DNA of 62,356 nt, filler included, from Dehalococcoidia bacterium (GTDB lineage: Bacteria > Chloroflexota > Dehalococcoidia > DSTF01 > JACRBR01): NCBI GenBank assembly GCA_041494685.1. It is 2 parts of 2 records of this genome, joined end to end, with 100 filler letters (N's around TTAATTAATTAA, not from the genome) between each part and the next. Parts side by side here need not be neighbours in the genome. Positions count along the whole stretch, not along the records: positions 1 to 31,183 come from JBGQBE010000040.1; 1 more part is not named here. One strand, written 5' to 3'. Position numbers and translations under genes: made by a program. Of this stretch, positions 1 to 62,356 are shown one piece after another; position 1 is the first letter of the stretch; each line of letters opens with the position of its first letter. The notes beneath the pieces are model-generated. The model was not told the DNA's origin. It did not search any database and worked only from the letters and a program-made list of their open reading frames with translations.

Positions 1-900
1 GTCCGACGCGCCGTGCGCGATCATCACGAATCCGTTGACGCCCAGTAGCGGCACGCCGCCGTACGTCCCCGGGTCCATCCGGTCGCGCATCGCCATCAGC
101 GCTGGCTTCAGCACCATCGCCGCCAGCTTGTACTGCAACTTCGCGGTCAGCGCAGCGCGCAGCTCGCGGAAGATGAAGTCGGACACACCCTCCGTCACCT
201 TCACCGCTACGTTCCCCGTGAAGCCGTCCGTCACGATCACGTCGGCCTTGCCGCGGTGCACCTCGCCGCCCTCAATGTTGCCGACGAAGTTGATGCCCGG
301 AACCTTCGTCAGCCGGTCGTGCACGTCCTGCACAAGCTCGCTGCCTTTCGTCGCCTCGCCGCCGATGTTCAGCAGCGCGATGCGCGGGTTCGGTATGCCC
401 ATCACGCGTTCGGCGTAGACGCTGCCCATCTGCGCGAATTGCACCAGGTAGTTCGGCTTCACGTCGGCGTTCGCGCCCACGTCCAGCACCAGCACGCCCA
501 GCTTGCTGAACGGCGCGATCGTCCCCAGCGCCGGCCGCTCGATGCCCTGGATGCGGCCCAGCTTCATCAGGGCCGACGCCATGACCGCGCCCGTGTTGCC
601 CGCCGAGACGAAGCCACCCGCCACGCCCCGCTTCACCATGTCCATCGCCACGTTGATCGACGCGTCGCGCTTGCTGCGCACCGCCTGCGCCGGGTGCTCG
701 TCCATGCTGATCGCCTCGGACGCGTGCACGATCTCCCAGCCGCCGGGCGCTTCGCCGTGCCGCGCCAGCTCCGCTTCGATGATCTCTTTCACGCCGACGA
801 GCGCGACGTTGATGTCCAGCTCGCGGCGGGCAAGAAGCGCACCGGCCACGGTCTCGGCCGGCGCGTGGTCGCCGCCCATGGCGTCGAGTGCAATGAGCAC
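1..900 (-). CDS. plsX: Phosphate acyltransferase PlsX (3' end lies outside the window)
   Basis: Reverse strand from GTG at 900 reads VLIALDAMGGDHAP...; later LDVGANADVKP and FVGNIEG-type motifs. Absent from the ORF track because there is no stop in the window. Confidence 0.95.
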   Translation of the reverse strand, partial: MLIALDAMGGDHAPAETVAGALLARRELDINVALVGVKEIIEAELARHGEAPGGWEIVHASEAISMDEHPAQAVRSKRDASINVAMDMVKRGVAGGFVSAGNTGAVMASALMKLGRIQGIERPALGTIAPFSKLGVLVLDVGANADVKPNYLVQFAQMGSVYAERVMGIPNPRIALLNIGGEATKGSELVQDVHDRLTKVPGINFVGNIEGGEVHRGKADVIVTDGFTGNVAVKVTEGVSDFIFRELRAALTAKLQYKLAAMVLKPALMAMRDRMDPGTYGGVPLLGVNGFVMIAHGASD

Positions 901-901
901 G

Positions 902-1690
902 TCAGTCCCCCTCCCGCTCGGCAACGATGACCATCGTATCGCTGGCGTCCGTGAAGGGCGAGAGGTCCGTGTCGCCGTAGAGCGCGGACAGCCGCAGCCC
1001 GGCGCGCTGCAGCGCCATCTCGATCTCGAAGCGGCCGCTCACCCGCAGCGCCACGTCGAACGTGCGCCGCCGCACCGTGCCGTCGGCGGCGATGCGGTCG
1101 AAGATCAGCGTGTCGATCGTGGTCTGCTGCGCGCGTGAGGCGGACGCGCTGCGCAGCTTCGTCACGGTCTCGCCCGTCGCCGGGTCCGCGTGCGTCCAGT
1201 CCATCACCAGCGGCGATGGCCCCGCGCTCCAGTCCACCGCCGTCAGGGCACGGAGCTGCGCCACGAAGACGCCGCCCGGCGCGAGATGCCGCGCGACGCA
1301 GCGCAGCGCCGCCACCTGGTCCGCCGTCGTCAGGAGGTGCTCGAAGGTCTCGCACGCGCAGTACACGAGGTCGAACTGCTCGCCGCCCAGGTCGAAGTCG
1401 CGCATGTCCCCTTCGACCAGCCGCAGCCGCGACGCCGTCTCGCTGTCGAGCGCCGCCTGCAGCCGCGAGAGCATGCGCGGCGACGAGTCGATGCCCGTGA
1501 CGCGGAAGCCCCGCCGTGCCAGGTGCAGCGCGACGCGTCCGCTGCCGACACCCAGTTCCAGCGCCGGCAAGTCGCCGCGCGCCGCGAACTGCTCGTACAT
1601 CAGCAGGTCGTCGTCGTAGTCCGCGTAGACGAGGTCGTACAGCGCCGCCAACTCGTCGTCGGCGTACGCTTCGTGCGGTGTCGCGCCCAT
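902..1690 (-). CDS. Class I SAM-dependent methyltransferase
   Basis: LELGVGSGR motif I, GIDSS, GDMRDF. ATG at 1690 lies 7 nt after a TACCCT -10-like box. Confidence 0.88.
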   Translation of the reverse strand: MGATPHEAYADDELAALYDLVYADYDDDLLMYEQFAARGDLPALELGVGSGRVALHLARRGFRVTGIDSSPRMLSRLQAALDSETASRLRLVEGDMRDFDLGGEQFDLVYCACETFEHLLTTADQVAALRCVARHLAPGGVFVAQLRALTAVDWSAGPSPLVMDWTHADPATGETVTKLRSASASRAQQTTIDTLIFDRIAADGTVRRRTFDVALRVSGRFEIEMALQRAGLRLSALYGDTDLSPFTDASDTMVIVAEREGD

Positions 1691-1806
1691 CGCGTGCAGG
1701 GTACCGGACGAGCGTGGCTGGCGAACCAGAAAGCGAACGCCGGGAGAGCGGCGCTGGCGCGCCTCTTGCGGTCCGTAATCAGTCACCGGTGATGTGAAGG
1801 AGAAGA

Positions 1807-1884
1807 TGGTCGGGGTGGGCAGATTTGAACTGCCGACCTCTCGGTCCCGAACCGAGCACTCTAGCCTGGCTGAGCTACACCCCG
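1807..1884 (-). tRNA. tRNA-Pro(CGG)
   Basis: Cloverleaf CGGGGTG...CACCCCG-A-CCA, anticodon arm CTCGG-TTCGGGA-CCGAG, T-loop TTCAAAT. Confidence 0.96.
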
Positions 1885-1894
1885 ACGGCCCCGC

Positions 1895-1922
1895 ATGCTA
1901 CCAAATGGGCCCTGCTAGACAA
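1895..1922 (-). promoter_or_regulatory. Putative sigma70 promoter of tRNA-Pro
   Basis: TTGTCT-16nt-TAGCAT with an extended -10 TG, just upstream of the tRNA. Confidence 0.45.
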
Positions 1923-1963
1923 AACGATCGGCGTACGCGCGCTATTGCAGCGATCGGCGCCGA

Positions 1964-2983
1964 TTATGCCGCCGGATCGGTGCCCGCGAGCGCGGCGTCC
2001 GGTGCGTCGCCGTCCAGCGACTTGCCGAGCTTGCCGAGCCGGTGCGTCAGGATCGCGAACATGCACAGCCCCAGCAGCACGCCGAACCACAGCGTCGCCA
2101 TGCGCACGATCACGGTTCCCGTGGTCGCCGCGCCCTTGCTCATGTCCAGCAGCCGCACCGACAGCCCCGTGATGCCCGTCTCCGCCACGCCCAGACCGCC
2201 CGGCGTCAGCAGCACCGCCGCCGCCAGCGTCGAGATCGGCAGGATGAAGGCCGCCTTGAACAGCGTGTCCGGCCCGTGGCCGACGCCCAGGCCCACGAGC
2301 GTCAGGTAGAACGCCATCACCTCGCAGAACCACGAGCCCACGCTCAGCAGCGTCATTAACATGACACCCGACGGCTTCATCAGCACGTACGTGCTCTCGT
2401 AGAACTCCTCGAAGTGCGGCACGAAGCGCTTTGCGAACGGCAGGCGCTCCGCCAACCGCAGCAGCGCGTGCGATGCCGGCCGGTGCCGCGAGATGCCGAT
2501 GAACGCCACCGACCCGACGGCGATGATCACGACGACCGGCAACGTTTCGTTACCGAACGCCACGATGCCCGTGCAGGCGATGATCAGCAGCCCGAGGCTG
2601 TCCGTCAGCCGCTCCGCCAGGAGGATCGGCGCGGAGCGGGTCACCGGCGTGCCATGGATCTCCTTGAGCAGGTAGCTCTTCAGCCACTCGCCGATCTTGC
2701 CCGGCGTCACGGTCATGCCCAGCCCGGAGAAGTAGATGAGGAAGCTGTCGGCGCGCTTCAGCCCCTGGACGCCGATCTGGCGCAGGTAGTACTCCCATTT
2801 GACGAAGCGCAGCAGGTAGTTGCCGCACGTCACCAGCAGGATCAGCGGCATCAGCTCCCAGCGGAAGTCCTTCAGGTCGTGCCCGACGTTCTTGAAGTCG
2901 CCGACCGCGAGCAGTCCCGCGAACACCAGGACGCCGAGCAGCATCGAGACGAGGAGGCGGTTGCGGATCTTCTGCAGGTTCAT
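1964..2983 (-). CDS. Lysylphosphatidylglycerol synthase TM / flippase-like (UPF0104) membrane protein
   Basis: Multi-pass membrane protein with LRFVKW, TPGKIGE, ERLTD and TPGGLGVAE motifs. Confidence 0.88.
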   Translation of the reverse strand: MNLQKIRNRLLVSMLLGVLVFAGLLAVGDFKNVGHDLKDFRWELMPLILLVTCGNYLLRFVKWEYYLRQIGVQGLKRADSFLIYFSGLGMTVTPGKIGEWLKSYLLKEIHGTPVTRSAPILLAERLTDSLGLLIIACTGIVAFGNETLPVVVIIAVGSVAFIGISRHRPASHALLRLAERLPFAKRFVPHFEEFYESTYVLMKPSGVMLMTLLSVGSWFCEVMAFYLTLVGLGVGHGPDTLFKAAFILPISTLAAAVLLTPGGLGVAETGITGLSVRLLDMSKGAATTGTVIVRMATLWFGVLLGLCMFAILTHRLGKLGKSLDGDAPDAALAGTDPAA

Positions 2984-3146
2984 GCGGTGTATAGCGTATC
3001 GGACGGGCGCGGCGCCTGCCCGCGAGAGGGGGCGTCAAGATCGCCGGTTCCGCGCGTCGCGCCCGCTCTGGAGCCTACGCGGGGCGCGTGCTACGAATAC
3101 CGGGCCGGGCGAGGTTCCCGGCGCACTCGCGGACAGGAGCGGTCTC

Positions 3147-4418
3147 ATGGTCCCCCAGCGCCTCGACTTCGGCATCTTCATGGCGCCCTTCCACCGCGCG
3201 GGCGAGAACCCCACGCTGGCGCTGCGCCGCGACATCGAGCTGATCGCGCGCCTCGACGCGCTCGGATTCGACGAGGCGTGGGTGGGTGAGCACCACTCCG
3301 GCGGCTGGGAGATCATCGCCAGCCCCGAGCTGTTCCTTGCCGCCGCCGGCGAGCGCACCGAACGCATCCGTCTCGGCACGGGCGTCGTCAGCGTGCCCTA
3401 CCACCATCCCTTCAACATCGCCGACCGCATCGTCCAGCTCGACCACCTGACGCGCGGCCGGGCCATGCTCGGCGTCGGCCCCGGCGCCCTGCCCGCCGAC
3501 GCGGCGTTTCTCGGCCTCGACCCGTCGCGCCAGCGCGCCATGATGGACGAAGGCCTCGGCGTCGTGCTGCGTCTGCTCACAGACGAAGAGCCCGTGACGT
3601 ACGAGAGCGACTGGTTCCGCCTGAAGAACGCCCAGTTGCAACTCAAGCCGTTGCAGCGCCCGACGATGCCGATCGCGGTCGCGTCAACGATCAGCCCATC
3701 GGGCATGACGACGGCCGGCAAGCACGGCGCCGGCGTCCTCTCCGTCGCGTCGTACTCCGCCGACGGCCTGCAGGCGCTGTCCAACCAATGGTCCTTCGCC
3801 GAGAGCGCGGCCGCGGAGGCGGGGCGCGCGGCGCCGGACCGCCAGCAGTGGCGCGTCGTGCTGCCGATGCACATCGCGGAGACGCGCGAGCAGGCGTTCA
3901 AGGACGTCGAGTTCGGCCTGCTCAACTGGAACAACGAGTACTTCCACCGCACGCTCGGCCACCCGGCGTTCAAGGAGTCGACCAACACCCGCCAGCTCGC
4001 GGAGGAGATGGTGTCCTTCGGCGCGCCGGTGATCGGCACCCCGGACGACCTGATCGCCCGCATCAAGCAGCTGCAGGACGTGTCCGGCGGCTTCGGCTGC
4101 GTCCTCGGCCTCGCGCACGAGTGGGCGTCGCCCGAGAACACGCTGAAGAGCTACGAGCTGATCGCGCGCTACGTCATGCCGGAGGTACAGGACCTCACAT
4201 CGTGGGTGCGCCGCTCCGGCGACTGGACGCGCACGAACGCCAGCACGCTGATCGCCGGCGCGGGCGCCGCCATCATCAAGGCGATCGCCGAGCACAAGGA
4301 CGCGTCCAAGATGCTGGGTTCGGTGCGGCCGACGGCCGCGCCCGGCGCCTTCGTCGACGCCGAGAAGGCGCATGAGGCGGCCGCGAAGTCCGCGGCAGAT
4401 GCGGCCGGCGCGCCGTAG
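3147..4418 (+). CDS. LLM-class flavin-dependent oxidoreductase (limonene monooxygenase-like)
   Basis: FGIFMAPFH, GFDEAWVGEHHSGGWE, LGTGVVSVPYHHP. CAGGAG SD before ATG 3147. Confidence 0.9.
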   Translation: MVPQRLDFGIFMAPFHRAGENPTLALRRDIELIARLDALGFDEAWVGEHHSGGWEIIASPELFLAAAGERTERIRLGTGVVSVPYHHPFNIADRIVQLDHLTRGRAMLGVGPGALPADAAFLGLDPSRQRAMMDEGLGVVLRLLTDEEPVTYESDWFRLKNAQLQLKPLQRPTMPIAVASTISPSGMTTAGKHGAGVLSVASYSADGLQALSNQWSFAESAAAEAGRAAPDRQQWRVVLPMHIAETREQAFKDVEFGLLNWNNEYFHRTLGHPAFKESTNTRQLAEEMVSFGAPVIGTPDDLIARIKQLQDVSGGFGCVLGLAHEWASPENTLKSYELIARYVMPEVQDLTSWVRRSGDWTRTNASTLIAGAGAAIIKAIAEHKDASKMLGSVRPTAAPGAFVDAEKAHEAAAKSAADAAGAP

Positions 4419-4463
4419 CCACGGCTGCGGCGTCGCGTTCCGGCGTGCTATAAATGAGGCATC

Positions 4464-4540
4464 CCCAGGGTAGCCAAGCGGCCTAAGGCAACGGTCTGTA
4501 AAACCGTGTATCGGTGGTTCGAATCCACCCCCTGGGACCA
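4464..4540 (+). tRNA. tRNA-Tyr(GTA), atypical (C1:G72, 5-nt variable loop); integration site of the downstream element
   Basis: CCCAGGG/CCCTGGG acceptor stem, A73, CCA, anticodon arm ACGGT-CTGTAAA-ACCGT, variable loop GTATC, T-arm GGTGG-TTCGAAT-CCACC. Confidence 0.93.
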
Positions 4541-4553
4541 CACTCGTAGAATC

Positions 4554-4582
4554 GAAATCGGCGCTTTTCGGGCGCCGATTTC
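4554..4582 (+). terminator. Hairpin terminator after tRNA-Tyr
   Basis: GAAATCGGCGC-TTTTCGG-GCGCCGATTTC, a perfect 11-bp stem. Confidence 0.7.
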
Positions 4583-4599
4583 TGCATTGTGCACGCCGC

Positions 4600-4622
4600 T
4601 GACAGCAACCGTGACAGCAACC
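4600..4622. repeat. Tandem direct repeat, probable integrase arm-type binding sites
   Basis: TGACAGCAACC twice (4600, 4612) between the tRNA 3' end and the integrase stop. Confidence 0.65.
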
Positions 4623-4653
4623 CGGGCGGACGAGTACGGACGACGATGGACGG

Positions 4654-5784
4654 CTACCCCGATATCGCTGGCCCGGCGAGGATCGCGTCGAATGCTTCCG
4701 CCGCCTGCTGCTGCATGGTCATCGACACGTGCGAGTAGAGGTCGAGCGTGGTGCTGATGCGGGTGTGCCCGAGCATCTCGGAGACCACCTTGGGGTGCAC
4801 GCCGCGCCCGAGCAGCAGCGTCGCCGACGTGTGCCGTAGATCGTGGAAGCGCATCCGTGGCAGACCGGCCCGTTTAAGCAGGGGCTCGTACGACCGCCGC
4901 AGCCCACTGGCGGTGATCGGCCGGCCAGTGGCGGAGCAGAACACCAAGTCGCCGTCGTCCCACGCCGCACCGATCCGCAGCCGTTCCTCCGCCTGTGCGA
5001 CGCGGTGCCGTCGCAGCGCGCCGATCGGCTGCTTGGACAGCGCGACCTGACGTCGTGACCCCGGCGTTTTCGGCTCCATGATCCGCAGACCATCTGGCGT
5101 GGCCTGCATCGACCCGCGGACCTGAAGCATGCCGGCGTCGAGGTCGACGTCGCGCCAACGCAGCCCGAGCAGCTCGCCCTGGCGCATGCCCGTCGTCACC
5201 GCGAGCACGAACAACGCCTCAAGCCGGCTGCCGGCAGCTGCGTCGAGGAACGCTCGCGCCTGCTCACCGGACAGCGTCGCGATCTCGAAGTGACGGTTGC
5301 GCAGCGGATCGACGAGGTCGGCGACGTTACGGTTGACCAGGCCCCAGCGGACCGCGTTCGAAAGCGCCTTGTGAATGAGCGCGTGCAGGTGGTTCACCGT
5401 CGTTGGCGAGAGACCCGCGTCCAGTCGCGACGTGTACAGCCGCTGCAGATGCTGAGGACCGAGCTTCGTCAGTGACAGCGAGCCGAGATCTGGAACGACG
5501 TGGAGGCGTACGAACTGCTCGTAGCGCACGAACGTGCGCGGGCGTAGCGACGGCCGCACGGCGTCCAGCCATTGCTTGAAGAACTGACGTACCGCCTGTC
5601 GTGGACCCGTGACGAGCGTCCCTTTCGCTTGTTCGTCGAGCGCGGCGTGCAATTGCTTCGACACCTCGCCGCGGGTCCTGCCGAGGAAGTGCTTGCGCTT
5701 GCCCATGCCGACGCCGATCGAGGCGCACCAGCGGCCATCCTTTCGCTGGTGGATGGAGCCTTCACCGTTTGCGCGCTTACCCAC
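4654..5784 (-). CDS. int: Tyrosine recombinase / site-specific integrase
   Basis: N-terminal GKRANGEGSI arm-binding domain. Catalytic residues intact: GMRQGE, PKT, HDLRH, LGH, DLYSH. Start is GTG 5784 or 5793. Confidence 0.96.
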   Translation of the reverse strand: MGKRANGEGSIHQRKDGRWCASIGVGMGKRKHFLGRTRGEVSKQLHAALDEQAKGTLVTGPRQAVRQFFKQWLDAVRPSLRPRTFVRYEQFVRLHVVPDLGSLSLTKLGPQHLQRLYTSRLDAGLSPTTVNHLHALIHKALSNAVRWGLVNRNVADLVDPLRNRHFEIATLSGEQARAFLDAAAGSRLEALFVLAVTTGMRQGELLGLRWRDVDLDAGMLQVRGSMQATPDGLRIMEPKTPGSRRQVALSKQPIGALRRHRVAQAEERLRIGAAWDDGDLVFCSATGRPITASGLRRSYEPLLKRAGLPRMRFHDLRHTSATLLLGRGVHPKVVSEMLGHTRISTTLDLYSHVSMTMQQQAAEAFDAILAGPAISG

Positions 5785-6802
5785 GCCCTTCACCTCTCCT
5801 CCTCTGCTTCTCGCGCCGCCTGTAGTCTGCGACCGCATCCTTCATGGGTGCAGAGGAGTCTCGACAACCATCGCAATAGCGTCGGCGCCCCTCGGTCGGT
5901 CGACGCCTCGGAACATATGGTTCGCCACACGAGCTGCACAGCGCGAGTCCCTCGGTTTTGGCGACCCGCAGCATCAACTGCACGCCGACGGCGGCGAACA
6001 AGCCTCCTCCTGCCATCGTGACTTGCGGCTGGTCCATCTCCCACGAAATAACGGGCCGGACGTTACCGAGCTGGACCCACCGAAAGACCGCTTCGGCCAG
6101 ATCTTCGCGTTCCGATTGGACCACGTCTGCGACGCGTTTCCTGTCGCATGAATCCGCCAGCAAGTCCGCAAAGGGTGTCCTTGTGCCCCGGAGTAGTTCC
6201 TCGCCGTATGGCGGTTCATCATCAACGCGGTAGGTGGTTCCGAACGGGTAAATGCTCTTCGCTGGCAGGCCCTCGAGTTCCCAGATCGTTAGTCGCCATC
6301 GGTCGAGGCCATCCCGCATGATTGTCTGCCAATCGGCGGCTTGGCCCGGCTCGTTGCCATATAGCCGGATGGCAATGCGCAGTATCGCCCTCGCCTGCGC
6401 GGACCAGAATCTCCACGTGGAGGCCGGGGCTGCCGGGTCCTCTCCGAATACGAACGGCTGACAGCGGTGACGAAGGACGGCCCCCGGATCCCCCACGGAG
6501 GTACCTACGTGGCTGACCGGAAGCATGTGATCATCGCAGACGAGCAGGGGCCCCCAATGTTCGGCGTACTGAGCGATGCGGTCGGCCGATGCGTCGGCGA
6601 GGCGCAAGAAGCCATCAAGCATGCCGTCGCCGGCACGGACATCCTCCCAGCCGTGTTCCGATGAACAAACTATCCAGCCTGCTGAGGAGCTCGCCGTTAC
6701 GGGCGCTTGCCAGGTACCGAAGTCCATAGGGACGTCGAGGCGGAACTTCGAGCTGCCCATATCCCTCAAGTCACTCAACCGCCCGCTCGCCGAGATTGTC
6801 AT
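5777..6802 (-). CDS. Hypothetical element regulator with C-terminal CGNR-like zinc finger
   Basis: C-terminal CSSC...RRRYCDGC followed by a basic helix. Divergent from xis and overlaps the int start. Confidence 0.65.
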   Translation of the reverse strand: MTISASGRLSDLRDMGSSKFRLDVPMDFGTWQAPVTASSSAGWIVCSSEHGWEDVRAGDGMLDGFLRLADASADRIAQYAEHWGPLLVCDDHMLPVSHVGTSVGDPGAVLRHRCQPFVFGEDPAAPASTWRFWSAQARAILRIAIRLYGNEPGQAADWQTIMRDGLDRWRLTIWELEGLPAKSIYPFGTTYRVDDEPPYGEELLRGTRTPFADLLADSCDRKRVADVVQSEREDLAEAVFRWVQLGNVRPVISWEMDQPQVTMAGGGLFAAVGVQLMLRVAKTEGLALCSSCGEPYVPRRRPTEGRRRYCDGCRDSSAPMKDAVADYRRREKQRRRGEGRG

Positions 6803-6803
6803 A

Positions 6804-6837
6804 CGATAGTTATATCGAATGTAGTGCGAACTGTCCA
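6804..6837 (-). promoter_or_regulatory. Leaderless promoter with overlapping palindrome
   Basis: TGGACA-17nt-TATAAC ends 6 nt before ATG 6802. CGATA-GTTA-TATCG inverted repeat at 6804-6817. Confidence 0.55.
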
Positions 6838-6918
6838 CACATACGCGAAACTCGTCCGTGGCCCACCGCCGTCCGAGCGCCACCCGGGTCGAGTGTGGCG
6901 ACGCAGCTAGAGGTGAAC

Positions 6919-7119
6919 ATGGAGGAGAAGCTACTCGTGGATGTCGCCGCAGCATCCCGCCTCTTGGGCTTGTCGCGTTCGTTCACCTACAGCCGGCTGA
7001 TACAGACCGGGCGGCTTCGCTCATACAAGATCGGAGGTGCCAGGCGCGTGATTGTCGAGGACCTTCATGAATTCATCCGCAGGCTGAAGGAAGAATCAGA
7101 AGAGGCAGCACATGGATGA
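6919..7119 (+). CDS. Excisionase-like helix-turn-helix protein
   Basis: 66 aa, LLVDVAAASRLLGLSRS..Y.LI..GRLRSYKIGGARRV pattern, GAGGTG SD. Confidence 0.88.
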   Translation: MEEKLLVDVAAASRLLGLSRSFTYSRLIQTGRLRSYKIGGARRVIVEDLHEFIRRLKEESEEAAHG

Positions 7120-7299
7120 CGCGCGCCGCTGCTCGTCGATAACGGCGTTGGTATCGAGCGCCTCGCGTGTGGCACGAGCCAGCATGGCGTCCCTGCCGCG
7201 CTCCTGCCTGTGGACGGCACTCAGGCGCCGCATCGGCAATTGCCAGATCTGTGTGGAGTTGGAGTCATCGGAGCCGCCCGCCTGATTGAGGGGTGAAAG

Positions 7300-7737
7300 A
7301 TGGCGCGTCGCGAGAGCTGGATAAAAGCGCACGGCGAGGACAACAACACGGCCGCGCTCATTCGCTCGAGCTGGGCGGCGCGCGGCGTCTGGTACGCATT
7401 GCAGCTCCACACGATGGATCGCTGCGACACGCCGGGCGTGCTGACGCGCAGTCGGAAGGCGATTGCGATCGCCGATCTCGCACTTGAGCTACACACCGAC
7501 GAGCAGACGCTGCGAACGGCGATCGACGAACTGCTCGGCGCTGGCGGGCTGCTCGAGCGACGAGAGGGCGGCGTGCTCGCATTCCCGAACTGGAACAAGC
7601 GGCAAGCCGGAACTGCGACGAGCAACCGCGACGCCTGGCGGACAACCAAGCGTCGACAGCGAGAATCGAAACGCCTTGGTGTGGATCAGTCTGCACACGC
7701 CGACGGGCCTACGCCCCAGCTGAGGAGTCTGAAGTAA
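7300..7737 (+). pseudogene. Phage replisome-organizer-like replication initiator, N-terminal part only
   Basis: SWIK...W..L...G.L...LA...A..EL...G.L.FPNWNKRQ...S..R..KRRQRE pattern typical of phage initiator N-domains. Ends right after the basic segment. Confidence 0.6.
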
Positions 7738-8008
7738 TCCTCAATATCATCTCCTTCTTCTTCTTCCAACACGGTCCAGCGTCGTCCCATGGACGTCCCG
7801 TGATGTCCACCGGACAACCAGACTCGCTTTGCGACAGCTCCCCACGGTGCTGCACGAGACGGCGACCTCGGGGGAGCGCGGCACCGCACGGAGCCCGCGT
7901 GCACCGCCGCAATCGGCTCTTGCGATGCCAGGAGTGAGCGCGCGAGGTTCCATCGGGCGAGCGGATGCTCATGCTGGCCGAATCGTGTCGGCGGAGGGGT
8001 CGGACCGC

Positions 8009-8839
8009 CTATTCGGGCTTACGCCAGATGCGTATCTCGGTATCCCGTGTGCGTTCGGCGAAGAGTCCCGACGGCGATGCTTCCGCAAGACTGCGCCGCA
8101 CCTCGGCGTCGAAGTCCCCAAGCCGATCTCCGAAGAGGTGGGGCGCCGCGCTCGAGCGCGAGTAATACGAGGCGAGCACGTCATCCACCGTCCGGATAAG
8201 TACCTGCCGGCCGACGACGCGCACGCGCTGGACCGGCCCGAACCCCGCCCGCACCACGACGGCGTCCTCGCCGTCCGGCGAGGTGGTTCGGATACCCTGG
8301 CCGGCGCGCCTCTCAGGTCCGAGGTAACGGTGGAGGATCTCGGTGATGGCCTTGCGTGGCGGCAGTGGGTGCGGAAGGGGGCCCCCGGGCTCGGGCACGC
8401 CGTCGGATGTCTCGGTGACCTGAACGAACGCCCCTCCCGGCTCCAGCATTGCGAGCATGGTTGCAGCGACGGCGTCACGGTCCATCCAGTGAAACGACCG
8501 CGAGAAGGTCGCCACAAGGAACGTCCCGAGGCCTGCGGGCAGGTCTTCCCCGCGCGCCTTCACCCAGCGGGCGTTGCCGATGTTTCGCTCGCCGGCCAGT
8601 CGCTCGGCCTCGTCGAGCATGTCTTGATCGGGATCAACACCGACGACCTCCTCGAAGAGGTGGGCGAAGCAGAGCCCGATGACGCCCGGCCCGCAGCCGA
8701 CGTCGATCAGACGGCCGCGGCCATCGAGGTCGAGTGCGCGTGCCGCTTCGTCAGCGAGACCAGCTGCGTACGGATGGCGACCAAGCATGTAGTACCGCGC
8801 GGCGCCGCGGAAGAGTGTCTCGTCCCATTCCCAGTCCAT
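8009..8839 (-). CDS. Class I SAM-dependent methyltransferase
   Basis: LIDVGCGPG, GVDPDQDML, SFHWMD, LEPGG. Confidence 0.9.
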   Translation of the reverse strand: MDWEWDETLFRGAARYYMLGRHPYAAGLADEAARALDLDGRGRLIDVGCGPGVIGLCFAHLFEEVVGVDPDQDMLDEAERLAGERNIGNARWVKARGEDLPAGLGTFLVATFSRSFHWMDRDAVAATMLAMLEPGGAFVQVTETSDGVPEPGGPLPHPLPPRKAITEILHRYLGPERRAGQGIRTTSPDGEDAVVVRAGFGPVQRVRVVGRQVLIRTVDDVLASYYSRSSAAPHLFGDRLGDFDAEVRRSLAEASPSGLFAERTRDTEIRIWRKPE

Positions 8840-8865
8840 CCAATCACTCTACATGAGCGACCGCG

Positions 8866-10098
8866 ATGAGCATGAGAACCCGCAAGCCAAACCCGACAGA
8901 CGCCCGCGTCCAAGCGGTCGCCCTCGCGGCACTGCATCCGGCCGCCTGGAACCCGCGCACGATCAGCGACGAGCGGTTTCAGAACCTCTGCCGCTCGATC
9001 GAGGCCGATCCCGAGTTCCTCTGGCGTAGACCGATCCTCGCCCAGGCCGACGGCACGATCTATGCCGGCAACTTGCGGTATCGCGCCGCTCACCAACTCG
9101 ACATGACGTCGGTGCCAGCGATCATCGAGGACGTGTCAGACCAGCTCGCTCGGGAGCGTGCGCTTCGCGACAACGCCCAATGGGGTGATTGGGAGGGCGA
9201 CGAACTGGCGGCGCTGCTGGACCGGCTGCGGGCGGACGGCAGCGACGTCGATCTCCTGGGGTTCGACGAACGCGAGTTGCAGCAACTGCTCGACCGACTC
9301 ACGGGGCCAGTCCTGGCAGATCCCGACGACGTGCCGCCCCTGCCTGATGAACCAGTCACGCAGCCCGGTGACCTTTGGCTTCTTGGTGACCACCGCGTGG
9401 CCTGTGGTGACGCCACTGATCCCCAGACGTTCGCGACGCTCATGGACGGCGCGCTGGCCTCCTGCATGTGGACGGACCCGCCCTACGGCGTCGACTACGT
9501 CGGAGGCACAAAGGACAAGCTGACGATCAAGAACGACAACGCCGACGGCTTGAATGCACTGCTCGCCGGCGCGTTTGCCGCGATCGATCCGGTGCTGGCC
9601 GACGGCGCGGCGATCTACATCGCTCATCCAACCGGACCGCTGTCGATGACGTTCATGAGCAACTTCGTCGCGCGTGGCTGGCGGTTCCACCAGAGCCTGG
9701 TTTGGGTGAAGGACTCGCTCGTCCCAGGTCACAATGACTATCAGATGCGGCACGAGGGCGTGCTGTTCGGCTACAAGGCCGCACAGGGGCGCCGTGGCCG
9801 CGGCGCGCGGGGCTGGTACGGCGATAACAGCGCCACGTCGGTGTTCGAGGTGCCACGGCCGAAAGCGTCGCCCGACCACCCAACCGCCAAGCCGGTCGCG
9901 CTGGTCGCGGCGATGATCAACAACAGCAGCCGCAGCGCCGAGATCGTCCTCGATCCGTTCTTGGGATCGGGCAGCACGCTGATCGCCGCTGAGCAGTTGG
10001 GCCGGCGATGTTTCGGCGTGGACGTCGATCCTCGCTACGTCGATGTTGCCCTCCGCCGCTGGGAGCGGGTGACGGGAAGGACGGCTCAGCGTGCCTAA
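8866..10098 (+). CDS. ParB-like N-terminal domain fused to N6A/N4C DNA methyltransferase (phage-type)
   Basis: L.PAAWNPR..., AGNLRYRAA, DN..WGDW (ParB-like); TDPPY, HPTAKP, DPFLGSGST (beta-class methyltransferase). Confidence 0.92.
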   Translation: MSMRTRKPNPTDARVQAVALAALHPAAWNPRTISDERFQNLCRSIEADPEFLWRRPILAQADGTIYAGNLRYRAAHQLDMTSVPAIIEDVSDQLARERALRDNAQWGDWEGDELAALLDRLRADGSDVDLLGFDERELQQLLDRLTGPVLADPDDVPPLPDEPVTQPGDLWLLGDHRVACGDATDPQTFATLMDGALASCMWTDPPYGVDYVGGTKDKLTIKNDNADGLNALLAGAFAAIDPVLADGAAIYIAHPTGPLSMTFMSNFVARGWRFHQSLVWVKDSLVPGHNDYQMRHEGVLFGYKAAQGRRGRGARGWYGDNSATSVFEVPRPKASPDHPTAKPVALVAAMINNSSRSAEIVLDPFLGSGSTLIAAEQLGRRCFGVDVDPRYVDVALRRWERVTGRTAQRA

Positions 10099-10235
10099 TG
10101 GTGTCTTTCGCGATCTAGCTGGACGCACGTGTCGCTCGTCCGGGACGGACGACACGACCATGCCCAATGCGTGCGCCGCAACTCGATCCGAGTCGTGCTG
10201 ACGAGGCGGGAGTCATTCAGAGGAGCGGTGGCCGA

Positions 10236-10505
10236 ATGTCTGTTGCGTCAGAAGACTTGGAGGAACCGTGGCCTGCCTTTGAGCTGGTCGTCGGCCGGTG
10301 TGTCGCCGAGATTCACGAGCCAAGCGAGGAGCCCCTCCAATTTTGCGTTCGCATCCGTGGCATCAGCCTCTGCGGAGACTGCATCGACATCTACTCCTGG
10401 GGCTTCGATGAAGCGGTTGGAAGGTGGCGCGCACGCCAACGCGAAGTCGACCGCGTGCCTGCACAGGAGGGTGGACAGCATCAATCGGGTCGGACCGAAG
10501 AGTGA
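10236..10505 (+). CDS. Hypothetical protein
   Basis: AGGAG upstream of ATG; 89 aa with a CxxC (CGDC). No recognised family. Confidence 0.35.
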   Translation: MSVASEDLEEPWPAFELVVGRCVAEIHEPSEEPLQFCVRIRGISLCGDCIDIYSWGFDEAVGRWRARQREVDRVPAQEGGQHQSGRTEE

Positions 10506-10529
10506 CGGCGGCGGAGCACGCCGACTCGA

Positions 10530-11066
10530 TTGGAGCAGGCGCTCATCCGCGCCGGCACTGCGGCTCAGATCGCACCTCGTGGCGCGCCGCTGGCCGCTGC
10601 GATGGGCATCGACCTGGTGCCCGGCGCGCGCATCCCGGTAGGCGACACGTTGCAGCTGAGCGGCCGCCCTGAGGCCTACGCCATCGGCGATATCGCGGTT
10701 CTGCAAGGGCCCGACGGCAACCCGTATCCGATGCTCGCGCAGGTCGCCCTGCAGCAGGGAGATGTCGCGGCCCGGAACATCTTGCGCGCGGTGCGCGGCG
10801 AGCCGCCGCTATGCTTTCGCTATCGGGACCGCGGCACGATGGCGACGATCGGTCGCCGCATGGCGGTGGCGCACGTCTTCGGGCTGCAGTTCAGCGGCTT
10901 CTTTGCGTGGGCCCTGTGGCTGGTGGTGCACCTGCTGGCGATCATCGGTCTGCGCAACCGCGCGCTGGTGCTGCTCAACTGGACATGGAACTACTTTCGC
11001 TATGACCGCGCCAGCCGTCTCGTCGCGGACGACATCTCGCGCGGCGAAGAAGCTCGTCGGGCGTGA
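10530..11066 (+). pseudogene. C-terminal fragment of type II NADH dehydrogenase
   Basis: YAIGDIA, PMLAQVALQQG, FRYRDRGTMATIGR, AWALWLVVHL...GLRNR. Both N-terminal GxGxxG nucleotide-binding regions are missing. Confidence 0.85.
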
Positions 11067-11081
11067 TGCAACCTTGCCAGT

Positions 11082-11534
11082 TCACACGCTCCCGGCGGTG
11101 TCGGGCGCCTTTTCCAGCTCCCGCAGACGCCGCCTCATCGCACGGTCACGCTCGAAGCGCTCTGTGATATCACGCGCCTGCGCCATAGCCCCGACTACGG
11201 CGCCATCACCTCCGTGTACGATAGCGAAACTCAGTTCGACGTAGATTTCGGAGCCGTCTTGTTTGAGCGCTCGCGTCGGAAGGGACTGGCCGCGATACTT
11301 CGTATCGCCGGCGGCGAGCGCGCGGTCGTAGCCGGTCCAGTGCGCCTCGCGGAGCTTTTCGGGAATGATGATATCCAGGTTCTGGCCGATGGCCGCTGCC
11401 GCCGGATAGCCGAAGATGCGTTCCGCGGCCGGATTCCAGACCCGGACGACGCCGTCGCGGTCCGCGAAGATCATCGCGTCGGGCGCCTGGACTACGAGAC
11501 TGGCGAGGTCAACGGCATTACCGTCCACATTCAC
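11082..11534 (-). CDS. Stand-alone PAS domain (S-box) protein
   Basis: APDAMIFADRDG..RVWNPAAERIFGY...GQNLDIIIPE...H, ending in RDITER. Confidence 0.88.
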   Translation of the reverse strand: MNVDGNAVDLASLVVQAPDAMIFADRDGVVRVWNPAAERIFGYPAAAAIGQNLDIIIPEKLREAHWTGYDRALAAGDTKYRGQSLPTRALKQDGSEIYVELSFAIVHGGDGAVVGAMAQARDITERFERDRAMRRRLRELEKAPDTAGSV

Positions 11535-11974
11535 GGTGAGCGTCCTTCCGCAAGTAGCTGCTTAACGACGAGATCAAGCATACACATGCCAGTCCGCTTT
11601 GCGACCCCGGAGTAGCGGTGGCCACCGAGCGTAGCGCGGCGGCCCTTGGCAACCAGCGCGGCACGGCGGAGCGACCCAGTCTCACTTCGTGGTGAGCGCT
11701 CCGCCGTTTCATTGCCCATCGCAGCCGGCCGACCGAGATCGAGCCATTCGGCAGTTGAGAAGCCCCCTTCATAGATCGATGATCGTGGACGTTCGGAGCG
11801 CGGCTCCTCGAATGTCGTTTCGGCCCGGCCAGCCTGGCGGTGTCCTCTTGTGAGGAATGCGATCACCACGCGCGGGTCCCCTCTCGCTCCGGACCGCCTC
11901 TGGCGCCCGTCGCGGACCGTCACATCAGGCCGGCTTCTCGGCGCCACCATCCGCTCATCGTGATGGCCGAACAT

Positions 11975-12017
11975 ATGGTTTAGCAAACCACTGCTCTATC
12001 CTCTGAGCTACGGGGGC
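11975..12017 (-). pseudogene. 5' half of a tRNA (Arg-like body, GCT in the anticodon position), truncated after the anticodon stem
   Basis: GCCCCCG-TA-GCTC-AGAGGATA-GAGC-A-GTGGT-TTGCTAA-ACCAT, with no T-arm or acceptor 3' strand following. Confidence 0.75.
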
Positions 12018-12132
12018 GTAGGCGCACCCCGCACACTACGTCCTCATGGTGCGTGGCATTGCGACGGCTGTCCTCGCGCGTTCCGTTGTAGAGCCTGATG
12101 GTAGGGAACCCGCAGACGGTTACCGTCGGCGC

Positions 12133-13515
12133 TCAGCTCGCGTAGGTCACCGGATCGAGTGAGAGTGCGAGGCTCCGTTGGGGCTCGCCCAAGCCCCGAA
12201 GGCTTGTGTTTTCGCGGGCGACGCGGGCGAACAGCTCGAGCGCGGCGACGTCATCGAGGGCGCTCGTGTCGTGTCGTAGGTGCTCCTCAAAGAGCCTGCA
12301 GCGCAGTGCGCGAACAGTGGCACCGTGCCAGATCGACGCGTTGAGCTCGGTGTCGCCGTAGAACGACCGGTTGGCTACGTTGGCAGACCCGATCGTGCAC
12401 CACGCGTCGTCGATGAGCCCGATCTTGGCGTGCACGTACACACTCTGGTACTCGCCACTACTACGCTGGGTTGCGAGACCGGTAAGCGTGAAGTGCTGGA
12501 ACTGCCCAAGCGCTCCGAGCGCCCCGAAGAAGCCCTCGTTGCGTGGGTCACGGCGCGCCTGAGCCATCTCCGCATTCGGTTCGATCGGCACGACAAACGC
12601 CACGTGGACGCCGCGACGTAGCGCGCGGCTCAGTGCGTCGAGGATCTGTGGCGACCCGATGGCTTGGTCTTCAATGTAGATCGTGCGCTCGGCCGTATCG
12701 ATTGCCTGGAGATACTGGTCGGCAATGCTGGTCTCACCCCGTTCTATCGGAAACATCTGGCCGCCCGGCGTGGACGTGCCGTCTGTGTAGCGGTCGCGCC
12801 GCACCGTGCGCTGGATCTGTACAACCGCGTCACCTGCGTTCGGCGACGCTCGTTCGGGAAAGCGCAGCTGATCTTGGCTCGCAGCATCGGGCCAGACCCC
12901 GTCCTGCGCGTCGCGGTCACTCGCCTCGTTCCAGCGCTGCACAAAGTTGTGGTGCACGTCGCTGGCGGACGGACCGCTCAACTCTACGTAGACGTCGTGA
13001 GTGTTGCCGGCGTCGGTTGGTGCATGGCCCGGCGACACCATCGATCCCCGGGTCAAATTGATGCCTCCGACAAACGCGATCTCGTCGGCTCGGCCTGCGT
13101 CGATCAGCCAGCTCTTCTGGTGTTGGCAGTACGCCCCATGAGCGCGGTCCCAGCGCGCCAGAAAGCGCGAGCGGCGCGCCTGCAACATGGCACGTTCAGC
13201 TGGCGTGCCCGAAAAGTGCTTGCCAGGGTCTATCTGCTCGAGTTCGACGTGCCGCCAGAAGATCACGCGCACGTCGAGGCCTCGCTCTACCGCGCGATCG
13301 AGTACATCGAACAGGTTGCCGCGGCCGTCCGGCAGCTGGAACATGGGCACGTAAAACGCGACCGTGACCCAGACGCTGTGGCGCGCGGCTTCAACGGCTT
13401 CGCAAATGCGCCTAAACGCCGGCTCCCCATCCACGAGCGGTCGCACCGCGTTACCGGCGCGGATAGGGTACGAGCCAGAGTCGGTGAACGGGATATGGGA
13501 TGCGTCGCGTCGCAT
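12133..13515 (-). CDS. Phospholipase D family protein (cardiolipin synthase-like)
   Basis: Two HxKxxxxD motifs: HQKSWLID...GGIN and HAKIGLID...GSAN. Confidence 0.9.
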   Translation of the reverse strand: MRRDASHIPFTDSGSYPIRAGNAVRPLVDGEPAFRRICEAVEAARHSVWVTVAFYVPMFQLPDGRGNLFDVLDRAVERGLDVRVIFWRHVELEQIDPGKHFSGTPAERAMLQARRSRFLARWDRAHGAYCQHQKSWLIDAGRADEIAFVGGINLTRGSMVSPGHAPTDAGNTHDVYVELSGPSASDVHHNFVQRWNEASDRDAQDGVWPDAASQDQLRFPERASPNAGDAVVQIQRTVRRDRYTDGTSTPGGQMFPIERGETSIADQYLQAIDTAERTIYIEDQAIGSPQILDALSRALRRGVHVAFVVPIEPNAEMAQARRDPRNEGFFGALGALGQFQHFTLTGLATQRSSGEYQSVYVHAKIGLIDDAWCTIGSANVANRSFYGDTELNASIWHGATVRALRCRLFEEHLRHDTSALDDVAALELFARVARENTSLRGLGEPQRSLALSLDPVTYAS

Positions 13516-13726
13516 CGGAGCCTCCTACGTTGGTTCGCGGTGACGGGCCGGGCTCGCAAGCTTGGGCGCGTGCCAGCGAGGTTCGACAGAAGCAAGTATA
13601 AGGTACCGAACGAACCTAGTCTTCACCGATCCGCTCGCCTCCATCACCATGACCAAATCGTGAGCGATGACCTTAAAGAGCCGACACTCGAAGCCGGGGG
13701 CCCCGCCGGTGTGCTATGTTCCCGCT

Positions 13727-14512
13727 ATGATGCCCGACGTTGATCCTGTCGCTCATAACCGTGCCGCGTGTGACAAGCGAGTGGAGCAAGGCGACGAATG
13801 GACGAGGCCCGTCGGCCCCGACGTGATCGCTCGTGCCCAAGTCAACGACTGGTCCGTCGTCCTCATCGGCTACGAGCCGACGCCGCGCGACTGGTTCCCC
13901 GCCAACCTCCACGGCGTAGACATCCTGTGCCTCGCATCCGGCGGCGGCCAGCAGGGCCCCGTCCTCGCGGCTGCGGGCGCGAACGTCACCGTCTTCGACA
14001 ACTCACCGAAGCAACTTGCACAGGACGCATCGGTCGCTGATCGCGAGGGCCTCGACCTCTGTACCGTGCTCGGCGATATGCGCGACCTCGGCGTGTTCGC
14101 GGACGCGAATTTCGACCTAGTGTTTCATCCGGTCTCAAACCTCTTCTGCCCCGAACTCGGGCCGGTCTGGCGCGAATGCTTTCGCGTCCTCCGTCCGGGC
14201 GGGTCACTGCTCGCCGGCTTCATGAACCCGGATCTTTACGTCTTCGATATGGAGGCGCAGGAGCAGCGGGCCGAGCTCGTCGTGCGCCATCAGCTCCCGT
14301 ATTCCGACCTCACGCACCTCTCGCAAGAAGAGCGCGAACGCCTCGTCGGGCCGGACGCGCCGCTCGAATACAGCCACACCATGACGGAGCAGATCGGGGG
14401 GCAGCTCGCGGCGGGTTTCGTGCTCACCGCATTCGCTGAGGCGCCGCACCACGCCGGCATCACCGCGAAGTACATGCCTGGCTATTTTGCGACGCGCGCG
14501 CTCAAACCGTAG
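13727..14512 (+). CDS. Class I SAM-dependent methyltransferase
   Basis: LCLASGGGQQGP, FDNSPKQL, GDMRDL, HPVSN, RVLRPGG. Confidence 0.9.
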   Translation: MMPDVDPVAHNRAACDKRVEQGDEWTRPVGPDVIARAQVNDWSVVLIGYEPTPRDWFPANLHGVDILCLASGGGQQGPVLAAAGANVTVFDNSPKQLAQDASVADREGLDLCTVLGDMRDLGVFADANFDLVFHPVSNLFCPELGPVWRECFRVLRPGGSLLAGFMNPDLYVFDMEAQEQRAELVVRHQLPYSDLTHLSQEERERLVGPDAPLEYSHTMTEQIGGQLAAGFVLTAFAEAPHHAGITAKYMPGYFATRALKP

Positions 14513-14558
14513 ATGTAGGCGGCCCCTACGCGGACGAACGGTCTCCCGTGCTCTCGCC

Positions 14559-14580
14559 AACACGATGGTGACATCGTGTT
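14559..14580. terminator. Hairpin between convergent genes
   Basis: AACACGATG-GTGA-CATCGTGTT. Confidence 0.45.
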
Positions 14581-14618
14581 CGGCGGTTCCGCCGGTCACG
14601 CGGCGCCCGAGGTGGACT

Positions 14619-16475
14619 CTACGAACGTGACCGCAGCGGACGCGGGCGATGAGCGCGCACGCGGCGCCATCGAAAGACGCGCTCGCGCCGCTGCTCGTGA
14701 TGGAGTTGCCGCGTTCGAGCGGTGAGCAGATCGCTCAGCGCGATCATGCCGGCGAGCTTCACCGCTGAGCCACGCTCCACGACGGGCAACCTGGTGAAGC
14801 CGGACTCGGCCATGCGGAACGCGATCGCGCGGAGCGGTTCGTCGGGGTACGCGACGACGGGGTGCTCATGAATCAGCTCGCGCAGGAGCTGGCCGTCCAC
14901 ATCGGCTCCGGCGGCGAACTCGCGGAGGTCACCACGAGTCACGACGCCCACGAGCGTGCCCTCGCGATCGACGACTGGATAGAGCCGATGCTCGCGCCCG
15001 GAACGGAACCTCAGCGATCGTGTGAGCTCGCGGAGGCTCTCGAGTGCATCGAGCGCCAGGACGTCCGTGCGCATCACGTCACGGACGAACGTCGTCTCGA
15101 GAGGATCGATCGCGTACTCGCGGCTCAGGTGGAGGCCGCGGCGACTGACCTTCTCTGTGAGGATGGAGCGGCGCATGACCAGGACGGTGAAACCATACGC
15201 CACGACGACCGCGACCAGCAGCGGCGTCAGCACGTTCACGTCGTGTGTTAGTTCCAGAGCGAAGATGATGGCGGTAAAGGGCGTCCTCATCGTCCCGCCC
15301 AGCACCGCGGCCATGCCGATGAGCGGCCAGAAGCCCGTACCTTCGTTGGGCAGGACCGACGCCATGAGGCCGCCCATCGCGCTGCCGATCATCAGCAGCG
15401 GCGCGAGCACGCCACCCGATGTCCCCGACCCCAGCGACACCGCCCAGATCAGTGATTTGACAATCAAGATGCCGGCGATTAGGCGCATCGACGTATCTTG
15501 CTGCAACAGAGCGCCGATGTTGCCGTAGCCGACGCCGAGCGCCTCGGGGAAGATCAGACCGCCAAGACCAACCACGAGCCCGCCGATGGCTGGCCACCAC
15601 ATCCAGTGAATCGGCAGGCGAGCAAACGCGTCCTCCGATGCGTACACCGATGCCGTTAGCGCGGAGGCGACCAGGCCGGCCAGCAGCCCGACGAGCACGC
15701 AACCCGCGATGCCCGGCAACCCGATGTACGCCGGATGGGCCGGCACGGGAAAGAGCGGGCCAGCGCCGATGACGCTCCTCCGGACGACCGCCGCGACCGC
15801 GCTCGCGAGGGCGACCGGGATCAGGCTGCGTGGCTTCCACTCGAACAACAGCAGCTCGACCGAGAGCAGCACTGCGGCTATCGGCGACGCGAACGTCGCC
15901 GACATGCCGCCAGCAGCGCCCGCGACGAGCAGCGTCTTGCGTTCGGCGCCGGTGAGATGGAAGAACTGGGCGATGATCGAGCCGAACGCGCCGCCGGTCA
16001 TGATGATCGGTCCCTCGGCTCCGAACGGACCGCCTGAGCCGATCGAGATCGCTGAGGAGAGCGGCTTGAGGATCGCCACACGTGGCTGCATTCGGCTATC
16101 GCCGATCAAGATCGCTTCGAGCGCCTCCGGGATGCCGTGGCCGCGGATGCGTTCGGAGCCGTAGCGTGCCATGAGTCCGATCACGAGCGCACCGGCGACC
16201 GGCACGACGATTGCCAGCGCGCCGAGGTGGTTGCCGGCAGGACTAACCAGCGCCGTGCCGAGGCGCTGGTAGTAGAAGAGGTTCGTGAAGAGACCAATGA
16301 GGCGCAGCAACGCCAGCGCAAGGAATGCGCTCGCGACGCCGATCGGGATGGCGAGCGCGGCGATCGGGATGACCCGAGGCGTTAGGGCGAAGTCTGCGAG
16401 CCGTTCGTCGTCGGCGTCGTCCTTACCGCGTCGCGTCAGGTCAGCCGCGCGTTTCGCCAGACCGGCAAGCGTCAT
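14619..16475 (-). CDS. ClC chloride channel/transporter with two CBS domains
   Basis: GHGIPE, GGPFGAEGP, GTSGGVLAP signatures and a C-terminal CBS pair. Confidence 0.94.
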   Translation of the reverse strand: MTLAGLAKRAADLTRRGKDDADDERLADFALTPRVIPIAALAIPIGVASAFLALALLRLIGLFTNLFYYQRLGTALVSPAGNHLGALAIVVPVAGALVIGLMARYGSERIRGHGIPEALEAILIGDSRMQPRVAILKPLSSAISIGSGGPFGAEGPIIMTGGAFGSIIAQFFHLTGAERKTLLVAGAAGGMSATFASPIAAVLLSVELLLFEWKPRSLIPVALASAVAAVVRRSVIGAGPLFPVPAHPAYIGLPGIAGCVLVGLLAGLVASALTASVYASEDAFARLPIHWMWWPAIGGLVVGLGGLIFPEALGVGYGNIGALLQQDTSMRLIAGILIVKSLIWAVSLGSGTSGGVLAPLLMIGSAMGGLMASVLPNEGTGFWPLIGMAAVLGGTMRTPFTAIIFALELTHDVNVLTPLLVAVVVAYGFTVLVMRRSILTEKVSRRGLHLSREYAIDPLETTFVRDVMRTDVLALDALESLRELTRSLRFRSGREHRLYPVVDREGTLVGVVTRGDLREFAAGADVDGQLLRELIHEHPVVAYPDEPLRAIAFRMAESGFTRLPVVERGSAVKLAGMIALSDLLTARTRQLHHEQRRERVFRWRRVRAHRPRPLRSRS

Positions 16476-16939
16476 CTGGTCGCCGTCTCGGTCTCGCGGA
16501 CGCGCCGTGGCGGGCCTTCGGGCGGCGCGTCGCGCATGAGCGTCTTCAGTGCGCGAGCGAGATCAGGCCCAGCGGAGCGGAGTTCGTCGCGGTGGTGGAT
16601 CGAAAGGCGCCTAAGCTTCTCAGCACCCTCGCCGGTGAGCTGGACGAAGACCTGGCGCCGGTCCACGTCCCCGCGCACGCACCGCACGAGTCCGCGCTCC
16701 TCGGCGCGGTCGATGAGTTCGGCGGTGCTGTGGTGTCGCAGCTGGAGGCGCTCTGCAAGCTCTCCGATCGTAGCTTGACGACCTTCCGGCAAGCCTCTGA
16801 TGGCGAGCAGGAGCTGGTGTTGCTGCGGCTCCAAGCCGGCGCTCCTGGCTATGTCTTCACTGACACGTAGGAAGCGGCGGAGTTGATATCGCAGGTCCGC
16901 CAACGCTCGGTAATCGGCGTCCGTGACGGGCTGCTTCAT
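16472..16939 (-). CDS. MarR family transcriptional regulator
   Basis: LADLRYQLRRFL..SE, QHQLLLAI, LAERLQLRHHS, DRRQVFVQLT. Overlaps the ClC start (ATGA). Confidence 0.9.
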   Translation of the reverse strand: MKQPVTDADYRALADLRYQLRRFLRVSEDIARSAGLEPQQHQLLLAIRGLPEGRQATIGELAERLQLRHHSTAELIDRAEERGLVRCVRGDVDRRQVFVQLTGEGAEKLRRLSIHHRDELRSAGPDLARALKTLMRDAPPEGPPRRVRETETATR

Positions 16940-16961
16940 CGCGCGGTCTCGCTTGAGTAGT

Positions 16962-16974
16962 ATCGTGACACGAT
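16962..16974. promoter_or_regulatory. Palindromic operator, probably bound by the MarR regulator
   Basis: ATCGTG-A-CACGAT in the divergent MarR/PRC intergenic region. Confidence 0.55.
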
Positions 16975-17028
16975 CTATTATGGAGGTGGCGTCGATGAGC
17001 GTCAAGGCGCCGTTCGCGGAGGCGGGCG

Positions 17029-17697
17029 ATGTACACGACGATGCGGGAGCTGCGGGGTTGGACGATCCGAGGAACCGATGGCGGCGACGCCGCCAAAGTC
17101 GATGACATCCTGTTCGACGATCGAGCCTGGCGCGTCCGTTACGTGGTCGCCGAAACGGGTAGCTGGCTTCATCGGCACAAGGTGCTCCTCTCGCCCAACG
17201 CTTTGGGCAGATTACGCGGCCAAGCTCACTTCGTCCCGGCGTTGTTGACCGCCAATGAGATCGCGCATTGCTTGCCTGTTGACGCCGATCCGCCGGTATC
17301 AACTCGAATGGCGGCGCAGCTGGGCGATCTCGTCACGCTCGCGACGTATTGGGTGGGAGGATTCGGTGTGCCGTATCTCGCGAGTCCGGTGACGTCGCCG
17401 CTGCCGCGGTCCAAGCCTCAAACGGGCGATCCGCACCTTCGAAGTGCGACATGGCTCATGGGATATCACACAGTGGCGCAGGACGGCGAGATTGGCTCGT
17501 TGGAGGATCTCCTCATCGACGACGAGGGCTGGTGCCTGCGCGATCTGGTCGTGCAAACGCACGGCTGGCCGCATCACAAGGACGTACTCATCGCACCGCA
17601 CTGGGTGAGCCGCATCAGCTGGGCGATGCGTACGGTCCGCATCGAGCTGCCGCGCGAGCGCGTCGTGGGAGCTTTATCCGGGCCTTCACTGAGCTGA
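17029..17697 (+). CDS. PRC-barrel domain protein (two barrels)
   Basis: LRGWTIRGTDG..KVDDILFDDRAWRVRYVV, DPHLRS, GYH..AQDGEIG..EDLLIDD. Confidence 0.88.
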   Translation: MYTTMRELRGWTIRGTDGGDAAKVDDILFDDRAWRVRYVVAETGSWLHRHKVLLSPNALGRLRGQAHFVPALLTANEIAHCLPVDADPPVSTRMAAQLGDLVTLATYWVGGFGVPYLASPVTSPLPRSKPQTGDPHLRSATWLMGYHTVAQDGEIGSLEDLLIDDEGWCLRDLVVQTHGWPHHKDVLIAPHWVSRISWAMRTVRIELPRERVVGALSGPSLS

Positions 17698-17765
17698 CTC
17701 CAAACCGGCACAACCGCAGCCGCCGTCAGGCGCGCCAATCGAACACCATGGCACAATCGTGAGCG

Positions 17766-18380
17766 TCAGGAAGCCTGCACCCGCCGCCTCACGTCGCTGT
17801 TGTACACCGCGAAGCGTTCTATGAGTCGGCTCACGCCAGTGTACTTGTAAGCTTCAATGTACCGGCGAATCGCGTCGAAGAATGCTTGAGTGTGAACGGA
17901 TTCGGTGAGATCGGCGGGCGCGGTGAGCCGTGAGTTTATCCAGTAGTCAAGGTACGGTCGGAATCCGTCGAGCGTCACCAAGCCGGCTTCGATGAAGTGG
18001 TCGAATCGTTCGAGACCGTCGAGGAAGGCGTCGAAGCAGTCACGGATCGCAAACTCGTAGCCCTCAAAATGCCCAGGTTCGTCGGCCACCGGTCCGTGGC
18101 CTCCAAGGTGGTCGCGACGAGGTTCGAGCGACTTGCACAACATCTTGTCAGTGACGTATACAAGACCCCCGCCCGGAAGAATGGGAACATTCAGATCCGT
18201 CCAGTCGAGCAAGAGCATTGCATGCTTCACGGCTTCGTTCGCTTCGAATTCCTTGACTTGAATTGCCACGAACTCCGCGCGCTTCCAGCGTTGGGCGTTG
18301 GCGTACTGCCGAAGGCCCGCGAAGAACGCGGCAGCGCCCGTCACTAGACCCGTAATGGTGATCCAGTTGCCCGCATCCAT
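17766..18380 (-). CDS. Hypothetical protein with N-terminal TM helix
   Basis: 204-aa ORF, GGAGGA SD, hydrophobic N-terminus, codon usage less GC-biased than core genes. Confidence 0.7.
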   Translation of the reverse strand: MDAGNWITITGLVTGAAAFFAGLRQYANAQRWKRAEFVAIQVKEFEANEAVKHAMLLLDWTDLNVPILPGGGLVYVTDKMLCKSLEPRRDHLGGHGPVADEPGHFEGYEFAIRDCFDAFLDGLERFDHFIEAGLVTLDGFRPYLDYWINSRLTAPADLTESVHTQAFFDAIRRYIEAYKYTGVSRLIERFAVYNSDVRRRVQAS

Positions 18381-18674
18381 TAGTCCTCCGATACATGCTG
18401 AAGCGCTGTTTCGAGAACTCCGACCCCGCGGAGTTGGGTGGCGCTTTCAGCAAATCGTAGCGGAGTGCGCCGAACGCCCATATGCCGGAACCACCCGCCG
18501 CCCAAGAGCCTACAGTACAGAGAGCACAATGGCGCGCAGCACGCTAGCTTCCCGCCCGCGATTGCCCGGTGCCAAACGCTCAGATGTCACGACGACGCAA
18601 ACGGTCGCGATGTCGTTCTCACAGGCGGCGGCGCCACAGGATCGTTACACTCGCCTGCGCCGGCACGCGTGTCT

Positions 18675-19526
18675 TCAAGGCCCGTGGCAACGCTTGAACT
18701 TCTTGCCCGACCCACAGAAGCAAGATTCGTTACGACCTATCTTAGGTGGGCGTTTCACTGGGGGCGCGCTCGGCCGCGTGTTCGCCGCAGGGCGCACAGG
18801 CGCTCCGCCGAACGAGAATGCCGTGCCGACATTGTGAAATGTGTTGCCTCGCATGACGACCCCGGGCAGCCGCACTTCGTCATCCGTGACTGATGACAGT
18901 TGGTTGCCTGAGACGAAGAAGTCCGCCCGGTGGATGACTATCTCCGTCGGTGGAGAGAATGTTGCATCGAAAATGATGTCGCCGAGGTCGCGCCGAAAAG
19001 TCAGGCGTTGGCCGACGAGTTGAATGTCCCACGTATCGATCCAATACACCAGCTCACTTCGATCGATGAGCATGAGTTGGTGGTCGTCGGCGTCACGGAG
19101 ATCGAGAGTGAGGAGAAGGTGCTCGTCCTCATAGTCAAACCCCACCAGGCAGCGCCCAGAAACTTCGAGCACGCACATCCGTGCGCCATCGATGAGATCG
19201 GAGGAGTGGACGTTTGACGCCATCCTTATGCTGCATTGAGAACCCGAGTAGTTGAGGGCATAGGGCGCGGAGGCGCCGAGGCGTACGTTGTGTGGCTGGA
19301 CGTTGGCCTTCTCGACATCAGGCGTTGGTAAGAGGCCGTTCGTACGTTCTTTGTGGTGCCTGTCGCACAGAAGCGTTATGCGCCCTGGGTCATTGACATC
19401 GGTGGGACCGTCTAGGTGATCGTACTCGTAAAGCGGCAGACCACAGATCACGCATCCAAAGCCGCATCGTTGGCGGATCTGGCGTTTAAGCGGCTCTGGG
19501 ATTGGCACGCGTTTCGGCCGCGGCAT
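18675..19526 (-). CDS. HNH-type nuclease with C-terminal SEC-C zinc motif
   Basis: RQRCGFGCVICG...YEYDH...LLCDRHH at the N-terminus and IGRNESCFCGSGKKFKRCHG at the C-terminus. Confidence 0.8.
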   Translation of the reverse strand: MPRPKRVPIPEPLKRQIRQRCGFGCVICGLPLYEYDHLDGPTDVNDPGRITLLCDRHHKERTNGLLPTPDVEKANVQPHNVRLGASAPYALNYSGSQCSIRMASNVHSSDLIDGARMCVLEVSGRCLVGFDYEDEHLLLTLDLRDADDHQLMLIDRSELVYWIDTWDIQLVGQRLTFRRDLGDIIFDATFSPPTEIVIHRADFFVSGNQLSSVTDDEVRLPGVVMRGNTFHNVGTAFSFGGAPVRPAANTRPSAPPVKRPPKIGRNESCFCGSGKKFKRCHGP

Positions 19527-20052
19527 ACGAACTTCGCCTCTAGCTACCGACGTTTGTAACCGGAGTCCATGAAGGTCGGCTTGGCCGCCGCCTTCACCCG
19601 TGTGTGGGTATCTGCCGGGAAATTCCGTTCACTCTACCGGACCGCTCGCTAGCTATGGACAGACGTCAGCCGAGCGCGACGGGCTTGGCCCGTAGCGGCA
19701 AAGCGACCCCTCGGACCCACACCATCGCAGAATGGTGCGCGGGGTTCCTGAGAGACCTAGCGCCGAACCGTGAACTCGCTGAAGCTCTTGGCGCGCGATC
19801 GATTCAGCCGATCCGATAGAATCGCAGGCGGGTCGCGCGCATCCTTAGGACCAAGGGGGGCCACGGTGACGACCAAGCCCGATATCTTGGAACGGTTCAG
19901 CCACTGTCACTCCGTAATGGTGACCGCCCAGGACTGGGGGTACGTGAAGGTAGCCGTCGAGCCGGCGGCGTTTCCGGAGACTGTGCCGATCGAGGCGGTG
20001 GTACACGAGATAGGCGCTGCCAGGAAGGACCCGGTGGTTCCAGTGGGGATCA

Positions 20053-20180
20053 ACACGCCCCTGCGCCAGATCCAGCAGCTGCTCGGACACTCGAGCCTGG
20101 CGACGACGCAGATCTACCTGGACGTCACGGCCGCGGACCTGGAGCAGGCGATCACAGCGCTTGACACGCTCTCCGGCTAG
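20053..20180 (+). pseudogene. C-terminal remnant of a second tyrosine recombinase
   Basis: PLRQIQQLLGHSSLATTQIYL (box II H and Y), joined in frame to unrelated upstream sequence. Confidence 0.8.
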
Positions 20181-20278
20181 TGGACGGCGATGGCGATCAG
20201 CACGCCCCAGAAGACGGGCGTGGCGAAGAAGCCGATCCAGCCGATCCAGCCCAGGTTGGGGATGTAGTGATTCCTCAT
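20177..20278 (-). CDS. Small membrane protein (33 aa)
   Basis: MRNHYIPNLGWIGWIGFFATPVFWGVLIAIAVH, with GC3-rich codons. Confidence 0.45.
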   Translation of the reverse strand: MRNHYIPNLGWIGWIGFFATPVFWGVLIAIAVH

Positions 20279-20322
20279 GCCATCAGCGTACCGAGCACGG
20301 GCAGGCAGACGCGCGCCCTCTG

Positions 20323-20574
20323 TCAAGGACAGAAGACCTGGGGCGGGCCGTGTCCCTCCGGGTACTCGTAGACCTGGCACTCACGCTGCCGGCGCGGAGA
20401 TGGCGGGAGCGGCGTAGGGGTGGCGCGCGGCACGAGCGTCCGCAGGACGAAGGGTGTGTGCGGCGGCAGGGTGCGCTCCAGGGCGCCAGGCGTCCAGGTG
20501 GGCGTGGGGGCAGCGCTCCCACCGCGGTCACACGCGGGGACAGCCAGGAGCAGCACGACCAGGAGCACCTTCAT
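20323..20574 (-). CDS. Small Pro-rich putative lipoprotein
   Basis: MKVLLVVLLLAVPAC signal followed by a PTPT linker. Confidence 0.5.
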   Translation of the reverse strand: MKVLLVVLLLAVPACDRGGSAAPTPTWTPGALERTLPPHTPFVLRTLVPRATPTPLPPSPRRQRECQVYEYPEGHGPPQVFCP

Positions 20575-21021
20575 ACCGGGAGTATCGGCACGGGCCGGCC
20601 AGGGCATGAGGGGCTTGAGGAGGCAGCCGGGCATTGATCGCCGCTTGCCCTCACGCGAGTACACCCGTAGACCGCTCCAGACCGCCCCAACCGCGTGAAC
20701 TAATACTCGTGTGCGTGCTAATGTAAAAAATTGAGGAACAGTCGCGCGACGGTCTCGGACACCTCACACCAACACACACCAACCAGAAGCCACCCATACA
20801 GACACACACCCCCGCCGTGCGAAGGACAACCCTCATGCCCCACCCCACGCGACGCAGCAGCACTTGAGCAGTACACACACCATCGCCGCGACAGGAACGC
20901 ATCGTGCGCTAGTTGACGTAAGGCGTCGCGCGTCGTGCGCTCCACAGATGCAGGACAATGGGTCGCGCTTCCTGCGCTCCACTCATGAGGCAGGGCGTAG
21001 TGCGCTGTTGCTGTCACGTAC

Positions 21022-21543
21022 TCAAGGTGCTGCGCTGAGGTGCAGTGGTGCTGTCCCTCTCTGTCGCCGCTTCGCGTCGACCTGACTCGGCTCGGCTCGT
21101 CTCGTCTCGTCTCCGGAACTCACCGGATCGACGAGCGCATAGTCCATCTGTGGCCACTCAACGAGCCAGTAGAGGCTGCCAAAGAGCAGGATGCCTCCGG
21201 CTGCGGCTCCCGCGGCGAAGCCGAGCGTGCGAAGCAACTGGAACAAGAGCGCGCCGGCGCCGATGAGCGCAGCTATCGTAAGCGTGTGGAAGCCGATCGA
21301 CGACGAAAGGGGGAGCGTGCGAACGATGAATGGCGTGAGGATACGGTAATCAAACGGAGGAGTGCGCGCTGCTGACGGATACCCGGGAAGGCCTCCGGCC
21401 ATGGCCAGGTAGTAGGAATGGTCGCTGCAGCAACCGGACGCGATCGATACATAGCCGTCGTGCCACCAAACGACGACAGCGACGGCGAACACGATTGCCG
21501 CCGACAACGACACGGCGGCCATGACAGAGACACAGTGGCGCAT
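21022..21543 (-). pseudogene. Truncated polytopic membrane protein (glycosyltransferase-like) with a foreign C-terminus
   Basis: D..YYLAMA...PPFDYRILTP plus TM helices, ending abruptly in GDETRRAEPSQ. Confidence 0.55.
21086..21113. repeat. Pentamer tandem repeat (CTCGG)2(CTCGT)3
   Basis: Read directly from the sequence. Confidence 0.85.
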
Positions 21544-21748
21544 CCGTCCGAGTATATCCGTACGCCCGGGAGATCCTCGCCCCGCCTGCCTATTCGGCGC
21601 AGGCGACCAACAGCGTGCCGCCGGATGCGCTGGCGGAGGCGATCATCTGCGGGAGCGCGAACTTACGATCTTGATTCAGTCGGTCGGCCGCGAACCATCA
21701 CCGACGTGAGCGAGCCGCTCGATCACGCACCTCATCGTGTGCGCCCAT

Positions 21749-23302
21749 TCAGCCCGGCTTCTGCGCCACTACGACCGTGACGCGAGTCCCGTGGCCTGGT
21801 GACGAAGTCAGCTCGAACGTTCCGCCGACGAGCCGCGCCCGCTCGGTCATGCCGAGGACGCCGAGCTTGCCGACGTGCGACAGATCGGCGACGTTCGCCG
21901 GCGGCGCCCAGCCACGCCCGTCGTCTTCGACGATCAAGCGCACCGCGCCGTCCTCAAATGCCAAGTCGACCTCGGCCGACGTGGCGTGAGCGTGCTTCTC
22001 GATGTTGTGCAGCGCTTCCTGCGCGATCCGGAAGAGCGCCAGCTCGACCGCTGACGCCAAACGCCGGGGTTCCCCCGAGACCTTGAGGCGGGCGCCACCG
22101 GCGAGCCGCGCGTTCGTCTCATCGACCGCCAGCTCGATCGCCGGCACGAGGCCGAGGTCGTCGAGCACGGAGGGGCGCAGGTCGCGGCTGAAACGCCGGA
22201 CGGACTGCAGGGTGTCGCGGGTCAGGGTCAGGAGGTCATCCACCTGCGGTGCGATGTCGGCCGGCACCGCCTCTCCGAGTTGTTCGAGCCGCCGCGCGAG
22301 GTGTACGAGTTCTTGCGCCGTCTCGTCATGCAGTTCGCGCGCGATGCGCAGCCGTTCATCTTCCTGTGCTTGCGTCATCTGGCGTGCGTAGGTTTGGAGG
22401 CTCTCCTGGCGCTGGCGGTAAAGCCGCGCGTTCTCGACGGCTACCCGGATAGTGTGGGCCACGGCAGCGAGCAACCGCGTATGTTCGTCGACGAGGTCGC
22501 TGTTCTCGGGGACGGCCACGCCGAGCGAACCGACGATCCCCCCCTCAGAGGCCAGCGGCACGCAGATCAGGCGCCCGTCTACGACCACCGGCTCGCGCTG
22601 CTCCGTGGCCAGCCGATCGAGTTCGTCGATCGGGATGTCGCTCGTGTGGTGATCGCGCGGCTCGATAATGACGGTCCGGCCTTCGTCAGGCGATGGTGAC
22701 TCCAGGCACAGCCACGCGGCTTCGACGGGCAGGCCGCGCGCCAGCCGCGCAACGACCGCCGGAAGCTCCTGCTCCGCTTCGATCTGGTGGCTGAGCTGCT
22801 CGCCGATCTCGTTGAGCAGACTGAGGCCGACGCTCGTCCGCTCCGCGCGCTGGCGCTGCTTGGACTCCAGGTCGACGCGCCACGCCACCATCATGCCTGC
22901 CGGCAAGGTGATCGCAAGTTGTCCGACCTCGGTGAGCCACTCAAAGCCCGAGCCGTGCCAGATCCACATGCTCGGCGTTGTGAGCAGTGTCGCCCACAGC
23001 GCGGTGAGGATAGCGCCCTCCCAGCCGAACGACAGCGCGGCGTAGAGCAGCGGGATCACGTAGAGCGTGATGGCGAGGCCGTGGAACGTCGAGAACGGAT
23101 TGGTGAAGCCGGCAGTCTCGATGACGTAGTGCGGCACAGTAGCCGCCAGCACCATCAGCTGGATGTTCCAGAACCGGCGGTCGTGAAGCCGGTCCGGCAG
23201 GCGGCGCAGCGGCACCAGCACGTAGCCGAGCAGCCGCCGCGTCAGTGCGCCGGCCGGCTGGGACGGGCGGGCGCGGGTGAGCCCGACATCAGCCTTCACC
23301 AA
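21749..23302 (-). CDS. Membrane sensor histidine kinase (GAF, HisKA_3, HATPase)
   Basis: EDERLRIARELHDETAQ, LRPSVLDDLGL, QEALHNIEKHA, DDGRG, GLGVLGMTERA-type motif. Confidence 0.93.
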   Translation of the reverse strand: MVKADVGLTRARPSQPAGALTRRLLGYVLVPLRRLPDRLHDRRFWNIQLMVLAATVPHYVIETAGFTNPFSTFHGLAITLYVIPLLYAALSFGWEGAILTALWATLLTTPSMWIWHGSGFEWLTEVGQLAITLPAGMMVAWRVDLESKQRQRAERTSVGLSLLNEIGEQLSHQIEAEQELPAVVARLARGLPVEAAWLCLESPSPDEGRTVIIEPRDHHTSDIPIDELDRLATEQREPVVVDGRLICVPLASEGGIVGSLGVAVPENSDLVDEHTRLLAAVAHTIRVAVENARLYRQRQESLQTYARQMTQAQEDERLRIARELHDETAQELVHLARRLEQLGEAVPADIAPQVDDLLTLTRDTLQSVRRFSRDLRPSVLDDLGLVPAIELAVDETNARLAGGARLKVSGEPRRLASAVELALFRIAQEALHNIEKHAHATSAEVDLAFEDGAVRLIVEDDGRGWAPPANVADLSHVGKLGVLGMTERARLVGGTFELTSSPGHGTRVTVVVAQKPG

Positions 23303-23507
23303 GATCCTCCAGCTTGAGCAGCGCGCTCTTCAGCATCGCAATGACGGCCGCGGTGGGCGATCTGACGCCGAGCTTCGCGAATGCGTGCATCAAGTGTACC
23401 CGCGCCGTGTGGATGCTGAGCGACAGGCGCTCCGAGATCTCGGCGTTGGCGAGCCCGCAGGCGGCGAGCCGGAGCACCTCGACCTCCTCGTCCGTAAGCG
23501 TCGGCAT
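23289..23507 (-). pseudogene. LuxR-type HTH (response regulator C-terminus lacking the receiver domain)
   Basis: LTDEEVEVLRLAACGLANAEISERLSLSIHT...KLGVRS, coupled to the kinase, with no REC domain upstream. Confidence 0.75.
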
Positions 23508-23512
23508 TCGAC

Positions 23513-23610
23513 ATGCGCCGGCCGATCTATGAGCGGATGGGCTTTCGTGTCGCCGCGCCGGTCCTCATCTTCGCCGGATCTGCGCCGGGTGGTGCGGGCT
23601 CAAGAGCACG
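23513..23610 (+). pseudogene. Possible C-terminal remnant of a GNAT acetyltransferase
   Basis: RPIYERMGF resembles the GNAT motif B (YxxxGF). Confidence 0.4.
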
Positions 23611-23827
23611 GGCTCAGTTCACGACGGACTGCGAGAAAGTCAGTTCGACCGCGGTGGGAAAAGACTCAGCGGCGAGGCCGCGGCGCACGATGACCAACTT
23701 GTGTCGGCGCCTGAGGATTCCAGCTCAGACCGCCAAACGCCAACTGCTGCCCTTACCTTGATCTCCACGTCACTTGCGTCCTACGATCCGCCAACAGTCT
23801 CGTTCACCAGGGAAAGGCGGCGCCAAG

Positions 23828-25327
23828 ATGCCAGCCGAGCTAGTCTCGACGACGACGGGCGCAGTGCGCGGCACCAGCGACAGCCGCATCGTCGCTTTCA
23901 AGGGCATCCCCTACGCTGCGCCGCCAGTCGGCGCACGGCGCTTTCTCCCGCCCGCACCCGCGGCACCCTGGTCCGGCGTCCGCGACGCCCTCGAGTACGG
24001 CGCCTCCTGCCCGCAGTCATCGGCGCGGCCGGAAGGGTGGTCACAGGAGCCTTCGCTGTCCGAGGACTGCCTCTACCTCAACGTTTGGACACCCGCCTGC
24101 GACGAACGCCGGCGGCCGGTGATGGTCTGGCTGCACGGCGGTGGCTTCAGTATCGGCTCCGGCTCATGGCCGGTCTATGACGGCACCGCGCTCGCCCGCC
24201 GCGGCGACGTGGTCGTCGTCACCGTAAACCACCGCCTCGGCATCTTCGGCTACCTGCACCTGAAAGAGATCGCAGGACCCGAGTTCGCATCGTCGGGCAA
24301 CGCCGGCATGCTCGACCTCGTCTCGGCGCTCAAGTGGGTGCGTGCCAACATCACGGCGTTCGGCGGCGACCCGTCCAACGTCACCATCTTCGGCGAGTCA
24401 GGCGGGGGTGTGAAGGTCTCGACGCTCATGACCATGCCTGCGGCCCGTGGCCTGTTCCATCGAGCTGCCGTGCAGAGCGGCCCCGGCCTGCGATCTCGCG
24501 TCGCCGCCGGGCAAGCGACGGAGCTTGCGAAGCAGGTCGTCGCAGATCTTGCCACCGGCGCGAGCCCGGTCCAGTGGCTGCAGTCGGTACCCGCCGACAA
24601 GCTCCTCGGGTTCCAGGCCAAGCTCGGACGTCGCGCCATGTTCTCCTTCAGCCCGGTGATCGACGACGTCGACCTACCCGAACACCCGGGCGACGCCATC
24701 AAGAACGGCACCGCCGTCGACGTGCCCCTGATCATCGGCTGCAACCGTGACGAGGCCACGCTCTTTCTCGCGATGGAGTCCGGGCTCGACACCCTGACCG
24801 TGCTCGACGGCGACCACGTCCCTCCTCGGCTCGAGAGCCTGGGCGAGCATGCACGCCCGATCATTGAGACATACCGCCGCGCGCGACCGGATGCGTCGCC
24901 CAGAGATCTGCTCGTCGCCATCGAGACCGACCGCATGATGCGCATCCCCTCGATCGAGCTCGCTGAGCGCAAGCTCGCCGGCGGCAAGGCACCCGTGTTC
25001 ATGTACCTGTTCTGCTGGGCGGCCGGTCCGCTCGGCTCGGCCCACGGCTACGAGATCCCCTTCGTCTTCGACAACGCCCGGCCGCCCGTCATGCCCGAGT
25101 CCGTTGGCCGTGGAAGTCTCGCCGCCCAAATGAGCGACGCCTGGATCGCCTTCGCCCGCGACGGCGCACCCGACCACCCGGAGATCCCGCACTGGCCCGC
25201 GTACTCACTCCAGGAGCGCGCGACGATGATCTTCGACCGCGACGCGGTGTGCGTGCAGAACGACCCGTCAGGCGAAGAACGCGCCGCATGGCAGGATGCT
25301 GGTGTGCCGGTGGGCATGCCGGTCTGA
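23828..25327 (+). CDS. Type B carboxylesterase (PnbA-like)
   Basis: FKGIPYAAPP, SEDCLYLNVW, HGGGF, GESGG nucleophile, NRDE, AHGYEIP. Confidence 0.94.
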   Translation: MPAELVSTTTGAVRGTSDSRIVAFKGIPYAAPPVGARRFLPPAPAAPWSGVRDALEYGASCPQSSARPEGWSQEPSLSEDCLYLNVWTPACDERRRPVMVWLHGGGFSIGSGSWPVYDGTALARRGDVVVVTVNHRLGIFGYLHLKEIAGPEFASSGNAGMLDLVSALKWVRANITAFGGDPSNVTIFGESGGGVKVSTLMTMPAARGLFHRAAVQSGPGLRSRVAAGQATELAKQVVADLATGASPVQWLQSVPADKLLGFQAKLGRRAMFSFSPVIDDVDLPEHPGDAIKNGTAVDVPLIIGCNRDEATLFLAMESGLDTLTVLDGDHVPPRLESLGEHARPIIETYRRARPDASPRDLLVAIETDRMMRIPSIELAERKLAGGKAPVFMYLFCWAAGPLGSAHGYEIPFVFDNARPPVMPESVGRGSLAAQMSDAWIAFARDGAPDHPEIPHWPAYSLQERATMIFDRDAVCVQNDPSGEERAAWQDAGVPVGMPV

Positions 25328-25512
25328 CCTTCCGGCTGCCATGCTGGCGCTCGAACACGATGGCGGAGTGTTGTGCGTCCCGCACGCCGCTCCACGGAAG
25401 TCCGAGGGTTCGGGCGCGTGACCCCGGTCTGTTCGGCGTAACCGTGTGAGTTTCGGAACCGCCTGCCCTCTCGATCGGGCGGTCATGCTCCGGCCACGCT
25501 ATCGTTGTGGAC

Positions 25513-26802
25513 ATGGCTGAGTCGATAGAGATTTCTCCCAGGACCGCGCGACGGCTCATCCTTGGCAAGCAAGGCCTTTGGCCGGGCCGCCGCTGGGCCG
25601 GCAAGGAAGGGACGCGCGCGGCGATCCACGCGTGTGAACACCTCCAGCTGGACCCACTCGTGATCCTCGCGCGAAGTCACGACCTGATGTTACACAGCCG
25701 CGTGGTCGGCTATCGCCCCGAGTTCTTCCATGAACTGACGTACAAAGAGCGAGCGTTCTTCGACTGGGGCGGGTGGCTGGCAGTCAGGCCGATGGAGGAA
25801 CTTCCGTACTGGCGCGTGGTCATGCGTCGGAACCGGGAGCATGCCGGGCAGAAACTGATCGCAGAGCAGCACGCCACGGCGATCGAAGAGATGCGCCTCG
25901 CTTTACGTGAACGGGGAACGGTTGCCCCCCGTGACTTCCAAGCGGCCGACCGTCGTGCGGTCAACAGCTATCGCGGCGGGAAAGACACATCTCTGGCGTT
26001 GTATTACCTCTGGCGTACGGGCGAAGCCATGACGCACCATCGGGAGGGGTTCGAGCGCATCTATGCGCCGACGGAATCAGTCGCGCCTCCACACTTGGTC
26101 CCGGAGGCGAGTGACGCGGACGCGGACCGGTTTCTCGCACGCAAGGCCGTCTCATTCGCGGGCATCGGGCGGCTTGGGCCGCTGAGCGGCTGGCTCGGGC
26201 GCACGGTGAGCAAAGCGGAGGAGCGAGCACTCGAACAGGAACTGATCGACGCTGGCGAAATTGTGCGCGTGGACATCGAGGGTACTCAGGGCACCCAGCT
26301 GATGCCGGCGAGAGATGTTCAACTACTCGCGGACGTGGATCGCGGGCGCATCCCTACGGCTTGGGCCCCGGTCGAAACATCGACGGAGGCGGAGGTGACG
26401 TTGCTGTCGCCGTTAGACCCTGTCAGCGCGCGGGGACGGGCGAAGCTGCTGTTCGATTTTGAGTACGTCTGGGAGATCTACAAGAAGCCGGAGCTTATGC
26501 GGTTCGGGCGGTATGCGATGCCGATCCTGTGGGGTGACCGGCTCGTCGGACGGCTCGATGCGAAGATGGACCGCAAGTCCAATACGCTAGTCGTCAATGG
26601 CGTTTGGCTCGAAAGCATACTTGGGCCACCGGAGCCTGCGTTCCTCGACGCGCTGGGTCTGGGCGTCCAGCGCGCCATGGCGTTCCTTGGGACGGAGCGC
26701 GTAGATGCCGCCGCGGTGAAGCATCGCAAGGTCCGCAGCCGGATAGCTGCCCTGAACAAACGGCGCCCACGAGTCGCGCACCAGCCGGCGGGAAACTTGT
26801 AG
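25513..26802 (+). CDS. YcaQ/AlkZ-family winged-helix DNA glycosylase (crosslink repair)
   Basis: LQLDPL..LARSH.LMLHSR, LLSPLDP, LFDFEYVWEIY, RFGRYAMPILWGDRLVGRLD. Confidence 0.9.
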   Translation: MAESIEISPRTARRLILGKQGLWPGRRWAGKEGTRAAIHACEHLQLDPLVILARSHDLMLHSRVVGYRPEFFHELTYKERAFFDWGGWLAVRPMEELPYWRVVMRRNREHAGQKLIAEQHATAIEEMRLALRERGTVAPRDFQAADRRAVNSYRGGKDTSLALYYLWRTGEAMTHHREGFERIYAPTESVAPPHLVPEASDADADRFLARKAVSFAGIGRLGPLSGWLGRTVSKAEERALEQELIDAGEIVRVDIEGTQGTQLMPARDVQLLADVDRGRIPTAWAPVETSTEAEVTLLSPLDPVSARGRAKLLFDFEYVWEIYKKPELMRFGRYAMPILWGDRLVGRLDAKMDRKSNTLVVNGVWLESILGPPEPAFLDALGLGVQRAMAFLGTERVDAAAVKHRKVRSRIAALNKRRPRVAHQPAGNL

Positions 26803-26847
26803 CTAGGCGCCCCACGATCGGTTCATGGTGGCGTCAAGTCCAGGCAG

Positions 26848-27265
26848 TCAGGCGCGCGTTTCACGTTGAGGCGCAGTGTGAAATGAGGTGACGGCGGACC
26901 AGTGCGCGAACGTCAGGATCGCGAATCCGAGCAGGCCGTCAGTGAAGATCGTCGCGTACCAAAACGGCGGAATGTGCGGCGACCCGAAGGCGAAATGCCC
27001 GAGCGTTACGAATCCGAGCAGTGAGTACAGCGCCAGAAGTGGATATGCCGCGACGTAGCGCCCACGGGCGTACAGCCAGTACGCGAGTACTCCGACGGCC
27101 GTCAGCCCGGGCCATACGATGACGATCGCGAGCCTGATCGTCGAACTGCCGACCAGGTCGGACGGGGGGTAGTGCGCGATCTCCACGTAGTTGTGCGTGT
27201 AGTGGGCCGACGGAGTCACGCACTTGCTCGGTCCGGGACACCGTGGCTTGCATGCTCGCCTCCAT
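26848..27265 (-). pseudogene. Membrane protein with a disrupted N-terminus
   Basis: The start frame (MEASMQATV...) differs from the frame encoding HYTHNYVEIAHYP plus three TM helices. Confidence 0.5.
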
Positions 27266-27368
27266 CTCCTGGTCTTGCGGTGGAGCTACTTCGCACCGTT
27301 GCCCGTCCAGCCCGCGCCTCCGTGGCGGGATGCCCGCCTTGGCCGGACTCGCTTACGCGAACATGGTC

Positions 27369-28151
27369 CTAGACTGTGCGGAGATCTCCGTCGACAGTAG
27401 CGAGGTGGTGCACGTCGTTCAGCGTGTAGACCGTGTCTATACCCTCGGCGGAGGCGACAATGCTGATTGACGTGTGAGCGGGCCTGAACAGCACATCGAA
27501 CTTCGAGCCCATGACGTGGCTGACGTAAGCGTTGATCACGCCGCCGTGGCACACGACCACGACTCGCCCGCCAGCGTGGTCACTGATGATCGTCTCGATA
27601 GCGTTGACGACGCGGCGGCGGAACTCGGCACTCGGCTCCGAGTACGGGTATACGTCCCACGATCGCTCGAGAATGAACCGTTGTCGCAACGCAGCCAGAG
27701 CCTCACTACCCAAGAACTCCAGCGACGACAGGTGTTGAGGCGCGTCGCGGAACATCGCGATCTCCCGCAGGTCGGCGACTACGACAGGCTCGATCCGATG
27801 GTGCTGGGTGATCGCTTGGGCCGTCCGCAGCGCGCGCTGCAGAGCGCTCGTGTACACCCCATCGATCTTCCTCGTCGAAAGGGCGGCGCCAAGGAGCTGC
27901 GCTTGCTGTTCTCCAAGGCCGCTCAACGGAGGGTCGGTGTATCCGCCGATCGAGCCAGCCAGGTCGAGTCGCTGGTGGGCGTGGCGGACGAGGAAGACCT
28001 CGGTGACCATCTCACGATTGGATAGAAATGCCACGTCCAGCGGGCTCGGCCTGCCCTGACGAGCGGCGTGTTCATCAACACGCTGCTCAACTCCGGCGTT
28101 CGCGATAGCTTCCGGGTTCGAAACGTCCAGCGCCATCCGGGTTCCAATCAC
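27369..28151 (-). CDS. Histidine phosphatase family protein
   Basis: LVRHA, DPPLS..G..QA, S.LQRA..TA, LRE, VCHGGVI. Start may be ATG 28136. Confidence 0.9.
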   Translation of the reverse strand: MIGTRMALDVSNPEAIANAGVEQRVDEHAARQGRPSPLDVAFLSNREMVTEVFLVRHAHQRLDLAGSIGGYTDPPLSGLGEQQAQLLGAALSTRKIDGVYTSALQRALRTAQAITQHHRIEPVVVADLREIAMFRDAPQHLSSLEFLGSEALAALRQRFILERSWDVYPYSEPSAEFRRRVVNAIETIISDHAGGRVVVVCHGGVINAYVSHVMGSKFDVLFRPAHTSISIVASAEGIDTVYTLNDVHHLATVDGDLRTV

Positions 28152-28228
28152 CCCGCGTCAGTGCGGCTCTTGTAGATGATACCCATCTCACCTTCATGCG
28201 TTCGAGACGCGTGGAGCATGATCGGCGC

Positions 28229-29230
28229 CTACCGGCGCTCTTCCGCCAACGCCGACTCAATGAGTGCGCGTACGCCTTCTACAGCGACCTCGCCTGCGTT
28301 CGGTGACCGAACGAAGGCGCAGAGCTTGACCATGTCCACGATCCGGGACACCTGCCTCCAGTTCTCCGGCAGGATGCCGCCCTCTTGGCTGTAGCCCCGT
28401 ATCAACTCCTCCGCGAACCAGGGTGCCACTTCGTGGCCGGGACGTCGGAGCACGCTGCCAAGATCTACGAGCGGCGTCCCCGAGTGGGCGTACTCCCAGT
28501 CGAGGAGGGCCGCCACATGCGGCGGGCCAGAAGTGGTTTGCACGATGACGTTGAGGCCGTTGAAGTCTCCGTGGACGAGCATCGCATGGTGCTCGACGAC
28601 GGCGAGCAACTCTTCGTGCTCCGTGACGAACCGCCACAAGCGCCTTGTTAGTGCCACGCCTAGCCGCTCCTCGCCGCTGTCTCTGAAGAGGCACTGCGCC
28701 AGAACGCCAACGACGACGCCAGGTTCCGACGGAAACGGGATGTGAATGTCCAGCGTGCTTCCGAAAAAGCCGGAGCGCGCGAACCGGAACCCTTGGAGCT
28801 TCGCAAGGAGACTGCCCGTCGACCTGACGGCACGCCTAGCATCGGACGACGCGCCGTCCGTGAGCAGTTGGTCGAGTGGGACGCCCTCCGTCCAGCGCAG
28901 GATGAGATACGTGTGTGGTTCCCGTGCTTCTGGCGAGACGTAGAGGACCTCTTGCACCGGCACGCGCTCTTTGACGAGTTCGAGGATCGACGCCTCGCGA
29001 AAGGCCGCGGTCGGGTCCCGGACGTAGACGCGGACCACGACCGGGGCAGCCTCGCCTGACAGCGTGACCTTGAAGCTCGTATTTGCGAAGCCACCGGTGA
29101 TGAGATCAGCAGAGACGATCCGCTGGCCGGGATACACCGGAGCCAGCATCTCGTGCAGGGCGCCCAGATCGACCGGCGACGCGCCAACTCCTTGCGCCTC
29201 ACCATCGATCGCTGCGTCGCGCTCTACCAT
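28229..29230 (-). CDS. Aminoglycoside phosphotransferase/choline kinase family protein
   Basis: GGFANT, LVHGDFNGLN, LLDWE. Confidence 0.88.
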   Translation of the reverse strand: MVERDAAIDGEAQGVGASPVDLGALHEMLAPVYPGQRIVSADLITGGFANTSFKVTLSGEAAPVVVRVYVRDPTAAFREASILELVKERVPVQEVLYVSPEAREPHTYLILRWTEGVPLDQLLTDGASSDARRAVRSTGSLLAKLQGFRFARSGFFGSTLDIHIPFPSEPGVVVGVLAQCLFRDSGEERLGVALTRRLWRFVTEHEELLAVVEHHAMLVHGDFNGLNVIVQTTSGPPHVAALLDWEYAHSGTPLVDLGSVLRRPGHEVAPWFAEELIRGYSQEGGILPENWRQVSRIVDMVKLCAFVRSPNAGEVAVEGVRALIESALAEERR

Positions 29231-29524
29231 CCCCTAGATCGTCTCACTACAAATTGTTCCTTGCCTGTCCGCGCCCAAGACTCTGGTTCGCGGTCACTCA
29301 CTCACGGATAATTCTATGCGCTGCGCGACCGGCGACGGATCACGATTCGGGTGGTCACTGGCTGGCGCAGTCCTGGGAGCGTCGCCTATCGGCTATCGGT
29401 CTGCCCTCGGCATCAAGCCCGGGGGCGCCATCATGATATGACTGAACTGCCCGCAACCTTGTTCGAGACCAACGCGAGCGGAGGCGACCTTCGCCACGGA
29501 TCGCGTCGGGTGCGATAATCGGGC

Positions 29525-30217
29525 ATGTACTTCATTGTTGTCGGCGGCGGGACCGTGGGCCTCCATCTGGCCAAGGAGTTGGTCGGGGATGGCCACGAGG
29601 TCGTGGTGATCGAGCATGACACGGAGAGGGCTCAGCAGATTGCCGACGACCTGGAGGACGATGTCGTCATGGAAGGCGATGGTTGCGAGGCGACTGTACT
29701 TAAGAAGGCGGGCGCTACGCGCGCCAACATGCTGCTCGCCGTCACCGGGGACGACCCCACGAACCTCGCCGCCTGCCAGGTTGCAAAGCAGCTCTTCGGC
29801 GTCGGCCGAACGCTAGCACGGATCAACGAGCCAAAGCTCGAAGAGATCTTTCAAAAGCTCCACGTCGACGCCACCGTCAGCGCAACGTCTGCCATCATGG
29901 CGCAGATCGAGCAGGACTTGCCCATGCATCCGCTGCTTCTGCTCCTTAAACTGAAGGCTACCGGGCTGGAGATCGTCGAGGTGCAGATACCGGAGGACTC
30001 GCGCATCGTTGGAGAGCCACTGAATCGCATCTCCCTGCCGTACCAGTCCATGATCGCGCTCATCGTCGGCGAACACGGCGCGGCGCGCGTGCCGTCCGCT
30101 GAAACGATCCTGCACGCCGGAGACGAAGTGGTTGCCCTCACCCTACACGAGAATGAGGAGTTGCTGCGCGAAGCGCTGACGGCGCCGCCGACTTCGTCTA
30201 GCGAACCATCACGATGA
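29525..30217 (+). CDS. trkA: TrkA-family K+ uptake NAD-binding subunit
   Basis: IVVGGGTVG, GDG, AVTGDD..NL..C, C-terminal RCK_C domain. Confidence 0.9.
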   Translation: MYFIVVGGGTVGLHLAKELVGDGHEVVVIEHDTERAQQIADDLEDDVVMEGDGCEATVLKKAGATRANMLLAVTGDDPTNLAACQVAKQLFGVGRTLARINEPKLEEIFQKLHVDATVSATSAIMAQIEQDLPMHPLLLLLKLKATGLEIVEVQIPEDSRIVGEPLNRISLPYQSMIALIVGEHGAARVPSAETILHAGDEVVALTLHENEELLREALTAPPTSSSEPSR

Positions 30218-30511
30218 CCACATGTTGTGCGCTCGCCGCCGCGCGAAAAGCCCCGGTTGGACTCGAAGTCAAGCCTGATCCAAGAGCGTTCTCCGAAGCT
30301 GTTCGATCGGCTGAGCCTTGGCACGACGTGGTCATAGCGATGGGTGATCCCGACGTGGCCTGACACGGGCAGAGCGCAGTGTACCACTATGCCCGCGTGA
30401 TGTCGCTGGCGAGGTTCGATGGCCGGTTCGGCGTCAAGCGGATCGCCAAAGTATGATGAACCCGGCCGCCTAGGCAACCGCGCACCGCAGAGGCACGAGC
30501 TCGGAGGCGAG

Positions 30512-31030
30512 ATGAACATTCAGCAAGCATCCCGTGAAGCGTTGTCATTCTGGCACGGCCTGGTCGACCAGATGCTCTCGGAATGTAGCCCGGAGATCCT
30601 GCACCAGGTGACGCCAGCCTCAACCGTCAATTCGATCGCCGCTACCTACGCCCATATGCTCATGACTGAAGACGTGATTGTGCAGGCCAGACTAAGGGGA
30701 GTGTCTGTGCTGTTCCAATCAGGGGCCTGGCAAGAACGCACGGGCATCGCCTTCATCGGTGACCCTCCCATGCAAACGCAGGATTGGGCAAGCGGCTTGC
30801 GTATGGACATCGACACGTTCCGCGATTACGCCGCCGCGGTGCATGGGGCCACCGATACCTACTTGGCTGACTTGGCGGACGCCGAACTGGATCGAACGAC
30901 GCAGGGCCTCATTCGCGAGACCACTGTCGGACGCATCATCGTCCTCGGCGTCTGTACCCACTTCCTGACCCATGCCGGTGAAATCTCCGCGTTGAAAGGC
31001 ACGTTCGGGCTGAAGGGCCTGCCGTTCTGA
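30512..31030 (+). CDS. DinB/YfiT superfamily protein
   Basis: NSIAATYAH...ED and H...HAGEISALKG. GGAGG SD. Confidence 0.85.
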   Translation: MNIQQASREALSFWHGLVDQMLSECSPEILHQVTPASTVNSIAATYAHMLMTEDVIVQARLRGVSVLFQSGAWQERTGIAFIGDPPMQTQDWASGLRMDIDTFRDYAAAVHGATDTYLADLADAELDRTTQGLIRETTVGRIIVLGVCTHFLTHAGEISALKGTFGLKGLPF

Positions 31031-31183
31031 GGACCCGCGGGACTAGCTGTAGTTCCCACGGACGTTATTGACAGATCCGCGAGAGCGGCGGGAGACCGCC
31101 GAGTGCGGTGTGTGGGCGATCGCCATTGTACGCCTGGAGGAAGCCGGGCAGGGCTGCGAGGCGTTCTGCGTTGCTCTGATAGA

Positions 31184-31283
31184 NNNNNNNNNNNNNNNNN
31201 NNNNNNNNNNNNNNNNNNNNNNNNNNNTTAATTAATTAANNNNNNNNNNNNNNNNNNNNNNNNNNNNNNNNNNNNNNNNNNNN
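31184..31283. other. Artificial contig linker
   Basis: 44 N + TTAATTAATTAA (stops in all frames) + 44 N. Confidence 0.99.
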
Positions 31284-31510
31284 AGGTCGCCGGTCACCAG
31301 GCCGCGCAGGTAATAGCCATACTGGACGTACGCAGGCTCGTCCAGGTGGTACTTGGCCTTGAGCGCGTCGCGCGCCGCGGAGGATCCCTTCGTCTCTCCG
31401 GCTTCGAACGGACCGCCCTTCACCGCGTGCATGAGTGAGAAGGTGATGATCGTCACCACCCAGAGCACGGGGAGCATCCAGAGCAGGCGGCGAAGGACGT
31501 AGCCGGTCAT
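31284..31510 (-). CDS. oppB: Oligopeptide ABC permease, N-terminal part (cut by contig end)
   Basis: YVLRRLLWMLPVLWVV..ITFSLMH..GGPF...KYHLD.P..QY. Confidence 0.88.
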
Positions 31511-31521
31511 GAACGAGCCTC

Positions 31522-31547
31522 GGAGGGGAGGCCGCGGCCTCCCCTCC
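31522..31547. other. Intercistronic hairpin between oppA and oppB
   Basis: GGAGGGGAGGCCG/CGGCCTCCCCTCC perfect palindrome. Confidence 0.7.
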
Positions 31548-31560
31548 TTATCAGACGTGC

Positions 31561-33327
31561 TTAGTGCTTCGCGATGTAGACGTCGGACAGGAACTGGTCG
31601 CCGTAGATGATGTAGTCAAACGGGCTGCTGACCAACCCCTTCACGTACGGCTTGAACATGCTGACCCGGATCTGAATCGCGAACTGGATCACCGGCGGAT
31701 CCGCCGCCAGGAACTGCTGCAACTGGACCAGCAGCGGCTTGCGGACGGCCGGGTCGAGCGCGGCGTCTTGCTGCGCGAAGAGCTTGTCGAACGCGTCGCG
31801 CGAGTAGAACCCGAGATTGTTGCCGCCGACGGACGCCGTGGTGAAAATACCCCAGAGGTCGCTGGCGTCGGCGTAGTCCATGCCCCAACCGGTGATCTGC
31901 GTACCGGCCTTGTGGCTCTTCATGTCGGCGCGTAGCGTCTTCTGGTCTGTCGTGATGATGTTCGTCTTCACACCGACCTTTTGCCACTGCGACTGAAGCG
32001 TCGTGGCAAGCGCCTTCGTCGTCGGGTCGTCGACCGTTTCGAGCGTCACGTCCGGGATCTTCCCGTCCGGGAAGGCCTTAGCCATCGACGCCTTCGCGGC
32101 GTCGAGGTTGAACTCGAGGTTCTTGAAGATCGTCGGGTCGCAACCCAGAACGGCCGCCGGACATGGCGGCGCCCAAGCCTTGCGGAGGCCGAAGTAGACG
32201 TCCTTGCCGATCGTCTCACGATCGGTGGCCTGGTTCATGGCGATGACGAAGTCCTTGTTGTTCCACGGCGGGATCGTGACGTCCACTGTGATCCAGCGCG
32301 TGCCGAACTCCTCTTCCTGCTTCGCCTGTTGGCTCAGCGTGGAGTCCTTCTGGATGACCGGCCAGGAGGACGCGGGGATGTTCGACTCATCGAGCTGATC
32401 CGAGCCGTACGAGGTGTACGCCTGGTTCGCATCGTCGATGAACTTGAACGTGATTTCGCTGAGGTAGGCCTTGTGGCCGGCGGTGTAGTTGTCGTTACGC
32501 ACAATGGTGATGTGGTCCTTCGGAGTCCACTCCTTCACCTTGAACGCACCGCTCGTCACCATCTTGTCGGCGCTGGCAGCTGTGCCATACGCGTCGGCGA
32601 GCGCTTCGACGTTCGCCTTCGGAACGGCCGCCGTGATTGGCAAGGCGAAGTTCGACAGGAACGACGCTGACGCCGAGCTCGCGACGAGCTTGAGCGTGTG
32701 CGCATCCACGGCGACGACGCTGTCCTTCAAGTCGGCCGCCACGTCGGCCGCATAGGTTGCGGACTTCGGGTCGCGCTTCAGTGCGGCGGCGGCGCCCTTG
32801 ATCGACGTGATGAATCCGCCGTATCCCGAACCGCTGACGTTCAGGTTGTAACCGCGGATGATGCCGTAGGCGAAGTCCTCCGCGGTGATCGGCGTGCCGT
32901 CCGACCACTTGAGATCAGGCTTGAGCTTGACGGTGTACGTCACACCGTCAGCGGCGATGCCGCCGTTCGCCGTCGTCGGCACTTCCGAGGCAGCCCACGG
33001 CGTCAGCGCGCTAGTCTTGGGGTCCTGGTCGAAGAGCTCGATGAAGAGCTGGTGGTTGACCGTGATCTCGTAAGTGTACGACTCGGCCTGCGGATCCTCC
33101 GTGTTTGGCTCCGACTGGGCGTTGAGCCTCAACACTTGCTGCGCGTCGGGCGCCGCGTCGGCCGGAAGGCCGCCGGCGGTTGTGGCAACCACGGTCTTGC
33201 CGCCGCCGGCGCTGGCCGTCGCTGTCTTGTCGCCGCTGCTTGTACCGCCGCCGCACGCCGCGGCCACGACGAGCGCTGCGCTCATCAGTGCGGTGAACAG
33301 CAGAAACCCTCGGTTTCGTATGCTCAT
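31561..33327 (-). CDS. oppA: Peptide ABC transporter substrate-binding lipoprotein
   Basis: Lipobox AAAC, KWSDGTPITAEDF, SGAFKVKEW, GWGMDY. Confidence 0.92.
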   Translation of the reverse strand: MSIRNRGFLLFTALMSAALVVAAACGGGTSSGDKTATASAGGGKTVVATTAGGLPADAAPDAQQVLRLNAQSEPNTEDPQAESYTYEITVNHQLFIELFDQDPKTSALTPWAASEVPTTANGGIAADGVTYTVKLKPDLKWSDGTPITAEDFAYGIIRGYNLNVSGSGYGGFITSIKGAAAALKRDPKSATYAADVAADLKDSVVAVDAHTLKLVASSASASFLSNFALPITAAVPKANVEALADAYGTAASADKMVTSGAFKVKEWTPKDHITIVRNDNYTAGHKAYLSEITFKFIDDANQAYTSYGSDQLDESNIPASSWPVIQKDSTLSQQAKQEEEFGTRWITVDVTIPPWNNKDFVIAMNQATDRETIGKDVYFGLRKAWAPPCPAAVLGCDPTIFKNLEFNLDAAKASMAKAFPDGKIPDVTLETVDDPTTKALATTLQSQWQKVGVKTNIITTDQKTLRADMKSHKAGTQITGWGMDYADASDLWGIFTTASVGGNNLGFYSRDAFDKLFAQQDAALDPAVRKPLLVQLQQFLAADPPVIQFAIQIRVSMFKPYVKGLVSSPFDYIIYGDQFLSDVYIAKH

Positions 33328-33462
33328 TCTGCCTCCCTATTGACGGGGACCCGGCCCCGTCCTACTCCAACGTCGGAAGAGCTGTCTCAGCCCAGCGGGG
33401 GTTAGGTCCTCAGCACACCTCCTTGTGTACAGTCGGCCTGCATAGCTGCCTCAACACGCGAG

Positions 33463-33491
33463 ATCGTATCAGCGCTGTCAATATCCGGCAA
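33463..33491 (-). promoter_or_regulatory. Putative sigma70 promoter of oppA
   Basis: TTGCCG-17nt-TACGAT with an extended -10 TG. Confidence 0.5.
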
Positions 33492-33752
33492 TCGAGCGGC
33501 GCATGCCATCTGCGGATCTCGCACCGAATATCGTGCTGAATCCGGTTCACCGCGGGCAGAAGCTACGATTTCGCGAGAATGTCACGACCTCGGCGCGCCG
33601 GGCGGCCTGCCGCCGGGCGGGACGATCGGGCTCGATGCGGATGGGGCAGAGGCGCGCTATGCTGTCGCTCGCGGCGGCGGACGCAAGCTTCGCCGCACCC
33701 GGCATCGCAACATTGTGTGGCGGCGCGGCGCGCCGCCAGGCGGAGGTACGGC

Positions 33753-34988
33753 ATGACGGCGGAGACACGCAAGGATCTGTACGACATCGGCGAGGCGCCG
33801 CCCGTGGGCTACGTGCCGCCGAAGATGCACGCGATGACGATCCGCCAGGACCGCTTCGGCGCCCCGAAGGACGCGTTCCAGCCGGAGGTCGTGGACGTGC
33901 CGGCGATCGGCCCGCGCGAGGTACTGGTGTACGTGATGGCGGCCGGCATCAACTACAACAACGTGTGGGCGGCGCTGGGCACTCCGGTGGACGTGATCAA
34001 GGTGCACAACGACGGCACGGGCTTTCACATCGGCGGCAGCGACGGCTCGGGCATCGTCTACAAGGTGGGGGCCGAAGTGACAAACGTGAAGGTGGGCGAC
34101 GAAGTCGTCATCCACTGCGGCTCGTGGGACCCGGAGGCGGCGGACGTGAAGGCCGCGGACGACCCGATGTTCGCCCAGTCGTTCCAGATCTGGGGGTACG
34201 AGACGAACTGGGGGAGCTTCGCGCAGTTCACGAAGGTGTGGGCGCACCAGGTGATGCCGAAGGCGAAGCACCTGACGTGGGAGGCCGCGGCCGCGCCGAC
34301 GCTGGTGGGCTCAACGGTGTACCGGATGCTGACGAACTGGACGCCGCACAATGTGCGCCCGAACGACGTGGTGCTGGTGTGGGGCACCGGCGGGCTGGGC
34401 TCGATGGCGATCCAGATCACGCGCGCCCTCGGCGGCATCCCGATCGCGGTGGTGTCGTCGGAGCAGAAGGGCGCCTACGCGAAGCAGCTGGGCGCGCAGG
34501 GATGGGTGAACCGCAAAGAGTTCACCCACTGGGGCATGATGCCGCACTGGACGGACGACGCGAAGTACGGCGAGTGGTCAAAGGGCGCGCGGGCGTTCGG
34601 CAAGGCGGTGTGGGATGCGCTGGGCGAGCGGCGCAACCCGCGGATCGTCTTCGAGCACCCGGGTGAGGACACGATCCCGACGTCGATCTTCGTGTGCGAC
34701 ACGGGCGGCATGGTGGTGATCTGCGCGGGCACGACGGGCTACAACGCGGTGGTGGACCTGCGGTACCTGTGGATGCGCCAGAAGCGGCTGCAGGGCTCGC
34801 ACTTCGCGAACGACCAGCAGGCGTACGGCTTCAACGACCTCGTGCTGCAGAAGAAGATCGATCCGTGCCTCGCGCGCACGTTCGCGTTCCCGGAGACCGG
34901 CACGGCGCACCAGCTGATGCACGAAGGGAAGAACCCCGAGGGCAACATGGCGATCCTGGTCGGCGCTCCGCGCGAAGGATTGTCGTAG
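33753..34988 (+). CDS. ccr: Crotonyl-CoA carboxylase/reductase
   Basis: [57 protein letters not shown]. Confidence 0.94.
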
Positions 34989-35052
34989 GGACTGGTCACC
35001 GCCTCACGGCTGCCCCTGTCCTCTTCCCGCCGTCCGCACTACCCTACCCCCC

Positions 35053-35964
35053 ATGACCACGTGTCTCGTGATCCGTAATCCGGCGTCCCGGAACGTCGCC
35101 ACGCCCGAGCGCCTCGGCGCTGCGCTGCAGGTCGCACGTGACGCGGGCTGGGCGGTGGAGTTGGCCGCGACCGAGCACGGCGGGCACGCGACGGAGATCG
35201 CGCGCGATGCCGCCGCGCGCGGCGTGGACGTAGTGGTGGTGCACGGCGGCGACGGCACGATCAACGAAGTCGTCAACGGCATCGCGGGACGGCGGACGGC
35301 GCTCGGCGTGCTGCCGGCCGGCACCGCGAATGTCTGGGCGAAGGAGATCGGCGTCGCGAAGGACCCGGTGCGCGCGATGCGGCAGATGGTGGAGGGTCGG
35401 CGGGAGCGCGTGGATCTGGGCATCGCGAACGGCCGCTACTTCCTGCTGATGGCGGGCCTGGGGCTGGATGCGCGCATCGTCGCGCGGACGGGCCCGACGC
35501 TGAAACGATACACCGGCGCCGCCGCATACCTGCTCTCCGGCGTCGGCACGGCGCTGCGCACGCGGCCGTGGACGGCGGACCTGCGGATCGACGGAGCGGA
35601 ATCGCGCGGGGTGCCGCTGTACTGGATGCTCGTGAGCAACACGCGCTCGTACGGCGGCCTGGCGGACATCATGTACCGGGCGCACGCGAACGACGGGCTA
35701 CTGGACGTGGCAGTGATGCATCACGGCGGTCCGCTGCGGCTGCTGGACGCGATGACGCGGCTGCTGTTCAAGCGGCACGACCGCACGTCCAACATCGACT
35801 ACGTGGCAGCGCGCCTCGTCGAGGTGCCGACGCCGGGCATTCCGGTGCAGATCGACGGCGAAGTAGCGGGCGAGACGCCGATCCGCTTCGAGGTGGCGCC
35901 GCTGGCGCTCGTGGTGATCGTGCCGCGCGACCTGGAGACCCCGCTGCTCGGCGGGGCGCCGTAG
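35053..35964 (+). CDS. Diacylglycerol kinase family lipid kinase (YegS/BmrU-like)
   Basis: NPAS, GGDGTINEV, LPAGTAN, QIDGE. Confidence 0.92.
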   Translation: MTTCLVIRNPASRNVATPERLGAALQVARDAGWAVELAATEHGGHATEIARDAAARGVDVVVVHGGDGTINEVVNGIAGRRTALGVLPAGTANVWAKEIGVAKDPVRAMRQMVEGRRERVDLGIANGRYFLLMAGLGLDARIVARTGPTLKRYTGAAAYLLSGVGTALRTRPWTADLRIDGAESRGVPLYWMLVSNTRSYGGLADIMYRAHANDGLLDVAVMHHGGPLRLLDAMTRLLFKRHDRTSNIDYVAARLVEVPTPGIPVQIDGEVAGETPIRFEVAPLALVVIVPRDLETPLLGGAP

Positions 35965-35991
35965 GGGCGCCGGCCGGGTGGGACGTGCGAA

Positions 35992-36017
35992 AGAGCCCCG
36001 CTTCCGTGCGGGGCTCT
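35992..36017. terminator. Hairpin between convergent genes
   Basis: AGAGCCCCGC-TTCCGT-GCGGGGCTCT. Confidence 0.65.
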
Positions 36018-36066
36018 CCGTCTGTCCTGTGATATCTCGTTGTCTGGTGTCCTGAGACGCGACGGG

Positions 36067-36162
36067 TTAGGCCGCGCTGTGCTGGTCGTCGTTGCCGCCG
36101 AGCAGCTTCTTGGCGCCGATGGCGACGGCGATGACGCTCAACAGCACTACGATCTTCTTCAC
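36067..36162 (-). CDS. Small membrane peptide (31 aa), not in the ORF track
   Basis: AAGGAGGTG SD, GTG start, MKKIVVLLSVIAVAIGAKKLLGGNDDQHSAA, host-like codons. Confidence 0.7.
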   Translation of the reverse strand: MKKIVVLLSVIAVAIGAKKLLGGNDDQHSAA

Positions 36163-36375
36163 GAGCACCTCCTTCGGCCGATTTCGGCTGTCTGCTTCCT
36201 CAGACACTCAATGTACGCCGAGTCGGACAGGCCGCTGCAGGGGCGATCCCCTCCTGCGGGCCGCGGAGAACCCTGACGTTTAGAGGTTGGAGGTAGGAGA
36301 CCTCGCCCCTCGTCGTTCGCTTCCCGGGTCCCGCCTCCGCTTCCAGCGTCGGCCTGCCACCTGTAACCTGCACGC

Positions 36376-37644
36376 ATGGCCGACTACATCACCCTCCCGG
36401 AGCAGCGCGTGCCGGTCGTCGCGGAGTGCGACGTGCTGGTGGTCGGCGGTGGCGCGGCCGGCATGTCAGCGGCGATCGCGGCGGCGCGGCAGGGTGCGGA
36501 CGTCGTGCTGGTCGAGCGGTACGGCTACCTGGGCGGGCTCGCTTCCGGCGGGCTGATCGTGCTGCTGCTCACGCTGGACGACGGCGACGGGCGCCAGGTC
36601 ATCGCCGGGCAGTGCCAGGAGCTGGTGGAGCGGCTGGAGGCGCGCGGCGCGTGCTTCTATCCACCGCGCGACGAGTGGGGCGCGCGCGACGAGGCGCTGG
36701 TCGAGAAGTACCGGCGCTGGGGGCTGGTGTGGGGAAGCGGGCCGCACCGCGTGCGCTACTCGGTGGCGTACGACCCGGAGGAGTTCAAGTACGTCGCGAA
36801 CACCTGGGTCGCGGAGGCGAAGGTGCGGCTGATGTACCACCGCTGGGCGTCGGATGTCGTGCGCGACGGCGACCGCATCACGCACGTGGTCTTCACGTCG
36901 AAGGCGGGGCGGCAGGCGGTGCGCGCCGGACAGGTGGTCGACGCGACAGGCGACGGCGACGTGTTCACGATGGCCGGCGAGGCGGGCGAGAAAGAGCAGA
37001 TTCACCCGTGGCTCTGGTTCCGCATGTCCGGCGTGCGCGACGTGGACGCGGCGCAGTCCTCGCGCGGCGGCTTCTTCCTGCGCACGATTCGGCCGGGGCA
37101 GGTGCTGATGCCGTGGGGCGCGGCCGAACGCATCGGGCGGCGCATCGACGCGACGGACCCGGACGACCTGACGTTCGCGGAGGTCGAGTGCCGCCGCATG
37201 GTGATGGACGAGGTGGACCGTCTGCGCGCGCAAGTGCCGGGCTTCGAAGAGGCGTACCTGACGGACGTGGCGCTGACGCTGGGCGTGACGGAGTCGCGGC
37301 GGCTGACGGGCGCGCACACGCTCTCGCGCGACGAGGCCAACACCGTGTTCGCGGACACGATCGCGACGACGGGGCACTGGACCAAGTACGGAGCGCTGTA
37401 CCACATCCCGTATCGCAGCCTGCTGCCACGCGAGACGGCGAACCTGCTGGTGGCGGGGCGCTGCATCAGCGTGGACCATCGCGTGCACCACGCGACGAAG
37501 GAGATCCCGCCGGCATTCGCGACGGGCGAGGCGGCGGGCATCGCGGCGGCGCAGGCGCTGCGCGGCAGCGGCGACGCGCGAGGCATCGACGTGGCCGCGC
37601 TGCAGCAGGCGCTGCGCGCGGCAGGGGCGTGGCTGCCGGGGTGA
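36376..37644 (+). CDS. FAD-dependent oxidoreductase
   Basis: DVLVVGGGAAG, ERYGYLGG, DATGDGD, ESRR, IPYRSLLP, AGRCIS. Confidence 0.9.
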   Translation: MADYITLPEQRVPVVAECDVLVVGGGAAGMSAAIAAARQGADVVLVERYGYLGGLASGGLIVLLLTLDDGDGRQVIAGQCQELVERLEARGACFYPPRDEWGARDEALVEKYRRWGLVWGSGPHRVRYSVAYDPEEFKYVANTWVAEAKVRLMYHRWASDVVRDGDRITHVVFTSKAGRQAVRAGQVVDATGDGDVFTMAGEAGEKEQIHPWLWFRMSGVRDVDAAQSSRGGFFLRTIRPGQVLMPWGAAERIGRRIDATDPDDLTFAEVECRRMVMDEVDRLRAQVPGFEEAYLTDVALTLGVTESRRLTGAHTLSRDEANTVFADTIATTGHWTKYGALYHIPYRSLLPRETANLLVAGRCISVDHRVHHATKEIPPAFATGEAAGIAAAQALRGSGDARGIDVAALQQALRAAGAWLPG

Positions 37645-37700
37645 CGGCGTAGGAACGGGAGCAGCGGGCCACGGGATCGACGGCGAGGACGGGAGGACGC

Positions 37701-38501
37701 ATGGCAGACGACGGGGGCGCATTTCAGCGCAGCACCTGGGACCGCATGGCCGCGACGTACCACCAGGAGCTTGACCCGCGGTTCGCGCCCGCCATCGACC
37801 ACGTGATCGCGCGCGCGGCGCTGCGCGACGGCGACGAGGTGCTGGACCTGGGCACGGGCACGGGCTCCGTCGCGCTGCAGGCGGCGCGGCTGGTGCGCCC
37901 GCGCGGGCATGTGCTCGGCATCGACCTCAGCCCGGAGATGATCCGGGTCGCCGCGGAGCGGGCGGCCGCGGCCGGCCTGACGAACGCCGCGTTTCGGGAG
38001 GGCAACGCGCAAGCGATCCCGGCACCCGATGGCTCGGCGGACGTGCTGACATCGTCGCTGTGCCTGATGTTCGTGCCGGACCGCGCGGCGGCCGCGCGGG
38101 AGTGCGGGCGCGTACTGCGGCCGGGCGGGCGATTCGTGGCATCGGTTTGGGGCGCGCAGGAGCACGCGGAACTGACCGGGATGCAACGGACCGCGGGCCG
38201 GATCGCGGGACAGAAGCCAGCGCCGGGCGTGGGCCCGGCGGCGCTCGCGGACCCGTCGGAGTTCCTGCGGCAACTCCGCGACGCCGGCATCGAAGCGAGC
38301 GCGGAACACGCGACCGTCGAGTTCCACTACGCCAGCCTGGACGAGGCGTACGTCACCGTGGCGCGCGTGACGATCGACAACGACTCGCCCGGGCTGAAGG
38401 CCCAGATCAAGGCGGCGATCACGGCGGAGATGTGGCCGGAGCCGGCGTCGCCGCGAGTGCTGCGGCAGGACCTCGTGCTGATCAGCGGGCGCCGGGTGTA
38501 G
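37701..38501 (+). CDS. Class I SAM-dependent methyltransferase (UbiE-like)
   Basis: VLDLGTGTG, GIDLSPEM, RVLRPGG. Confidence 0.88.
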   Translation: MADDGGAFQRSTWDRMAATYHQELDPRFAPAIDHVIARAALRDGDEVLDLGTGTGSVALQAARLVRPRGHVLGIDLSPEMIRVAAERAAAAGLTNAAFREGNAQAIPAPDGSADVLTSSLCLMFVPDRAAAARECGRVLRPGGRFVASVWGAQEHAELTGMQRTAGRIAGQKPAPGVGPAALADPSEFLRQLRDAGIEASAEHATVEFHYASLDEAYVTVARVTIDNDSPGLKAQIKAAITAEMWPEPASPRVLRQDLVLISGRRV

Positions 38502-38522
38502 CGCGCCGGCGCGACCCGCCGG

Positions 38523-39644
38523 CTAACGCTGGTCGATCGGCTTGTAGCGGAGGTGGCGGGGGCCGGTGTACTCCAGCAGCGGGCGGATCAGCACGTTGTC
38601 CTCGTACTGCTCTAGCACGTGCGCGACCCAGCCCGGCATGCGCCCTACGGCGAACATCGGAATGAACTGCTCTTCCGGGATGCCGAGCAGCGCGTAGACC
38701 GCGCCGGCATAGAAGTCGACGTTCGGGTAGATGCCCTTGGGCCGATACGGCTCCATCGCCTTCTCGATCTCCTGGAGGATCTGGAACCAGCGGTCGTTGC
38801 CGCGCTTGTGGCCGAGGTCGCGGGCGACGCCGCGCAGTTCGGCGGCGCGCGGATCCTCGGTCTTGTAGACGCGGTGGCCGAAGCCCATCACCTTCTCGCC
38901 GGCGCCGATCTTCTCGTGGATGTACTCGACGGCGCGTTCCGGGTCGCCGATCTCCTCGACGGTCTTCTGTACGGCTTCGGCGGCGCCGCCGTGCAGCGGA
39001 CCCTTGAGCGTCGCGATCGCGGCGACGATCGCGGAGCCGAGGTCGGCGGCGGTGCCGGCGGCGACGCGCGCGGTAAAGGTCGACGCGTTGGAGCTGTGCT
39101 CGGCGTGGAGGACGAGGTCGAGGTCGATGATCTGCGCGTCCTCGACCGTGGGCTCCTGGCCGAACATCATGTAGAGGAAGTTGGCGGCGTGCGAGAGGTC
39201 ATCGCGCGGCGCGACGGGGTCGAGCCCGTTGCGCAGGCGGTGCATGGTGGCGACGATCGTCGCCACCTGCGAGATCAGCCGGATGCCGGCCGGCAGGCCG
39301 ACCTCGACCGTGGCGGTGTGACTGCTCTCGTCGAGCGCGACGGCGGCCGAGACCGCGGTGCGCAGGACGTCCATCGGATGCGCGGCCTTGACCCGGTCGA
39401 TGATCTCGACGACGGGCTGCGGGATGGCGCGCGCGGCCTTGAGCTGGCGGTCGAAGGCGGCGAGTTGCGCGCGGTCCGGCAGGGCGCCGTAAAGGAGGAG
39501 GTAGGAAGCCTCCTCGAAGGTGACGCGCTGCGCGAGGTCGTGGATGTTATAGCCGCGGTAGACGAGCTTCCCCTCATCGCCGTCGATGAGGCAGATGCGG
39601 GTCTCGTCGAGTACGACGCCCTTGAGTCCGGTACCAGTGCTCAT
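38523..39644 (-). CDS. Citrate synthase / 2-methylcitrate synthase family
   Basis: LVYRGY, HAEHSSNAST, GPLHGGA, MGFGHRVYK..DPR, YPNVDFY, LIRP. Confidence 0.95.
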   Translation of the reverse strand: MSTGTGLKGVVLDETRICLIDGDEGKLVYRGYNIHDLAQRVTFEEASYLLLYGALPDRAQLAAFDRQLKAARAIPQPVVEIIDRVKAAHPMDVLRTAVSAAVALDESSHTATVEVGLPAGIRLISQVATIVATMHRLRNGLDPVAPRDDLSHAANFLYMMFGQEPTVEDAQIIDLDLVLHAEHSSNASTFTARVAAGTAADLGSAIVAAIATLKGPLHGGAAEAVQKTVEEIGDPERAVEYIHEKIGAGEKVMGFGHRVYKTEDPRAAELRGVARDLGHKRGNDRWFQILQEIEKAMEPYRPKGIYPNVDFYAGAVYALLGIPEEQFIPMFAVGRMPGWVAHVLEQYEDNVLIRPLLEYTGPRHLRYKPIDQR

Positions 39645-39858
39645 GGCGGGGTGGCTCCTCCAGCGCTGCGGATGACGAGCGGCGCATCGATCGCGGCTGC
39701 CGGTTCTGTTGGTGTATTCACACCGTGAATCGATGCGATAGACCGTCTTTATGGTAGCGTGAAGCTGCCCGCATCTCAATAGAGGTGCGGAGCCGTCGTG
39801 TGAACGTTGTGTTACGTCTAGCGCCCGAAGCTGTGCGACGAAGCAGGCGGCGCGGGGT

Positions 39859-39888
39859 TTGCGAAGCGGCGCGGAAGGCTGTTACTAT
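39859..39888 (+). promoter_or_regulatory. Putative promoter of the speD leader
   Basis: TTGCGA-18nt-TACTAT with an extended -10 TG. Confidence 0.55.
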
Positions 39889-39914
39889 TGCGCCTGCGTG
39901 TCCAGGGGACCGCG

Positions 39915-40019
39915 ATGATAAGCTTGGCTACAGCACTCTATAGGAGAGTTGACCCAGGGCCTGGCTGGCAGCTTCCGCGACAGGAGCGGAGTGCCGGGGG
40001 CCTTTTGCGTTGTCAGTGA
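39915..40019 (+). CDS. Putative speD leader peptide (34 aa)
   Basis: AGGGGA SD, MISLATALYRRVDPGPGWQLPRQERSAGGLLRCQ, overlapping a hairpin plus TTTT at 39956-40006. Confidence 0.5.
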   Translation: MISLATALYRRVDPGPGWQLPRQERSAGGLLRCQ

Positions 40020-40122
40020 ATGTGATGGACAGCGGCAATAGGCAGACTGGTTTCACCTAGCGTTACCGGGTGTTCGCCCGGGCATTCCACCTCGCCGCGG
40101 CGGGGGAGAAAGGGACACGAGA

Positions 40123-40539
40123 ATGCACGTAACGATCGATGGGTTCGGCGGAAACCCCGCGCAGCTTTCCAGTGTGGAGCTGGTCCGCAACCTCCTCGAC
40201 CGCTATCCGGACGAAATCGGGATGACCAAAATCTCGGAGCCGCACGTCTTCGAATACCGTGGCGACAAGCCGGAAGACTGGGGCGTCTCAGGCTTCGTGC
40301 TGATCGCCGAGAGCCACATCGCCGTCCACACGTTCCCGGAGCACGGGCAGGTGTGGGTGGACATCTTCTCCTGCAAGGGGTTCGACGAGATCCCCGCGAT
40401 CGACAAGATCGTGGACGCGTTCACGATCGAGCACACGCGCGTCAACAAGCTTGAGCGCGGCCTGGAGTACCCGCACGACGTCAACACCAGCATCCCGCTG
40501 AACCGCAGCGAGCGCCGCGAGGTGACACCGGTTGGGTAG
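40123..40539 (+). CDS. speD: S-adenosylmethionine decarboxylase proenzyme
   Basis: GVSGFVLIAESHIAVHTFPE (ESH self-cleavage site), DIFSCK, LERG. Confidence 0.95.
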   Translation: MHVTIDGFGGNPAQLSSVELVRNLLDRYPDEIGMTKISEPHVFEYRGDKPEDWGVSGFVLIAESHIAVHTFPEHGQVWVDIFSCKGFDEIPAIDKIVDAFTIEHTRVNKLERGLEYPHDVNTSIPLNRSERREVTPVG

Positions 40540-40563
40540 TTCGTAGTCTGTAGTTCGTAGTCG
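40536..40563. repeat. Heptamer tandem repeat GTAGTYN x4
   Basis: GTAGTTC-GTAGTCT-GTAGTTC-GTAGTCG. Confidence 0.8.
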
Positions 40564-40594
40564 GAGGAAGGCGCCCGATCGGGGCGCCTTCCTC
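40564..40594 (+). terminator. Hairpin downstream of speD
   Basis: GAGGAAGGCGCCC/GGGCGCCTTCCTC 13-bp stem. Confidence 0.65.
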
Positions 40595-40677
40595 GTGCGC
40601 GCCGCACGCATGTGCGGGGCGTACAATGTGGTGGCCTGATGCCCCGCCACCAACGACCAGCGACAGGGGGAACGGAT

Positions 40678-41394
40678 ATGCCCGTCATCACCGTCTCCGG
40701 CAGCCTGGGCAGCGGCGCGCGCGAATTGGCGCAGACGCTGGCGCGCGACCTGGGCCTGGACTACGTCGACCACGAGATCCTCGTCGAAGCGGCGCGCGAG
40801 CTGGGCGTCAGCGTCAGCACCGTAGCGAGCCGCGACGAGCCGCCGGGGCGGCTGCGCGAGCGGCTCGCGTCGATCATGCGCACGCTGATCGAGCGCTCCG
40901 CCGCGGCGGGAGCGGCGGACCCGCTCGTGGGCGGGGGCGCCGGGCTGGACATGATCCTGGCGCGCACGTACACCGAGGCAGCCGGGCTGGGCGCCGAGCC
41001 GGGTGCCGGCCAGCTGAGCGACGAGAGCTACCTGCGCGTGCTCACGTCGGTGATCAAGGGCGTTGCGGCGCGCGACAACGTCGTCATCCTGGGGCGCGGC
41101 AGCCAGGCGATCCTGCGGCACGAACCGGGCGTCATGCACGTGTACGCCGCCGCGGACATGGCGCAGCGCATCGAGCACCTGGTACAGACGGAGGCGATGC
41201 GGCGGCCGGACGCGGAGCAGCGCATCAAGCAGAGCGACGCGGGGCGGCGCGAGTTCCACCGCCACTACTTCAAGCTCGAACCGGACGACCCCGCGCTGTA
41301 CGACCTCGCGGTGCACACCGGGCGGATCCCGATGCCGCTGGCGGTGCGGCTGGTGCGCGCGGTGCTGGATGAGCGGTCGCCGCGGCCGGGGTAA
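40678..41394 (+). CDS. Cytidylate kinase-like family protein
   Basis: VITVSGSLGSGA, VILGRGS, D..R..F...Y, YDL.VHT. Confidence 0.88.
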   Translation: MPVITVSGSLGSGARELAQTLARDLGLDYVDHEILVEAARELGVSVSTVASRDEPPGRLRERLASIMRTLIERSAAAGAADPLVGGGAGLDMILARTYTEAAGLGAEPGAGQLSDESYLRVLTSVIKGVAARDNVVILGRGSQAILRHEPGVMHVYAAADMAQRIEHLVQTEAMRRPDAEQRIKQSDAGRREFHRHYFKLEPDDPALYDLAVHTGRIPMPLAVRLVRAVLDERSPRPG

Positions 41395-41433
41395 GATGCA
41401 GGGCGCGCCGCGACGGGCGCGGGAGGTGACGCG

Positions 41434-41781
41434 ATGTACCTGAGCCCGGAAGCCAAACGACTGCTCGACGACGTCCGCCACGCACACGAAGGTCTGATCG
41501 CGCACTTCTCCGCCGACGAGGCGCACCGTCGCGCCTTCCGCTCGATCTACGAGGCGCTGGAGTCGGCCGTAGGCGACGTGGACGACGCGCACCTGCAGGC
41601 GCCGATCGACGGCGGCTGGTCGCCGGCACGGATCCTGGTGCACCTGGCGGAGCATGACCACCAGATCGAAGAGGCGTCGCACCGCGGCGTGGAGCACATG
41701 ATCGAGCACGGGCTGGAGCACGCCCGCGCGCTCTGGCTGGCACGGTCGCCGCAGCCCGGCACCGGCTCCACCGCCTCCTGA
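41434..41781 (+). CDS. Small DinB-like protein
   Basis: GGWSPARILVHLAEHD...HGLEHAR. GGAGGTG SD. Confidence 0.7.
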   Translation: MYLSPEAKRLLDDVRHAHEGLIAHFSADEAHRRAFRSIYEALESAVGDVDDAHLQAPIDGGWSPARILVHLAEHDHQIEEASHRGVEHMIEHGLEHARALWLARSPQPGTGSTAS

Positions 41782-41782
41782 G

Positions 41783-42439
41783 ATGCTCACCGCCGCGGCT
41801 GTCATCGCCGCCTCATACGCCATCGGTTCCGTCCCCGTCGCGTGGCTTGTCGCGCGATTACGCGGCGGCATCGACTTGCGCACGGTTGGCAGCGGCAACA
41901 CCGGCGCATCTAACCTGTGGCGCACGGTCTCGAAGAAGCTGGTCGTGCCGGTCGGCCTGGCGCAGGTCGGGCAGGGGCTGGCGGGCATCCTGATCGCGCG
42001 GGTGGCGGGAGAGCCGTCGAGCGTGCAGGTCGCCTGCGGCGTCGCGGCGATAGCGGCGTACAACTGGAGCCCGTGGCTCGGGCTACAGGGCGGCCGCGGC
42101 ATCGGCCCGGCGATCGGCTACCTGCTCGCGCTGACACCCTTCGACGCCCTGCCCGTATTCATCGCGGTCGCGTTGCTGGGCGTGCCGGCCGGCGCGAGCC
42201 CGCTGAGCGTCGCGGCGGCGCTGCTGGCGACGCCGATCGCCGCCTACGCGGGCGGCGAGCCACGTGCCGTGGTGGCGGGATGCGGCGTCGTCGCGGTGAT
42301 GGTGCTGGTGAAGCGAGTACTGGGGAACGAACCGCCGGAGGCCGGCGCGCCGCGGCCGGGGGTGTACGTTACGCGCCTGCTCTACGACCGCGACATCCGC
42401 GACCGCGAGGCGTGGGTGCGGCGGCACGTCGGCGGATAG
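41783..42439 (+). CDS. plsY: Glycerol-3-phosphate acyltransferase PlsY family
   Basis: YAIGSVP, DLRTVGSGNTGASN, GGRGI. The canonical DxxKG and His positions look diverged. Confidence 0.82.
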   Translation: MLTAAAVIAASYAIGSVPVAWLVARLRGGIDLRTVGSGNTGASNLWRTVSKKLVVPVGLAQVGQGLAGILIARVAGEPSSVQVACGVAAIAAYNWSPWLGLQGGRGIGPAIGYLLALTPFDALPVFIAVALLGVPAGASPLSVAAALLATPIAAYAGGEPRAVVAGCGVVAVMVLVKRVLGNEPPEAGAPRPGVYVTRLLYDRDIRDREAWVRRHVGG

Positions 42440-42481
42440 CGGTCGGGCGGCGGAAGACAAAGGCTGGGATCGGGAGGCGTT

Positions 42482-43507
42482 ATGGCATCGAGGCGAGCGG
42501 CGGAGCGGGAGATCACATCGCCTGTCGACCTGTGCGACGCACGCGGCAGGCTGTCGCCTGACGCGATCGGCTGGTCGCGGCGGCCGCTGCACCGGTGCAA
42601 CGTCAGCGGCCAGGCGCCGCGCAAGAAGCGCTGGAACTACTGGGCGATGAACACCGACCGCTTCCTGTTCTCCGCCACGATCGCGGACGTCGATCACTAT
42701 GTGCTGGCGTTCGCTTATTTCCTCGAGTTCGCCACGGGGCGCTTCGTCGAGAAGACGGCGATCCTGCCGCCGGGCGCGCTGGCGCTGCCGGAGACGGTGC
42801 GCGCCGACGTCGTATTCGAGCAGGGCGGCGTGCGCGTGGCGCTGACGAACGACCGGCGCGGCACGCGCATCGCCGTGCGATGGCCGCAGTTCGGCGACGG
42901 GACGCTGGAGGCGGACCTGCTGGTCGAGCAGCCGGCGGCGCACGAGACGATGAACGTCGTCATCCCCTGGAGCAGCGAGCGTTTCCAGTTCACGTCGAAG
43001 CAGAACTGCCTGCCGGTCAGCGGCACCATCGCGCTGGGCGACGAGCGCATCCGCGTGCGGCGCGGCGACGGCTTCGCCTGCCTGGACTTTGGCCGGGGCA
43101 TCTGGAAGTACCGTACGGCATGGAACTGGGCATCGTGCTCAACGGTGCTGCCCGACGGGCGCGGCTTCGGCGTCAACCTGGGCGGCGCGTGGACGGACGG
43201 CACCGGGATGACGGAGAACGCGATCTATCTCGACGGACGGATCAGCAAGCTGGGCGAGGACCTGCGGTTCGCCTACGATGAGCGTGACTTCATGCGGCCG
43301 TGGCGCATCCGGGCCCGGTCGAAGCGCGTTGACCTGCGCTTCACGCCGTTCTACGAGCGCGTGTCGAAAGCGAAGACGGGGATCCTGGCGTCGGAGGTGC
43401 ACCAGATGTTCGGACACTACGACGGCCGCGTCGTGGCGGACGGCGGCGAGGCGGTCGACGTGGAGCACGTCTTCGGCTGGATCGAAGAGCACAAGGCGCG
43501 ATGGTGA
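42482..43507 (+). CDS. DUF2804 family protein
   Basis: GWSRRP, KKRWNYW, FTSKQN, LDFGRGIW, TENA, HQMFG, EEHKARW. Confidence 0.85.
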   Translation: MASRRAAEREITSPVDLCDARGRLSPDAIGWSRRPLHRCNVSGQAPRKKRWNYWAMNTDRFLFSATIADVDHYVLAFAYFLEFATGRFVEKTAILPPGALALPETVRADVVFEQGGVRVALTNDRRGTRIAVRWPQFGDGTLEADLLVEQPAAHETMNVVIPWSSERFQFTSKQNCLPVSGTIALGDERIRVRRGDGFACLDFGRGIWKYRTAWNWASCSTVLPDGRGFGVNLGGAWTDGTGMTENAIYLDGRISKLGEDLRFAYDERDFMRPWRIRARSKRVDLRFTPFYERVSKAKTGILASEVHQMFGHYDGRVVADGGEAVDVEHVFGWIEEHKARW

Positions 43508-43563
43508 TCGGGACCGGTTCAAGGCCCGTCTCCTGTAGGTGGAGTGGGAAGACGGCATTGCAC

Positions 43564-44976
43564 GTGACCCCACGTCGGACGCGGACATTGCGCGGAGGCG
43601 CGCTCCTGGTGCTGGCGCTGCTGATGGCGGCGTGCGGCGGCGGAGTATCGCCGCGGGCCACGGAGACGTCCGCGCCGAGCGCGACGTCCGTCGCGGCGAC
43701 GGCGACACCGGCCGGGCCGCTGGCGACCGCCACGCCGGACCCGAGGGTGCTGGCGAAGGATGGCGGCATCGCGGTGATTCTGGCGGCGTACAACCAGCTG
43801 CTGGACGAGTACATCAGGCCGCTCGAGCCGGTGTCGCTGCTGACGCAGGCGTGGGCGGGCGTGCGGCAGGAGGCCGCGGCCGAAGGGCTACGCGTCCCGG
43901 ACGCGCCGGCCTTCACGGGCGATCGCAACGCCGACTTCGACGCGTTCCGCGCCGCGTACGTGCCGCTGGCGGACTCCGCGACGGACGCGAAGCAACTGCG
44001 CTTCGCGGCGATCCGCACGATGGCCGCGAGCCTGCACGACTGCCACACCTTCTTCCTCAACCCCGTCGCGAGCGACACGCTGATCGGCACGCGCGCGGGC
44101 AACGGCTCGGTCGGCATCGGCGTCGAGCTGACTGGTACGCCGCCGCTGATCACGGAGGTGATCGGCGGCGGGCCGGCGGCGCAGGCGGGCATCCTCGTCG
44201 GCGACCGCGTGATGAAGATCGCCGACGCCGACGCCACGCGGCTGAGTCCGGCGGGCGCGCTGGATCTGATCAACGGCGACGAAGGCACGACGGTACGCCT
44301 GCAACTGCGGCGGCCCGGACAGGACGCGCCGATCGACGTCACCCTGACGCGGGCACGCGTCGTGCCGCAGAACATCGAGTCGCGCGTGATCCCGGTGGCG
44401 GCGGTGCCGGGGGGCATCGGCTACGCGCGGATCCGCAACTTCGTGGACGGCGGTATCGCCGCGAACCTGCGGCAGGTGCTGGAGGGGTTCGACGCGCAGG
44501 GCGTGGCCAAGTGGATCATTGACCTGCGAGGCGATCCGGGCGGGCGGCTGGACACGGACGCTATGAGCCTGTTCATCAAGGAGGGCGTCGTTCTGCGCGA
44601 CAAAGGGCGCGACGGCAAGGAGGAGGACACGCAGGCGAACGGCAAGACGCTGGCGAGCATCCGGCCGCTCGTGCTGCTGACGAACGACCGCACGGGCTCG
44701 GTCGCGGAGGCGTTCGCGGCGGCGCTTCAGGAGTACCGCGCGGCGTACGTCATCGGCGGCACGACGAACGGCTGCGTGGGGTTCACGGACATCAAACCGC
44801 TGGGCGACGGCTCGTCGCTGGCGGTGACGACGCACGTGAACCTGGGGCCGGTGACGAGCAAGCCGCTGAACGGCGTGGGGGTCATCCCGGACGAGCCCGT
44901 GGCGCGCACGCAGGCCGACATCGCCAACGGGCAGGACCCGCAGCTCGACGCGGCGGTGGCGCAACTTTCACGGTGA
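43564..44976 (+). CDS. S41-family peptidase with PDZ domain (lipoprotein)
   Basis: Lipobox MAAC, GIGV..GGPAAQAGILVGD (PDZ), DLRGDPGG, TGSVAE, GVGVIPD, DPQL. Confidence 0.9.
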   Translation: MTPRRTRTLRGGALLVLALLMAACGGGVSPRATETSAPSATSVAATATPAGPLATATPDPRVLAKDGGIAVILAAYNQLLDEYIRPLEPVSLLTQAWAGVRQEAAAEGLRVPDAPAFTGDRNADFDAFRAAYVPLADSATDAKQLRFAAIRTMAASLHDCHTFFLNPVASDTLIGTRAGNGSVGIGVELTGTPPLITEVIGGGPAAQAGILVGDRVMKIADADATRLSPAGALDLINGDEGTTVRLQLRRPGQDAPIDVTLTRARVVPQNIESRVIPVAAVPGGIGYARIRNFVDGGIAANLRQVLEGFDAQGVAKWIIDLRGDPGGRLDTDAMSLFIKEGVVLRDKGRDGKEEDTQANGKTLASIRPLVLLTNDRTGSVAEAFAAALQEYRAAYVIGGTTNGCVGFTDIKPLGDGSSLAVTTHVNLGPVTSKPLNGVGVIPDEPVARTQADIANGQDPQLDAAVAQLSR

Positions 44977-45044
44977 CGGTAACCAGGCCGCCGGCCGGCC
45001 CACGTCGCCTGTAACCTGCCCCCCGTAGCCGGTAACCTACTCCC

Positions 45045-46385
45045 ATGGCGTTCGACCCCGCATACGCATCGATCTTTCCGCGCACGACGGCCGTCCACGG
45101 CGGCCGGCTCAGCATCGCCGGCTGCGACGCGCAGGAGCTGACGCGCGAGTTCGGATCGCCCCTGTACGTCTTCGACGAGCTGGAGCTGCGCAGCACCTGC
45201 CGCGAGTACGTGCAGGCGTTCACGTCGCGCTACGCCGACACGGAGATCACCTACGCGTCGAAGGCGTACCTGAGCCGCTTCATGGCCTCGGTCGCGCGGG
45301 ACGAAGGCATCGGGCTGGACGTGGTGTCCGGTGGCGAGTTCGCGATCGCGATGGCCGCGGGCTTCCCGGCGGAGCACTGCCACTTCCACGGCAACAACAA
45401 GGGCGAGGGCGAGCTGCGCGAGACGATCGGTGCGGGCATCGGGCGGATCATCGTCGACAACTTCTACGAGCTGGAGATGGTGGACCGGATCGCGGCGGCG
45501 CTGGGGCGCGTGCAGCCGATCGTGCTGCGGCTGTCGCCGGGCGTGGACGCGCACACGCACGCGAAGACGACGACGGGCACGCTGGACACGAAGTTCGGGC
45601 TGCCGATCAGCACGGGCGCGGCGGAGCAGGCCGTGGCCGACGCGCAGCGGCTGAAGCACGTGGACCTCATGGGGCTGCACTGCCACCTTGGCTCGCCGCT
45701 GTTCGACATCGAGCCGTACGACGAGGCGAACGCGGTGATGCTGCCCTTCGCCGCCGAGATGGTGCGCAAGCACGGCCTGCGGCTACGCGAGTACAGCCCG
45801 GGCGGCGGCTTCGCGGCGCAGTACGTGCGCGAGCGGCCCGCGCCGCCGGTGGACGTGTACGCGGAGGCGATCGTGACGTCGTTCAAGCGGCGCTGCGCCG
45901 AGCAGGGGCTGCCCCTGCCGCACCTGTTCGTCGAGCCGGGGCGCTCGCTCGTCGCGCGCGCGGGGGTGGCGCTGTACACCGTCGGCGCGTCGAAGCGCGT
46001 CGAGGGGCTGCGGACGTGGGTATCGGTAGACGGCGGCATGGCGGACAACATCCGCCCGGCGATCTACGACGCGAAGTACGAAGCGGTGGTGGTAAACCGC
46101 GCGGATGACGAGCCGACCGAGACGGTGACGATCGCGGGCAAGTACTGCGAGTCGGGCGACCTGCTGGTAAAGGACGCGCACCTGCCGCCGACGCAGCCGG
46201 GCGACGTGATCGCGCTGCCGACGTCGGGCGCGTACTGCCTGACGATGGCGAGCAACTACAACATGGCGCTGAAGCCGGCGGTGGTGGCGGTCAAGGACGG
46301 GCGCGCGCGCCTGGTGCGCCGCCGCGAGACGTACGCGGACCTGATGGCGACGGACGCCTGGGGGGACGCAGAACCAAGAACTTAG
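45045..46385 (+). CDS. lysA: Diaminopimelate decarboxylase
   Basis: YASKA (PLP Lys), HGNNK, KFG, HCHLGS, EPGRS, DNIRP, CESGD, SNYN. Confidence 0.96.
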   Translation: MAFDPAYASIFPRTTAVHGGRLSIAGCDAQELTREFGSPLYVFDELELRSTCREYVQAFTSRYADTEITYASKAYLSRFMASVARDEGIGLDVVSGGEFAIAMAAGFPAEHCHFHGNNKGEGELRETIGAGIGRIIVDNFYELEMVDRIAAALGRVQPIVLRLSPGVDAHTHAKTTTGTLDTKFGLPISTGAAEQAVADAQRLKHVDLMGLHCHLGSPLFDIEPYDEANAVMLPFAAEMVRKHGLRLREYSPGGGFAAQYVRERPAPPVDVYAEAIVTSFKRRCAEQGLPLPHLFVEPGRSLVARAGVALYTVGASKRVEGLRTWVSVDGGMADNIRPAIYDAKYEAVVVNRADDEPTETVTIAGKYCESGDLLVKDAHLPPTQPGDVIALPTSGAYCLTMASNYNMALKPAVVAVKDGRARLVRRRETYADLMATDAWGDAEPRT

Positions 46386-46424
46386 AACATGTCGTTAGAA
46401 CTCAGTACCAGGGACTACGGACTT

Positions 46425-47477
46425 ATGACCCACATTCTCGTCACGTTTGCGCTTGAACCGGAGCTGATCGACGTGATCCGCGCGGTCGCGCCGGACCGCG
46501 TCGAGATCGAGGTGCTGGGGCAGGACCAGCGGCGGCTGCTGCGCGGCTTCAAGTACCCGAGCGAGCGCGAGCGCGAGGCTGTCGCCGAAGGGCTGCACGG
46601 CGCGTTCGACCGCGCGGAGATCGTCTTCGGGTTCTGGGGCGCCGAGCTCAGCGCGGCGCTGTGCGGCGGCGCGGACGGCAAGCTCTCGATGCGGGACGTG
46701 GCGCCGCACGTGAAGTGGATCCAGCTGACGAGCGCGGGCGCGGACCGGCTGCTCAACAGCGGTTTCATCGAGGGCGGCATCACCGTCACGACGGTGAGCG
46801 GCCTCCACGCGACGCCGATCGGCGAGTTCATCCTGACGTCGATCCTGATGTTCGCGAAGGGCGCGCCGAAGTCGATGCGGGCGCAGGCGAAGCACGAGTG
46901 GGCGCGTTTCGCGCCAACGGAGCTGTACGGCAAGACGGTGGGCATCGTCGGCTTCGGGCACATCGGCGAGGAGGCGGGGCGGCTGGCGAAGGCGTTCGGC
47001 TGCTACGTCATCGCGACGAAGCGCTCCGCGACAGAGCGCGCGTCGTCGCCGAACGCGGACGAGATCCTGCCCGCGTCGGAGCTGCACGACCTGCTCGCGC
47101 GCAGCGACTACGTCGTGCTGAGCATGCCGCTGACCGCGGAAACGCGCGGCATGATCGGCGAGCGAGAGCTGCGCGCGATGAAGCCGAACGCGGTGCTGGT
47201 GAACATCGCCCGCGGGCCGGTGACGGTGGAGGCGGCCCTGGTGCGCGCCCTGCGCGAGGGCTGGATCGCGGGGGCGGCGCTGGACGTGTTCGACCACGAG
47301 CCGCTGCCGGCGGATAGCCCGTTCTGGGACATGGAGAACGTCGTGGTGACGCCGCACATCAGCGGCGGCACGGAGATCTACAACCAACGCGCCGTAGCGA
47401 TCTTCGCGGCGAACCTGCGCCGCTACCTGGCCGGCGAGCCGCTACAGAACGTCGTCGACCCCGCGCGCGGCTATTGA
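46425..47477 (+). CDS. D-2-hydroxyacid dehydrogenase
   Basis: SAGAD, GIVGFGHIG, PLTAET, NIARG, LDVFDHEP, TPHISG. Confidence 0.92.
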   Translation: MTHILVTFALEPELIDVIRAVAPDRVEIEVLGQDQRRLLRGFKYPSEREREAVAEGLHGAFDRAEIVFGFWGAELSAALCGGADGKLSMRDVAPHVKWIQLTSAGADRLLNSGFIEGGITVTTVSGLHATPIGEFILTSILMFAKGAPKSMRAQAKHEWARFAPTELYGKTVGIVGFGHIGEEAGRLAKAFGCYVIATKRSATERASSPNADEILPASELHDLLARSDYVVLSMPLTAETRGMIGERELRAMKPNAVLVNIARGPVTVEAALVRALREGWIAGAALDVFDHEPLPADSPFWDMENVVVTPHISGGTEIYNQRAVAIFAANLRRYLAGEPLQNVVDPARGY

Positions 47478-47485
47478 CCCGCACC

Positions 47486-47506
47486 AGCGACTAGCGACTA
47501 GCGACT
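47486..47506. repeat. Heptamer tandem repeat (AGCGACT)3
   Basis: Read directly, between the dehydrogenase and tsaB. Confidence 0.85.
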
Positions 47507-47517
47507 AGGCGACCGAC

Positions 47518-48180
47518 ATGGAGCTTTCGATCGAAGCAGCGTCTGACGAGGCCGGCATCGCCCTCTCGGTCGATGGCGTGGCGGCGCTGACGGCGACGTG
47601 GCTCACGGCACAGAACCAGTCGGTCGAGCTGCTGCCGAACATTGAGCGGCTGCTGGCCGAGGCGGGGCGCGCGAAGGGCGACATCGACGCCGTCTTCGTG
47701 GACATCGGCCCGGGCGGATACGCGGGGCTGCGCGTGGGCGTGAGCATCGCGAAAGCGCTGGCCCACGCGCTGGACGTGCCGATCGCCGGCGTGGGGCGGC
47801 TGGAGCTGGACGCCTGGAGCGTGGCGTCCGACGCGGGCGCGCGCCGTATCGTGGCGGTGCACCGGGCGGGCCGCGGCGAGGCCGCCTGGGCGGCGTACCG
47901 GCACGATGGCGCGTGGGGCGAACTCTCCGCGCCGCGCATCGGCAAGGCGGCGGAGCTCTACGCGGCGATCGAGCGCGGCGACGCCGTCACGGGCGACATC
48001 GACGACGCGCTGCAGGCCGAGATCGTCGAGCGTGGCGCGTCGGCGGTGACGGCGCGACAGCACCGGGTCGTCGCGCTGGCGGAGCTGGGGTACCGGCGCA
48101 TCGCGTCCGGCCGCATCGACGACGCGACGGCGCTCGTGCCGCTCTACCTGCGCGCGCCGGCCATCGGGCGGCAGCCGTAA
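47518..48180 (+). CDS. tsaB: tRNA t6A biosynthesis protein TsaB
   Basis: GPGGYAGLRVG...AKALA and C-terminal PLYLR. Confidence 0.88.
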   Translation: MELSIEAASDEAGIALSVDGVAALTATWLTAQNQSVELLPNIERLLAEAGRAKGDIDAVFVDIGPGGYAGLRVGVSIAKALAHALDVPIAGVGRLELDAWSVASDAGARRIVAVHRAGRGEAAWAAYRHDGAWGELSAPRIGKAAELYAAIERGDAVTGDIDDALQAEIVERGASAVTARQHRVVALAELGYRRIASGRIDDATALVPLYLRAPAIGRQP

Positions 48181-48268
48181 GACAGCGAGGGCACAGCGGT
48201 CTCTTGTTGGGTCGCGGGGAAGGCGTGAGTGCTCGGCCCCTGGACGCCTCTACGTATGTTCACGACGG

Positions 48269-49342
48269 TCAGAGCCTTATGCGCAGGGAGCGAAAGATCT
48301 GCATCGCGACCTGCTGCTGTGCAGGCGAGAGACCTGCACCGGCCAGACTCAGCGCGACTGGGTATCCGAACGGTTGGGAGACGTCGGCGGTGCGGACGTA
48401 CATCCCCGTCTGTCCTGCGTCGCCAATTCTTGGCGAGTACAGCCGAACCGTGAAGCCGCCGATCGTCTCGTCGTGCGCAGCGAACGCGGGGTCACCGATG
48501 TCTGGCGGCGCGCCGGAGTACATGCCGTAGTCGAAGTTGAGCGTGATGCTGTCGCCGGAGAAGGCGCCGACGAACGAATCGATGCCTTGCGCCGGCTCGT
48601 ACAGCCAGCCAGGCGGCAGCAGCACCGAGAAGGGGCCGGTATTCACGGAGTGCCACGTCGAAGGACCGAGCGGACAACAGTCCGCGTAGGGAGCCGCGAG
48701 TAAGCCGACCGCGTAGAAGCGCAGATCGCCCTCGCGCATGACGTCGAACTGCACGTCGATGTCGATGCTCTTGCCCGGGAAGAGCGGGTCGGGCATCGGC
48801 CCATCGCCGCGACCAACGGAGACGACGCTTCCATCACCCGTGCGCAGGATGCCGCAGACGGTGAGTTGCTGATAGTAGCCATCGCTGTGGTTGTTCGTCA
48901 GCCTCACGTGGGCGACCTTCGTCTTGGCGTCGCGCGCGATGAGCGTCACCAACAGGCCGTCTCCGCGGGCTGGCCCGCTGCTGACGACCTCGTGCGCGAG
49001 TGCATCGAACTCCGCACGCAAGGGCAGCTTGGCCGAAGCGAGCGGGATGCTCGGCGCCGGGTAGTCCGGGGAGTCACCAAACAGTTCAAAGGCGGCCCGT
49101 TCGCCGGGCAGCAGCTTCGACGGACACGCGATGACACCGACCCGGCCCGGGTAGACCTCCTGACCAGCGGCGTCAAGGATCCGCGCCGTCGCGGCCGCGG
49201 CGGACGCCGTCTGATCACCGGTGTTCACGAGTTCGCCCGTCCACGGGCCGGCCGCGCCGTGCTGCGAGACGTTCGTGACGCAGGTGGCACCGACGAGGAG
49301 AAGCGGCGAGAGCCAGAGGAGCGCGCGGCCTGCGAGTTTCAT
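48269..49342 (-). CDS. Secreted/lipoprotein hypothetical with FxLYD-like Ig domains
   Basis: Signal LLLVGATC; GELVNTGD...ILDAAG...LLPGERAAF pattern occurs about twice. Confidence 0.7.
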   Translation of the reverse strand: MKLAGRALLWLSPLLLVGATCVTNVSQHGAAGPWTGELVNTGDQTASAAAATARILDAAGQEVYPGRVGVIACPSKLLPGERAAFELFGDSPDYPAPSIPLASAKLPLRAEFDALAHEVVSSGPARGDGLLVTLIARDAKTKVAHVRLTNNHSDGYYQQLTVCGILRTGDGSVVSVGRGDGPMPDPLFPGKSIDIDVQFDVMREGDLRFYAVGLLAAPYADCCPLGPSTWHSVNTGPFSVLLPPGWLYEPAQGIDSFVGAFSGDSITLNFDYGMYSGAPPDIGDPAFAAHDETIGGFTVRLYSPRIGDAGQTGMYVRTADVSQPFGYPVALSLAGAGLSPAQQQVAMQIFRSLRIRL

Positions 49343-49513
49343 CTACTTATTCCAACGCGCGATCCGCGAGAAAGTTAACCCACCCACCTGGCCCGGTTCC
49401 CACAGAAGCAGCGGCGCCGCGCGTGATCCAGCGCGCTCGATCCCCGTATACTGCCGCCGGTCGGCCGCCCGCCGGCCGCCATCCACCAGCATCCAGCGAC
49501 CAGGAGACCAACC

Positions 49514-49963
49514 GTGGAGCGCACGCTCGTTCTCATCAAGCCAGACGCCATGCAGCGCGGCCTCGCCGGTGAGGTGATCTCGCGGCTGGAGCGCCGCGGC
49601 CTGAAGATCGCCGCCATCCGCCTGATGAAGGTCAGCACGGCGCTGGCGAAGAAGCACTATGCCGAGCACGACGGCAAGCCGTTCTTTCCCGGGCTGGTGG
49701 AGTACATCACGTCCTCGCCGATCATCGCGGCGGTATTCGAAGGGACGAACGCGATCAAGGCGGTGCGCCAGACGTTCGGCGCGACGGACCCGATCGAGGC
49801 GGCGCCGGGCAGCGTGCGCGCGGACTTCGGGCTGGAGAAGGGGCGCAACCTCACGCACGCCAGCGACTCGCCGGCGAGCGCGAAGCGGGAGATCGCGCTG
49901 TTCTTCGGCAATGCGCCGCCGATCAGCTGGAAGCGCGACACCGACCGCTGGATCTTCGAGTAG
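49514..49963 (+). CDS. ndk: Nucleoside diphosphate kinase
   Basis: [37 protein letters not shown]. Confidence 0.97.
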
Positions 49964-50019
49964 CGGACAGCACGGATACACGGTGAAAGGCGGGATCATG
50001 TCGATCCCGCTCCTTCGCG

Positions 50020-50514
50020 TCACAGCAGGATCTTGAAACCTTCGTGGGTCGCGCTGAAGCCCAGACGCCTGTAGAAGCGGTGGGCGTCCGCGCGCGACTT
50101 GTTGCTGGTGAGCTGCAGGCGGAAGCAGCCGCGGCGTCGCGCTTCGTCCATCGCCCAGCGCATCATCGCCTCGCCGATGCCGCGGCCGCGCAGGGCGGCA
50201 TCGACGTGCACCGACTCCGCCTGGGCCACGCGCCCGCCGCGATGTCCGATGCCGGGGATGCAGGTGAACTGGAACGTGCCGACGACGTGGCCGTCGTACT
50301 CGGCGACCAGGAGGTCGGTGTTGGGGTCGGCGTCGATCACCGCGAAGGCATCGAGGTAGGCCTGCGGCAGCGGCGGGCCGGGATCGTCCTCGGGCTCGGT
50401 GCCGGGCGCTGCGCCGCCGCGGATCAGATCGACAACGCGCGCCAGGTCGTGGACGCTGGCGCGGCGGATCACCGGCTGCGGCAAAACGGCCTCGGACACC
50501 ACCCATGACGGCAT
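50020..50514 (-). CDS. GNAT family N-acetyltransferase
   Basis: VHVDAALRGRGIG, QLTSNKSR.DAHRFY.RLGF..THEGFK. TACAAT lies 6 nt before ATG 50514. Confidence 0.9.
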   Translation of the reverse strand: MPSWVVSEAVLPQPVIRRASVHDLARVVDLIRGGAAPGTEPEDDPGPPLPQAYLDAFAVIDADPNTDLLVAEYDGHVVGTFQFTCIPGIGHRGGRVAQAESVHVDAALRGRGIGEAMMRWAMDEARRRGCFRLQLTSNKSRADAHRFYRRLGFSATHEGFKILL

Positions 50515-50555
50515 ACCGGGATTGTACTCCCCGGCCGCCGCCATACCGGCGGCGG

Positions 50556-51014
50556 CTACGCCGTGAAGGTCCGCAGCTCCTCGAACATGAGAGGATCGAT
50601 GGGGGCCATGTACGGCTCCAGCGCGCCCCACTCGAACGCGGGCGCTCGCACGACGACGCCGGGCGGCAGGTCGGACTTCACTGCCTCGACTGCCACCTCG
50701 ACCAGCGCGCTCGGCGCCGGCGCGTGCTCCATCCGCTCGCGCACGATGGCGGCAGTGCCGCGGACGCCGTAGACCATGCCATCGCCGATCACCTCGATCA
50801 TGATGCGCGGGTCGTGGCGGAGATTCTTCAGCGACTGGGTGCGGTGATCCAGCGCGAAGCGGACGGCGTGCGGGCCGGCTGCGACGGCGGAGTTCATCAC
50901 CATCGTATGGGGGAAGCCATCGGGACCGTTCGTCGCGGCGACAACCAGGCGGCCGCCCGTCAGGTATTCGACGAGGCGCGCCGGCATCTCGGCGCGTTCG
51001 ATGCCGCTGGCCAC
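50556..51014 (-). CDS. Pyridoxamine 5'-phosphate oxidase-like (split-barrel) protein
   Basis: AT.GPDGFPH, SLKNLRHDPRI, VRGTA. Confidence 0.8.
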   Translation of the reverse strand: MASGIERAEMPARLVEYLTGGRLVVAATNGPDGFPHTMVMNSAVAAGPHAVRFALDHRTQSLKNLRHDPRIMIEVIGDGMVYGVRGTAAIVRERMEHAPAPSALVEVAVEAVKSDLPPGVVVRAPAFEWGALEPYMAPIDPLMFEELRTFTA

Positions 51015-51018
51015 GCGG

Positions 51019-53685
<2,667 letters not shown>

Positions 53686-53742
53686 GAAGCGCTTATTCTC
53701 GTGTCGCGCGTAGGTTCAGCGCGGCCCTGATCTGACTAGGCA

Positions 53743-53772
53743 AGTTTAACATTTCGGCGATGCTACGGGCAA
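53743..53772 (-). promoter_or_regulatory. Putative gyrA promoter
   Basis: TTGCCC-18nt-TAAACT with an extended -10 TG. Confidence 0.5.
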
Positions 53773-53841
53773 CGAAATCCGGCCTGCGCCCACATGCCGC
53801 GAGGCGTCGCGAAACGGGCCGCAGCGGTCGATCCTCGGGGT

Positions 53842-54570
53842 TCAGGCCCCAGGTGGCAGGCTGGAGGGCGCGGCGGGCGTGGCGGTGCCCGGAGTGGCCC
53901 CTGCGGGCGTCTCCGCGACGCGCTCGGCGCGCACGACGAGGCGCTTGTCGTACTGGTGCGTCGCGGAGTTGAAGGTGCCGCCGCAGGTGATCAGCGTCAC
54001 CGTCTCGCTGGGCGTCGGGCCGACGATCTGGTCGACCGGCGCCGTGGCCGCATCGAACTGCTGTTTGAAGTTCACCGCGTACTTGTACACGGTCCCGTCC
54101 TGCAGCCGCACCTGGATGAGGTCGCCGGGCTCCAGATCCTTCAAGTTCCAGAAGACCGCGGGCCCTACGCGGATGTAATCGACGTGTCCGGCGAACACGG
54201 CGTTGCCGCCGAAGCCGGGGTGGGCGCTGAAGTCGTACCAGGCAACGTCGGTAGCGTTAGGCGGCGACTGCATGGCGCCGCTCGTGTCGACGCCGAGGAC
54301 GTCCACCGGGGCGTCGATCTTCGCCTTCTCGACGACGAGGCGCGCGATGGGCGAGTTGGAGCCGGGCGGAAACTGTCCCGTCGGCGTGGGCGTCGGGCCG
54401 GGAGTCGGCGTGCGGATCGGATCGCCGAAGGCGACGATGGTCTTGAGGCTGCTGTTGCCGTCGGCGCCGCCGAAGATCACGCCCGTCGCGATCAGCATGA
54501 GGATGACGGCCGCGACCATCATGGCCGACCCCACCGCCAGCAGCGCAAGTGAAAGCTTGTTCTGGCTCAT
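53842..54570 (-). CDS. Class F sortase (TM-anchored)
   Basis: GNAVFAGHVD, PAVFWNL..L.PGD, TLITCGG.F...YDKR (His-Cys-Arg intact). Confidence 0.92.
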   Translation of the reverse strand: MSQNKLSLALLAVGSAMMVAAVILMLIATGVIFGGADGNSSLKTIVAFGDPIRTPTPGPTPTPTGQFPPGSNSPIARLVVEKAKIDAPVDVLGVDTSGAMQSPPNATDVAWYDFSAHPGFGGNAVFAGHVDYIRVGPAVFWNLKDLEPGDLIQVRLQDGTVYKYAVNFKQQFDAATAPVDQIVGPTPSETVTLITCGGTFNSATHQYDKRLVVRAERVAETPAGATPGTATPAAPSSLPPGA

Positions 54571-54618
54571 CGTCCTACCACGTCCCTACCACCACCGGCG
54601 CCCGCCGCGATGACCATG

Positions 54619-55413
54619 TCAAATGCGATGACCGCGCACGATCAGCCGGTTGCTGTAATGGCCACCGCTAAACGAGCCGACGCACGTAACGAGCGTGATG
54701 CTCTCCTGCCCGGTTTTCGCAACGAACTGCGAGAAATCCACGTCCGGGTCCACCCACTCGTTCCAGTCGACCGCGTAGTTGTACGAGCCGTTGGGCGTGT
54801 TCACGACGATCTGGTCGCCGGGCTGCAGGTCCTTGATGCTCCAGAAGACCGCTGGGCCGTAGCGGATGTAGTCCACGTGCCCGGCGAAGACGGCGTTCGC
54901 GCCGGGCTGGCCCGGATAGCCGCCGTACTGCGACCAGTTCTCGGAGAAGTCGTACCAGATCACGTCGGTGGGGCCGCTGGGGTTGCCCATCTGTCCGTTC
55001 GTGCCCACCGACCGCGAGTAGACGCCCGCGTTCACGCCGATGGCGTTGATCTGGAGCGACATGCCCGTCCCTTGCGGCGCGCCAGGGCCGGTACCGCCTT
55101 GCTGCTGTACGGGCGCGGGGTTGGAGGTGTGCGAGCCGGCGTCCGGCGGCCGTGCCGCCGCTCCGGCCTGGAGGCCGGCGCTGGCCGGCGTTTCCGTCGG
55201 GACGGGCACGCTGGTGGCCGTAGGGAGCGACGTCTCCGTGGCCGTGGGCGCCAGGACCTGCGCCTTGCTGCTGCCGCCCCCGCCGCCCGCCGCGGCCAGC
55301 GCGCCGCCGACCACCGCCGCGGCCAGCACGACCGCCGGCACGCCGACGAGGAGGCCGCGCTTCAGTGCGCCCGCCTCGTTCCAAAGTTGCTTCAAGGAGT
55401 CCTTCGCCGCCAT
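54619..55413 (-). CDS. Class F sortase (TM-anchored)
   Basis: NAVFAGHVD, PAVFWSI..LQPGD, TLVTCVGSF...YSNR. Confidence 0.92.
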   Translation of the reverse strand: MAAKDSLKQLWNEAGALKRGLLVGVPAVVLAAAVVGGALAAAGGGGGSSKAQVLAPTATETSLPTATSVPVPTETPASAGLQAGAAARPPDAGSHTSNPAPVQQQGGTGPGAPQGTGMSLQINAIGVNAGVYSRSVGTNGQMGNPSGPTDVIWYDFSENWSQYGGYPGQPGANAVFAGHVDYIRYGPAVFWSIKDLQPGDQIVVNTPNGSYNYAVDWNEWVDPDVDFSQFVAKTGQESITLVTCVGSFSGGHYSNRLIVRGHRI

Positions 55414-55488
55414 GCCTCTAACCTCACGTGCTGTGCGTTCGATACATTGTCGGCCGCCCAGGAGGCGGCCGTCGATCAGGGTGATCCC

Positions 55489-56223
55489 CTATACGCGCCG
55501 GCCCCAGACGATCTGCCGGCTGTCGTAGTGGCCCGCTTCGAATTGGCCACCGCACGTAATCAGTGTGATCGATTCGTCCGCCGTCGCCGCGACGATGCCG
55601 GTCCAGTCGGCGCCGCCGACGGTGATCCGCTTGTTGAACTCGATCTTGTAGTTGGCCTCGGTGCCGTCATTCATCTTGATGGTGACGATATCGCCGACGG
55701 CGATCTCGTGCAGGCGCCAGAAGACGGCGGGGCCGTAGTGGATGTAATCGACGTGGCCGGCCAGCACGACGTTGCCGCCCTTGCCCGGCGTGCCGCCCAT
55801 GTTCGGCCAGTCCGAGAAGTCGTAGTACGCGACATCTTCGGGACCGTTGGGGTTCGGCATCTGGCCGTCGCTGCCGACGACCTTCGCGGAAAGCGGAGCA
55901 TCGACGCCGATGCTGGGGATGACGAGCCGTTCGCCCAGGAAGTCACCGCGGCCGGGCGTGCCAGCACCGCGCGCGGCGAGGTCCGCTTGCGTGAGCTCGT
56001 CGCCCGGGCTCAGCGCGATGGGCGTCTTGAGGCCGGCGTTCGGGCCGGGTGTGGGTGCCACGGTGGGCGCCGACGCCGTGGGCGTACCCGGCTGGCTGGC
56101 CTTGCTATTGCCGCCGCAGGCCGCCGCGAGCGCCACAACGGCCGCCACGCCCAGCGCCAGCAGCAGCGCCCGGCGCAGGCCGGCGCGCGCGCGCTTCGTC
56201 TCGATCGATCCGGTCACGTCCAT
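55489..56223 (-). CDS. Class F sortase (lipoprotein-type signal)
   Basis: LAAACG lipobox, GNVVLAGHVD, TLITCGGQF...YDSR. Confidence 0.92.
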   Translation of the reverse strand: MDVTGSIETKRARAGLRRALLLALGVAAVVALAAACGGNSKASQPGTPTASAPTVAPTPGPNAGLKTPIALSPGDELTQADLAARGAGTPGRGDFLGERLVIPSIGVDAPLSAKVVGSDGQMPNPNGPEDVAYYDFSDWPNMGGTPGKGGNVVLAGHVDYIHYGPAVFWRLHEIAVGDIVTIKMNDGTEANYKIEFNKRITVGGADWTGIVAATADESITLITCGGQFEAGHYDSRQIVWGRRV

Positions 56224-56386
56224 GCTTGATCCCCTGCTCCTTCGCCCCGCCACACGGGCGCGCCTGCCCGTCATGATGCCATATTCTCCGCAAACGATCC
56301 CGTGATTCCAATCCTGCGACGGGGCGATCACCGCTTCGTAACAGGAGTCGACCGGCCGCCGCGTGGCGGAGGCGGCCGGAGAGAAA

Positions 56387-56418
56387 CGTGGGGGCCCCCC
56401 TTTCGAGGGGCCCCCACG
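56387..56418 (-). terminator. Intrinsic terminator after the surface protein gene
   Basis: 12-bp stem CGTGGGGGCCCC/GGGGCCCCCACG followed by TTTCTCT on the minus strand. Confidence 0.75.
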
Positions 56419-56440
56419 ATTGGACCGAAGTCCTATGCGG

Positions 56441-58060
56441 TTACTTGCTCGAGCGGCGAGTAACCACGCTGCCACCGACCAGGGCCACGCTGCCCAGAGC
56501 CAGCGCGATCAGCGTCCACATCGGGAGGCCGGTCGAGCCGTTCTGGCCCATGTAGCCACCGTTACCGGTGCTCGGAGGGACGATCACGCCGCCAGGCGGG
56601 GTCGCCGTGGGGGCGGCCGCAGCCGGCGTCGCCACCGCCAGCGAGCAGTCCACGCGGATGGACGCCTGGACGCTGCCCGAACTCACGATCACAATCACGC
56701 CGGCAGAGGAGCCGGACAGCGGGGTGATCGTGCTGGAGGCCGAGCCGGCGGTCGTCTTCACGCTGATCGGGTTCGCCGTGCCCAGAGCGACGACGCTGAA
56801 CGTCACCGGCGTGTTGTCGACGACGTCGTTACCCGCCGAGTCGGTCACCTTCGCGGTGACGGTCGAGGTGGCCGAGCCATCGCAGGCGATCTGCGCCGGC
56901 GATGCGGTCAGAGCGATCGCATCCGGGACGCCGCTGATGGTGATCGCCTGGGTCCGGGTCACCTGACCGGCAATCCCCGTGATTGCCGCTGCGACCGCGT
57001 TCTTTGCCGTCAAATTGGCGGTGCCAGCTGCGACGCCGCAGATGACGTTACCGGCGGCGATCGTCGTGCCATCCGAGAGGAGCTCGGACGGAGTCGTCGC
57101 AGTGGCGACGATCATGTTGGCCGCGGCGCTGGACGCCCACGACGTGAAGTAGCCCACCAGGGCATTGCCGTTGATGTCCGTGTAGATCGCACCCGCGCCG
57201 GCGCGAGCCGGGTTCGAGGTGCTGTCCGTCGTCGCGCAGGCCGTAAGGCCTTCCTGGATCGTCGTCTTGGTGGTCACAAGCGCAAGGTCGTGCGCCTGGC
57301 CGACGACTGTGAGGGACTTCGAGTCAAGCGTGATGGCATCTTGGTTCGCCGTGACCACGAGCGTGTCGCTGACCGCGTGCGCGCCCGCGCTGACCACGTT
57401 GTAAACCGCGATGTGATCAGTCGCGTTCGGGGCCTGCGTCGCGACGGCGTCACAGCCGCCCGACGGCGTGATAGTACCGGCGGTGCTGCCAGCGGTCGTG
57501 ATCGTCGGCAGACCAACCACCGTGAACGTCGTCGTAGTCGGAACCGTCGCGACGTACCAGACGCCGTTGATCGTCGGCGTGCTGGTGATGCCCGAAATGG
57601 TGATCTTGTCGCCGACCGCCAAGTTGTGGGCGGCCGTCGTCGTGAACAGTCCCGCGACCGTCGGTGAGAGGCCGTCGGTCGTGCTGACCGTCGCGGTCGC
57701 CGAACCGCAGACGAGACCACGGCCGTTCAGCGTGACGTTCGTGCCCGAGCCGTCCGTCTGGACGACGACGAGCGTCTGACCCGCAAACGCGGCGGTGGCC
57801 GCCGTCTGCGCGACTTGACCGGCGCTGGCCGTCTCGAAGGCGTCCAGCTGGGTCAGATACGGCGCCCGCGTGACGTCGCTGGTCTCCATTGCGGTGATAA
57901 ACAGCGACGCCGTCGTGGGCGTCGTGGCGATCGCGGATGAGACGTTCGCGTTGATCACCCAGATCTTCGCCGGATTCGCATAGGTCGTCGAGGCCCGCAG
58001 GCCCCCGAACCCCAGGACGGCAACGGTCAGAGCCGCTACCGCCAACATCAACTTCTTCAA
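56441..58060 (-). CDS. Secreted Thr/Ala-rich Ig-like surface protein with C-terminal sortase sorting signal (PPSTG-TM-RRSSK)
   Basis: AGGAGGA SD and TTG start, Sec signal peptide, Big_1-like domain (TVTAKVTDSAGN.V....PVTFS), 6 Cys, PPSTG at 56564-56578, hydrophobic helix, basic tail. Confidence 0.88.
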   Translation of the reverse strand: MKKLMLAVAALTVAVLGFGGLRASTTYANPAKIWVINANVSSAIATTPTTASLFITAMETSDVTRAPYLTQLDAFETASAGQVAQTAATAAFAGQTLVVVQTDGSGTNVTLNGRGLVCGSATATVSTTDGLSPTVAGLFTTTAAHNLAVGDKITISGITSTPTINGVWYVATVPTTTTFTVVGLPTITTAGSTAGTITPSGGCDAVATQAPNATDHIAVYNVVSAGAHAVSDTLVVTANQDAITLDSKSLTVVGQAHDLALVTTKTTIQEGLTACATTDSTSNPARAGAGAIYTDINGNALVGYFTSWASSAAANMIVATATTPSELLSDGTTIAAGNVICGVAAGTANLTAKNAVAAAITGIAGQVTRTQAITISGVPDAIALTASPAQIACDGSATSTVTAKVTDSAGNDVVDNTPVTFSVVALGTANPISVKTTAGSASSTITPLSGSSAGVIVIVSSGSVQASIRVDCSLAVATPAAAAPTATPPGGVIVPPSTGNGGYMGQNGSTGLPMWTLIALALGSVALVGGSVVTRRSSK

Positions 58061-58556
58061 GGCTTACTCCTCCTATTGAGTACGCAGGGCCTTCCTCAAG
58101 CTCTGCGCATTCCGGCCGATTGTGTTTGACGCTTCTTCTGCTTGGCTTGGCACATGCCGTACAGCGGGCGTCTCTCCCGCGTGTCACGTCGTCCTCGGCC
58201 GAGTTATGGCGACGCGATGCGGGAATCCGGACGTCCGCCGGTTGGGCCTCCTGCCCTCCTTTCCTCCTCCAACTGCGGGGGTACGCTGCACCGCGTCCGT
58301 GCGGGGTCTTCCACAAGAAGCGGCCACGGTCGGCCGCCATGTCGTAGAACGCCCGCAGCGCACCAAAGGTTAACCGCCGTTCCGTGATTTTCTTATAGGG
58401 GTTTCCCCTATTACGGGGATGGGAGGTTCGAAGCGGGAGCCTGCACGGGGACGCGCCGCGAGTAACGCACGAAGATTATGTCGCCTCCCCGGACGGCACC
58501 CAGATGCTGCTGATGGTTATGTCTTGTCTCTTGGGCGCCCGCGTCCTCACATGGTC

Positions 58557-58618
58557 ATTGGATGATTCTCATGCGTTTCACGGCAGAATTGGATGATTCT
58601 CATGCGTTTCACGGCAGA
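58557..58618. repeat. Perfect 31-bp tandem duplication
   Basis: ATTGGATGATTCTCATGCGTTTCACGGCAGA twice. Confidence 0.92.
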
Positions 58619-58716
58619 GCGGGACAGGTACCAGGATGTACCTTTTTTTTATGATTTCTTGACGGATGTCTCTGCCCCGGACTAATCAGGAGGACGAAGG
58701 CGCCGCCGCGCTCGCC

Positions 58717-59190
58717 TCACTCCTTCGCCCAGGCCCGCGTGATCGTGAACTCAATGGTGCCGGCGGCCGGCGAATCGATGTACAGCTTCACCGCGCCGCC
58801 AACCACGAGGCGGAGCCGCACCGGCTGCCCGGCGAACCGATCCGCTACGTCCTGCGGGACCGCGCGATCGCACGGCAGCTCCGCATACAGCTGCACGATC
58901 TGCGACGTGATGATGGACAGGACGCCGTCCTTGCAGCCCAGAGAGAACAGCAGCGGCGGCGCGCCCTGAACCGGCGTTCTGGGATCGGCGCCAAACGTGC
59001 GGTCAGCGCGGATCAGCGACGCGTCCGGGGGCACGCCGGCCGGGCGCGCACCATCATCCGGGCCCGGCTGCCGCGTGGCCGACGCGGCGGGAGCCGTGCG
59101 CGTACCCGCGTGAGACCCGCCGGAACACCCGGTCAGGACCGCCGCCGCAGTGGCGACGCCGGCGAGAAACATCCGCGCGCTCATCACCAT
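58717..59190 (-). CDS. Hypothetical lipoprotein
   Basis: AAVLTGC lipobox; TAGACT -10-like box 7 nt before ATG 59190. Confidence 0.7.
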   Translation of the reverse strand: MVMSARMFLAGVATAAAVLTGCSGGSHAGTRTAPAASATRQPGPDDGARPAGVPPDASLIRADRTFGADPRTPVQGAPPLLFSLGCKDGVLSIITSQIVQLYAELPCDRAVPQDVADRFAGQPVRLRLVVGGAVKLYIDSPAAGTIEFTITRAWAKE

Positions 59191-59534
59191 ACTCCCGAGT
59201 CTATAACGGCCTGACGGTCGATCCACACACCACGCACGGGCCGCCCCCACGACGCGACAGCCCGAGTTGTCAGCGCTCAACCACATGTTACCGCCCCGTG
59301 CCTGCCGCGCAGTGACCCCGCCAGGCAGCAAGAGACCGCGAGGGGGGATATCTCGCGGTCTCGTACTCAGTTTCCTGCTTGCGGAGGTCACTGGCAGCGT
59401 AGCACCGGGATGTCATCCCGCTGTGCTACAGCTGTTAAATGACTGCAAACCGTGGGCCGATTCGTGGCAAGCCGGATGCGTCATGCGCGGCTCCTGCCGC
59501 AGGAGGACGGCATGCCTCCCGGGCCGCGCCACCG

Positions 59535-60437
59535 TCAGCTCCTGGGATAGGCGATGAACTTCGCGCCGAACGCCGGATCCGGGCCGATGTCCGTCATCGT
59601 CGCGGCGACGGCATCGCCGGGAGCCAGTCCGTCGACAACGAAATGCTGCAAGACGTGCCCCAGGGCCTCGTCGGTGTGCCCCACGGAGACTGGCCCATCC
59701 CAACCGGCCACGACCCCGGCACCCTTCTTGATCAGCGCGGCGGCCATGCCGTCGCTGTTGACCGCGTCGCAGCCCATCAGCAGGACGGTCGTGCCCTTGA
59801 AGCGTCCCTGCGCGCTGTCTTCCATAAAGGCGGGCGTGATGCCGAAGTAACGGTCATTCGGCGGATTGGCCACCTGCACCCCGTTGCCGAACGCACCTTC
59901 CGGGTACCTGTGCCCGATCTGCACGACGTCGAGGCGCCGCGATCGCTGGTCCTCCACGTGGCGCTCCGTCGAGTAGGGCTCCGACGTAAAGAGACTCACG
60001 AGCGGCTCCTGCGTCACGGCATGCGTCGTTGGATCAACCTTCGAGTTCTCGCCAGCCGAGTGACCGCGAACGATCACCAGCTTGTAGCCGCGCTTCGGCA
60101 GATCGCGAAACAGGTCGACGGTCACCTGGTCGCTCGGGTACAGGTCGACGGCGTACCCCGCTTGAACAAGCATCTTCTGCGACTTCTCGATGAGCGAGGG
60201 ATTCGGGTCCGTGAGCCCGAGCTCGTCGATGATCGCCGCACGCAGCGGTGCGGGGCCGCCCTTCGGGCGCAGCGTCCAGAACGCAGCACCCGCGGCCACG
60301 GCGATGGCGAGAACCACCGCCGTGACGGCGATCCATCGGCGGCGGCCGGAGGATCTCCGACCTGATGCCGTGGCGCCGTCTTCGGCAATGCGTGGCGCGT
60401 CGAAGTTTCGACGTTTGCGCCGTTTGCGACCGCTCAT
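59535..60437 (-). CDS. Membrane-anchored hypothetical protein, possible caspase/CHAT-like fold
   Basis: Basic N-terminus plus TM helix; IVRGHS and LLMGC; AAALIKKGAGVVAGW..PVS. Confidence 0.75.
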   Translation of the reverse strand: MSGRKRRKRRNFDAPRIAEDGATASGRRSSGRRRWIAVTAVVLAIAVAAGAAFWTLRPKGGPAPLRAAIIDELGLTDPNPSLIEKSQKMLVQAGYAVDLYPSDQVTVDLFRDLPKRGYKLVIVRGHSAGENSKVDPTTHAVTQEPLVSLFTSEPYSTERHVEDQRSRRLDVVQIGHRYPEGAFGNGVQVANPPNDRYFGITPAFMEDSAQGRFKGTTVLLMGCDAVNSDGMAAALIKKGAGVVAGWDGPVSVGHTDEALGHVLQHFVVDGLAPGDAVAATMTDIGPDPAFGAKFIAYPRS

Positions 60438-60489
60438 GAACTCTGCCTCGCCTCTCAGCCTCCCGGCGAGCTTCCGCCGCGCATCGCGC

Positions 60490-60982
60490 CTATGACTTCG
60501 GTGGCCCCATGTTCACGCAGAACAGGTGGGCGACGCTCGCCAGCTCGTTCGGGTGCGGCGCCGGGCAACTCGCGTCGTCCAACCCGCCTCCGAGTTCCAT
60601 CGACATGTACAGCGTGTAGCTCGTGCCGTCCGACTGGTACCAGTAGCCGTTGTGACGGGGTCGCCGCCGGGATCGAATGAATCTGGCCCAGATACAATTC
60701 GAATCCGCAGCCTGCGTCGACGGTTCGGTCGACGCAGAGGGTCTGCACGCCGGAGTTGGACGGGTACGAATTGTGGTTATGGTAGTACCGGAAGGATGCG
60801 TCCACAATGCGGTACGCGTCTGCGCCGCGAGCCAGGTCGCGATCGCGGGCGGCGGCGTCCGGCGAGGGGGCGGGGGACGCGAGCGTCGACGACGGGGTGA
60901 GGCCGGTGGCGATCGCGGACTTCTCGACGGTGCTGGCCGCCGGCTCCGCGTGGATCCTGCCCCCTCGAGGAGCAGCTGACAA
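60490..60982 (-). pseudogene. Frameshifted GspG/pilin-like secreted protein
   Basis: RD..R.AD...I..A..RYY..HNSYP...C...C..YL.QI, then in other frames FDPGGDP and NGYWYQSDGTSYTLY. Confidence 0.55.
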
Positions 60983-60997
60983 GGCGCGGGATCGCCC

Positions 60998-62356
60998 TTA
61001 CTTGACAGGGAGGCCGGGGAATCCGGTCAGCCGAACCGGACGCGCAACGCCGTCCAGCGCATGCATCGCGCCGACCGTGCGGAACAGCAGCCTGACCATG
61101 TGGCGTATCAGCTCGAAGGTCGTGCGTCCCGGCGGCGATGGCGGCTCAGCGCCGCACGGCGCAGCTCGCACGTACCGCGGCTTCAGCATCTGCGGCCCGA
61201 TCTGCTGCCAGTACAGATCGGCGATCAGCTGGTGCCCGCCGTCATTCGGGTGGATGCCGTCCGACGAAATGAAGGACGGCCGACCCTTCATGGCCTCCCA
61301 GATGTCCGCCACTGGGATACCGCGCTTCGCGGCCTCCTCACGGATCACCTCGCTGATGGCGGAGGCGCGAGTGTAGGCCAGGCCGTCTCCCGGCCAGTGG
61401 AGCCACGGCGTCGTGCCCACAACGACGATCGCCCCTGAGCCCTGCAGGCAGTCCAGCATCAGGCCGTACACACTCCGGTAGGTGGCGATCGGCGATATCT
61501 GATCTTCGAGCGCCGAGTGCACGCCCACTTCTACCACAATCAGATCCGGCTTCCCGCGCAGCACCTCGCGGGTGTTCTGCAGATCGCCGTGCAACCCGCC
61601 GAAAGCGGAGACCACAACCTGGGAGCTGCCCAACCTCGACTCTGACGACAGGCGTTGGCGCAATATCGAAACGAATCCTTGATCGCCGCCGCTGGCTCCG
61701 GCGCCGAGGGTCACACTGTCGCCGAAGAACACGACGTCCAGCCGGGCACGCTGCTCATGCAGCGTGGGCTCCGCGGACGCGCCGCTCGGCGCGGTCGGCG
61801 ATGGAAGAAGACCGGCTTTCTGGAGTGCGTCGGCCGCGCGCAGCACGTCGATCAGCGCCGGCGTCGGCTCCGCACGCGGTGCTGCGCTCGTGTGCCCCGG
61901 AAGCAGTCCCGCCTTGTTCAGCTCGTCCGCCGCGCGCAGCACGTCGATCAGCGCCGGCTCCGCACGCGACTCCGCGTTCCCCTGTCCCGCGTTCCAGGCG
62001 GCCTGCAGCAGCCCCGCCTTGTTCGGTTTGCCCGCCCCACGCAGCACGTCGATCAGCGCCGGCGTCCGCTTCGCACGCGGCACTGCGCTCGTCTGCCCCG
62101 GCAGCAGCCCCGCCTTGTTCAATGCGTCCGCCGCGCGCAGCACGTCGATCAGCGCCGGCTCCGTACGCGGCTCCGCGTTCCCCTGTCCCGCGTTCCAGGC
62201 GGCCTGCAGCAGTCCCGCCTTCTTCGGCGCGCCCGCCCCACGCAGCACGTCGATCAGCGCCGGCGTCCGCTCCGCACGCGGCACCCTGCTCGCCTGTCCC
62301 GGCAGCAGCCCCGCCTTGTTCAATGCGTCCGCCGCGCGCAGCACGTCGATCAGCGC
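60998..62356 (-). CDS. SGNH/GDSL hydrolase with N-terminal tandem repeats (5' end outside the window)
   Basis: VFFGDSVTLG, KPDLIVVEVG, DGIHPNDGGH; the frame stays open through the repeats. Confidence 0.85.
   Translation of the reverse strand, partial: ALIDVLRAADALNKAGLLPGQASRVPRAERTPALIDVLRGAGAPKKAGLLQAAWNAGQGNAEPRTEPALIDVLRAADALNKAGLLPGQTSAVPRAKRTPALIDVLRGAGKPNKAGLLQAAWNAGQGNAESRAEPALIDVLRAADELNKAGLLPGHTSAAPRAEPTPALIDVLRAADALQKAGLLPSPTAPSGASAEPTLHEQRARLDVVFFGDSVTLGAGASGGDQGFVSILRQRLSSESRLGSSQVVVSAFGGLHGDLQNTREVLRGKPDLIVVEVGVHSALEDQISPIATYRSVYGLMLDCLQGSGAIVVVGTTPWLHWPGDGLAYTRASAISEVIREEAAKRGIPVADIWEAMKGRPSFISSDGIHPNDGGHQLIADLYWQQIGPQMLKPRYVRAAPCGAEPPSPPGRTTFELIRHMVRLLFRTVGAMHALDGVARPVRLTGFPGLPVK
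61801..62356. repeat. In-frame tandem repeat array with alternating 96/105-bp units
   Basis: Core CGCAGCACGTCGATCAGCGC at 61839, 61935, 62040, 62136, 62241 and 62337. Confidence 0.95.

Follow-up and report, generated by a model that had tools for sequence, protein, structure and literature searches.

How does a bacterium come to carry a tyrosine tRNA with the identity elements of archaea and eukarya, and which enzyme would charge it? The question is raised by a gene in the window, i.e., the whole stretch of 62,356 nt that was analysed, from a genome of a Dehalococcoidia bacterium (G000). In textbooks the split between C1:G72 and G1:C72 is a barrier of tRNA identity between the domains, and the orthogonal pair used most widely for genetic code expansion is based on it. 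In the available text of Tsunoda et al. (2007, PMC1934993) this difference is given as the origin of the missing cross-charging between bacterial and archaeal/eukaryal systems, the bacterial TyrRS C-terminal domain is described as binding the long variable arm, and C1:G72 is read by Arg174, Lys175, and Arg132 of the Methanocaldococcus jannaschii enzyme. Bacteria with a C1-G72 tRNA-Tyr and a TyrRS of the archaea/eukarya type have been described from the CPR only, namely from Parcubacteria, Microgenomates, WS6, and WWE3, and the switch has been interpreted as lateral transfer involving DPANN-like archaea (main text of Mukai et al., 2017, Life 7:8, PMC5370408). The word Chloroflexi has no occurrence in that main text, and full-text literature searches, in which the same paper was covered by its main text, returned no paper linking the switch to Chloroflexi, Chloroflexota, or names beginning with Dormibacter-. 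It is highly probable that the gene in the window encodes a working tyrosine tRNA, predicted to be charged by the sole, archaeal-type TyrRS of its genome, and that this pair has replaced the ancestral bacterial one.

The tRNA-Tyr gene and the TyrRS of its genome

1807..1884, minus strand: tRNA-Pro(CGG), an ordinary chromosomal neighbour 2.6 kb upstream of tRNA-Tyr (ARAGORN)
4464..4540, plus strand: class I tRNA-Tyr(GUA), 77 nt (ARAGORN, Rfam RF00005, covariation, no variants in four runs)

ARAGORN calls a tRNA-Tyr(gta) at 4464-4540 on the plus strand, and Rfam matches RF00005 over the whole model (1-71) without insert, at 64.2 bits (gathering score 29, E 1.9e-12). By direct reading the acceptor stem is CCCAGGG/CCCTGGG, which gives C1:G72, and the 3' end carries discriminator A73 and an encoded CCA. 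The anticodon loop reads CTGTAAA (U33 G34 U35 A36 A37 A38) and the variable loop, GTATC, has 5 nt, i.e., the molecule has the class I shape without a long arm. The archaeal/eukaryal identity set, C1:G72, A73, G34-U35-A36, and a short variable loop, is present in full, and the earlier note, which had described the CCA end, the GUA anticodon, the first pair, the discriminator, and the 5-nt loop, was right in every detail. It had also raised the concern that the GTA and C1:G72 bases might be assembly errors. Contigs from four public sediment-metagenome runs contain no variant within 4464-4540, and among 22 distinct versions of the tRNA from independent assemblies C1:G72 and C2:G71 occur in 22/22, A73 and G34-U35-A36 are invariant, and compensatory changes are seen at 10/20 stem pairs. 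As runs and homologues agree in this way an assembly error is excluded, and the sequence is confirmed as that of a genuine gene. tRNA-Pro lies near tRNA-Tyr in at least two other family members too, which argues for a chromosomal, syntenic place of the gene. A promoter and terminator scan of 4250-4750 returned 0 sites of either kind; a TATAAA is seen by eye about 10 nt upstream of the tRNA and nothing is drawn from it. Among the 24 runs listed no RNA run occurs. G34 probably lacks the queuosine modification, as Tgt (PF01702) was not found in the genome, and this has little bearing on the main finding.

The genome is a Chloroflexota MAG of 3.29 Mb in 87 contigs with 68.3% GC, from a soil or sediment bacterium, and is 97.58% complete and 1.32% contaminated. 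Its bacterial nature is seen from a tmRNA and a bacterial-type TrpRS, and the closest relatives of its genes, among the matches listed, are titled Dehalococcoidia or Chloroflexota bacterium in NCBI. ARAGORN called 49 tRNAs in addition to the tmRNA, with one tRNA-Tyr only and no canonical long-arm gene, the presence of which the earlier note had proposed to check. Asn and Ile tRNAs were not called, i.e., the tRNA set of this 87-contig MAG is incomplete, so that not finding a second tRNA-Tyr proves nothing on its own.

Searched in six frames with PF00579, the genome gave two class Ic synthetases. One is a bacterial TrpRS of 347 aa (TIGR00233, 275.5 bits) and the other is a TyrRS, encoded by a 417-aa ORF on a short contig of 3.6 kb (C77, 68.2% GC) that is separate from the tRNA-Tyr contig (C40). 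With the archaeal equivalog NF006330 this TyrRS reaches 398.7 bits (cut-off 220), and it stays below the cut-off of the bacterial tyrS profile TIGR00234 (87.2 vs. 113.8 bits), of which it covers positions 5-212 of 406. Its best PDB match is the archaeal TyrRS 2cyc (375 aa), aligned end to end with an E of 4.2e-118, and the bacterial TyrRS 1h3e matches with an E of 7e-4 only. PF00579 is the sole Pfam domain, and the C-terminal S4-like domain of bacterial enzymes, about which the earlier note had asked, is absent. The class I motifs HxG (HLG) and KMSKS are intact and invariant in 81/81 and 83/83 aligned homologues, as is the DQRK motif (83/83). The Arg-Lys pair of this motif may correspond to Arg174-Lys175 of the M. 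jannaschii TyrRS. Judged by its profile and domain matches, the TyrRS of the genome is an archaeal-type enzyme without the S4-like domain. A bacterial TyrRS and a canonical long-arm tRNA-Tyr were not found in the genome by ARAGORN, PF00579, a tyrS search, or blastn.

Distribution of the pair and loss of its bacterial counterpart

The order was sampled with 93 genomes including G000, of which 36 (35 + G000) belong to its own GTDB family, f1, and 57 to four other families. An archaeal-type TyrRS over the cut-off was found in 28 genomes, all of them in f1 (28/36, i.e., 27/35 + G000; 0/57 in the other families), and the short-spacing pattern of a class I tRNA-Tyr in 29/36 genomes of f1 and 0/57 elsewhere. 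The 39–41-nt pattern of a long-arm tRNA-Tyr matched in 52/57 genomes outside f1, one of these matches (G486) not being tRNA-like. Bacterial tyrS, counted at E <= 1e-40, is present in 53/57 genomes outside f1 and within f1 only in genus g225 (3/3) and in G435; at this threshold it was not found in 31/35 other f1 genomes. The two archaeal-style genes are co-distributed: 25 of the 28 genomes with the archaeal TyrRS have the short tRNA pattern, 3 are without any pattern and 0 have the long one only. Five f1 genomes have neither type of TyrRS, all five being 64–91% complete, and of the eight discordant f1 assemblies all but G434 are at most 91% complete; G434 (96% complete) has the archaeal TyrRS and no match to a tRNA-Tyr pattern. 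The pattern match in G437 was rejected as a tRNA-Tyr; it is a 3' partial copy in which no full tRNA was called and is counted as an att repeat.

A second family, f27, which belongs to another class of the same GTDB phylum, has the archaeal TyrRS in 15/17 sampled genomes and in 30/34 of a second sample. Its TyrRS groups with sequences titled Dormibacterota, and the four sister families of f27 have the archaeal TyrRS in 0/117 genomes. When 401 genomes were sampled evenly across the phylum, it was found in 16/401, in f1 and f27 only. Some of the genomes counted are flagged as unpublished (G425 in f1, G272 and G173 in f27, and the negatives G227, G145, G038, and G344); without them the numbers are 26/34 for f1 and 13/15 and 28/32 for f27, and no conclusion changes. 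The archaeal-style pair is nearly fixed in whole GTDB families of free-living Chloroflexota with 2–4 Mb genomes. The inference of the earlier note, that the lineage may use an archaeal-type TyrRS and tRNA-Tyr, is supported, with this pair in place of the bacterial one: the genome holds this pair alone, its relatives share the trait, and no bacterial tRNA-Tyr or TyrRS was found in it.

The place from which the bacterial tRNA-Tyr was lost can be identified. Sister lineages (G401, G412, and G414) have an 88-nt tRNA-Tyr with G1:C72 and a long arm between tRNA-Thr(UGU) and tRNA-Thr(GGU). Genus g225 and the sister family f84 keep the same 88-nt G1:C72 form in this slot, and in g225 and G401 the two Thr genes are separated by 180–207 nt with tRNA-Tyr in place. 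On contig C28 of G000, Thr(tgt) and Thr(ggt) lie 66 nt apart with no tRNA-Tyr between them. The order Thr-spacer-Thr is contiguous in 32/36 family genomes, a tRNA-free spacer of 28–85 nt was found in 30/30 family loci examined, and blastn of the long-arm tRNA against G000 gave T-loop matches of at most 26 nt only. The ancestral long-arm tRNA-Tyr gene is deleted from the Thr-Tyr-Thr cluster and not merely unassembled.

G000 contig C28:9487-9552 (L129/L132), also loci L133-L161: Thr-Thr spacer left after tRNA-Tyr loss, a G/C-rich hairpin

In a MAFFT alignment the ancestral tRNA-Tyr has its two acceptor-strand ends opposite the spacer motifs GTGG(T/C)GGG and CC(A/G)CCACGACG, and the spacer ends are like the old acceptor stem (GGTGGG...CCCACC, GGCGGG...CCCGCC). 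The hairpins have energies of -22.7 to -35.4 kcal/mol in 7 tested. That the hairpin is a relic of the lost tRNA-Tyr is suggestive only, as the motifs are short and GC-rich, and it may have been retained as a processing element of the tRNA transcript. Genome G432 has a long-arm tRNA-Tyr beside a tRNA-Thr that is unlike the one of the family, and its Thr-Thr slot is also empty; the contig with this long-arm tRNA-Tyr is probably foreign.

Linkage of tRNA and TyrRS, and an island at the tRNA

A near-identical class I tRNA gene was found in f1, f27, Dormibacterota-titled bins, Anaerolineae, Aggregatilineales, and another Chloroflexota group, and also in single bins titled Actinomycetes and Candidatus Angelobacter, the labels of which may be wrong. 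The relatives of the TyrRS that were examined are the best 80 of 201 matches, and at 11 of these 80 loci a C1:G72 tRNA-Tyr lies at most 3 kb upstream of the archaeal-type TyrRS on the same strand. The distance is within about 400 nt in 9 of the 11, one of the 11 is the WWE3 long-arm form, and the adjacency is also found in G312. In G164 the TyrRS is preceded by the 3' half of the tRNA only (positions 28-77 plus CCA), and a full tRNA-Tyr copy without encoded CCA lies 36 kb upstream of the TyrRS. Read from its arrangement, this is the signature of a 36-kb island whose integration into the tRNA has split the cassette. One f1 genome, G435, has both tyrosine pairs on a single contig of 269 kb (loci L162 and L163):

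G435 contig C28:10784-12209, and 83735-84826 / 158931-159007: the two tyrosine pairs

Just upstream of its bacterial tyrS, G435 has a long-arm tRNA with G1:C72 that differs from the type native to the order, and in G435 too the ancestral Thr-Thr slot is empty; its archaeal side consists of an archaeal TyrRS and a class I tRNA. Judged by gene content, two tyrosine pairs that do not cross-react occur naturally together in the genome of G435. A separate observation concerns the WWE3 genome G504, which has two long-arm tRNA-Tyr genes, one with C1:G72 and one with G1:C72 (L056/L127 and L128), the former 1.5 kb upstream of its archaeal-type TyrRS. An Rfam scan at gathering thresholds of window positions 1-10000 and 18 TyrRS/tRNA loci found no T-box leader, but only tRNAs and one c-di-AMP riboswitch. 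The latter (RF00379, 54.1 bits, L015:55-169 on the minus strand) lies at a distance of about 3 kb from a close relative's TyrRS and has nothing to do with the main finding.

A quick tree of 81 TyrRS sequences, built by maximum likelihood with the best 80 of 201 matches and no distant outgroup, places the TyrRS of G000 in an 18-row clade of its own family with a support of 100. All 61 non-CPR bacterial rows fall on one side of a branch (SH-aLRT 93, unstarred), and the neighbouring clade holds DPANN archaea and two CPR-like rows (95, starred), with an open fork at the three main bacterial subclades.

The tRNA-Tyr of the window is the insertion site of a genomic island:

4492..4540, plus strand: att core, 49 nt, tRNA positions 29-77 (exact-match search)
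4541..31183, no strand: genomic island at the tRNA 3' end, at least to the end of contig C40 (Pfam, GC, empty site)
4654..5838, minus strand: tyrosine recombinase (integrase) gene, 114 nt downstream of the tRNA (PF00589 E 2.2e-29, PF14659 E 8.3e-12)
8866-10098: ParB-N/DNA methylase fusion in the island

The att core is repeated exactly once elsewhere in the genome, at contig C10 75420-75468 on the minus strand, as a direct repeat flanking the island, and the island is placed at window positions 4541-31183 and C10:75420-77700. By Pfam the cargo includes methyltransferases, a PLD-like protein, a ClC channel, a histidine kinase, a carboxylesterase, an AlkZ-like glycosylase, an APH-family kinase, and TrkA. 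Contig C40 has a GC content of 65.5% against 68.3% for the genome, the lower value being due to the island, and GC3 is lower than in the genes upstream of the tRNA. A 947-nt contig from run X4, with 5 differences, leads from the upstream sequence across the tRNA and on into what follows the repeat on C10, i.e., it represents an empty site. The element thus resembles tRNA-targeted integrative islands, with an integrase next to the tRNA, the tRNA 3' end repeated directly, a lower GC content, and an empty site elsewhere, and in this respect it is ordinary. From its position on the chromosomal side of the island and its intact state in the X4 empty site, tRNA-Tyr is a target of the element and was not brought by it. 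Many family genomes have 2–3 copies of the tRNA-Tyr 3' part, 10–94 kb apart, which makes this tRNA a frequent integration target, and the partial copies are preceded by a conserved ACGGACGG...ACGA element end; together these repeats point to a family of elements specialised on this tRNA-Tyr. For the tyrosine pair the island is relevant only because such insertions appear to separate the tRNA from the TyrRS, as in G164. Contig C40 is followed at window positions 31184-31283 by N runs around a 12-base TTAATTAATTAA linker that joins contigs C40 and C41, and as positions 31284-62356 are this different contig, features are not to be read across position 31183.

An integrase 114 nt downstream and a copy of the last 49 nt of the tRNA on C10 are what one would expect if the gene were an accessory tRNA of a mobile element or an att copy, the real bacterial pair having been missed in an incomplete MAG of 87 contigs from which some tRNAs are missing. 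We regard this as very unlikely and as largely refuted already by the data given above: the slot of the bacterial tRNA-Tyr is assembled and empty in G000 and in 30/30 family loci, bacterial tyrS was not found in 31/35 other family genomes and the archaeal type is present in 27/35, and the tRNA is placed on the chromosomal side of the island and kept intact in the empty site. That the tRNA and/or the TyrRS contig come from an archaeon or a CPR bacterium and were misbinned is extremely improbable, although the TyrRS contig is only 3.6 kb long, MAG bins can hold foreign contigs, and the relative G432 carries the foreign-looking long-arm tRNA-Tyr contig. The GC contents of C40 (65.5%) and C77 (68.2%) are set against 68.3% for the genome, and the gene beside the TyrRS is, by eye, an acyl-CoA-dehydrogenase-like ORF. 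Relatives of the TyrRS with 61–85% identity are found on long contigs or closed chromosomes titled Chloroflexota or Dormibacteraeota, e.g., of 4.39 and 3.34 Mb, and the DPANN tRNA-Tyr that was compared is quite different (30/51 arm positions, G37).

Origin of the tRNA and probable course of the replacement

The tRNA itself was compared arm by arm with possible relatives, 17 positions being counted in each of the D, anticodon, and T arms (51 in total), and the comparison rests on about 50 informative positions. Identity to the tRNA-Tyr of G000 is as follows:

Genome's own tRNA-Cys: D 14, anticodon 12, T 11; 37/51
g225 long-arm tRNA-Tyr: D 9, anticodon 14, T 13; 36/51
CPR (WWE3) long-arm C1:G72 tRNA-Tyr: D 11, anticodon 15, T 15; 41/51
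DPANN archaeal tRNA-Tyr (G37): D 11, anticodon 11, T 8; 30/51

The best outside match is the CPR long-arm C1:G72 tRNA-Tyr (41/51), and no kinship to archaeal tRNA-Tyr was found, the one archaeal tRNA compared having 30/51 vs. 36–41/51 for bacterial Tyr or Cys tRNAs. The body of the tRNA looks bacterial in make and not DPANN-archaeal, because it has an encoded CCA and A36-A37-A38 and a MiaA is present in the genome, and only the enzyme would be archaeal by descent.

The earlier note had described the D and anticodon arms as tRNA-Cys-like and had suggested recruitment of another tRNA. The description holds for the D-arm (14/17), a type seen in only 3/49 tRNAs of the genome (Tyr, Cys, and one odd tRNA), and fails for the anticodon arm, with 12/17 for Cys vs. 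14–15/17 for Tyr. It seems rather unlikely to us that the gene is a re-assigned tRNA-Cys, in which the anticodon went from GCA to GUA by a single change and the acceptor end was rebuilt for an incoming archaeal TyrRS. Like the anticodon arm, the T-arm is nearer to that of bacterial-type tRNA-Tyr (13–15/17) than to that of tRNA-Cys (11), the CPR long-arm C1:G72 tRNA-Tyr is closer overall (41/51 vs. 37/51), and in one Chloroflexota subclade (L125/L126) the acceptor and anticodon arms of the gene are combined with a D-arm of another, ordinary kind. Furthermore, C1-G72 forms with and without the V-arm occur in one CPR genome (main text of PMC5370408), which suggests loss of the arm from tRNA-Tyr. 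By these counts tRNA-Cys ancestry fits no better than arm loss from a C1:G72 long-arm tRNA-Tyr; the Cys-like D-arm is real in the alignments, but does not single out tRNA-Cys as the ancestor. Recruitment of tRNA-Cys would concern the origin of the tRNA alone and is compatible with replacement of the pair.

The odd tRNA is called Ala(tgc) by ARAGORN and lies outside the window, at contig C11:35092-35168 on the minus strand (locus L131:193-269). It has C33 instead of U, U73 as in tRNA-Cys, and G3:C70 instead of the alanine G3:U70, and its D-arm is like that of tRNA-Tyr at 15/17 positions. No counterpart was found at E <= 1e-10 in the other 92 genomes of the order, and it could be a pseudo-tRNA or part of a strain-specific element.

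The replacement of the bacterial tyrosine pair, of which the order of events and the donor are inferred from the genomes compared, may be pictured in the following way. The archaeal-type TyrRS and its tRNA would probably have come in together as a cassette of two genes, the tRNA being placed immediately upstream of the TyrRS gene, an arrangement that survives in Dormibacteria-type and other Chloroflexota lineages. Both pairs would then have coexisted for a time, as in G435, which is possible because the two systems do not cross-react. Finally the old pair would have been lost, the long-arm tRNA-Tyr by deletion from the Thr(UGU)-Tyr-Thr(GGU) cluster and the bacterial tyrS by disappearance from the genome. 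These events would have taken place inside the GTDB family of the window, after or apart from the branching of genus g225, which keeps the bacterial pair. The archaeal-type TyrRS is without the S4-like domain for gripping a long arm, the tRNA is without the long arm, and A36-A37-A38 would suit the MiaA of the host.

The closest known parallel is the CPR (main text of PMC5370408), where bacteria likewise combine a C1:G72 tRNA-Tyr with a TyrRS of the archaea/eukarya type, where the tRNAs also look bacterial in origin, and where forms without the V-arm are known too, from one Roizmanbacteria genome. Most CPR forms keep the long arm, however, whereas the Chloroflexota tRNA is fully class I. The hosts differ as well, in that the trait is nearly fixed in whole GTDB families of free-living Chloroflexota with 2–4 Mb genomes, and unlike in the CPR case the deletion scar, the tRNA-TyrRS cassette, and the two-pair intermediate are all visible. 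With the archaeal TyrRS-tRNA-Tyr pairs (2cyc, 2cya, 1j1u) the pair shares the enzyme family and the lack of a C-terminal S4-like domain, and also the tRNA identity elements C1:G72, A73, and the anticodon (available text of PMC1934993). It differs from them in A37 within A36-A37-A38, in the encoded CCA, in its bacterial host, and in the low identity to the one DPANN tRNA-Tyr compared (30/51 arm positions; G37 in the latter). The TyrRS-tRNA-Tyr pair of E. coli has been replaced by an archaeal pair in a laboratory construct, and this demonstrates that, in principle, an archaeal pair can be the only tyrosine pair of a living bacterium (available text of Iraha et al., 2010, PMC2887954). Unlike this construct, the replacement in Chloroflexota is natural and lineage-wide.

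One may speculate further that tRNA-Tyr(C1:G72) and TyrRS form a self-contained, naturally orthogonal cassette that moves between soil and sediment bacteria, i.e., between Chloroflexota classes including Dormibacteria and perhaps into the lineages of the bins labelled Actinomycetota and Acidobacteriota. It would displace the resident pair by way of a two-pair intermediate, be favoured by making the host insensitive to agents against the bacterial pair, e.g., natural TyrRS inhibitors or tRNA-Tyr toxins, and later be split by tRNA-targeted islands. In this full extent the scenario is unlikely, and we offer it as conjecture. It is on the other hand well supported by the gene content of these genomes that the archaeal tyrosine identity set occurs in bacteria outside the CPR, which would extend a published phenomenon rather than found a new one.

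Annotation pipelines with bacterial isotype models will mis-score this tRNA. The pair is fitted to bacterial expression by its encoded CCA and A37 and could be a useful start for the engineering of orthogonal pairs. For the biology of these bacteria the finding means that the steps by which an essential synthetase/tRNA pair is replaced, i.e., cassette, coexistence, and deletion scar, can be read from their genomes, and that the identity barrier appears to have been crossed, beyond the reduced symbionts of the CPR, by whole families of ordinary free-living bacteria.
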